Shown: piece by piece, positions 1 to 40,175 of the stretch
How positions within the stretch are numbered: position 1 is the first letter of the stretch
Layout: each line of letters starts with the position of its first letter
Source: Candidatus Omnitrophota bacterium
GTDB lineage: Bacteria; Omnitrophota; Gorgyraeia; Gygaellales; Profunditerraquicolaceae
Assembly (NCBI GenBank): GCA_016214325.1
Contig: JACROS010000005.1
Span: 1 to 40,175 of the forward strand
Reading direction: 5' to 3'
DNA: 40,175 nucleotides
The notes under the pieces: generated by a model
Database searches by the model: none
Told to the model about the DNA's origin: nothing
The model's input: the letters and a program-made list of their open reading frames with translations, nothing else
Program-made: the position numbers and the translations under genes

Positions 1-826
1 TAGGCCCTTTTTCAGAATCACTAAGAATATAATTTTCTTGAGAGTTTTTCTGAGCGGCACTGCCTGCTTTTTTCTCCAGGACAAAAAGTAAACAAGAACC
101 ATTTCCTGAATCATTCATATAATCATCTCTTAATATCCGGCTAAAAACAGAAGCAACTATTTTACGATGAAAATTTATCCCCACTAAACTTAAAACTCCC
201 GAGATAAATCTAACAATTGAGCCAAGATTCAGCTTGCTTATGCCGATATACTGCAGGTCCGTCCAAAGAAAAAATGTTCTTTCTACTTCGGGAGCCAGAT
301 AATACCTGCTTTGTAGCAGTCTAAAATTTGTCTTCTCAAATATTTTCTCCCAAAAAGAAATATTTTTAAGGCTGTTCAATGCTAAACGTTTAGTCAAATA
401 GCTCTTCCAAATTAAGCTTAATTTGTTTAATTTTAATTTCTTCAAGAAAACAAAAACAGGGTCCTGATCGCTAAAGTTTGCGCAATTAATTGTAAGGACA
501 ACCTTGGCATTATCCTTTAAAACCCTTGAAGATTCAGATAAAACCTTATCCAGCCCTCCCTCGGGCACATGCTCTAAGAACGAATTAATCAATAAGCCCG
601 CGAAAGAATTATTCTTAAAAGATAAATTTTTAATCTTGTAATCTAACCCAACAACTCCTTTTTTTTCTAAAAGCACTAAAGCAAATGTTCCGTCACCACA
701 GCCCATATCTAAAATCGGAGCTATTAACTCAACATGTGAAATAATCTTTGCCTCAATAGCCCTTAACAAAGCCTTTGCAGGGTCCCAGTGATAGCTATAT
801 AAAAAATCCTTTAAATAATCTCTCAT
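1..826 (-). CDS. class I SAM-dependent methyltransferase (partial, C-terminus runs off left edge)
   Basis: Absent from the ORF track because no stop lies in the window. The ATG at 826..824 overlaps the murJ stop (TGA 825..823) as ATGA. My translation reads MRDYLKDFLYSYHWDPAKALL...ILDMGCGDGTFALVLL...NSFLEHVPEGG...VVLTINC. This shows motif I (GxGxG) and the xLEHV block of Methyltransf_11/23-type enzymes. The frame is open to position 1. Confidence 0.75.
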   Translation of the reverse strand, partial: MRDYLKDFLYSYHWDPAKALLRAIEAKIISHVELIAPILDMGCGDGTFALVLLEKKGVVGLDYKIKNLSFKNNSFAGLLINSFLEHVPEGGLDKVLSESSRVLKDNAKVVLTINCANFSDQDPVFVFLKKLKLNKLSLIWKSYLTKRLALNSLKNISFWEKIFEKTNFRLLQSRYYLAPEVERTFFLWTDLQYIGISKLNLGSIVRFISGVLSLVGINFHRKIVASVFSRILRDDYMNDSGNGSCLLFVLEKKAGSAAQKNSQENYILSDSEKGP

Positions 827-2400
827 AGCAATTCAGTGATTTGGCTAGGTGCTGGTTTAATTTTAAACAATGATTTTAATAATTCCAATTCTCTCGATTT
901 AAATAAAGCTGACAGAAAGTAATAGATTGCTCCTGCTGCTAAGAAAATAAACAGCAAGCTGAAAATTCTTCTACTAAAACCGTCAAATAAACCTAAAGAT
1001 TCAAAAAGATATCTTAAGATAAAAACAAAAAGCCCGGAAATTACTGTAATACTAATAATTTTTAACAAATGATAAAAAAACTCAGCGTTTAATTTATATT
1101 CAACAACTTTGCCCAAGAAATAATATGTCAATAACAATGCATTCAACAGTAAAGCTATCGAGAAAGATACTGACAAAGCAATAACAGGTGGCAAATATTT
1201 TAATAAAACAAACATCAGCGCACAGTTGATAGATAGCCTTAAGAAAAGAAAACATAGATACAATGCTGTTTTCTTTAAAACAATCGCTGTTCTTAAGCTG
1301 ACTGCCTCAATGCCTAAACCGGTTAAACCCAAAGATAAAAAAGCAATCGCCTGGGCAGTTTGATCAGCTGTTAACCAGTTAAACTTTCCATGAAGAAATA
1401 AAACCCTTGAAATCAATTCGGAAAGCAAGAAAACAAAAACAGAAATTGGAAGCAATACAAATATCATTATGTGAAAAAACCTGATAATCGTATCCCTAAA
1501 TTTCATATTATCCGAAATAGAATGCTCCACCATTATAGGATAGAAAAGATAAAATGTTAATCCCTCAATAACCAAAAGCGGAGCCTGAATCACAATATAA
1601 CCATAATTAAGTATTGAAATAGCACCTGAATAATGTGAAGCAAAAATACGCGTAATGACCATAATACTCTCCATCACCAGCAACACCACAACAATCATAA
1701 TAAAAGATTTCAGGATTCCCGATATTTGGCTCTTCACCAAAGAATCGCTGTGAAAATGGCTGATTCCTCTAAAATGATTAAATGAAACAAACTGGCCTGC
1801 CATTTTAAAAAAAGCCCCGGCTAATACTCCCGCCGCAAGCGCATAAATTCCCCAAAAATATGCAAGAAATAGCACAGAAAAAAGAACCACGAAATTATTC
1901 AAAGGCTGAGAGCAAGAAGCTATGATCCTACTATTATGGCTTGTGTTAACCGACTGTAAAATCGCAGATACCCCTCCAAACAAAATCGCAAAAGACATAA
2001 TCCGCAACAAAACAACAGCCAAGGATAATGACTGATAATCAAACCCAGGAACTAAAAATCTCAAAATAAATTCTGCCCCCAGGATTAAAACAAAACTAAC
2101 TCCTAGAAGCCAGAAAAAAACAACTTTTGAAAACGATACGAACAAAGCAAGCCCATCCTCTTTGTTCTTGTTTTTTATTGCAAAATAAACCGGAATATAT
2201 GCTGAATATAGCGCCCAACTTATAATACTCTCAATTCTAAGAGGGATAGCCCTGGCTGCAATAAAAGCATCAGTTATTCTTGAGGCCCCGAATTTAATAG
2301 CAATAAGCAAATCAACAAAATAACCCAAGAACTTACCTAAAATAATAACTATGCCGATTAAAACAACCGGTTTCTTAATAAACTCAAGCAGCAGCTTCAC
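823..2400 (-). CDS. murJ: MurJ/MviN-family (MOP superfamily) lipid-linked glycan flippase
   Basis: 525 aa, hydrophobic throughout (multi-pass). The N-terminal block LGKFLGYFVDLLIAIKFGASRITDAFIAARAIPLRI...YIPVY matches the MurJ signature as I recall it from E. coli MurJ (LGFARD..VARIFGAG..TDAFFVAFKLPNLLRR). GTG start at 2400; 17-nt overlap with the upstream gene. Confidence 0.75.
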   Translation of the reverse strand: MKLLLEFIKKPVVLIGIVIILGKFLGYFVDLLIAIKFGASRITDAFIAARAIPLRIESIISWALYSAYIPVYFAIKNKNKEDGLALFVSFSKVVFFWLLGVSFVLILGAEFILRFLVPGFDYQSLSLAVVLLRIMSFAILFGGVSAILQSVNTSHNSRIIASCSQPLNNFVVLFSVLFLAYFWGIYALAAGVLAGAFFKMAGQFVSFNHFRGISHFHSDSLVKSQISGILKSFIMIVVVLLVMESIMVITRIFASHYSGAISILNYGYIVIQAPLLVIEGLTFYLFYPIMVEHSISDNMKFRDTIIRFFHIMIFVLLPISVFVFLLSELISRVLFLHGKFNWLTADQTAQAIAFLSLGLTGLGIEAVSLRTAIVLKKTALYLCFLFLRLSINCALMFVLLKYLPPVIALSVSFSIALLLNALLLTYYFLGKVVEYKLNAEFFYHLLKIISITVISGLFVFILRYLFESLGLFDGFSRRIFSLLFIFLAAGAIYYFLSALFKSRELELLKSLFKIKPAPSQITELL

Positions 2401-3676
2401 TTTTTCTCTCTTTCTCCCACAGCCAAAAGACTAAAGCTGTAACCGACCAAAAAATAAACATAATGCGCGAAATCATAAAAACAACCAAAGCATTAGAAAC
2501 AATAAGTAGGCCCAAAAACCCCCCAAGATAACCTGCAGCAATACCCTTAGTAAAATTACTTACTGCCTTTTTTTGCAGAAACCAAGCAACTTTCAAAACA
2601 GAAAGTATTATTGCAACAAAAGCAACAAACCCAAAAATTCCTGTTTCAGCAAAAATCATCAGGTACTGATTTTCATAAAAAACCCTCTCTCTTGCCCCCA
2701 AACCTATACCAAACAACGGATACTGCTTTATGCCTTCCCAGGCATACTTAATTTGCCCAAAACGATAGGCAACTGAAGAACTATTAGGGTCAGAATTTAA
2801 AAAAGCTTGTTTAATTGAAAATAAGCGCTCAAGTATTGCCTGAGGAAAGAAAAGTATAACAAAGGCAATAATAAATATTGTTAAAATCAAAATCTTTCTG
2901 CTCCTCAATGCAGAAATGAGCAAGAACGAAATAAAAAGCGCTATGTAGCTTGCACGAGAATAAGTCCAGAATAACGCTAAACTTAAAATAATAATTCCAA
3001 TTAAACAAAGAATTATTTTTACCGGGAACTTCCCCAAGTAAAGCAAGATTCCAAATAATATTGATGAAAAAAACATCAATACTGCGGCAAAATGACTAGC
3101 ATCGTGATAAAAAAATCCCCGCTCATAAATCCGGTAATAAAAAGGATAGCTAAAAGGATAGTGAGTATAAGGAAAAAAATGCTCAATTATTCCATAACCA
3201 GCCAGAAGAAAAACAGAAATAAATATTATTTCTAAAAAAAACTTAACCTTTAATTCTTCCCGGAGAATAGCTATGGTTAGGTAAAATACAAGAAAATACT
3301 GAATAATTTTTGACAGATAAAAAACCCCGATAAACGGACCCGGCATTACATGCTCCAATATGCCAAAGAAAACAGATAATAAGCCAATAAAAATAAAAAC
3401 AATTATTGGTAAATCTATTGGAAAACCACTTATAGCCTTTAATCTAAAGGCTGCTAAAATAAACAGTAAAATAAATGCTATGTCTTCCGGCTTAACAAAT
3501 ACTAGCTCGCTATCAAGCCGAAATAAATTAATTTTAAAAGAAAATAAAGAAAATAAAATTAATAACGACCAAATAAATTTTACCAGAAACGAATACAGCT
3601 TTGATTGCAGCAGATGCGGAAAAATACTCAAGAATCCTGAAGAAGCAAAGACTCCGGAAAATTCTTTTTTAGACAT
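2384..3676 (-). CDS. O-antigen ligase / polymerase family (Wzy_C-type) membrane protein
   Basis: 430 aa multi-pass membrane protein. The WTYSRASYIALFISFLL block is followed by a loop (NSDPNSSSVAYRFGQIKYAWEG) and further helices, which is typical of the O-antigen-ligase (WaaL/Wzy_C) family. The ATG at 3676 overlaps the upstream stop by 1 nt (TAATG). Confidence 0.7.
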   Translation of the reverse strand: MSKKEFSGVFASSGFLSIFPHLLQSKLYSFLVKFIWSLLILFSLFSFKINLFRLDSELVFVKPEDIAFILLFILAAFRLKAISGFPIDLPIIVFIFIGLLSVFFGILEHVMPGPFIGVFYLSKIIQYFLVFYLTIAILREELKVKFFLEIIFISVFLLAGYGIIEHFFPYTHYPFSYPFYYRIYERGFFYHDASHFAAVLMFFSSILFGILLYLGKFPVKIILCLIGIIILSLALFWTYSRASYIALFISFLLISALRSRKILILTIFIIAFVILFFPQAILERLFSIKQAFLNSDPNSSSVAYRFGQIKYAWEGIKQYPLFGIGLGARERVFYENQYLMIFAETGIFGFVAFVAIILSVLKVAWFLQKKAVSNFTKGIAAGYLGGFLGLLIVSNALVVFMISRIMFIFWSVTALVFWLWEKERKSEAAA

Positions 3677-4128
3677 TATTGCTTTTCTCTCTTCACGCTA
3701 AACACCACTCCCCTTAAAACATAATCTTTATTCTCAAGAATAAAATCCTGTCCGGGGCGCAAAATATTACTGCCGTATTTAATAAACCCGTAACTGTCAA
3801 TTGAAGCTCTTAATTTTAGAACAACAATCTTCCCGCAGATTTCTCCATTTTGAAAATAATCCTTTATATCAATTACTTGAGCCATAAAATTATTCTCTAA
3901 ATCTCTTTGGCCGTCGCCTATTTTCACATAATCTTTAAGCCATTGTTTTTCTTTGTTTAACAATACCTCAACATAAACTTCTTCCTGCTGAGGCATTCTT
4001 CTTATTTTCTTTAAAATGCTTTGCGGCATAAAGGCGCGAGCAAAGAAAGCCAAAATTACCAGAAAAATAAAACTTAACACCAATAAATCAACAAGATTAA
4101 ATTTTCTAAAAATCTTCCCTATATCCAT
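3676..4128 (-). CDS. small N-terminally anchored protein, DUF4330-like (function unknown)
   Basis: 150 aa. The start MDIGKIFRKFNLVDLLVLSFIFLVILAFF (one TM segment) followed by a beta-rich soluble part resembles the DUF4330 pattern as I recall it. Clean ATG at 4128, coupled to the ligase gene. Confidence 0.5.
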   Translation of the reverse strand: MDIGKIFRKFNLVDLLVLSFIFLVILAFFARAFMPQSILKKIRRMPQQEEVYVEVLLNKEKQWLKDYVKIGDGQRDLENNFMAQVIDIKDYFQNGEICGKIVVLKLRASIDSYGFIKYGSNILRPGQDFILENKDYVLRGVVFSVKREKQ

Positions 4129-4140
4129 ACCCTGCCTTTC

Positions 4141-5001
4141 TTAGGCTCTTAAGCAAAATAAATTAGTAAAATTTTGTTTTTCTTCAGTATAAGTATCAAG
4201 CAAGGCTTTTGCGCTTGTTCTTACCGGCTGAATATCAGCCAGGCTTATTTCATAAAAATCAAAACCATAACCTGAAAGAAGCTTTAGGAATAAATCCGCA
4301 TTGCTCCCGCAATATTTAAGCCCAAATGGCCAAAACTCAACCAAAAGCTTGATATCTTTATTCTTGCGCAAAATACCATCCATTCCTTTTATAATTGCTG
4401 CTTCTGCACCCTGTGCATCAATTTTTACAAAATCAATCTTGCCTGAATAATCTTTAAAATAATCATCCAAACTTGTTGCACCCACATCTATAGAATTAGG
4501 CATACTACTATCTACTAAACGATTATCCGCCTGATTATTTTTGTTTAAACACAATCTCATTCTTTTAGATCTATCCGATACTGCTAAAGGCTCCAAAGTA
4601 ACGCTGCTATAATTATTGTATTCAATATTCTTCTTAAGCAACTGAAAATTATTCGGCTCAGGTTCAAAAGCAAATACACGGCCTTGATTACCGGCTAATT
4701 TAGCAAAAAGCAATGTATAATAACCAATATTGGCCCCAATATCTAAGGCCGTGTCGCCTTTTTCAATCTTCTCCTTAACTAATCTCTTAATTTCTGGTTC
4801 ATAATTTTTGTTAATTGAAAGTCTGAGCGCATCAAATTTATCCAAAATAATCCTGTCTCCATCAACTATAACCTCTGCAGGCTTGAGTTTAAATAATACA
4901 TAATTATTTAAAGCCCTAACAAAAGGAAGCCTTGAAAAACCGCGCCCTCCTGCAAATTTATAGAACTTTTTGTAAATTTCAGAAATCCCTGCTTTAAGCA
5001 T
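4141..5001 (-). CDS. FkbM-family SAM-dependent methyltransferase
   Basis: 286 aa. Motifs ALDIGANIGYYTLLFAKLAG, VFAFEPEPNNFQLLKKNI and IDFVKIDAQGAE are characteristic of the Methyltransf_21/FkbM family. Confidence 0.85.
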   Translation of the reverse strand: MLKAGISEIYKKFYKFAGGRGFSRLPFVRALNNYVLFKLKPAEVIVDGDRIILDKFDALRLSINKNYEPEIKRLVKEKIEKGDTALDIGANIGYYTLLFAKLAGNQGRVFAFEPEPNNFQLLKKNIEYNNYSSVTLEPLAVSDRSKRMRLCLNKNNQADNRLVDSSMPNSIDVGATSLDDYFKDYSGKIDFVKIDAQGAEAAIIKGMDGILRKNKDIKLLVEFWPFGLKYCGSNADLFLKLLSGYGFDFYEISLADIQPVRTSAKALLDTYTEEKQNFTNLFCLRA

Positions 5002-5011
5002 CTCTAATTAT

Positions 5012-5926
5012 TTATTTTCTGACAAAAACAAGCAACGCCGATGAAATATAAACCCTGCCGAAACTAATAAAGTAAACTAAATTTGCCATTAAATTCAGGA
5101 AAATCTTTAATAACTCTGCTCCCTTCTCACTAAAATTAAACGATGCGTAAGGATTACCTTTCGTGAGAAAAGCATTTTTAACTTGAATATTACAGAAATT
5201 TGCCCTGCGCAGTAATTCTTTTATTGTTCTTGCGCTAAAGCCATAATTTACTATGATTGACGGGTCTTGAGCTTTCTTAAGAAATCTTTTCAACAAATAA
5301 AAGGTTTTGTGCAGACAGGAATGAAACAAAATATTGGGAACACGTATAATAAGAAACCCTCCGGGCCTTAGTATCCGATTAGTCTCCTTAAGCATAGATA
5401 GCGGATCACGCAAATGATCTAACACATTCCAAAGCGTAACTACATCAAAACTGCTCTTATCAAAATGCGCTTCCTCTATGCTTGAATTTAAAATCTCTAA
5501 CCCAAGTTTACTCTTTGCATACTCACACGCACCTTTTGACAATTCTATACCAGTAACCTCCCAGCCAGAAGACTTTGCTAAGTTTAAAAAGGTTCCAACA
5601 CCACAGCCAACATCAAGAATCTTTCCCTTTAGCCCATTGCGCCTTAATTCAATATCTGACAATGCTTTCTTAAAAACACTAACCCTGGCATCAGAAATCC
5701 TTTTTTCTAAATCTTGAGAGTGATGACTCTTACTAAAAAACTCTTTATTCAAATCCTCCCTTGGGCGAGGGTTGGCATAAACTAAGCCGCAATCAAGACA
5801 CTTAACAATATTAGTTCTTCCATAGTTATAGAGATGTTTAGTATTATTGTTGCCGCACAAATTACAACTTACAAACTCCTGGCCTCCTGGCAGAATATTC
5901 ATCATATTTCCTGTTTCCTTAACCAT
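5012..5926 (-). CDS. class I SAM-dependent methyltransferase with N-terminal Cys4 zinc ribbon
   Basis: 304 aa. Zinc ribbon CNLCG...x17...CLDCG, then ILDVGCGVGTFL (motif I) and FDVVTLWNVLDHLRDP. The C-terminal tail is hydrophobic. A better start is probably the ATG at 5905 (Met8). It forms an ATGA overlap with the upstream stop (TGA 5904..5902) and is preceded by AAGGAAACAGGAAAT. Confidence 0.8.
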   Translation of the reverse strand: MVKETGNMMNILPGGQEFVSCNLCGNNNTKHLYNYGRTNIVKCLDCGLVYANPRPREDLNKEFFSKSHHSQDLEKRISDARVSVFKKALSDIELRRNGLKGKILDVGCGVGTFLNLAKSSGWEVTGIELSKGACEYAKSKLGLEILNSSIEEAHFDKSSFDVVTLWNVLDHLRDPLSMLKETNRILRPGGFLIIRVPNILFHSCLHKTFYLLKRFLKKAQDPSIIVNYGFSARTIKELLRRANFCNIQVKNAFLTKGNPYASFNFSEKGAELLKIFLNLMANLVYFISFGRVYISSALLVFVRK

Positions 5927-7768
5927 AACTTAAATACCAGTAAAGCAAAAATCTGCGCTCCGAAGTCCTGCCTATTTTCAAAATGCTCCTTAAGCATCCA
6001 TTCCACAAAAGGCATTGAAAAAAAACTCCTGCTATTAGAATCATTTGCCAACAATATTTCTTTGGCGTTATTTTTTAATTGTGACCTAAACCAGCTATTT
6101 AATGGTATAGTAAACCCTAATTTTCTTTGTTTTAAAATCTGTTGAGGTAAAACTCCTTTCAGAGTTTTTTTAAGGACATACTTACTTATCCTCCCTTTTA
6201 ACTTAAACTCTAAGGGAATTGAAGACACAAACTCAACTACTTTATGATCTAAAAACGGAACCCTGACTTCAAGAGAATTCTTCATACTCATCATATCTAC
6301 CTTGCAAAGACAATCATCAGGAAGATATGTCTTTGTATCCACGAACAAAAGCTTTTCAATATCATTATCTATAAAATTTTTTGAAAAAAGGCCTAATATT
6401 CTTGAAGCGCTCTGATAACTACCTAGAGATCCCAAAATATTTTCAGTAAATAGACTAGATTTCATCTTTTGGGAAAAACATGTCCTTCGGCGCAAGAATG
6501 AATCTTCCAAAGACAGTTCTGAATCATAAACGAATCTTGCTATTTTATCCAGTAAAGTATTTCTTCTATCAGGCTGATAATCCTGGCTCAACAAAATGCG
6601 TTTTATAATTTCTCTTGCAATGCACCAAAGTCTTTTCCAATCGCCGCTAATATAGGGCTGGAATAGTATTTGATTGCCTCATTGAGAAAACGAATAAGGT
6701 ATTTGACCTGTTTATCGGGCTTCCACGATTTAATTATGCCGTAGAGTTTCTCTTTATTATCGCAAACGGCTCATCAAAATGCGCCACTAAAGCAGGCAAT
6801 AATTTTATAATATCTGGATCAAGATTTATTTCATGATGCTCTGTTCCAAACTCTTTAGCTACAAGCCTTGCGTATTCAAGCTCATCAAAACCTTTAGCAT
6901 TAAAGCCAACAGAAAATGTTTTTATCGCTTGTCCACTAACCTCGCTCATCAAAGCAACAATGGCGCTTGAATCCATGCCTCCGCTTAAAAAAGCTCCCAG
7001 AGGGACTTCGCTCATCAAATGCATTCTTATTGTTTCTGTTAACAAAGACCGTAAATTTTCAACATAATAAGCCTCATCTTGTCGTTTATTCTTTCTGTAA
7101 TCCAGCTCCCAATACTGTTTTATATTGATTTTATCTTTCTCAAATATCAATAAACAAGCAGGTGGTAATTTATAAATATCCTCAAAAATTGTATCCGGCC
7201 CGGGAACATACAGATATGTCAAGTAATCACTAACCGCTGTAAGAGAAACATGATTTTGCATGCCAGGATACTGCTTTATCGCTTTAATCTCGGAACCAAA
7301 TAGAAATAATCCATTCTTAAAATAATAAAACAAAGGTTTTATGCCCAACCTATCCCTAGCCAGAACAAGTTTCTTTTTATTTAAATCATAAATTGCTACA
7401 GCAAACATCCCCCTTAGCTCATCAACAAAATCCTCGCCCTTATCCTCATATAAATGCACTATAACCTCTACATCAGAATTTGTTTTAAAAATATGTCCTT
7501 GTTTAACAAGACGGTCTTTAAGTTCAATATAGTTATAAATTTCTCCGTTACAGATAACGACAATGGAATTTTCTTCATTATGAATTGGCTGGTGCCCGCC
7601 CAAAACATCAATGATGCTTAAACGGCGAATTCCCATACCAACATTATTAAACAGGAAATAACCGTCTTCATCCGGCCCCCGATGCACAATGGCGCCAGTT
7701 ATCTTTTTAAGAAACTCTCTGTCTACAGGCTTATTTTCCTGCTTGATAACCCCGCATATACCGCACAT
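5902..7768 (-). pseudogene. asparagine synthase (glutamine-hydrolysing) family amidotransferase, frame-disrupted
   Basis: The N-fragment 6734..7768 starts MCGICG (Ntn-GATase) and reaches SGGMDSS (PP-loop) and HFDEPFA. The C-fragment 5902..6594 carries KVDMMSMKNSLEVRVPFLD, the AsnB C-terminal block. The N frame stops at 6734 and the C frame only opens below a TGA at 6681..6679. At least two frame changes via the third frame are therefore needed. The expected DSS...SG.GGDE.FGGY segment after FDEPFA is not found in any frame. Confidence 0.8.
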
Positions 7769-7793
7769 AGAATATTAAGTACCCCCAATAACC

Positions 7794-8900
7794 TTAAGAA
7801 ACTGCCTTCTTATAAAAAACCTCATAATCACTGACCATCCGGATAAGATTAAATTTAGCTGCAGCAATTTTCCTGCCGTAAACACCCATTTCTCTGCTCA
7901 AGGCAACATCTTCAATCAATTTGATTATTGCTGCTTTCAATGCCTGGCTATCCTTAGGATTAAACAATATCCCGCTTTTACCATCTTCAACTGCCTCAGG
8001 AATTCCTCCTACATTGGTCGCAACAACAGCTAATCCCGAAGACATAGCTTCTAAAATCACGTTTGGCAAACCCTCTGTTAACGAAGATAAAATAAATATA
8101 TCAAAAACCGATAATAGTTCTTCAACATCGGTTCTCTTTCCGCAAAACCTAACATTTACATCAATACCAATCGCATTTGCATATTCACAGGCTTGGCTAT
8201 ATAAACCGCCGCTTCCTGCAACAATAAACTTTAAATCCGGGTATTTATCCTTAACCTTTGCTATTGCGTCAAAAGCAGTCTTATAATCTTTTACTAAGGC
8301 AAATTTTGTAATCATTCCAACAATGGCCCTGCTGTCTCCTAAATCCAAATCTGCCATAATCTTCGGATTCTTATGGCGAGGATAAAATTTAACCGTATCA
8401 ACACCGTTATAAATTGTAACTATCTTATTCTTTATAAATCTTTCAGTGGAAAGCGCATAATCCCTGGCTGCATTAGAACAAGCAACAACATGATCAGTAA
8501 AACAATTACTAAGATTAAGCAGCCAGCGGTGATAAAACTTCATCCATGAAGACAGCTCTCTTCGAGATGAAATAACACAACGAATTCCGGAAATCCTAGC
8601 TGGAAAAGTGGCAAGCAAATCAAAACCAAATAAATATGAATGCACAATATCAAACTTATGCTTTCTCATCAATATAAACAAATCTTTAATTATCCTAAAG
8701 TCATACACACTTTTTCTGTTTAAGGCAATAATATTTCTTCCCTCCAGCGATAATTTCTCGCCAAGCGAGCCAAAACCCTTGATACAACAAATCATCGGTT
8801 CAAAATCACGCTTATTTAGATTTTCAAACAAATTCAGCAAATGTTTTTCAGCACCTGCCTCATCTAAAATAGGAATTACAAAAAGTATACGAATTTTCAT
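7794..8900 (-). CDS. GT4-family glycosyltransferase (GT-B fold)
   Basis: MKIRILFVIPILDEAGAEKHLL is a Glyco_transf_4-type N-terminus. SSLTEGLPNVILEAMSSGLAVVATNVGGIPEAVEDGKSGILF is an E-x7-E Glycos_transf_1 motif. The ORF track extends to 8975, but the ATG at 8900 overlaps the upstream stop as ATGA (8897-8900) and gives the canonical N-terminus. Confidence 0.85.
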   Translation of the reverse strand: MKIRILFVIPILDEAGAEKHLLNLFENLNKRDFEPMICCIKGFGSLGEKLSLEGRNIIALNRKSVYDFRIIKDLFILMRKHKFDIVHSYLFGFDLLATFPARISGIRCVISSRRELSSWMKFYHRWLLNLSNCFTDHVVACSNAARDYALSTERFIKNKIVTIYNGVDTVKFYPRHKNPKIMADLDLGDSRAIVGMITKFALVKDYKTAFDAIAKVKDKYPDLKFIVAGSGGLYSQACEYANAIGIDVNVRFCGKRTDVEELLSVFDIFILSSLTEGLPNVILEAMSSGLAVVATNVGGIPEAVEDGKSGILFNPKDSQALKAAIIKLIEDVALSREMGVYGRKIAAAKFNLIRMVSDYEVFYKKAVS

Positions 8901-9733
8901 TGTTTGACAGCGTGAATAAGAACAGTTTTGCAGATATTTGTTCCTGAAGCCTTTAAAAGCTTTTGAGAGAAACAATTATAAATTTTTTCACTAATTCTTT
9001 GTCCGGAATAAAACTCGGAGTCGATGTTTAATATCTTAAATCCTAATTTATTAAAAAGAATACGTAATGCCTTAGAGTTAAACGCATAGAAATGCCATTC
9101 ATCAGCATCCTTGCGAAAGAAAGGCTTATTTAAAAGCCTTCTTAGGAACATCTCAATTAAAAAAGTATTTGGGACGGCCACAAAAAGATGCCCTCCGCTC
9201 TTTAGCGCTCTGTTTACTTGCCTAAGAGTGCCAAGCGGGCTATAAACATGCTCCAGTACTTGCCACATAGTTACCACATCAAAATAATCTAAAGGTAACC
9301 CTGCCTTTTCTACATACCCATGAAACATCTTAATATTTCTATGCTCAGATAAATAATCACAAACATACTTTGATATATCTGTACCAAAAACCTGCCAACC
9401 ATCATTCTTGGCAGTATACAAAAATAATCCCTGCCCAGTACCAATATCCAGAATCTTTCCCGAATTACAAAACCTTAAAACATAATTTAATCTCTTTCTT
9501 TTAAGGTCTATTTCTTTCCTAAAGTCATTTTTGACATTCACATAAAACTTTTCAATACTCGTTCCGTAATTTTTCTCAAAGTATGCCTTGCCATGAAAAT
9601 CCTGATGTTCGTCTTCAGAAGGCAATGGATCAATAAAAAACAACTGGCAAAATAAGCATTTATAAATACTATACTGCATCCATTTTTGATATAAGACTAA
9701 ATTCTTACTCTCGCAAACAGGGCAATTAATCAT
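8897..9733 (-). CDS. class I SAM-dependent methyltransferase with N-terminal Cys4 zinc ribbon
   Basis: 278 aa. CPVCES...CLFCQ ribbon, ILDIGTGQGLFL motif I and FDVVTMWQVLEHVYSP. It has the same architecture as the 5012..5926 product and is a clear but diverged paralogue. ATGA overlaps at both ends. Confidence 0.8.
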   Translation of the reverse strand: MINCPVCESKNLVLYQKWMQYSIYKCLFCQLFFIDPLPSEDEHQDFHGKAYFEKNYGTSIEKFYVNVKNDFRKEIDLKRKRLNYVLRFCNSGKILDIGTGQGLFLYTAKNDGWQVFGTDISKYVCDYLSEHRNIKMFHGYVEKAGLPLDYFDVVTMWQVLEHVYSPLGTLRQVNRALKSGGHLFVAVPNTFLIEMFLRRLLNKPFFRKDADEWHFYAFNSKALRILFNKLGFKILNIDSEFYSGQRISEKIYNCFSQKLLKASGTNICKTVLIHAVKQ

Positions 9734-10848
9734 TTTATAAATCTGTTCCTTAATTTATCCCAAACAAGCTCTCTGCCTTTTCCCGGCAAACTGCCGACCC
9801 AGCAGCCCTCAACCCTGCAAAGGCCAAACAAATCTGATCCTGCCCTTGGAATGTTCCATGAATTCATATAGCGGAATACCGTCTTAAAACCCAGCTCCTT
9901 AAGCCAAAGCACACTTAGATTTCCACCCATGTTCCAAGGAAAAGCAAAATGCAGGCACTGTTTATTAAGCCTGCTTTCTATTTCTAATTTGGATTTTTCT
10001 AGTGAATTCTTTATGGCTAATTCCTGTTCAATCTCATTTTCAAATCTGGTTTGTAGCTTATGAGCCTTTTTATAATCAACAACCGCCTTCTGAAGCTTCT
10101 CTTTCCATCCTCTACGAAGAAAAAAATCCCTGCCTCCGTTACTCTTTACAGTCTCAATACAAACTTGGCGTAAACCCGTATCGTCAAAAAATCTCCTAGC
10201 TAACAACCTTGGCTGATAGGGATAAACTGGCGACCCAAAAATGTTATCTTCGCTGGATTTATCTATTGCAGTAAAGAGCCAGGGATTAAGGGAAGATCCG
10301 TCTTTAGCCGGCCTTTCAAAATCAACAATTTTATCTGAAGTAAAACAAATCTTATGCTCCCAACTATGCGACTCAATATCAACTAAACCAGAGGCCTCCA
10401 TCTTACGCGCCTCTTGCCAACCGATAAATGGATGCTGCTTATCAAAACCCTTCAATTCTTGAAGAGTAATCTTTCCTGACCAAACATCTTCCAGGTTTGG
10501 GAGCAATCCGATTTCATCGCTAATATTGGAGGGATTGACATAAAAAACAGCCTTTGCATCATATTTCTTCAATAAAGGAAAAATTATACTCCAATTATTT
10601 CTTAAGCCGTCATCAAAAGTTATAATAACTTTCTTATTATTATCGTTTTTTCTTCCAGAAAGATAACCGTAATATTCCTCTATTCCAAGGGTTAAATAAT
10701 TATTTTTCTTTAAGTACAAGAGTTTTCTCTCAAAATCATCTTCTGCCTCTTTATGCAAAATAAAAGAAGGGATAACAAAACTATCAAGCTCATTATTAAA
10801 AATGGCAAAAGAAGGAATGGATGCCAGGAAACCCTGTTTCTTTATCAT
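9730..10848 (-). CDS. polysaccharide deacetylase (NodB-homology / CE4 family)
   Basis: 372 aa. VIITFDDGLRNNW is NodB motif 1 (TFDDG). IESHSWEHK is the H-x-x-x-H metal motif. FAFPWN lies later in the protein. Confidence 0.75.
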   Translation of the reverse strand: MIKKQGFLASIPSFAIFNNELDSFVIPSFILHKEAEDDFERKLLYLKKNNYLTLGIEEYYGYLSGRKNDNNKKVIITFDDGLRNNWSIIFPLLKKYDAKAVFYVNPSNISDEIGLLPNLEDVWSGKITLQELKGFDKQHPFIGWQEARKMEASGLVDIESHSWEHKICFTSDKIVDFERPAKDGSSLNPWLFTAIDKSSEDNIFGSPVYPYQPRLLARRFFDDTGLRQVCIETVKSNGGRDFFLRRGWKEKLQKAVVDYKKAHKLQTRFENEIEQELAIKNSLEKSKLEIESRLNKQCLHFAFPWNMGGNLSVLWLKELGFKTVFRYMNSWNIPRAGSDLFGLCRVEGCWVGSLPGKGRELVWDKLRNRFIK

Positions 10849-11945
10849 TTGCCCCCCGCTTTTGCAACTAACCTACTCCAGCGATTGCCCCAAAAAGATA
10901 GAGAAAAATCATTCTCTATTGTTTTACGGCCATTAAGCCCGAGATCTTTCCTTAAATTATTGTCCCAAATCAATAACTCAATTTTGTCTTTTAATTCCTC
11001 AGTGGAATTAAACAGAAATCCATTTACCCCGTCTTGAATAATATCATTTACCACTCCTACAGGGCTTGAGACCGCAGGTATCCCGTTTGCCATATATAAT
11101 AGAGCTTTAAACGCGCACTTTCTTCTATCCCAAAGAATATCATCAAGAAACATAACCCCTGCATCAGCCATGGCAAAAGCTTTCTTTTCATTCTCATAAG
11201 ACCAGGGAATAAAAAGAATTTCATCAGCTTCAAACCTGGGATCAGAAAAGCCCGCTCCATTACTTAAAACAAGCAATCTAACCTTATATTTTTTTGTTAA
11301 TTCTGAAATCGGCCCTAAATAAGAGCGCAGTTGAAAAAGCCCGCCCTCTGTTCCCGACCAAAGGATATTAAATACACCGTTCCTAAAATACCTTTCATCA
11401 AACGGCAAATAATCCAAGGTATTAACCGGAGTGGGAATTATAAATACGTTTGAATTAACGCCTTCTACATCTTCCTTTAACTTTTGATTTCCGACAAAAA
11501 TACAAGAACTCCGCTTGATAATTTTTAGAATCTGGCCCCTATCCTCTAACAGACGCAGGGGAAAACTGTTAAAATTCTGCACCGGAAAAAGATTAACTGC
11601 GTCGTCAAGATCAAAAATAATATTTCTATTAAACAAAAAAAGAAGCTTATCCATACCGCGAATCTGCAATGGCAAAATCCCTTTCTGGACCAACACAACA
11701 TCATATCGAAAGGAGAAAATTATCTGTCTTAGCCTGTTCAAAAACTCCAGTATATGAATTAAAGCCATAACAAATTTATTCTTGGCATTTGCAAATCTCT
11801 TATAAACAAAACCCGGCAAAGGAGGAGCAAACTTATACATAACTCCTTCATTATCTAAATAAGGCAGGAATTGAAATACCCTAAAGCGGGTACTCGGCTT
11901 ATCTTTAGAATATAGACTTAAAACCAATAATTTCTTATTTTGCAT
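10845..11945 (-). CDS. glycosyltransferase, GT-B fold (GT4/GT1-like)
   Basis: 366 aa. The C-terminal block KCAFKALLYMANGIPAVSSPVGVVNDIIQDGVNGFLF is typical of Glycos_transf_1. The N-terminal half is divergent. Confidence 0.65.
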   Translation of the reverse strand: MQNKKLLVLSLYSKDKPSTRFRVFQFLPYLDNEGVMYKFAPPLPGFVYKRFANAKNKFVMALIHILEFLNRLRQIIFSFRYDVVLVQKGILPLQIRGMDKLLFLFNRNIIFDLDDAVNLFPVQNFNSFPLRLLEDRGQILKIIKRSSCIFVGNQKLKEDVEGVNSNVFIIPTPVNTLDYLPFDERYFRNGVFNILWSGTEGGLFQLRSYLGPISELTKKYKVRLLVLSNGAGFSDPRFEADEILFIPWSYENEKKAFAMADAGVMFLDDILWDRRKCAFKALLYMANGIPAVSSPVGVVNDIIQDGVNGFLFNSTEELKDKIELLIWDNNLRKDLGLNGRKTIENDFSLSFWGNRWSRLVAKAGGK

Positions 11946-11954
11946 TTACTTAAT

Positions 11955-12989
11955 TTATTTCTTGAAAAGATTTCTAATTAAATTATTTCTTTTACAATAA
12001 AGCCTGCCGAGAGAGTTCCAAAGAGAATACAAGAAGCTATTAATAAATAGGTCATACTCTCCTAAAAAACTAACAAAATCCCCGCCTAAAGATTTCTTAT
12101 GCTGATAAATTCCCTGTAAGGCTTCTTTATCAGGCGGAACTCCACCAAGGTTAAACTCAGTATAATCATTCTCTTTAAGCCATTCCAGAATATGCCAATA
12201 CAAGAGTTGCGAAGATTTTACACTCGGCTTCTGCCTGATGACTCCCGACCAAACCTGCTCAGCCTTATTTCCAAACAACAATACTAAAGTTGCAGCCACA
12301 GGTTTGTCTTTATAAAAAGCGACAAAAATCCTCATCCTCTTTTTAGAATGAAGAGTTTTCCACAATTCTTCAAAGAATGCGTATTCTTTACAGGGCAGAG
12401 AGCGCTGCCTACAAGCAAAAGAATATACCTCATAGAAATACTCAAAAAACTCCCTGTCTTCATCGCTTTTAACCAAGACACCAGCCCGCTTTGCTTTCTT
12501 AAAATTGTCCCGAAGATTACTACTTAATTCCTTCCAGACTTCCTCGATATTTTTATTAAGGCCCCTCACAAATGTACATACATGCAATTCCCGCCTTTCA
12601 GACTTTCTAAAACCTGCATCGTTATACCAATTCAAGATTTCTGAAGGTTCCTTAATAGCAGGATTAATGCGACAGGTAACTGCCCTCTCTTTTGCAACCA
12701 TGCCTCTAATCTGTTGACTAAGAAAAATAAAACTGGCCCTGTCCAGAAAGATAGGGCCACGAGGAATATAAAACAAAGAAAAGGGCCCTTTTTTTCTTTT
12801 TAAGATTTGCGCTACAGCTTTTATCCTGCCTGCCTCTTTAACCATATACCTAAAAGGCAGCCATCCATCTATCCTGCAAATCTCACCCCAATCAAAAGTC
12901 TGATATATATGGCCAAACTCTGAGGATAAAACAAACTCATCCCAACCAGCAATTTCCTCAGCACTATCTTTTATTTCAATCAGTTCCAT
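11955..12989 (-). CDS. FemAB-family (aminoacyl-tRNA-dependent peptidyltransferase-like) protein
   Basis: 344 aa. FGHIYQTFDWGEI near the N-terminus resembles the FemAB 'FLQS.EWGE' block. ATLVLLFGNKAEQVWSG and the protein size fit the double-GNAT FemAB / EPS-locus FemAB-related family. Confidence 0.65.
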   Translation of the reverse strand: MELIEIKDSAEEIAGWDEFVLSSEFGHIYQTFDWGEICRIDGWLPFRYMVKEAGRIKAVAQILKRKKGPFSLFYIPRGPIFLDRASFIFLSQQIRGMVAKERAVTCRINPAIKEPSEILNWYNDAGFRKSERRELHVCTFVRGLNKNIEEVWKELSSNLRDNFKKAKRAGVLVKSDEDREFFEYFYEVYSFACRQRSLPCKEYAFFEELWKTLHSKKRMRIFVAFYKDKPVAATLVLLFGNKAEQVWSGVIRQKPSVKSSQLLYWHILEWLKENDYTEFNLGGVPPDKEALQGIYQHKKSLGGDFVSFLGEYDLFINSFLYSLWNSLGRLYCKRNNLIRNLFKK

Positions 12990-12998
12990 TTCTTCTAT

Positions 12999-14092
12999 TT
13001 AATCCTTTCCATCCAGGTACCAGACATTAAGATAACCATCATTATCTACAACAGCTGTATCAGGCATCTTCCAAAAAGGATTCCATTTCATCCGCTCCTC
13101 CAGCTTATACCCAGAATGCAGCAATATCCGCCTTGCCCTCTCATCCCTTTTTAGAATTGTACCTTCATAAAGCACGATCTTGCCGATATCCGTCATTAAA
13201 GCAAACATAGGTTTTGCCCTTCCGGAAAATACCCCGCAGTTGGTAATTTGTCTGGACAACCAGAGCCCTTTGTCTACACTAGTGCGAAAATGGCGCAATC
13301 CTTGCATCGGCACTGCATGAAAAAGATAATGTGCCTGAATACCCAAAGAACGCATTGCCTCATAACATTCTGGGAATATATAGTTGGAACAACCTCTCTG
13401 ATACGCGAAAAACAATCCCTGACCTCGGAAAAGAATTCTACCGCATGATTTGTCTGAGTGGCAATCTCGAACCTTATGCCGGGCTTGTTCCTGAAAACAT
13501 CCAAAACAGCATCGCTTACACGAGACGGATCCTGCTGAGGTAAACGTGTAGCAACCCTGATGATCTTAATATTCGAAGCGTATTGCATCAATGACTCTAC
13601 AAGATAAGCAAGGCTTTTTGGTACCAGAAAGGGGTCCCCGCCTGTAATTAAAACTTCGTTTACTTCGTCTTTCAACTGTTTACTTCCACAATACCGTGCA
13701 ACCATTTCAATATCCTGCTCGGTAAGAGTATACAAATCATATTTTTGGCGCAAACAATACCTGCAATGTGCTACACAGCTCATAGTAAGCTCAATAACCA
13801 CTGTCCTGCGATACAATCTTTCAACCCCCTTTACTCCACCTGTTTCACAAATAGAAATATCAGCATCATAATGCCTACGGTTTATTTCAGGCGTCTGAAT
13901 ATTCTCTTCTGGAAGCATTTTATACTGGCGCAGTATGCCTAAATAATTCTCATGCAAAGATCCATATTCAGCTAATAAAAATTTAAATTTTTGCTGTAAG
14001 AATGGAGACAGTTTTTCATGAAAAACACGTTTTTGACCAACATTAGCATTACTCTTTATTTGTTTTTTACTACCCATTGTTTTCTCCCGCAT
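12999..14092 (-). pseudogene. KamA-family radical SAM aminomutase (lysine 2,3-aminomutase-like), frameshifted
   Basis: The N-fragment 13274..14092 carries the MSCVAHCRYCLRQ CxxxCxxC cluster, ITGGDPFLVP and TQTNHAVE. The C-fragment 12999..13415, in a different frame, carries GIQAHYLFHAVPMQGLRHFRTSV...SGRAKPMFALMTDIGK, which corresponds to the PYYL..D...G..HF and SG...P blocks of KamA/EpmB. Both frames are open across 13274-13415. The probable start is the ATG at 14077, preceded by GGGAGAAA. Confidence 0.75.
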
Positions 14093-14990
14093 GCCTGGGC
14101 CTCAAGAACTTTGCTGGATTACCAACATAAACTCCTCCAGGAGCCAAATCTTTTACCACAACCCCTCCAATGCCCACAAATACATTATCTCCGATTTCAA
14201 TCTTATCCCTGATGCTGACATTAGGAGCCAACCAACAATCTTTTCCTAAACGAACATCGGCACTTACAACTGTGCCAGAAGCAATCATGGAACGTTCACC
14301 TATATAACAATTCTGGCCTATCTGCACAAGGTCATCAATTTTAACAAAGGCCTCTATAACAGTATCATCAATTTCAGCCCTCTCAATTGAAGTATTAGAC
14401 CCCACCCAAACGTTATCTGCAATTATTATTCTACCCAAGTAAGGAACGTGAATTGGCCGGAGTTCCTCATCAAATTCAAAACTATAACCTTCACTGCCGA
14501 TAGTAGAATTATCTTTAATTACGCAATTCTTTCCAATTAAAACTTGTCCTGTTATAACAACATTATTTAAAATAATAGTATTGTCCCCAATAACCACATC
14601 AGGCCCAACCACAGAATTATTGCCAATATAAACATTCACCCCTATCCTTGCACCAGGAGCAATCCTGGCAGTTGGCTCAGTAAGCCTGACATTCTTTTCT
14701 ACAAAAAACTCATTTAGTATACGCACAAAAGCAAGTCTCGGCTTTAAAGAAACAATGTAAGAAAATTCTACCTTATTTTCTATCTGCCCGGGAGAAACAA
14801 CTGCCAGGATTTTTCTTTTATTAGAGAGCGCTGTCTCTTTTTCAAGAGGGCCCAACAAAACAACAGTCCCTTCTTTTAAATCCTTAACAGAACCCGGTTC
14901 TTTTACTATAAAATCATCTCCATTTAGATCTAAATTCAAAACTTCTGCAATTTCAGAAGCAAACACATCAGCCTGCCTTTTTTTATACAT
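14070..14990 (-). CDS. LpxD-like left-handed beta-helix (hexapeptide-repeat) N-acyltransferase
   Basis: 306 aa. The N-terminal ~100 aa resemble the LpxD nucleotide-binding domain (...IVKEPGSVKDLKEGTVVLL...VSLKPRLAFVRILNEFF). Many [LIV]G-x4 hexapeptide repeats follow. There is no LpxD C-terminal helical extension. A GGAGGG SD precedes the ATG at 14990. Confidence 0.7.
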   Translation of the reverse strand: MYKKRQADVFASEIAEVLNLDLNGDDFIVKEPGSVKDLKEGTVVLLGPLEKETALSNKRKILAVVSPGQIENKVEFSYIVSLKPRLAFVRILNEFFVEKNVRLTEPTARIAPGARIGVNVYIGNNSVVGPDVVIGDNTIILNNVVITGQVLIGKNCVIKDNSTIGSEGYSFEFDEELRPIHVPYLGRIIIADNVWVGSNTSIERAEIDDTVIEAFVKIDDLVQIGQNCYIGERSMIASGTVVSADVRLGKDCWLAPNVSIRDKIEIGDNVFVGIGGVVVKDLAPGGVYVGNPAKFLRPRHAGENNG

Positions 14991-15011
14991 AACAACCCTC
15001 CATAATAATTC

Positions 15012-16313
15012 TTAGAGAACGCGTTCCAAGCGCCTTGTTTTTCCTTCGGTTTTAGGAAAAACGCCCGCTTTTAGAAACCTCATCTCAGGCCTGAGGCCCA
15101 GTTTATGCTTAAACAAATTCTCAAGCTCGTGAATTACTATCTGGTTAATTTTATCAGTTTTTGCCTCAAGACAAATAACAAAATGCTCAATGGGATCGTT
15201 TCGGTCAACTTGAACCCTAAAATCACCAGTTAGAATATCCAAACGCTGATTTATTATATCTGCAACTGAACTTAAAAAAACATTCACGCCCTTAACAACA
15301 ATCATATCTTCCCTGCGTCCAACAACGCGAAATCGCGGGCTCATTCTTCCACAGGAACATAAACCCATTCCAATCACCTCAACAATATCACAGGTTTTAT
15401 AGCGCACCAAAGGCTGCATTTCCTTGCATAAGTTAGTAAGCACAAGCTCACCCCTTGCTCCCACATCCCACGGAATTGTTTTCTGGCTGGATTCATCACA
15501 AATTTGCGCATGAATAACACCTTGGCCCATAAAATGCAGCCCTGCTCTTTCTCTGCATTCAGAGGCAAACATACTCAAAACATCCGACATGCCGTAATTT
15601 GCATTCATAGCCCTCAATCCCCATCTTTTCTCAATATTCTCCCTGAAGTCATCATTTTCTAACCCTCCTTCTCCTCCAAAAAGCCCTATTTTTAAGCCAA
15701 GCTTGGAAGGAGCAATAGAAAACTCAAGCCTAAGCAAATCTTCCAGTTTAGAAAGATACGACGGAGTGCAGTGGATGCCAGTTGGTTTTATTGTTAATAT
15801 TGTCTGGATAAGATTGGATGAATTACCCACTCCATACGGTATAACTGCTGCTCCGGCTTTCTCCAGGCTTTCATGATCAGTCAATCCTCCAGCCCACATA
15901 CAATAATTCAGGCAATGCACTATCATATCTCGGGGCCGGACGCCAGCAGACCAGAAACAGCGTGCCCCGCATTCTAAAGTATGCTCTAAATCGTTATTTG
16001 AAAAAGCTAAAATTAAAGGTTCAGTGCTTGTCCCTGAAGTTTTATGCACCCTTTGGATATTTGTAATCTTTCCGGATAAATTACTTCCAAAAGGAGGATA
16101 TCTTTTTTCATCATCCAGAATTTCCTGTTTAGTGGTAAAAGGAAGCTTCTCAAGATCCTCCAAAGAAACAACCGATATTTTCCTAAATTTTTCATGATAG
16201 AATCTGCTATTTTCCAAGACATACTTTATCTGCTTTTTAAATAATGGCTCTGCCACCTCCTCCTCCAGACAGCGCCAATCATATGTTTCAAATTTACTCC
16301 AGATTTCTTTCAT
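15012..16313 (-). CDS. PaaK/CapK-family adenylate-forming enzyme (phenylacetate-CoA ligase / coenzyme F390 synthetase-like)
   Basis: 433 aa. HKTSGTSTEPL is the AMP-binding core motif (TSGTTG-like). The size and the C-terminal VVKGVNVF...GKTRR block fit the PaaK/CapK subfamily. An AGGAGA SD lies upstream. Confidence 0.8.
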   Translation of the reverse strand: MKEIWSKFETYDWRCLEEEVAEPLFKKQIKYVLENSRFYHEKFRKISVVSLEDLEKLPFTTKQEILDDEKRYPPFGSNLSGKITNIQRVHKTSGTSTEPLILAFSNNDLEHTLECGARCFWSAGVRPRDMIVHCLNYCMWAGGLTDHESLEKAGAAVIPYGVGNSSNLIQTILTIKPTGIHCTPSYLSKLEDLLRLEFSIAPSKLGLKIGLFGGEGGLENDDFRENIEKRWGLRAMNANYGMSDVLSMFASECRERAGLHFMGQGVIHAQICDESSQKTIPWDVGARGELVLTNLCKEMQPLVRYKTCDIVEVIGMGLCSCGRMSPRFRVVGRREDMIVVKGVNVFLSSVADIINQRLDILTGDFRVQVDRNDPIEHFVICLEAKTDKINQIVIHELENLFKHKLGLRPEMRFLKAGVFPKTEGKTRRLERVL

Positions 16314-16346
16314 TATTCTATTGTCTCCTGAACACTAATCATATTT

Positions 16347-17393
16347 CTAACATTGTTTCCCTGGACGACGATACATCAATTCATCTCCGGATAAAAAGAA
16401 AACATCAGGGCATTCACGCATATCTGAACAAAAAGGAGCATCTGGTAAAGAATAATACTGTGTTCTTAAACGGTCACAAATTCTATAACCCAAAGAAAAT
16501 GCTGTAGAAAAGATATTTTTATCACTGGTCATAAATAAAGCTCTCTTAGAAGATTTAAATTTAGTATATACTACAAAGGCTGCTAAAATATCTTCTTTAG
16601 AATGAGTTACGTCACATAATACATCTGCTAAAGCAATATAACCTTTTCGCGCATCGTTAAATTCAGAAATAAACAAATACGACAACCTGCCCCTTAAACG
16701 CACAGAAACAAGCTTAGCGTGATTATAAGGCTGAAGCATATAATGCTTCCATTTTCTTATAAGAAAACTTCTCTCAATATTTTGTGAAAAGAACTGCCAA
16801 CCCTTAAAATCCAATAGCCTATCAACGGAAAATTCTTCATTCTTAAAAATAACGCTATTCTTAGAACTAAATTTATCTGCAACTCTCAAGCCTTGAAAAT
16901 AAGATACCGGATTTAGAATAAAATTACGAGTCTTGCGTGCTAAATCTCTTAAGCCGAATATTTTATTTGCTTCTATGCCTAATAAGAATACTTCCCCAAT
17001 ATCCCTGAACCCCACTGATATCTGCGGCTCAAAACATATTTTTGTACCACCTACCGCAACAGAAACAGGAAACTGATCCATGAGCGCCTTTAATATCCTC
17101 CTGCCGGCGCCCTTAACCGGACTTTTTGTACTGCTATACCAGTCCACAGGAAAACAAACTTGCAGTTCCTTACCGTTAACAATATACTTCCAGACTATGC
17201 CTCCGACTATAGAGCAAATTTCACCATCTTGCTCAAGCAATAAACAAATATTTTCATCTGCTTCCTGACTAAGATACTTCCATTTAAGGTATTCTTGGCT
17301 GACAGAAGGAGAATTTATATTTGCCCCTTTGGCAACTGCCAAGAAATCAGCACATAACTTAAGGTTGCCGTTATCAAGTTTACGAATATTCAT
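16347..17393 (-). CDS. hypothetical protein, possible two-domain GNAT-fold acyltransferase
   Basis: 348 aa with a good AGGAG SD. The N-terminal third (EYLKWKYL...ICLLLEQDGEICSIVGG...VKGAGRRILKALM) resembles a GNAT core with a Q/R-x-x-G-x-G/A-like acyl-CoA loop. I do not recognise the remainder. Confidence 0.4.
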   Translation of the reverse strand: MNIRKLDNGNLKLCADFLAVAKGANINSPSVSQEYLKWKYLSQEADENICLLLEQDGEICSIVGGIVWKYIVNGKELQVCFPVDWYSSTKSPVKGAGRRILKALMDQFPVSVAVGGTKICFEPQISVGFRDIGEVFLLGIEANKIFGLRDLARKTRNFILNPVSYFQGLRVADKFSSKNSVIFKNEEFSVDRLLDFKGWQFFSQNIERSFLIRKWKHYMLQPYNHAKLVSVRLRGRLSYLFISEFNDARKGYIALADVLCDVTHSKEDILAAFVVYTKFKSSKRALFMTSDKNIFSTAFSLGYRICDRLRTQYYSLPDAPFCSDMRECPDVFFLSGDELMYRRPGKQC

Positions 17394-17415
17394 AAATCAC
17401 TGCTCCTAGGCTACG

Positions 17416-18093
17416 CTATTTCCGGCCCAGATAAAATATTCCAAAAGGCATAAGCTGGGCTTGTTTATACTTAGTGAAGAATACATCAAATAATTTAACA
17501 GGCAAAACAAACCAGCCAAAAATATAATAATAGCAAACATGAAATAAGACATCATTATTAAATGAAAAAAATATTGCCAGATATGTCCTCAAAACATGTG
17601 CGAAAGCGGCACTTGGCCCTGAGATAATCCCTGATTTAATTTTGTTAAACCCTGCTTCTTTAAATATCTCTTCAAGGCCAAGCTGAGTAAATCTCTGAAA
17701 ATCATAAGGAGCGCCGTGGACTATCTGAAAAAATGGCGTTTCAACAAAAACATATCCCTTATCCTTAAGTACCCTGTAAATTTCTTTACTGCATAATCGG
17801 GGATTCTTTAAGTGCTCAACAACTCCACCTAACCAAACAAATCCAATGGAATTATCCAGAAACGGCAGGCAATGTGCATCCGCAGACACATCTATTCCAC
17901 AGCATGCTTCAAACTCAAGCTTAATTGCACCTTTAACAATTGGCCTCTGTCCACAGCCGATATCCAAAACAGGAATATTCTGCTCTAAAAGCGGCAATAC
18001 ATCTTTCCTTGCCTGCGCCACATCTTTCTTTAACATTACACAACTGTGTGGAAGAACCATACAGCTTAAAATCTTCTTCATCGTCTTTATCAT
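17416..18093 (-). CDS. class I SAM-dependent methyltransferase
   Basis: 225 aa. VLDIGCGQRP is motif I; LPFLDNSIGFVWLGGVVEHLKNP and KGYVFVETP follow. The C-terminal ~45 aa are hydrophobic. An AGGAG SD lies upstream. Confidence 0.75.
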   Translation of the reverse strand: MIKTMKKILSCMVLPHSCVMLKKDVAQARKDVLPLLEQNIPVLDIGCGQRPIVKGAIKLEFEACCGIDVSADAHCLPFLDNSIGFVWLGGVVEHLKNPRLCSKEIYRVLKDKGYVFVETPFFQIVHGAPYDFQRFTQLGLEEIFKEAGFNKIKSGIISGPSAAFAHVLRTYLAIFFSFNNDVLFHVCYYYIFGWFVLPVKLFDVFFTKYKQAQLMPFGIFYLGRK

Positions 18094-18111
18094 AAAACTA
18101 CTCCTAGAAAA

Positions 18112-19647
18112 TCAACAAACATTACACTTACCCCTGTTCCTTCTTACGGCTCTGACAAAAGGAAGGACAAAATTATTCAGTGACAGATCAAACAACTTTC
18201 TAATCGAAGAAGGAGATTCTTTATAAATAGCATTATATAATGGATAAAGCAGAAACTTTTTATTAAAAATATCTTTCCCCGCCAAACTAAACCCAATAAA
18301 GATTCTTCTTAAAACATGTTTTAGAGAAGCATTTTCTTCCATAAACTTGTCGTGATAATTAAGGATAGTAAACTCATCTAAGCCAAATGGAACAAACATC
18401 GGCCTCTCTGTACTCCTGTAATCCTCCCACTTGTTTGACAAAATAATCCCTGTGTCCTTAGCAATATCATTGAATAACTTTGTGCCAACATAAGGAGTCA
18501 TACATTGAAAAACATACCTAAAAGGCCTTAATTGCCTAATCAGCCCAATTGATTGATCGATCGTTTCTTTGGTTTCATGTGGATGGCCTATAATCATTAA
18601 TGCCAATGTTGCTATGCCAACTTCGTGTGTCAGAGAAAAGGCATTTTTTATCTTATCAATCGTAATCTTTTTATTCGCTCGATCCAGAATCTGCTGATTT
18701 CCAGATTCTACTCCATAACAAATCTTCACACAGCCAGCTTTCTTCATTAAAAGCAATGTCTCTTTATTCACCTGATCAACCCGGGCTAAACATCTCCATT
18801 TGATATTAACTTTATCTTCAATCAGGCTCTGGCAAAATTGGTATAAAAAATCTTTTCTTAAAGTTAAGCCGTCATCAAGAAAAACAAAATACCGAATATT
18901 ATATGTATTTTTAAGCAGTTTTATTTCATTGATCACATTCTCTACTGACCTAAAGCGTATTTTTCGTTTCCAATAATCAGGGGAACTGCAAAATATACAT
19001 TCATATGGGCATCCGCGGGAAGCCATTACTTCAATCATGGAATTGCCAAAAATCCTCTCCCCCGAAAAATACTCCTTCATAGGCAGCAATTCCCTGGCAG
19101 GTAAAGGCAGGTCATTCAAATCTTCTATAAAACCCCTGTCCTCTGTTACAACAAGCTCATTATTCTGCAGAAAGGCCAGCCCTTTGATTTGCTGAAAATC
19201 TTTACTTTTATTCTCTATTGCCCTGATTAACTCAGAAAATGTCTTTTCTCCTTCTCCACGAATTATGAAATCAATAAAGCTTGGTTTTTGAGCCAACAAT
19301 TCCTTATAGCAGTATGTGGCATGAATCCCTCCCAAAACAACATTTAAATCAGGATTATCCTGTTTTAAATTCCTGGCAAGATTACATCCATTTGTTATTT
19401 GATGCGTCATGCCAGTAATCCCTACAATATTAAACCCTCCATTCGTAACATACTCGCTAATCTTATCATCAGCCACAAATGAAGCAGGCATATCAAGAAT
19501 ATCAATGTCATAACCATTCTTTTTCATATAAGCAGCCAAATAAGCCAAGCCAAAAGGAGGATGCTTATCCTCACTAATATCAATACCGCTACCGGGATAT
19601 GTTCTCGGGTTAATTAATAAAATCTTTATTCTCTTATTATTAATCAT
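18112..19647 (-). CDS. B12-binding-domain radical SAM enzyme (class B radical SAM, methyltransferase-like)
   Basis: 511 aa. The N-terminal IKILLINPR...PPFGLAYLAAYMKKNGYDIDILDM is a cobalamin-binding Rossmann-type domain. ASRGCPYECIFCSS is the CxxxCxxC cluster. Confidence 0.85.
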   Translation of the reverse strand: MINNKRIKILLINPRTYPGSGIDISEDKHPPFGLAYLAAYMKKNGYDIDILDMPASFVADDKISEYVTNGGFNIVGITGMTHQITNGCNLARNLKQDNPDLNVVLGGIHATYCYKELLAQKPSFIDFIIRGEGEKTFSELIRAIENKSKDFQQIKGLAFLQNNELVVTEDRGFIEDLNDLPLPARELLPMKEYFSGERIFGNSMIEVMASRGCPYECIFCSSPDYWKRKIRFRSVENVINEIKLLKNTYNIRYFVFLDDGLTLRKDFLYQFCQSLIEDKVNIKWRCLARVDQVNKETLLLMKKAGCVKICYGVESGNQQILDRANKKITIDKIKNAFSLTHEVGIATLALMIIGHPHETKETIDQSIGLIRQLRPFRYVFQCMTPYVGTKLFNDIAKDTGIILSNKWEDYRSTERPMFVPFGLDEFTILNYHDKFMEENASLKHVLRRIFIGFSLAGKDIFNKKFLLYPLYNAIYKESPSSIRKLFDLSLNNFVLPFVRAVRRNRGKCNVC

Positions 19648-19649
19648 AA

Positions 19650-20792
19650 CTAATTTGCCAGGTTTTTATAAACATTAAGCACTTCTCTTGCAGTATTCTG
19701 CCATGAAAATAATTCAGCCCGCTTAATTCCACTTCTTGATAACTCAGCTTTTAGCCCAGATGAATTAATTATCTGACTAATTTTATCTGCCAGCCCTTTT
19801 ATATCTTCGGGATCAAACAAAACAGCTGCATCTCCAATAACTTCAGGCAAAGAGCACCTATTTGAACATAAAACAGGACACCCACAGGACATTGCCTCTA
19901 AAGGAGGCAACCCGAACCCTTCAAATATAGAAGGAAAAACGAACAAAGAAGCCAAATTATATAATACAGCCAACTCAGAATCACTAACACTGTTTAAGAA
20001 AATAACTGAACCATTAGGCAATAGCTCCTTAGCTAATCCTTCTAAAGGTTCATACATCTTTGTATCAGGATTAATCGGCCGCCTGCCGACTATTACTAAC
20101 TTCAAATCTTTATAACGCTGATTAGCCAGTAGAATATTGAATGCTTTTATTAAGACTGTCAAATTCTTTCTAAAATCAAGCCCGCCAGCATATAAAACAA
20201 AAATATCCGGAAGCTCAAGATGATTTAGCAAAGATTTTGCTTCGTTCATATCCAGCGTCAATCTTCTAAACATCTCCTCTACCCCGTTATAAATTCTAAA
20301 GACTTTGTCCGAATTTACTCCAAGGACATCAATAATATCATTCTTTGAGAAATCTGAAACTGTCAATATAGCGTCTGAATTCTTTTTAATACACTTTAAC
20401 TCTCTAAGATAACGGTTAAAATCATTCTTATTTCTAAAAAACTTTTCAGGGAAATGATACGGGGCTAAATCATGCACAGTAACAACTGTCTTAGAGTATT
20501 TAGAACGCCAAATATCAGAATTAGGAAAATGAAATAAATCCAAATCCTTATAAAAATATTTTCCAATACAACCTAAGCCCGGACGCCTGATAAACCGGAA
20601 TCTTTTAGCCAAAGGCTCAATAGAAAAATTGGGCCCAAGCCCGAAATCCTTCACTAGCGAAGCATTATCAGAGAAAAGGACAAACTCATCCTCTTTGTCT
20701 ATCTGGCTAAACGCCTTAATTAAACTGCAAGTATACCTATCAATACCTCGGCCTTGCGAATTTATTCTTGTTGCCTCAATGCCAATTCTCAA
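19650..20792 (-). CDS. GT4-family glycosyltransferase
   Basis: 380 aa. FPSIFEGFGLPPLEAMSCGCPVLCSNRCSLPEVIGDAAVLFDP is an E-x7-E motif. The TTG start overlaps the upstream stop as TTGA. Confidence 0.85.
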   Translation of the reverse strand: MRIGIEATRINSQGRGIDRYTCSLIKAFSQIDKEDEFVLFSDNASLVKDFGLGPNFSIEPLAKRFRFIRRPGLGCIGKYFYKDLDLFHFPNSDIWRSKYSKTVVTVHDLAPYHFPEKFFRNKNDFNRYLRELKCIKKNSDAILTVSDFSKNDIIDVLGVNSDKVFRIYNGVEEMFRRLTLDMNEAKSLLNHLELPDIFVLYAGGLDFRKNLTVLIKAFNILLANQRYKDLKLVIVGRRPINPDTKMYEPLEGLAKELLPNGSVIFLNSVSDSELAVLYNLASLFVFPSIFEGFGLPPLEAMSCGCPVLCSNRCSLPEVIGDAAVLFDPEDIKGLADKISQIINSSGLKAELSRSGIKRAELFSWQNTAREVLNVYKNLAN

Positions 20793-21721
20793 TCAGCTAC
20801 CTCTCTATTACTGAATGTCCTTTGATTATAAAATCTTCCTGCAAAAAAATCATAAACCCCTAACAATGAAGCATAAAAAAGCCTGAATTTCTTTGCACGA
20901 ATAAAACCAACTATATTGCTTCTGACAAACTCAATAAAGAAATTAACCAAGAATATTAAGAAAGTTCTTTTAGAGAAGTTCTTCCACATAAAAAGAAGCC
21001 GGTTTCTTGTGCGGTAATAATAAAAGCCGGCAGACTCTCTGCCTAAAGAAGACGAAGCCTTATGCCAGACTTTTGCACAAGGCGCAAAAACTATCTTTAG
21101 CCCATGCTTCTTTAATCGCCAGCACCAATCAGGATCTTCATAATAAATAAAAAACCTCTCGTCTAATTTACCGACGAGCTCAATAACCTTTCTTTTTATA
21201 AAAGTAAACCCGCCAGGAATACTATCAACATCCCTGCTGCCAGAATCATACTGACCAGAATCAATTTCATTCTGCCCTGAATCATAGAAACAGCCTCTTT
21301 TAACGTCTAGCTTGGCCCCTCCGGCGATCCAGAATTTATTTGGTTCGCTAAAATAATACACTTTCATGCCCACAAGCCCTGTATCAAGTTTACTTTCAGC
21401 TACTTTAACAAGCTCTATTAAGATATCCTTGTCAACAACAGTATCATTGTCTAAAAAGAAAAGGTATTCTGCATCAGAATTTCTCAAATAATAATCTATG
21501 CCCGCATTCCTGCCGCCGGCGCAACCCAAATTATCCTTTGCCTCAATAATATTCAATGCTGGCATCTTCCTGTCCCACTCAACAGGAAATAATCCTTGTG
21601 ATTCATTATTCACAAGGATTATTTCAAAATTATCATAGTTTACCTTTTTCAATGAATCCAGGCACTCTAAAGTCAACTCATCCTGCTTGTGGTTCAGAAT
21701 TAATATGGCAATCTTCTTCAT
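20789..21721 (-). CDS. GT2-family glycosyltransferase (rhamnosyltransferase-like)
   Basis: 310 aa. The ILILNHKQDELTLECLDSLKKVNYDNFEIILVNNES, FLDNDTVV (DxD) and YYEDPDWCWRLKKHG blocks are typical of GT2. Confidence 0.85.
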   Translation of the reverse strand: MKKIAILILNHKQDELTLECLDSLKKVNYDNFEIILVNNESQGLFPVEWDRKMPALNIIEAKDNLGCAGGRNAGIDYYLRNSDAEYLFFLDNDTVVDKDILIELVKVAESKLDTGLVGMKVYYFSEPNKFWIAGGAKLDVKRGCFYDSGQNEIDSGQYDSGSRDVDSIPGGFTFIKRKVIELVGKLDERFFIYYEDPDWCWRLKKHGLKIVFAPCAKVWHKASSSLGRESAGFYYYRTRNRLLFMWKNFSKRTFLIFLVNFFIEFVRSNIVGFIRAKKFRLFYASLLGVYDFFAGRFYNQRTFSNREVAD

Positions 21722-21747
21722 GTTTAAAGAAAATAAAACAGGCTAGC

Positions 21748-23004
21748 TTAAACTACCTCCCATTTGTAAGGAAAAGATGTCATTCCTGGACGGCCGTCAA
21801 ATTGCCTGCCGCTTAAGAAACTATTTCCGATTTCAAAAGAAAGTATATGCTCTGACCAATCATAAATCACCTTCAAAGGGCCAAAGATGCCGACAGAAAT
21901 AGTATATCTTCCCGGCATAAGAAAATTAGGATCAATAATCAACGCGCATTTAATGCGGCTACCCTGATTGCCTTTTATTTTCTCGGCATTATCATAATAA
22001 AAAGAAGTCAAAACAGTATCGCCAAAACTGTTATAAATAAAAACCCAAGGGATAATAGTTAAATCCTGATGAAAAGATTCAATATCAATTACCACCCTCA
22101 AAGGTTCCCATATATCAAATTGCCTGGATGATTTCCCGTCTAAGGCTTCTATGGATGCAGAAATAACTGAAGCTGAGCTTGTTTTAACGCGCTTCTTATC
22201 ACTAGCAATCAAACCAGAATTATTTATATTCTCTTGGGTTAAAACATTTTTCATGTATTTACCGATTATCTCTCCAGAATTGCCTATAGCCTCTACTCTT
22301 CCCTTCTCAAGGAATATCGCCTTCTCACACAGATATCTGACCAGCCCCATATTATGGCTGACAAAAATTACTGTACGCCCAAGCTTAGCCATATCATCCA
22401 TCTTTCCTAAGCATTTTTTTTGAAATGCCAAATCGCCAACAGCCAAAACTTCATCAACCAGCAAAATCTCTGTTTCTAAATAAGCTGCTACGGCAAAAGT
22501 CAGGCGGACATACATACCGCTGGAATAGCGTTTAACCGGTGTATCAATAAATTTAGAAATCTCTGTAAAAGCAATTATTTCATCGAGCTTGCGGTCAATC
22601 TCTCGCTTAGACATGCCTAACACAGCCCCATTCATATAAATATTTTCTCTTCCAGTAAGCTCAGGATGAAAACCAGTGCCCACCTCAAGAAGACTGCCTA
22701 TCCTGCCACAAATCTCAACCCTGCCTTTTGTCGGCTCGGTAATACGAGAAAGAATTTTTAGAAGCGTTGATTTACCGGCGCCATTTCTTCCGATTATTCC
22801 CACGACTTCAGACCTTTTTAATTCAAAGCTTACATCCTTTAATGCCCAGACAAGATTATCCTGAGCCGGATTCTTCTTTTTTTGTTTCCTTAATAAACCG
22901 CTGAAAGAATCACTCAATAAATCACGCAGGGTATCATGGCGCATCGTCTCGCCTATCCTGTAAGATTTTGATATTCTATCAACCTTTATAATAGCTTCAC
23001 TCAT
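21748..23004 (-). CDS. wzt: ABC transporter ATP-binding protein Wzt/TagH type with C-terminal glycan-binding domain
   Basis: 418 aa. GIIGRNGAGKSTLLKIL is Walker A, YSSGMYVRLTFA the signature motif and LLVDEVLAVGD Walker B. About 165 further beta-rich residues (…RVVIDIESFHQD…YTISVGIF…) lie where Wzt_C carbohydrate-binding modules sit. ATGA overlap with wzm. Confidence 0.9.
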   Translation of the reverse strand: MSEAIIKVDRISKSYRIGETMRHDTLRDLLSDSFSGLLRKQKKKNPAQDNLVWALKDVSFELKRSEVVGIIGRNGAGKSTLLKILSRITEPTKGRVEICGRIGSLLEVGTGFHPELTGRENIYMNGAVLGMSKREIDRKLDEIIAFTEISKFIDTPVKRYSSGMYVRLTFAVAAYLETEILLVDEVLAVGDLAFQKKCLGKMDDMAKLGRTVIFVSHNMGLVRYLCEKAIFLEKGRVEAIGNSGEIIGKYMKNVLTQENINNSGLIASDKKRVKTSSASVISASIEALDGKSSRQFDIWEPLRVVIDIESFHQDLTIIPWVFIYNSFGDTVLTSFYYDNAEKIKGNQGSRIKCALIIDPNFLMPGRYTISVGIFGPLKVIYDWSEHILSFEIGNSFLSGRQFDGRPGMTSFPYKWEVV

Positions 23005-23834
23005 ATAATATCTGCAAACGTCCTTTCTAAACGTTTAAAGTAGAACAAGCCGGAAACAAAAATAATGACAGAAATTAAAGCCTGTAAAACCAGCCAATTC
23101 CAGCTAAAAGTTATCCCCAAAAAGGCCCAACGCAATCCATCAATTGCTCCAGTAACCGGATTTAAATAATACAACCAGAGATATTTTTGAGGAATAGCGG
23201 ATTTAAGATAAGCAACTGGAGTTAAGAAAAAAAGTATTTGAATAAAATAGGGCAAGATCTTTCCTACATCACGGAATCTTACACTAATAGCAGCTGCCCA
23301 TAACCCAACACCGCTTGATACCAAAGTAATTAAAACTATAAAAATTGGCAAGAAAATGATAGGCAAGGATAATGGAACCCTGAGATAAAACATCATTAAA
23401 ATAAGCAGTATAGCCGCAATCACAAAATCTAAAAGCGCCCTTAAAACCACAGATAATGGAACAATTAAGCGCGGGAAATATATCTTTGAAATTAAATTTG
23501 TGTTTGTTAACATTGCATTGCCTGCTCCATTGACAATCTCAGAGAAATAACTCCAGGCAATGGTTCCGCTTAAAGTTATTAATACATACGGAACTCCGGA
23601 AGAAGGGAATTTCGCAATAACACCGAAAACGAATGCCCAGACAAACATCTGCATAAGAGGATTAATTAACGCCCAAGAAACTCCCAAGAAAGTCTGCTTA
23701 TAGCGAACCTTAATATCCCTTAAAGCAAGAAAATAAAACAGTTCTCTATACTGCCATAATTCATACAGTTTTAGACAAGCCCATCCTTTTGTAGGCTCAA
23801 TTACTATTTTCTTTAATGCATCAGTCTTTCTCAT
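23001..23834 (-). CDS. wzm: ABC-2-type polysaccharide export permease Wzm/TagG type
   Basis: 277 aa. The RELFYFLALRDIKVRYKQTFLGVSWALINPL signature is followed by six hydrophobic segments. The gene lies immediately upstream of, and is coupled to, wzt. Confidence 0.85.
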   Translation of the reverse strand: MRKTDALKKIVIEPTKGWACLKLYELWQYRELFYFLALRDIKVRYKQTFLGVSWALINPLMQMFVWAFVFGVIAKFPSSGVPYVLITLSGTIAWSYFSEIVNGAGNAMLTNTNLISKIYFPRLIVPLSVVLRALLDFVIAAILLILMMFYLRVPLSLPIIFLPIFIVLITLVSSGVGLWAAAISVRFRDVGKILPYFIQILFFLTPVAYLKSAIPQKYLWLYYLNPVTGAIDGLRWAFLGITFSWNWLVLQALISVIIFVSGLFYFKRLERTFADII

Positions 23835-23843
23835 TGTTATTTT

Positions 23844-24431
23844 TTAAGTATCTACCTGTGTATTCGCCTGCAATCTGGATTTGATCACCCTCGCAGGAGA
23901 CCCAACTGCAATGGAGTAAGCAGGTATATCTTTATTTACAAAGCTGTTTGCGCCAATCACGCTTCCTTTTCCAATTCTAACGTTTCCTGCGATAACTACA
24001 TGTGCTCCCAGCCAGCAGTCATCCTCTATTATTACCCCGCCATCTCCGGTAAGCGACTGCTTAATCATTGGCTGAGTTGTATCTAAAATACTATGCTGCT
24101 GGGAAGTAATTACACAATACGGCCCCAGCATTACATTCTTTCCTAGGCTGATCTGGGCTTTTCCTGTAGCAAAAATCATGCACCCAATATTTATCCATGA
24201 ACCTTCCCCGATGGAAATTAATTCCCAACCTTTAATTATCACGCCTGTGTGCGTATAAAACTTTCCACAATCTTTAAGGCGATTCTTATAAAATCTCCAC
24301 CTAAATTCAGGGAAAACACCTTCTCCAGGAAGGCTCCTGATAAAATGCAGCCACCAAGAAAACCTATTCTCCTTGTTAAACACTGAAAAATATAGCCCGA
24401 TGTTTTTTAATACACTCTTGATTTTCTTCAT
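23844..24431 (-). CDS. hexapeptide-repeat (LbH) sugar O-acetyltransferase
   Basis: 195 aa. Hexapeptide repeats (IGEGSWINIGCMIF..., IEDDCWLGAHVVIAGNVRIGKGSVIGANSFV) end in IPAYSIAVGSPARVI, as in maltose/WcaF-type acetyltransferases. Confidence 0.75.
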   Translation of the reverse strand: MKKIKSVLKNIGLYFSVFNKENRFSWWLHFIRSLPGEGVFPEFRWRFYKNRLKDCGKFYTHTGVIIKGWELISIGEGSWINIGCMIFATGKAQISLGKNVMLGPYCVITSQQHSILDTTQPMIKQSLTGDGGVIIEDDCWLGAHVVIAGNVRIGKGSVIGANSFVNKDIPAYSIAVGSPARVIKSRLQANTQVDT

Positions 24432-25957
24432 GCAAGATCAGCTTGTTGTTGCTTTGCGCGTTTTATTACCTGCCTGTTCCAATAATCATTTAAATAACTA
24501 TTTACTTCTGAAGAATTAATTGCTTCTGCCTGGGATATATATTCTTGTGCCTTTTTAACATCATTACAAACATAATGACATAAACCAAGCCCAAGATAGG
24601 GCCAAAAACTCTTTGCGTCTATTGACATTGCTTCTAGAAAATAATCTTTAGCCTTATTAATTCTACCGATAGAATCATACCTCCAAGTAGAAAATCTCAA
24701 CATCCACAAACCAGTATAATTGTATGCCTTAGACAAATTTGCATGGCAAAGATCACATAGCGTCTTTACATCATCCTCTGAAATCAAACGCAGCTTCTTT
24801 TTTTCCTTGAATATTTCTAGAATCTTCGCGGAAATCAATTGCGAAATAAGAAGATACCCGTTAATATTCGGATGATTACCGTCAATCATCAAATCATAAC
24901 CAACAATACCAAAAGCAGAATTTTTCCTTAAATACTCCTCAGAATCAACGACGAAAACAAACTCTTTATTTGGTAGGCTTTTTAAGAAATAATTCTGACC
25001 GGAAACTGCTCTTACCGGCATTGCATCTAAATCAATTGCCTTTCTATACTCCTCTAAAGCAGCAGTAGCGTTGTTCTGCCTCTGGTAACATTTTCCAAGC
25101 TGATAATGTGCTTCCGCAAAATCTTCAGACAATGAAATTGCCTTAAGGTATAATTCTGCCGCTAGATCAAAATGCTCTAAATCAAATTCTCCCTTAGCCT
25201 GCTCCATCAAGCTCTTCAACATTTTCTTATTGGCCTGGCCTGCGGAAGAAACCGACCGGTTTGGTTCAAAATCAGAAAAATTTGCTGCCAAAGTTGAGAA
25301 AATACCTGCAACCTTATGTTTACGCAACAAGCTCCCAGCGCTTTTTACCCCTAATTTATACCTTGAAATTACATCTCTATATTTCTTTTGCTCAAACAAG
25401 GGCCGGTCAAAAAGATTTCTTTCTTCAAGCTCAAACCTGCGAATCTTTGAATTTGGTATCAACCGGTTAATTATTTTCCTAGCTAAATAAGAATGCTCGT
25501 ATAGAACCGCAAGAAAGCTGCTGCTGATAATATCTCTGGCATATTCCCTTGTGTACTTTAAGTACTCATTATGCCCACCATAAAAAACACACAAATTCGG
25601 ATAAAAGCACTTTTTCTTCTTCAGGATTATCCTTAACCTTGTCAGGTTATAATTAAAGTCTGCCGCACATTTCCCAAGATTTACATAACAAATACCGCGA
25701 TTAAGCATTGATTCATTCAGCATAAAACTGACTAATTTCGGAATAGAAAGAGCCGGGTCATACGGCACCCCAACCATTGTTGATGAACCAAAATAATAAA
25801 TATTAAAAGTACTCTTAGAAACTCCGCTTTTATCCGATAATTCTTTTATTTCCTTCTCCAACAACCAATCTTGCCTCTTTCTTAAGAAGAATTCAATAAT
25901 CATTATTTCTACAAGAAAAAGAATCAAGATTACGATAACAAGATAATTATTAAGCAT
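24428..25957 (-). CDS. membrane-anchored SGNH/GDSL-like domain protein with embedded TPR repeats
   Basis: 509 aa with an N-terminal TM segment. NIYYFGSSTMVG is block I-like, VFYGGHNEY block III-like and LMIDGNHPNINGY is a DxxH block V. TPR-like pairs lie between and after these blocks (AAELYLKAISLSEDFAEAHYQLGKCYQRQNNATAALEEYRKAIDLD; YFLEAMSIDAKSFWPYLGLGLCHYVCNDVKKAQEYISQA). Confidence 0.5.
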   Translation of the reverse strand: MLNNYLVIVILILFLVEIMIIEFFLRKRQDWLLEKEIKELSDKSGVSKSTFNIYYFGSSTMVGVPYDPALSIPKLVSFMLNESMLNRGICYVNLGKCAADFNYNLTRLRIILKKKKCFYPNLCVFYGGHNEYLKYTREYARDIISSSFLAVLYEHSYLARKIINRLIPNSKIRRFELEERNLFDRPLFEQKKYRDVISRYKLGVKSAGSLLRKHKVAGIFSTLAANFSDFEPNRSVSSAGQANKKMLKSLMEQAKGEFDLEHFDLAAELYLKAISLSEDFAEAHYQLGKCYQRQNNATAALEEYRKAIDLDAMPVRAVSGQNYFLKSLPNKEFVFVVDSEEYLRKNSAFGIVGYDLMIDGNHPNINGYLLISQLISAKILEIFKEKKKLRLISEDDVKTLCDLCHANLSKAYNYTGLWMLRFSTWRYDSIGRINKAKDYFLEAMSIDAKSFWPYLGLGLCHYVCNDVKKAQEYISQAEAINSSEVNSYLNDYWNRQVIKRAKQQQADLA

Positions 25958-25992
25958 TTTTAAACAATATTCAACTTCATAGGCTCTAATTG

Positions 25993-27102
25993 TTATTTCT
26001 TTTTTGCGATAACAACAAAAAATCCGCCGTTTTTACTGCCTCCTGTTGACATGGCTACTTCAGACAACAAAATCTCTAAAACGTGGCCTGGTGCTTCTGA
26101 TAAAAAAACGTTCTTAGAAACATCTGGGCTTCCAAAAAGCTTAAATCTTGGATAGCTTTTTACAAAAGAAAACCCATAATCATTCAACCAACCAAAAACT
26201 TCCCTGAGAGTATGCTTTGATTCCCTTGGGTGCTTATATTGATCGTAAAGCCAAATCTTTTTCTTTAAAGGGCTGATTCTCTTATCACCAAGAATCGGAT
26301 CCAATGAATAAAAGCGCTCACCGGTAAGCTTAAAAATAACCTGCCTAAAATTAGTTATAAGCCTGCCGTATTTATGATACAGACCTATGAGAATATAACC
26401 TCCTGGTTTCACCAGTCTTGATATTGCTCTAAAACCAGCCTTTGGATCTACAGTATGATGTAGGACACCCTTAGAAATAACTAAATCAAAGGTATTTTCT
26501 TTAAAAGCCGGATAAAACAAATTCATTTGCAAAAAATGTGCGCCAGCAATTCCAGCTCTCTCTTTAAATTTTTGACCCAACTTCAAAGAATTTATACAAA
26601 TATCTGTTCCAATTACGCTCCTTCCTCTTAAAGAAAGAAAATTTGTCAACTGTCCAGTTCCACAGCCACATTCAATAATCTTGGCCTCAAGAGGCACTGA
26701 AGCGTCTAATAATCTTTCAAACGGCCCTTCATTAAAACGCCCTGCTAAGCTATGCCCGTCAATTAAATTATCATAATTTGGGAAAGGATTTTCTTCATAG
26801 AATGATTTAACTGTATCTGTAACTATACCACCAGTATTCCTATCTTCTTTTTTATAAAATAATGAAGGAATGCTATCAAAAGAGGCATAAACATTATTAC
26901 AGGAATGACAGATAAACACATTATCCTTAAATGTTATATCTTTTTGGCATTTAGGACAACATAATAAATCAACATTTTCTTGAAAGAACCTGGAATTTTC
27001 CACGATCATGCCATTTTTAGAGTTACCATAAAGTATAAATGTTGTCTTTAAGTTCGCTTTCTTCAACCTTATCTTTTCTTGAAAGAAAATAACAGACGAC
27101 AA
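25993..27102 (-). CDS. class I SAM-dependent methyltransferase with N-terminal Trm112-like zinc ribbon
   Basis: CCPKCQ...x12...CHSCNNVY ribbon, IIECGCGTGQLTNFL motif I and FDLVISKGVLHHTVDP. The 27102 start is a TTG. The first ATG in frame is at 27009 (MIVENSRFF...), which is more plausible if the small ORF at 27023-27157 is real. Confidence 0.8.
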   Translation of the reverse strand: MSSVIFFQEKIRLKKANLKTTFILYGNSKNGMIVENSRFFQENVDLLCCPKCQKDITFKDNVFICHSCNNVYASFDSIPSLFYKKEDRNTGGIVTDTVKSFYEENPFPNYDNLIDGHSLAGRFNEGPFERLLDASVPLEAKIIECGCGTGQLTNFLSLRGRSVIGTDICINSLKLGQKFKERAGIAGAHFLQMNLFYPAFKENTFDLVISKGVLHHTVDPKAGFRAISRLVKPGGYILIGLYHKYGRLITNFRQVIFKLTGERFYSLDPILGDKRISPLKKKIWLYDQYKHPRESKHTLREVFGWLNDYGFSFVKSYPRFKLFGSPDVSKNVFLSEAPGHVLEILLSEVAMSTGGSKNGGFFVVIAKKK

Positions 27103-27157
27103 GGCTGCTGATTAACAACAATCCCAAAATTACAATTAACAAAACCCATCCAGACAT
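27023..27157 (-). CDS. candidate 44-aa single-pass membrane peptide (or displaced N-terminus of the downstream methyltransferase)
   Basis: Hand-translated: MSGWVLLIVILGLLLISSLVVCYFLSRKDKVEESELKDNIYTLW*. The ATG at 27157 is preceded by GGCGGGAGGAGCTATTTT, the strongest SD in the window. It sits in the only sizeable intergenic gap and is too short for the ORF track. Confidence 0.4.
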   Translation of the reverse strand: MSGWVLLIVILGLLLISSLVVCYFLSRKDKVEESELKDNIYTLW

Positions 27158-27208
27158 AAAATAGCTCCTCCCGCCAAAAACTATCTTTTAGCCAACAAAA
27201 AACAAATA

Positions 27209-29485
27209 TTAAAATATCCTACTTAATCCGTTACTATCAATAACCTCAAGCCTAATTCTGTAACTTCCACTTTGCATGCCTTTTTCATCTGAGAGGTCTC
27301 TGCTATTCCAAAAAGAACCATTAAAGAAATTTGAAGTTGTGCTACTACTTGCAAGACTAACTCTCCCAGCAACCCGATAATCACCTTTTTCTAAATAATT
27401 ATAAATAGACGTTTCAAAATCTGTCCTGGCAAAAAGCGGGCCTACAAAATATTTTTGATTATCAAGAATCGGATAGTCGCCATATACTCTAATATTACCC
27501 TGGCTCTTATTAATATCTGACCTAAGTTCAAGCTCAACCTTAAGACTCCCTCTTTCGTTTAACAATGACAAATCCATTGGAATAGAAAACCACCTGCGCA
27601 TTAAAGAAGCATCTTTGACAACATAATCATAAGCAAAGAAATTATATCCCTTGCCCTCAATAGACAGCTTCTTAGCAAACCTCTTTACCTCTTGAGCGTT
27701 AACCAAAACAATCAATTCTCCGGAGAAATAACCTTCCTGCCGCATATCAATCAATAAATTTGCTTTCCTTGCATTAACGAGTCCGCTGTTACCAATTGTG
27801 ATTTCCTGAGTTATCTTCTTACCTTCACCAAGATTAGCAAACCATTCCTGCCATGACCGATTGAACCTAACTCCATCAGTATAGGCCCAAGAATTAAAAA
27901 TCACGAAATAAAACAATAAAAGAATAATCAATGTGGCGGTTTTTTTTACTTTTGATAAATACGATAAAAGAATACCTAGGCCAGAGAGAAATAAAATCAT
28001 GCTAATATTTTTTATCCCCAGGTTAACTAAAAATGCTGTAAATGGCCCAAGCTGTTTAAAGACAGCCAACAAAATAGGGACAGTCAAATATTGAGAAACC
28101 AGGTAAAAACACAAAGCTGCTAATAGCACAAACAAGGCTCTATTCTTACTCATGGAACTAAGTTTACAAAATAGCCCCCATAAATAAAAACAAGTATATA
28201 CTGAAATTAGAAACACAAAAGGCATAACTGGTAAAAGATAGCGCGGGTCTAAAACAATAAGGCTGTTAATTAACGCTAAATAAATAACAGGAATAGCCAA
28301 GAATACAGACAGCTGAACAGAACAAGAGCTTAGAATCAAAGCTACCGGCAATAAAAAAGCTAGAAATCTACGCAATGAATCAAATAAAAAATTGCACTGA
28401 TCAGGCCACCAAAAAACAGTTGAATTCCACCAATGATTGGCAATTTTTGAAAGATAAAGAGTAATAAATCCGGAAAAATCTTTTACTACCGCGCCAAAAA
28501 AAGCCTTGTAACAAACAAAATTTGGAGGATTTATCTGCCCACTCCAGCTAAATCCCTGATTCTTCAACCAATTGATTAACTGAGGGCCAAGATTAGCCCT
28601 ATCAGCATCGGTAAAATAAAACCAGCCTGTAACATCATTATTTATTGGTATAACCAAATCACTCTTAATCAAAGAAAGCGGCCCAGAGAAATTTTTTAAT
28701 GTTGTTCCGAATTTATGCGATTCTAATGAAGAAAAATAAACCCAGATAAATAGCGGTGCCAAGAAACCAACAGCAACTAATGCAAACTTTCCCAATATAA
28801 CTGTTTTTTGCTTGCTAAACACAAAAACAAAGACTGCCCCAAGAAACAAAAAAAGATAAAAATGCATAAATGCCAAACGCCCGGTGCATAATAAAAAGAG
28901 GCTTATACCAGACAAAAAAAGTGGTATTTTAAGATTATCTAACAAACCTTTAATTAATAAATATATAGTAGCTACAAGAAGAAATGTAATTATAGTTTCC
29001 TGCATAATCTGAGAAGCAAAAGACACAAAAGGTAAATATAAGGCACAAAAAAGAGCAGCAATAACGCCGATCTTAAAACTGAACAAACGCTTACCTAGCA
29101 AAAATACGACTACACAAGTAAAAGAACTTAATAAAGCCTGAAAAATGAATATAGAAAGAAAGTTGTTCGTCCCAAACAAAATAAACAACAAAGCATAAAT
29201 TAACGGTTGAATAAGGCCCGTACGAAAAACAGTTATCGGGGCAACGATGCCATATTTACTCAAAATATCCTGCCCAGAACCAAGGTTTCCTTTTAAGAAT
29301 TCCCGGAAAAACACCGGGAGATTTGACAAAACACTATAAACTTCATTGGTTGAAGAAAGATACAGTTCGGAATCAGAACCAGAAAGTATAGTTTTCTGAT
29401 AACTAGAAGCACCCAACCCAAACCGAAACAATAGTGCAAATAAAAATATTGTTACCGGGACCGTGATTCTTGCAAAACTCATCAT
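27209..29485 (-). CDS. GT-C-fold membrane glycosyltransferase-like protein (ArnT/PMT_2-like) with C-terminal soluble beta-rich domain
   Basis: About 758 aa. The first ~540 aa contain many TM helices, with an early loop SGSDSELYLSSTNEVY resembling the D-x-x-Y loop of GT39/GT83 enzymes. The last ~220 aa are hydrophilic and beta-rich. The ATG at 29485 is preceded by AAGGCGG; the track start at 29488 is a TTG. Confidence 0.55.
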   Translation of the reverse strand: MMSFARITVPVTIFLFALLFRFGLGASSYQKTILSGSDSELYLSSTNEVYSVLSNLPVFFREFLKGNLGSGQDILSKYGIVAPITVFRTGLIQPLIYALLFILFGTNNFLSIFIFQALLSSFTCVVVFLLGKRLFSFKIGVIAALFCALYLPFVSFASQIMQETIITFLLVATIYLLIKGLLDNLKIPLFLSGISLFLLCTGRLAFMHFYLFLFLGAVFVFVFSKQKTVILGKFALVAVGFLAPLFIWVYFSSLESHKFGTTLKNFSGPLSLIKSDLVIPINNDVTGWFYFTDADRANLGPQLINWLKNQGFSWSGQINPPNFVCYKAFFGAVVKDFSGFITLYLSKIANHWWNSTVFWWPDQCNFLFDSLRRFLAFLLPVALILSSCSVQLSVFLAIPVIYLALINSLIVLDPRYLLPVMPFVFLISVYTCFYLWGLFCKLSSMSKNRALFVLLAALCFYLVSQYLTVPILLAVFKQLGPFTAFLVNLGIKNISMILFLSGLGILLSYLSKVKKTATLIILLLFYFVIFNSWAYTDGVRFNRSWQEWFANLGEGKKITQEITIGNSGLVNARKANLLIDMRQEGYFSGELIVLVNAQEVKRFAKKLSIEGKGYNFFAYDYVVKDASLMRRWFSIPMDLSLLNERGSLKVELELRSDINKSQGNIRVYGDYPILDNQKYFVGPLFARTDFETSIYNYLEKGDYRVAGRVSLASSSTTSNFFNGSFWNSRDLSDEKGMQSGSYRIRLEVIDSNGLSRIF

Positions 29486-29493
29486 CAACCGCC

Positions 29494-31913
<2,420 letters not shown>

Positions 31914-31921
31914 TTATCCCT

Positions 31922-32560
31922 CTATAGTTTCCTGCAATTTAACACAATATAAAATGAGTAATCCAAACCAACAAAAAACGGAAATCTTTTTAGTCTTTCA
32001 ATTTTTATTTTGTTTTGTACTGCCTTGATTATTTGCCTATGCCCCCATTTATGAATATCGCAAACATTATATCCCATAGACTTAAAACCTAAAGACATCA
32101 AGAAATTATCCACCGGCACTCCCACAATAATTTGTCCGGAAGGCCTGGCAACCCTAACAATCTCATCTATACAAGAATCTAAGTTTTCCATATGTTCTAA
32201 AACACTCAAACAAACAATACAATCAAAACTGTCGTTTTTATAGGGCAAATTAGAAATATCACCAGACGCTAAATAAGCAAACTTATTTTCCTTTTTCAGC
32301 ATTTTCTTCACAGGCCCTGCATTTAAGTGGCTATCCAAGCCAAAGATCTTTTGAGAATGCCTGCTCAATTCCGGCAACAATATTCCGCTGCCATAGCCAA
32401 GGTCTAAAATATTTTCCTTCGATTCTTTATCAATTAAGCCCACTGCTAAGGCAAGCCTTTTTAAATAAAAATTTCTCATAATTGACTTATAATAAAACAA
32501 GGCCGGATCTTCGGGACCTGTAACTGGGATATTACCTTTATCTGGAAGCAGGATATTCAT
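31922..32560 (-). CDS. class I SAM-dependent methyltransferase
   Basis: 212 aa. Motifs ILDLGYGSGILLPEL, LPYKNDSFDCIVCLSVLEHMEN and PSGQIIVGVP. Confidence 0.75.
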   Translation of the reverse strand: MNILLPDKGNIPVTGPEDPALFYYKSIMRNFYLKRLALAVGLIDKESKENILDLGYGSGILLPELSRHSQKIFGLDSHLNAGPVKKMLKKENKFAYLASGDISNLPYKNDSFDCIVCLSVLEHMENLDSCIDEIVRVARPSGQIIVGVPVDNFLMSLGFKSMGYNVCDIHKWGHRQIIKAVQNKIKIERLKRFPFFVGLDYSFYIVLNCRKL

Positions 32561-32562
32561 AC

Positions 32563-33297
32563 TTAAACTTTCTGTGCATAAATAAGCAGTGAACCGGAAA
32601 TCTCCTTTAAGACCGGAATCCTTTCAACCAGCCTCCCCAACAAAGAAACAAAGCCTACCAGCTTAGCCGGAGTTGCAGGATGAAGAAAATCAAAAGGAAA
32701 AACCTTGATTGCGCTAAAACCTGAGCCCTTAAGAGTATTTTTAACCCTCCACCTTATAAAAGCAGACTCACTATCCACATCCCCGCTTAAGCGTTTTAAA
32801 AAAAGTATATTTTTCACCAAGAAAATCTGCGGATTAAGCATGTTTGGCTCAGAAAAAACAAGCTTCCCTTTTTGTTTTAATGTTCGGTACACTTCTCTTA
32901 AAATTATCCCCAAATTTAAATGGTGCAAAATCGATACACCGACAATCTCATCAAAAGCTTTGCCCTTAAAAGGCAGGGCTTCAGCATCTGCTACAATAAA
33001 ATAAACTTTATTCTCCTGGCACTTTTCTTTTGCTTTCTTTATAAGGTCAAAAGAAATATCAACTGCTGCGAGTTTCTTAACGCCTTTTCTTAAAAAACGG
33101 CTTGTAAACTCGCCTGTTCCACACCCTAGCTCCAAAACAAAATTAGAATTTACAAAATTACCTAAATCACAAAGATACTCCGCCCTTCTCTGTGCCCTTA
33201 TCTTGCCTGCGGGACTCGCCCAACCCCAAACTGACTCGGCATGATCCTTAATCTTTTTCCCGTGGATAACTTCAGCTGACTTCTTAATATTCTTCAT
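32563..33297 (-). CDS. class I SAM-dependent methyltransferase
   Basis: 244 aa. Motifs VLELGCGTGEFTSRF, VADAEALPFKGKAFDEIVGVSILHHL and KGKLVFSEPN. Confidence 0.8.
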   Translation of the reverse strand: MKNIKKSAEVIHGKKIKDHAESVWGWASPAGKIRAQRRAEYLCDLGNFVNSNFVLELGCGTGEFTSRFLRKGVKKLAAVDISFDLIKKAKEKCQENKVYFIVADAEALPFKGKAFDEIVGVSILHHLNLGIILREVYRTLKQKGKLVFSEPNMLNPQIFLVKNILFLKRLSGDVDSESAFIRWRVKNTLKGSGFSAIKVFPFDFLHPATPAKLVGFVSLLGRLVERIPVLKEISGSLLIYAQKV

Positions 33298-33307
33298 GGG
33301 CTTTATA

Positions 33308-34570
33308 TTAATAACACTCTTTCATATTGTTGTGTTTATGAAATATCTGACACAGGCCAAAAAAACAAAAAATCAATATAAACGGAAAAGCTGGAATACT
33401 ATAGCGAGTTTCAATATGAATTGGCAAATGCACAAAACTAAAATAGAACGGAACAAAATATACAAAAGCAAATCTTTTCCACTGGCTCCTCAAAAATAAT
33501 CCAGTTAAGAGAAAGACAACGATAGGTAGCAAATGTAAGAAAAATATTATAACAAACTTTAAAATCAACAATCCAAACGACCCAATCTTGAATAAAGAGG
33601 AATTTGATAACCTAACTAAGTATGAACTGCCAATCCAGAGAAAAGGATGATTGCGCAGCCTTCTTAATATATAAGAAACCGGATTATTCTTAATATTAAC
33701 TAAAGCAGCCCGCCACATTTTTTTCTCTACATAAATCACACGGCCGCTTGACAGGCCCATTAAATATTCTGCATAGAGAGGGTCTTTCTGAGCGGTTATA
33801 TGGCACTCCTGCTGTTTTACATCATCATAAACATTCTCATTTACCGTAGCTAAATATAAATTTACCCCTTTTCCTCCGCTAGATATAGGAATAAACTCGC
33901 CTGTGACTCTGTAGTTTCTTATTCCCCAGGGAATTAATAATATGACAAAACCCAATAAAAAGACAAAAGCATTTTTTAAAAAAACTTTTCTAGGATTTAA
34001 CAACAAAAGAAAAACAAGAACATAAACAAAAAAGAATTGAGATGTAGGTTTGGTAAGCGTAGCAGCCCCCAATAAAATACCGCCAATAAAAAATAATAAC
34101 GCCCTTTGATAGCGAAATGCCTTAACAAATAATAAAACGGCCCCCGTAAATATAAATGTAAAAAGTGTTTCAGTCATAAGCGTAGTTGCTGTCCAGGAGA
34201 GGAATGGATGTAAAGCACAAATTAATCCGCTTCCAAATGCTATGCGTTTATCAAATAAATCCAGAGCAATAAAATAAACCAACAAGCATGTCAGGGCGCT
34301 AATAATACATTGAACTATAAAGACGGGCATATCATTAATACCAAAAAGCCAATAAAATACTGCTATAAAGAAAGGGTAAACCGGCGTTCTAAAAGTTGAA
34401 GGAACTTTAGGATTATTTTCAGAAAATGAAAAAATATGGTAGTTAACTAAATTCTCTCCGTAAGTTCTGTACTCATCGCTATCCCCTGTTTCAACAGGAC
34501 TCAGCAAAAATAATAAACGGACCACTAAAGCAGCAATAAATATAATAAAAAGTGATTTCCCCGTACCCAT
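33308..34570 (-). CDS. GT-C-fold membrane glycosyltransferase (ArnT/PMT_2, GT39/GT83-like)
   Basis: About 420 aa multi-pass protein. The N-terminus ...VVRLLFLLSPVETGDSDEYRTYGENLVNYHIFS...FRTPVYPFFIAV matches the D-x-x-Y / R-x-P-x-YP pattern of ArnT-like enzymes. The ATG at 34570 is preceded by AAGGAG; the track start at 34573 is a TTG. Confidence 0.7.
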   Translation of the reverse strand: MGTGKSLFIIFIAALVVRLLFLLSPVETGDSDEYRTYGENLVNYHIFSFSENNPKVPSTFRTPVYPFFIAVFYWLFGINDMPVFIVQCIISALTCLLVYFIALDLFDKRIAFGSGLICALHPFLSWTATTLMTETLFTFIFTGAVLLFVKAFRYQRALLFFIGGILLGAATLTKPTSQFFFVYVLVFLLLLNPRKVFLKNAFVFLLGFVILLIPWGIRNYRVTGEFIPISSGGKGVNLYLATVNENVYDDVKQQECHITAQKDPLYAEYLMGLSSGRVIYVEKKMWRAALVNIKNNPVSYILRRLRNHPFLWIGSSYLVRLSNSSLFKIGSFGLLILKFVIIFFLHLLPIVVFLLTGLFLRSQWKRFAFVYFVPFYFSFVHLPIHIETRYSIPAFPFILIFCFFGLCQIFHKHNNMKECY

Positions 34571-34573
34571 CAA

Positions 34574-35311
34574 CTACTCCTTTGGTTTTTGATATATCCC
34601 GCAGATGGTCAATCCAAAAGGAAAACTTAAGTTGCTTTTAATTATTAAATTCTCAAGATGTAAAACTTTATAAAAAATACTGTTTAACAAAGGCGGTAAA
34701 TTCATCACGCTATCAGGGCTCGAACAAGATATGTCCTGCGAAGAAGACCGATTATCAATTGTCCGTTTTAAATAAACAAACGCGAATAAAAAGAAAAACC
34801 AGAAACCAAGATATTTGCGCTTAAGGCCGCTGAATTTATCCTTTATCACAGACAAATCATACCTTCTAAAATGCCCCAGGGACCGATCATGCCTGCTAAA
34901 AATTGATGAAATTGCAGGAACAGTAAAGATTACTAAACCAGACGGCTTAAGAATGCGTTTTATCTCAGAGATAGCCAAATCATCATCCTGAATATGCTCT
35001 AATGCATCAAAACAAAAAATCAGGTCAAATGAAGAATCCGGAAAACTGTTATAACAAATATCCTGCAAGATCTTCTCGCAAAACCCTCCAGGAATCAAAT
35101 CTAATGCATCTTTGTTTATATCTAAAGCACAAACACGCCCCAAATCTTTTAAGTGGCCCAATTCCTCGCCTGTGCCTGTACCTACGCTCAACACCGAAAG
35201 ATCCGGCCCTGATTTATTTAACTTAGAAACCATAATCTTCACTAAGCCTTGCTTTGCCTTAAAATAGAAATTGTTCTTTGAGGCTCCGGAAATATAATCA
35301 CTATAATCCAT
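34574..35311 (-). CDS. class I SAM-dependent methyltransferase
   Basis: 245 aa. Motifs VLSVGTGTGEELGHL, FPDSSFDLIFCFDALEHIQDD and PSGLVIFTVP, followed by a hydrophobic segment YLGFWFFFLFAFVYL. Confidence 0.75.
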   Translation of the reverse strand: MDYSDYISGASKNNFYFKAKQGLVKIMVSKLNKSGPDLSVLSVGTGTGEELGHLKDLGRVCALDINKDALDLIPGGFCEKILQDICYNSFPDSSFDLIFCFDALEHIQDDDLAISEIKRILKPSGLVIFTVPAISSIFSRHDRSLGHFRRYDLSVIKDKFSGLKRKYLGFWFFFLFAFVYLKRTIDNRSSSQDISCSSPDSVMNLPPLLNSIFYKVLHLENLIIKSNLSFPFGLTICGIYQKPKE

Positions 35312-35313
35312 AT

Positions 35314-37746
35314 TTATAGATCTTTCTTTTTAGCAATCCAAATAAACGCTAAAAGCGCTGCAAAGTAAGCCGTAAAGCCGGACCAAAACGTAAATGCAAT
35401 ACCCCAATTTAAAGATAAAGCTACCGCAAGCACGGAAGCGCATACAGAAGTTGCGCCGTTTATTCCCCAAAACCAAGAGCTAAAAAATGAAAACCTTCTA
35501 TTTGTAATCTTCATTCCTAAAGGAAAAGCCATCCCCATAAAAAGCCCCGCCGGGAACAAAATAACTACAGCTACAATTATTCTGATTAAAGTTGTAAAAC
35601 TATCAAACATAACTATAGCTCCCGGGGTAACTATCCCAAAAATTAAGAGAACGAATAAATTCAGCAAAAGCCTGATTAATCCCCTTCTAAATACAATAGA
35701 ATCATCTATTTTTGAAGTTAAAAAACTGCCTATGCCGCTGGATAACAGAAGAGTAAACAACACTACCGATAAACCATAAGTAGGATGGCCCAGAAAAACA
35801 CTCAACCTTTGCATTTGAGATATTTCAATAAACATGAAACCAAGGCCAATGGCCCCAAAATAAATAAAACCCGGGACCACGTCCCCTGATACTGTTCCTT
35901 TTCCAGACAACGCAAGCGGGACAATCACACAAATTATGGTTAAACCAAATACTATAATTAATAAAAACCCTAAAATAGAAATTGCCTTCATGTTAAAACT
36001 TACCATGCCCTGATCCCATAATTTATAATTAAATACATCTTTAAACCTAAGCATATGAAAGAAAAACGGATTATTATCCCTAGGAGCTGAAATATTTATT
36101 GGAAAATCTGAGATATACTTATCTGAATCTGCTAAAGACATGATTCCTGCAAACTTATCATCGGCACAGTAAACAGGGCTAAGGACAATATCAAACTTGA
36201 GCCTTTTTGCAACGTCTTCAATTATGCTCAAGTCTTTCTGGGAAAAAGCCTGCCTGCTGACAAGTATTGTGCCTACGCCGTCTGGCATATCTTTTAGATT
36301 ACCCCACCACATATTTTTTAATATAAGAATGTGATCCCTTGGATTAACAATACCCAATTCTTTTAAAGAAGCATTGGCCAAAGAAGTCAATCTGTAGATT
36401 TCTCCCGGCCTATCCTTAAAAAACCATCTTGAAAAAGTTAAAACACCATTTGTATTTAAGTGCCGCAAGAAGATCTTCCAAGCTTCTACAGTATACAAAG
36501 AACTCTCTGCCAAAACAAAAGCCCCTGATGCTGTCGCGGCCCAAGTATCAATAAAAGAAACCTGTATAATATCAAATTTGCTTGGGCTTCTTGCGACAAA
36601 ACTACGAGCCTCATCATTAACAAATTTTACCCTCCTATCATCTGACAAGTGCCCTGTAAAATCTCCAAAACGCTTATTTACCACATCAATGATATTCTGA
36701 TTGATCTCAACTCCTACTACCGACTTCTGATTAAAAGCCAGAGCAGAAAGCACATCCCTTCCACCGCCGGAACCAACAACCAAAACGCTGGCATTAGGCC
36801 TCATATAATGCACGAGATTCATAATATCATATTTCAGATATTCAACGCTCTGGGGATTGCCGTCATAACCTGTCAACACGGTAGTAACAGAAGCATCTAT
36901 ATCAATAACCAACTGCCTTGCCTTTGCCTCATAATCATACACTGAACTAAACCCCCAGCTTTGAGGCCTGGACAATTTATTGGGTTCACCGCTAACCCTG
37001 ACCCTAGAGAAAGCATTCCACTTTTCAAAGATTGCAGGCGGCTCAAAGGATCCTTTCACCCACATAAGCCGCAATAAAGGCAAATTAATTCTAGCCCTAA
37101 CTGTATTAACAATCACAAACCCAAACAGTAATACACTGCAAATTATAGCTATTTTATACAACTTGCCATTCGATGCTTCTTGAGAAAAAAATATAGCTCC
37201 TAAACAAGCAAGCAAAGCAACAACAAAAACAGCAGAAGGCCCATCAACAAAACTCAGAATATACACAATCAGTATGCATCCTAGCGCAGCACCCGCTAAA
37301 TCAGCAGCATATAATTTACTTATCTGGCGGGGAAACCTTGTTAAACAAAGGCAAACACATATACCGCTAAAAATAAACGGAAAAGATATAACAATATATG
37401 TCAAAGCTATAGAATAAAAACCTACCAATGAAGCTACAAAAGACTTTTCATAGCAAAACGGAATGGTCAAATGGGTAAGAAAGCTAATTACTATTGAAAC
37501 AGCAAAGAATAAAGAAAATAAACTTAAGTGATACTTAGTTCTTGAATAAGTAAAATAGTTTGGTATTAGATATACACATAATGCACCTATAGTCATGCCA
37601 AACATAGCTATTGAAACAGCCACAAAAGCAAAATGATACCACATAGTTACGCTGAAAATTCGGGTAAGCAAAATTTCGTACATTAATGTAGCAAGAGTTA
37701 CCATAAACAAACCACAATAAGCCTTCCACTTAACACCTTTTTCCAT
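35314..37746 (-). CDS. fused polytopic membrane / spermidine-synthase-fold protein
   Basis: About 810 aa. N-terminal ~7 TM helices are followed by a central soluble domain and then further C-terminal TM helices. The central domain reads VLVVGSGGGRDVLSALAFNQKSVVGVEINQNIIDV...DDRRVKFVNDEARSFVARSPSKFDIIQVSFIDTW (SpeE/PABS-like). The ATG at 37746 is preceded by AAGGAG; the track start at 37764 is a TTG. Confidence 0.7.
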   Translation of the reverse strand: MEKGVKWKAYCGLFMVTLATLMYEILLTRIFSVTMWYHFAFVAVSIAMFGMTIGALCVYLIPNYFTYSRTKYHLSLFSLFFAVSIVISFLTHLTIPFCYEKSFVASLVGFYSIALTYIVISFPFIFSGICVCLCLTRFPRQISKLYAADLAGAALGCILIVYILSFVDGPSAVFVVALLACLGAIFFSQEASNGKLYKIAIICSVLLFGFVIVNTVRARINLPLLRLMWVKGSFEPPAIFEKWNAFSRVRVSGEPNKLSRPQSWGFSSVYDYEAKARQLVIDIDASVTTVLTGYDGNPQSVEYLKYDIMNLVHYMRPNASVLVVGSGGGRDVLSALAFNQKSVVGVEINQNIIDVVNKRFGDFTGHLSDDRRVKFVNDEARSFVARSPSKFDIIQVSFIDTWAATASGAFVLAESSLYTVEAWKIFLRHLNTNGVLTFSRWFFKDRPGEIYRLTSLANASLKELGIVNPRDHILILKNMWWGNLKDMPDGVGTILVSRQAFSQKDLSIIEDVAKRLKFDIVLSPVYCADDKFAGIMSLADSDKYISDFPINISAPRDNNPFFFHMLRFKDVFNYKLWDQGMVSFNMKAISILGFLLIIVFGLTIICVIVPLALSGKGTVSGDVVPGFIYFGAIGLGFMFIEISQMQRLSVFLGHPTYGLSVVLFTLLLSSGIGSFLTSKIDDSIVFRRGLIRLLLNLFVLLIFGIVTPGAIVMFDSFTTLIRIIVAVVILFPAGLFMGMAFPLGMKITNRRFSFFSSWFWGINGATSVCASVLAVALSLNWGIAFTFWSGFTAYFAALLAFIWIAKKKDL

Positions 37747-37757
37747 ATAATTCTCCT

Positions 37758-38864
37758 TTAACAAAACCTATTGGTAACCTTAGCAATTCTTACTGCACTC
37801 TCCAAGCTCATCACCGGGCTTATAGGCAAACTTAAAGCATGTTTATGAATATTCTCAGTAATAGGAAAACTGCACCCTTTCCATTCCCTATAGGCCTTCT
37901 GCTGATGTGGAGCAACAGGATAATGGATAAGCGTTTCAATTCCGTTTTTCTTCAAGAAACTTTGCAATTTATCCCTGTTCTTAGCTCTAACAACAAATAA
38001 ATGCCAAACTGGAACAACATTTTTCAATACATAAGGCAGGACGATACTGCTATTTTTAATATTTCGCAGCAAATAATCTGCAATGGATGAACGTGCTTTA
38101 TTATCTTGGTCTAAATGCTTTAAATTCACCCTCAACAACGATGCCTGAACTTCGTCGAGACGAGAATTCAAACCTTTATAAATATTTATGTATTTTGAAC
38201 AACAACCATAATTCCTTAAGGATAAAATGCACTCAGCAAGCTTTTGGTTATTTGTTGTTACAGCTCCGGCATCGCCTAATGCACCGAGATTCTTGCTCGG
38301 ATAAAAACTAAAACCGGCAGCATCGCCCAAACCTCCACATTTCTTGCCGTTAAATAATGCGCCGTGTGCCTGTGCTGCATCCTCAATAACTTTTAAGCCA
38401 AATTTCTTTCCTATTCTGTTTATTACAGACATCTGCGCTGGCTGCCCATAAAGATGCACTGCCAAAATTGCCCTGGTTCTTGAGTTAATCTTCGCTTCAA
38501 TTTCTCCGGGATCAATATTATATGTCCTGATATCCGGCTCTACCAATACCGGCTTTAATCCGCTTCTTGTAATTGCTAAGATTGTAGCAATATATGTATT
38601 AGCAGGCACAATCACTTCATCATTATCTTTCATTAAACCTAATTCTTTATAAGCCAGAAAGATTAATGTTAAGGCATCAAGGCCGTTACCAACGCCAATA
38701 CAATACTTGACACAACAGTAGTTTGCAAACTCCTTCTCAAAAATATTAACCTCTTCTCCCAAAATATATCTTCCGCTTTTTAACACCCTTTCAAAAGCAG
38801 TTGTTAACTGTTTCAGGTAGCGTAAGTTTATTGCTCTTAAGTCAAGAAAGGAGACATTCTTCAT
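37758..38864 (-). CDS. DegT/DnrJ/EryC1/StrS-family PLP-dependent sugar aminotransferase (FdtB/QdtB-like)
   Basis: 368 aa. Motifs [22 protein letters not shown] and [16 protein letters not shown] (catalytic Lys block). Coupled by ATGA to the upstream 3,4-ketoisomerase gene. Confidence 0.9.
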
Positions 38865-39283
38865 TTATCTTTTCTTTGTTTTGCTTTTATCGCTGAAAGA
38901 AAATCTTTATAATCCCTGTAATAGTCATTGCCTTCATAATATTCTGAGGCCAAAGCCATACATACAGACCCGGAAGAGAAATTATCAATTTCCCTCCAGA
39001 TAAGAGGAGGTATGTGTAAACCAAAATATGACCTATTCAAGTGGAATCTTTTACGTTTATGGCCATCATCCAAGACAACATCAAAACTACCGGACATTGC
39101 AACTAGAAACTGATGGCACTCTCTTAATGCATGGCCCGCCCTCAACGCACCACCTGGAACATCATACAAATAAAAAACCCTCTTAATATTAAATGGAATA
39201 TGCCGGCTATTTTCAATAAAAGTAAGATTCCCCCGGGGGTCTTCTATTCTCGGGAGCTTAACAATTTTTATTTTATCAATCAT
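38861..39283 (-). CDS. FdtA/QdtA (WxcM-like) cupin sugar-nucleotide 3,4-ketoisomerase
   Basis: 140 aa. [15 protein letters not shown]...[39 protein letters not shown] matches the FdtA cupin family. A GGGAGGA SD lies upstream. Confidence 0.85.
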
Positions 39284-39301
39284 AATATCCTCCCTAATAA
39301 C

Positions 39302-39862
39302 TCAATTCTTGCCCAATCTTTGTTTTAATAACTCGCGGCCTGTCTTTCTTTTTTGAGCATACCTTTCTTTTTCAACCTCAAGCTCCAACAAAATCTGGCC
39401 TGGCAAACTCTCTGAGCTTATTTCTTTTATCTTCCTGTAACCAAACCTTTCATGTGCTGAAATAACCCTGTTATTCTCAACAACAATACGGGAAAAAATC
39501 TTTTCTAAACCAAGGGCTTCAAAACCAAAATCATGCACCAGCATAAAAGATTCTATCGCAATAACTGCCGAATTAACACATATCCATCTTCCAAATTCGG
39601 CGCGCTTTCCTGCATCAATATTATACAAACCAACGGTACCAAAAGATACGCCTGCTTTATCTTCTATTATAAAATAATAATCGCCTTGGCGCAGCTGCTG
39701 TTCTTTAATCCAAGACTTTTGTTTTTCAATGCTTGGATCTGTGGAGTGCAGAAATTTACTAGTCTCAGGATTTAAACGTAAAGACAATATAAATTCTGCA
39801 TCCTCCGGATGGACATGGCGCAATATTGAAAAATCACCCAACAAATTCGTATTATAAATCAT
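39302..39862 (-). CDS. GNAT-family N-acetyltransferase (RimJ/RimL-type, Acetyltransf_3-like)
   Basis: 186 aa. LRHVHPEDAEFILSLRLNPETSKFLH..., ...GTVGLYNIDAGKRAEFGRWI and GLEKIFSRIVVENNRVISAHERFGY blocks are typical of this GNAT subgroup. Confidence 0.75.
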   Translation of the reverse strand: MIYNTNLLGDFSILRHVHPEDAEFILSLRLNPETSKFLHSTDPSIEKQKSWIKEQQLRQGDYYFIIEDKAGVSFGTVGLYNIDAGKRAEFGRWICVNSAVIAIESFMLVHDFGFEALGLEKIFSRIVVENNRVISAHERFGYRKIKEISSESLPGQILLELEVEKERYAQKRKTGRELLKQRLGKN

Positions 39863-39873
39863 GTCTAAAGACT

Positions 39874-40175
39874 CTACTTCTTTATTCCTACTTTAAGCAA
39901 TAAATATGGGCGTATAATCTTCCACCAATCAACAAAGGGGCGAATATGGCTGTATTTTTGTTTTTTGTCACTAGGATAAACTTTTGAAACAGCCACTTCC
40001 TTCACCTTATATCCCAAGGTAATCACCTTATAGTGAAAATAGCTCTCAAATTCATATTTATCCAACCACTCTTGCCACGGATTTATTCTTTTGTCATCAA
40101 ATATGTTAAGCTTATAAGCCCTGAACCCATTTAGTGCGTCGCTTCCCGGGAATCCGGTAATCAAATAAAAAAAAA
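39874..40175 (-). CDS. GT2 (Dpm1/GtrB-type) glycosyltransferase, C-terminal fragment (N-terminus beyond right edge)
   Basis: ...SDALNGFRAYKLNIF... resembles the 'sGFRay' block of polyprenyl-phosphate GT2 enzymes. The frame stays open upstream of the TTG at 40164 to the end of the window, so the gene is truncated by the window or contig end. Confidence 0.6.
   Translation of the reverse strand, partial: FFYLITGFPGSDALNGFRAYKLNIFDDKRINPWQEWLDKYEFESYFHYKVITLGYKVKEVAVSKVYPSDKKQKYSHIRPFVDWWKIIRPYLLLKVGIKK

Follow-up and report, generated by a model that had tools for sequence, protein, structure and literature searches.

What do seven closely packed genes in the middle of a glycan locus make, and do they make it together? 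The question arises from a window of 40,175 nucleotides, the whole stretch of DNA analysed here, which comes from a Candidatus Omnitrophota bacterium and probably represents a long glycan locus with export by an ABC transporter (Wzm/Wzt). A first-pass annotation had proposed that a block at 11955-19647 on the minus strand forms a single pathway placing a methylated beta-aminoacyl or peptidyl substituent on an amino sugar. We confirmed the block at these coordinates, with intergenic gaps of 2-33 nt and a 23-nt overlap between its LbH and KamA genes, and all seven family-level calls hold in Pfam and NCBIfam profile searches and structure matches. The block itself, however, is a mosaic of three separable modules and not one evolutionary unit. 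The first comprises a tandem-GNAT orphan, a PaaK-like ligase, an LpxD-like LbH acyltransferase and a KamA-like radical SAM enzyme; the second, which is found without this four-gene cassette too, combines FemAB with a glycosyltransferase and a CE4 deacetylase; and the third, a B12-radical-SAM enzyme with a methyltransferase, is part of the conserved backbone. The variable centre of the locus would accordingly hold two separable amine-acylating modules around a common pair of glycosyltransferase and CE4 de-N-acetylase. The four-gene core is an uncharacterised cassette that is widespread in metagenomes, and its arrangement is far beyond chance, as it is seen in many unrelated contigs.

Separable modules within the block

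The backbone methyltransferase (225 aa; 17416..18093, minus strand; Pfam Methyltransf_23 and Methyltransf_11), a class I SAM enzyme, is often, but not exclusively, near the cassette: orthologues with 51-53% identity lie at most 3.3 kb from it in L003, L004 and L006, and others occur without it in L096 (77%) and L094 (49%). The second backbone gene (18112..19647, minus strand) encodes a 511-aa enzyme with B12-binding (PF02310, 1e-23) and Radical_SAM (PF04055, 3e-22) domains, which falls under the cutoffs of the BchE, ApyD, HpnJ and PhpK models. An orthologue with 77% identity is found in the cassette-less L096, where this enzyme and the methyltransferase are as similar to the window as the remaining conserved flank; L003 has only a paralogue with 29% identity, and there is no B12-radical-SAM gene near the cassette in L004 or L006.

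The FemAB/FemX-family transferase (344 aa; 11955..12989, minus strand) matches PF02388 (5e-26; 92 bits, gathering score 24) and can be aligned with FemX structures along its whole length. FemX-type enzymes use aminoacyl-tRNA (PMC12945691), and the catalytic Lys305 of FemX aligns with a Lys in the YQHKK motif of this protein. The same module includes a GT1-family glycosyltransferase (366 aa; 10845..11945, minus strand; Pfam Glycos_transf_1 and Glyco_trans_1_4) and its deacetylase partner, a CE4 polysaccharide de-N-acetylase (372 aa; 9730..10848, minus strand; PF01522, 1e-17) that carries TFDDG and HSWEH motifs, has no obvious signal peptide in its sequence and is probably cytoplasmic. Orthologues of the glycosyltransferase (44-48% identity) adjoin a CE4 gene in L003, L004, L094, L095 and L096, and the pair comes either with the cassette (L003, L004) or with FemAB (L094-L096, as FemAB-GT-CE4 trios without the cassette), the CE4 orthologues being 49-59% identical. 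In L096, a syntenic Omnitrophota locus with flanks 74-95% identical to the window, the cassette is absent and the methyltransferase directly abuts FemAB.

Tight packing on a single strand invites the view that all seven genes serve one pathway, in which FemAB would extend the beta-amino group and the B12-radical-SAM enzyme and methyltransferase would methylate the resulting substituent, a beta-aminoacyl-plus-aminoacyl (peptidyl) group on an amino sugar made by FdtA/DegT. There are echoes of such a scheme elsewhere: the distant L023, the sole locus pairing the triad (PaaK, LbH and KamA-like) with a FemAB-like gene, has that gene, at 25% identity, immediately following the KamA-like one; B12-radical-SAM paralogues lie about 3-7 kb from the triad in L025, L039, L045 and L048; and in BD-12 a FemAB-like enzyme acylates an amino sugar (PMC12945691). 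We nevertheless consider a single pathway unlikely. L096 has FemAB, the B12-radical-SAM enzyme and the methyltransferase without the cassette (FemAB also lacks it in L094-L095), and L003, L004/5 and L006-9 have the cassette without FemAB or the B12-radical-SAM enzyme. Whereas co-occurrence of PaaK, LbH and KamA-like genes proved widespread, sometimes as fusions, the expected combination of FemAB, KamA, PaaK and B12-radical-SAM genes was found at no other locus. The FdtA/DegT pair (37758-39283), earlier suggested as the source of the acceptor, lies 18 kb away with its own adjacent GNAT gene and is not conserved with the cassette, no homologue being present within 10 kb of it in L003, L004 or L006; the conserved neighbours are instead de-N-acetylases, CE4 or PIG-L. 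Methylation of the substituent by either backbone enzyme likewise found no specific support.

A four-gene cassette

The first cassette gene (16347..17393, minus strand) encodes a 348-aa orphan without a match in Pfam and NCBIfam profile searches. Its AlphaFold (AF2) model (pLDDT 93, pTM 0.91) is most similar among PDB entries searched with Foldseek to tandem-GNAT acyl-CoA N-acyltransferases (Eis-like, N-myristoyltransferase, 2WPW; E about 1e-9, TM 0.5-0.56), and the original "GNAT-like" label was thus right. Homologues are rare: a set of 5.8e9 proteins contained 4 clusters, and one of 1.84e9 about 6 strong representatives. In six lineages (window/L001, L003, L004/5, L006-9, L019, L100) the orphan is always followed by the PaaK-like gene. 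L019 and L100 hold this pair; the order orphan, PaaK, LbH, KamA is kept in the window, L003, L004/5 and L006-9.

The second gene (15012..16313, minus strand) encodes a PaaK-like adenylate-forming, probably CoA, ligase of 433 aa with a TSGTS P-loop and a C-terminal GK motif. It matches the PaaK structure 4R1L over its full length (1e-55), as well as 2-hydroxyisobutyryl-CoA synthetase 6HDW, and reaches 214.8 bits with TIGR02155 (cutoff 646). PaaK enzymes form acyl-CoA, and the usual substrates of their relatives are aryl- or alkyl-acetates, not amino acids. The third product (306 aa; 14070..14990, minus strand) is an LpxD-like left-handed beta-helix N-acyltransferase with a Hexapep match of 1e-27, LpxD as its best structural matches and 189.6 bits with the LpxD model TIGR01853 (cutoff 242.5). 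Where LpxD has its catalytic residue, His239, within QIAHN, all 4 of 4 LbH orthologues read QIGQ(N/S), and the protein stops 13 residues past the last coil. Both its donor (CoA, adenylate or carrier) and its acceptor we infer.

The fourth gene (12999..14092, minus strand) encodes a KamA-superfamily radical SAM enzyme, a putative 2,3-aminomutase of 379 aa in its intact form. The family call made at first pass stands, but in the window the gene is not intact: a clean 46-nt deletion (junction 13361-13364) removes the conserved LLKGVNDNKESLLDL, shifts the frame and splits the gene into ORFs of 272 aa (13274-14092) and 138 aa (12999-13415). Because a public Logan contig (SRR12113407_159653) that is 100% identical on either side of the lesion carries an intact gene of 379 aa, as does L014, which comes from another sample and is 98% identical, the lesion is specific to the window's copy, whether variant or artefact, and does not characterise the lineage. 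The broken aminomutase ORF of the window counts against the pathway proposed below; in the identical public contig the gene is intact.

Compared with L003, the cassette proteins are 91% (KamA, N-terminal part; 77% in the C-terminal part), 88% (LbH) and 84% (PaaK) identical, whereas backbone genes common to both loci share only 41-64%, a disparity that points to lateral exchange of the four-gene cassette. We surveyed 35 metagenome loci that extend at least 4.5 kb upstream of a KamA-like gene: LbH was present within 5 kb in 25, PaaK in 20 and both in 19. Other partners occur, and they show non-orthologous replacement at the ligation step as well as at the deacetylase step. In L011 the KamA-like domain is fused to an ATP-grasp. 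In Lachnospiraceae and Roseburia MAGs (L012, L013) the gene has an ATP-grasp and a PIG-L deacetylase beside it; its neighbours are ANL ligases in L071 and L075 and, in L082, an ATP-grasp of the PGM1 type. Many triad loci, though not all, have a sugar de-N-acetylase (CE4 or PIG-L) nearby. Among the 12 that extend at least 4.5 kb to each side of the KamA-like gene, one was detected in only 5.

Substrate and role of the cassette

The names of the top-scoring NCBIfam models would suggest chance neighbours from known pathways, namely EpmB/EF-P modification, phenylacetate catabolism (PaaK) and lipid A synthesis (LpxD). Such an origin, which by the first-pass annotation's own account would have spoken against its proposal, is effectively refuted. 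All scores are far under the curated cutoffs, the KamA-like protein falling below every one (EpmB, AblA, Glu-aminomutase, Arg-aminomutase); no window ORF of at least 100 aa matched a Pfam family characteristic of epmA, efp, paa or lpx genes; the LbH protein departs from LpxD as described; and conserved synteny and fusions tie PaaK, LbH and KamA-like together.

The key residues of LAM we take to be R134, D293, D330 and K337 (structure 2A5H). The KamA-like protein has the CVAHCRYC cluster motif, an Arg equivalent to R134 and an invariant GK; its alignment to LAM ends before the PLP lysine, and PLP dependence is putative, based on the GK motif, presumably containing the PLP Lys, and on comparison with the LAM sequence. 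Since the cluster motif, carboxylate-binding Arg and GK are kept but side-chain-binding Asp293 of LAM is replaced by Val, these features are consistent with an aminomutase whose substrate is not lysine.

It is also conceivable, though doubtful, that the triad N-acylates the sugar with another carboxylate (an aryl- or hydroxy-alkanoate) and that the KamA-like enzyme catalyses another kind of radical SAM reaction, such as the isomerisation of an aminoacyl group once it is attached, or some other rearrangement. The loss of Asp293 would fit such a role, as would scores under even the general KamA cutoff (122-132 bits, cutoff 199) and nearest PaaK relatives that act on phenylacetate or 2-hydroxyisobutyrate. 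The motifs just described are, however, kept in the expected place, and a carboxylate-activating or amide-forming gene (PaaK, ANL, ATP-grasp, PGM1-like) was present wherever neighbours were examined; if the KamA-like product is the acid being ligated, a constant neighbour of this kind is to be expected.

If the product were soluble, for instance a secondary metabolite or an osmolyte of the N-acyl-beta-amino acid type, the placement in a glycan locus would be coincidental. The pairing of KamA with GNAT resembles the AblA/AblB pathway, which makes N-epsilon-acetyl-beta-lysine, and clade members in L082 and L052 adjoin PGM1-like peptide ligases or transporters, not glycan genes. We judge this improbable, however, given that the triad lies among glycosyltransferases and sugar de-N-acetylases in the window, L003, L004, L006, L028, L041 and L023, with a nucleotidyltransferase, a UDP-GlcNAc 2-epimerase and a Bac_transf gene also among its neighbours; L041, for instance, reads UDP-GlcNAc 2-epimerase, PIG-L, PaaK, LbH, LbH, KamA, Bac_transf, PglD. 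The LbH enzyme is moreover LpxD-like, and its relatives in L041a and P0064, the latter fused to a KamA-like domain, carry the N-terminal domain that in LpxD binds UDP.

Proposed pathway and comparison with known systems

We postulate, with a probability of about 0.5, that the cassette makes a beta-amino acid from a non-basic alpha substrate and amide-links it to a surface-glycan sugar. The steps are drawn from family chemistry and genomic context. A HexNAc would lose its N-acetyl group, with the CE4 enzyme generating the acceptor amine, and this amine would receive a CoA-activated beta-amino acid other than lysine. The KamA-like radical SAM/PLP enzyme would isomerise a non-basic alpha-amino acid to the beta form, the PaaK-like ligase would use ATP to activate the product, probably as its CoA thioester, and the LpxD-like enzyme would transfer the beta-aminoacyl group to the free hexosamine amine. 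Perhaps the tandem-GNAT orphan performs a further N-acylation from acyl-CoA, which might for instance cap or extend the beta-amino group, or replaces the LbH enzyme in lineages without one. FemAB may provide an alternative or additional route, from aminoacyl-tRNA to the same sugar amine or to the new beta-amino group. Because polymers, and not nucleotide sugars, are often the substrates of CE4 enzymes, acylation may take place either on a nucleotide sugar or on a lipid-linked one. Of the chemistry first proposed, the steps that activate a beta-amino acid and transfer it to an amino sugar agree with the co-occurrence and fusions of the triad, whereas the single-pathway scheme is not supported.

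The closest analogy for the proposed acylation is that of LpxC followed by LpxD, in which deacetylation precedes N-acylation; LpxD has a catalytic His and a C-terminal domain, whereas the cassette LbH enzyme is without both. The streptothricin-type precedent named at first pass is real, as a FemAB-like enzyme of BD-12 glycylates an amino sugar in a tRNA-dependent manner (PMC12945691).

A conserved triad within a mosaic glycan locus

What is conserved in this region, and apparently undescribed, is a triad of genes for a PaaK-like ligase (15012-16313), an LpxD-like LbH protein (14070-14990) and a KamA-like radical SAM enzyme (12999-14092), with a predicted tandem-GNAT protein of 348 aa (the orphan, 16347-17393) as an optional partner. 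The first-pass annotation had placed these four genes, here called the cassette, in a single pathway with those for a FemAB-like protein (11955-12989), a class I methyltransferase (17416-18093) and a B12-binding radical SAM enzyme (B12-rSAM, 18112-19647). The window is a single unbroken run of minus-strand genes, within which the seven do lie at 11955-19647, with intergenic gaps of 2-33 nt and a 23-nt overlap between the LbH and KamA-like genes. Profile searches bore out the FemAB, LbH, PaaK-like, methyltransferase and B12-rSAM family calls; the KamA-like ORF is broken in this copy. As one unit, the combination is not conserved. On sequence comparison with homologous loci on other contigs and MAGs (L-numbers below), the block consists of three separable parts, namely the cassette, a module of FemAB, GT (10845-11945) and CE4 de-N-acetylase (9730-10848) genes, and a backbone to which the B12-rSAM and methyltransferase genes belong.

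Three loci (L094, L095 and L096) carry the FemAB, GT and CE4-deacetylase trio and no cassette within 9 kb. The last of these, from the Candidatus Omnitrophota MAG GCA_016208765.1 (JACQXK010000032.1), is collinear with positions 823-27102 of the window. Its flanking genes share 69-95% amino acid identity with those of the window (B12-rSAM 77%, the 225-aa methyltransferase 77%, Wzt 90%), whereas the central GT4, CE4, GT and FemAB genes share only 38-57%; the four cassette genes are missing, and the methyltransferase gene abuts FemAB directly. In L003, by comparison, the cassette proteins are close to those of the window (KamA 91% in its N-terminal part and 77% in its C-terminal part, LbH 88%, PaaK 84%), while the shared backbone genes reach only 41-64%. 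Because cassette identity exceeds backbone identity, and because L096 lacks the cassette, we regard the cassette as a probable insertion, exchanged laterally, into an Omnitrophota glycan locus at its variable centre. GC content was set aside as evidence of transfer, as the slight GC enrichment of the KamA and PaaK genes (0.41 versus about 0.36) is shared by unrelated genes of the locus. The window and L096 together have the appearance of a serotype-like locus, with a divergent centre (7794-17393) between flanks conserved at 74-95% amino acid identity, and the window's centre also holds an extra methyltransferase gene (8897-9733). By this comparison the window is placed in Omnitrophota.

Set against L096 and L003, the window shows directly that this glycan locus diversifies by swapping whole putative acylation modules around a fixed pair of GT and deacetylase genes. 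The suggested part of the B12-rSAM and methyltransferase in making the substituent is unsupported; both are backbone genes present in the cassette-less L096. The B12-rSAM is a class B radical SAM protein, with an N-terminal B12-binding domain (PF02310, 83.7 bits) and a Radical_SAM domain (PF04055, 80.2 bits), both above gathering scores, and it scores below the cutoff of every named equivalog. The FdtA/DegT pair, proposed as the source of the acceptor amine, is likewise not conserved with the cassette.

The window's copy of the locus carries local lesions. Its KamA-like gene appears as a 272-aa and a 138-aa ORF that overlap, and alignment with three homologues traces the split to a clean 46-nt deletion, by which the conserved LLKGVND... 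segment is lost and the reading frame altered. The AsnB-like gene (5902-7768) is also split into two ORFs, with 127 nt of unrelated sequence (6635-6761) in place of 139 nt encoding the conserved AsnB region ...SGDGGDELFAGY.... Such lesions might be taken as locus decay, but this reading was rejected, as both genes are intact (379 and 626 aa) in an otherwise identical Logan contig, SRR12113407_159653 (42,804 nt), which retains the 46 nt and matches the window at 100% identity on either side of the KamA lesion. At approximately 626-666 there is a third difference from this contig, with roughly 70 nt missing and several mismatches, within an MT/GT2 gene running off the low end of the window. Together, the three lesions suggest that the window's sequence copy has several local defects, which are either minor variants or artefacts. 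Because SRR12113407_159653, and also L014 (a 98%-identical contig from a different sample), carry unbroken versions of the KamA-like gene, we treat it as presumably functional in this lineage.

A deep clade of KamA-like enzymes

The KamA-like proteins number 912 at E<=1e-30, mostly of 360-370 aa, and are annotated as "lysine 2,3-aminomutase" (JGI) or "radical SAM protein" (NCBI) in MAGs labeled Omnitrophica/Omnitrophota, Patescibacteria, Planctomycetales, Syntrophorhabdaceae, Desulfobacteraceae and Lachnospiraceae/Roseburia. Across all KamA-family models the clade scores 100-135 bits, below every cutoff: intact homologues reach 122-132 bits against the general KamA cutoff of 199.2 (TIGR00238), and 100-131 bits against equivalog cutoffs of 369-525 for the lysine aminomutase (AblA/KamA) and EpmB models. 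By these scores, the proteins appear as a distinct, deep clade of the KamA superfamily. A role as EpmB was rejected on the scores, the catalytic residues and the context, as a Pfam scan of window ORFs of at least 100 aa revealed no epmA/efp-like genes.

The CxxxCxxC [4Fe-4S]/SAM motif is present as CVAHCRYC in the window ORF and all homologues. In lysine 2,3-aminomutase (LAM), R134 binds the alpha-carboxylate of the substrate, D293 and D330 bind the epsilon-amine of lysine, and K337 is the PLP-binding lysine. The equivalent of R134, two residues after the third cysteine (C-L-R versus C-T-R in the LAM structure 2A5H), is invariant in the homologue alignment, whereas the D293 position is occupied by valine or isoleucine (YLFHAVP versus YIYQCDL of 2A5H). 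The HMMER alignment to 2A5H stops at residue 329, short of K337, and an invariant G314-K315 in the motif M-T-D-I-G-K, at the expected distance, holds the putative counterpart of that lysine. We read the KamA-like enzyme as a putative 2,3-aminomutase whose substrate is a non-basic amino acid and which may depend on PLP.

Interchangeable partners of the aminomutase-like gene

A metagenome scan, which returned 263 KamA-like relatives and from which 80 loci were kept, proved far more informative than a scan of genome contigs with two narrow peptide patterns, which yielded only 4 loci. Among the 35 loci whose upstream flank reaches 4.5 kb or more, an LpxD-like LbH gene is found in 25, usually directly upstream of the KamA-like gene, a PaaK-like gene in 20, and both within 5 kb in 19. 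In one homologous protein (P0064, 651 aa), LbH (residues 9-297) and KamA-like (342-613) domains are joined in one polypeptide.

Elsewhere, other enzymes occupy the places of the ligase and deacetylase. An ATP-grasp domain is fused to the KamA-like domain in L011 (309-2690), and in Lachnospiraceae and Roseburia MAGs (L012, 3371-7378; L013, 8772-11781) the KamA-like gene is accompanied by ATP-grasp and PIG-L deacetylase genes beside GT genes; gut Firmicutes of this type are possible candidates as cultivable models for the predicted chemistry. Further neighbors are ANL ligases (L071, L075), a PGM1-type ATP-grasp (L082), and WbqC with an Antibiotic_NAT-like protein (L060). In L041 the order is UDP-GlcNAc 2-epimerase, PIG-L, PaaK, LbH, LbH, KamA, Bac_transf and PglD, while the deacetylase position in the window, L003 and L004 is taken by the GT and CE4 pair. 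That the aminomutase-like gene remains constant while the ligation enzyme and the deacetylase are replaced non-orthologously is the main argument for the logic proposed here. In the open-access literature, nothing relevant was found that links an aminomutase to O-antigens, capsules, nucleotide sugars or PaaK.

Candidate activation and transfer enzymes

The PaaK-like protein matches PF14535 (8e-7), is alignable end to end with both PaaK CoA ligases and 2-hydroxyisobutyryl-CoA synthetase, and matches 4R1L over residues 24-429 (1e-55), including the TSGTS P-loop and the EGK of the C-terminal catalytic lysine region. These matches fit a member of the PaaK-like subfamily of adenylate-forming enzymes. 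Its TIGR02155 score of 214.8 bits, against an equivalog cutoff of 646.3, indicates that it is not PaaK proper. A role in phenylacetate catabolism was rejected on this cutoff and on context, as no paa catabolic genes were detected by the Pfam scan of window ORFs of at least 100 aa.

The LbH protein belongs to the left-handed beta-helix hexapeptide family (PF00132, 95 bits in five stretches versus a gathering score of 27) and is best described as LpxD-derived yet not LpxD. It scores 189.6 bits on the LpxD model TIGR01853 (cutoff 242.5), and the site of the LpxD catalytic histidine (E. coli H239, QIAHN) is glutamine in all four LbH orthologues, while wider relatives have histidine in some cases and tyrosine, serine or alanine in others. 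On these grounds and on context, identity with the LpxD of lipid A synthesis was rejected. The protein ends 13 residues past its alignment with 4E75, which runs about 45 residues further, and so lacks the C-terminal helical domain. In LpxD, this domain contacts ACP. Its loss is consistent with a CoA donor for the LbH enzyme, and no gene for an ACP was seen.

A second histidine of the LbH protein, His181 (PIHVPY, approximately 14448-14450), lies in a P-[IL]-H-x-P motif whose histidine is kept in 9 of the 10 KamA-associated LbH proteins compared and, given the varying canonical LpxD histidine, could be a relocated catalytic base. Some triad loci encode two LpxD-like LbH paralogues (L041, 8159-9996; L028, 6786-7769 and 9089-9994), of which one copy keeps the LpxD catalytic histidine and the KamA-adjacent copy is without it. 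By analogy with the window's LbH and tandem GNAT, such pairs suggest two distinct acyl-transfer steps.

The orphan found no match in Pfam or NCBIfam profile searches. An AlphaFold model from 5 sequences was unusable (pLDDT 56); after weak relatives from a representative search had been added, a 25-sequence alignment gave a model with pLDDT 93 and pTM 0.91. In the PDB it most resembles tandem-GNAT acyl-CoA N-acyltransferases (E ~1e-9, TM 0.5-0.56), among them N-myristoyltransferases, the tandem GNAT 2WPW from the clavulanate pathway and the Eis-like 2OZG, 2HV2 and 3N7Z. The modeled structure fits a tandem-GNAT (Eis/NMT-like) fold with an acyl-CoA-binding beta-alpha loop, within the GNAT superfamily and so bears out the original "GNAT-like" call. 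The weak relatives have sub-threshold matches to Acetyltransf_9, _7 and _1, and a V-K-G-A-G-R motif is invariant across the homologues. These are rare, with only four clusters among 5.8e9 proteins and roughly six strong representatives in a set of 1.84e9; an exact-sequence look-up found no match for the orphan or for the 304-aa methyltransferase, probably owing to differing gene-start calls. Wherever the flank suffices, the order orphan, PaaK-like, LbH, KamA-like is kept, as in L003, L004/5 (on a Patescibacteria-binned contig) and L006-9 (Omnitrophica GWA2_50_21). L019 has the orphan, PaaK and KamA genes without LbH, and L100 has at least the orphan followed by PaaK.

The window's FemAB protein has double-GNAT length, matches PF02388 (5e-26; 91.8 bits versus a gathering score of 24) and aligns with FemX structures over residues 11-321, with a lysine in YQHKK at the position of FemX K305, which is described as catalytic (PMC12945691). 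It fits the FemAB/FemX transferase family, with putative use of an aminoacyl-tRNA donor, and has only about ten homologues. The CE4 enzyme (PF01522) carries TFDD and HSxxH motifs. It has no evident signal peptide and so would be suited to act in the cytoplasm, within an ABC-transporter pathway.

The surrounding locus

The rest of the locus has several further features. Genes for the ABC-transporter export pair Wzm and Wzt, the latter with a Wzt_C glycan-binding domain, occur together with a MurJ/Wzx-like flippase and a Wzy_C-domain protein (823-3676 and 21748-23834), indicating either two export/ligation routes or a Wzy_C protein that is a WaaL-type ligase. About ten SAM methyltransferase genes or domains, including an FkbM-type and an MT-GT2 fusion, are packed into 40 kb (4141-5926, 8897-9733, 17416-18093, 25993-27102 and 29494-35311), which implies that the glycan is heavily methylated or that its chain ends in a methylated terminator for the Wzt_C domain. 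Also present are an 816-aa protein whose sole domain is spermine/spermidine-synthase-like (35314-37764) and a 759-aa PMT_2 (GT-C-like) membrane protein (27209-29488). In the Omnitrophica glycan locus L006, an AbiEii/DUF6088 toxin-antitoxin-like pair (5929-7534) has been inserted beside AsnB.

A proposed route to beta-aminoacyl glycans

We infer the functional steps of the cassette as follows. The KamA-like enzyme would convert a non-basic alpha-amino acid to a beta-amino acid, from which the PaaK-like enzyme presumably forms an acyl-CoA. The CE4 or PIG-L deacetylase would free a hexosamine amine by de-N-acetylation, and the LbH enzyme would re-acylate it. The tandem GNAT would carry out a second acyl-CoA-dependent N-acylation, and may stand in for LbH in L019. 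As an alternative route, FemAB may aminoacylate the same amine, and is proposed to act there because it travels with the same GT and CE4 pair; where both modules co-occur, it may instead target the new beta-amino group. The chemistry put forward in the first-pass annotation, an amide-linked beta-amino acid on an amino sugar, has partial support where four of the seven genes are concerned, and for FemAB it is plausible.

More broadly, we propose, at a probability of roughly 40%, that the KamA-like clade comprises non-basic 2,3-aminomutases whose beta-amino acids are amide-linked onto surface glycans by interchangeable machinery (PaaK-like with LbH, tandem GNAT, ATP-grasp or ANL) acting on a de-N-acetylated hexosamine, the whole forming a cassette that is exchanged laterally and diversifies surface antigens. 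If this is true, radical SAM aminomutases would have been recruited to polysaccharide tailoring, both the class of glycan substituent and the specificity of the aminomutase would be new, and beta-aminoacyl amino sugars would be widespread, so far unseen, on the surfaces of uncultivated phyla and gut Lachnospiraceae. It would also extend the short list of characterized 2,3-aminomutases (Lys, Glu, Arg), with uses in beta-amino-acid biocatalysis, and add a CoA-dependent, LpxD-derived sugar N-acyltransferase without the canonical catalytic histidine.

Comparison with known systems

The proposed chemistry belongs to a known theme, the unusual N-acylation of amino sugars, here in uncultivated hosts. 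The systems to which we liken it (LpxC/LpxD, NodB/NodA, MshB/MshC, V. cholerae O1 and streptothricin/BD-12) all have other sets of enzymes, and no polysaccharide pathway among them employs an aminomutase. In the LpxC-then-LpxD sequence a UDP-GlcNAc derivative is de-N-acetylated and then N-acylated by an LbH trimer. There, as proposed here, an acetyl group is removed and another acyl group added, and the LbH protein, with a de-N-acetylase gene nearby, is closest to LpxD by sequence. However, the LbH falls below the LpxD cutoff, has glutamine for the catalytic histidine and has lost the C-terminal helical domain; the deacetylase is CE4 or PIG-L rather than LpxC, the context is a glycan locus rather than lipid A, and the donor is probably an acyl-CoA from the PaaK-like ligase, whereas LpxD uses acyl-ACP. 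The NodB/NodA, MshB/MshC and BshB/BshC pairs de-N-acetylate a GlcNAc unit and then add a new acyl or aminoacyl group. They also use a CE4 (NodB-type) or PIG-L (MshB/BshB-type) enzyme to make the acceptor amine for an amide-forming enzyme, but their acylating enzymes are unrelated, no homology to NodA, MshC or BshC having been seen, and the donor proposed here is a beta-amino acid.

RfbK-O of V. cholerae O1 provide an acyl-CoA-ligase-like enzyme, a carrier protein and a hexapeptide acyltransferase for N-tetronylation of perosamine. That O-antigen locus likewise encodes its own carboxylate activator and LbH for an unusual N-acyl group, but with a ligase of another family and no aminomutase, and no carrier protein gene was seen here. 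The EPS loci of the PEP-CTERM/XrtA type share FemAB-family (TIGR03019) and AsnB-family genes and include an acyl-CoA ligase; the window's FemAB, however, reaches only 58 bits on TIGR03019, where the cutoff is 260, and no exosortase/PEP-CTERM genes came up in the Pfam scan of window ORFs of at least 100 aa. In AblA/AblB (N-epsilon-acetyl-beta-lysine) and B. subtilis KamA/YodP, a KamA-family gene also adjoins that of a GNAT-fold N-acyltransferase, yet those systems yield a free osmolyte or metabolite from lysine. All scores of the KamA-like enzyme on AblA models are below cutoff, and the window's tandem GNAT, without sequence match to AblB, is encoded in a glycan locus together with a ligase and an acyltransferase for sugars.

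In streptothricin, beta-lysine is made by a 2,3-aminomutase and amide-linked to an amino sugar. In the related BD-12, the FemAB-like Orf11 glycylates streptothrisamine from Gly-tRNA (PMC12945691). These actinomycete small-molecule antibiotics rely on NRPS-type adenylation, whereas the present polysaccharide locus has a PaaK-like ligase with LbH or tandem-GNAT transferases, an aminomutase-like enzyme without the lysine-binding Asp293, and a FemAB gene that is separable from the cassette in evolution. The pathway proposed here would share with streptothricin/BD-12 a radical SAM aminomutase, ATP-dependent activation, an amide bond with an amino sugar and a FemAB-family transferase whose target is the amine of a sugar; chemically, this is the closest of the systems compared.
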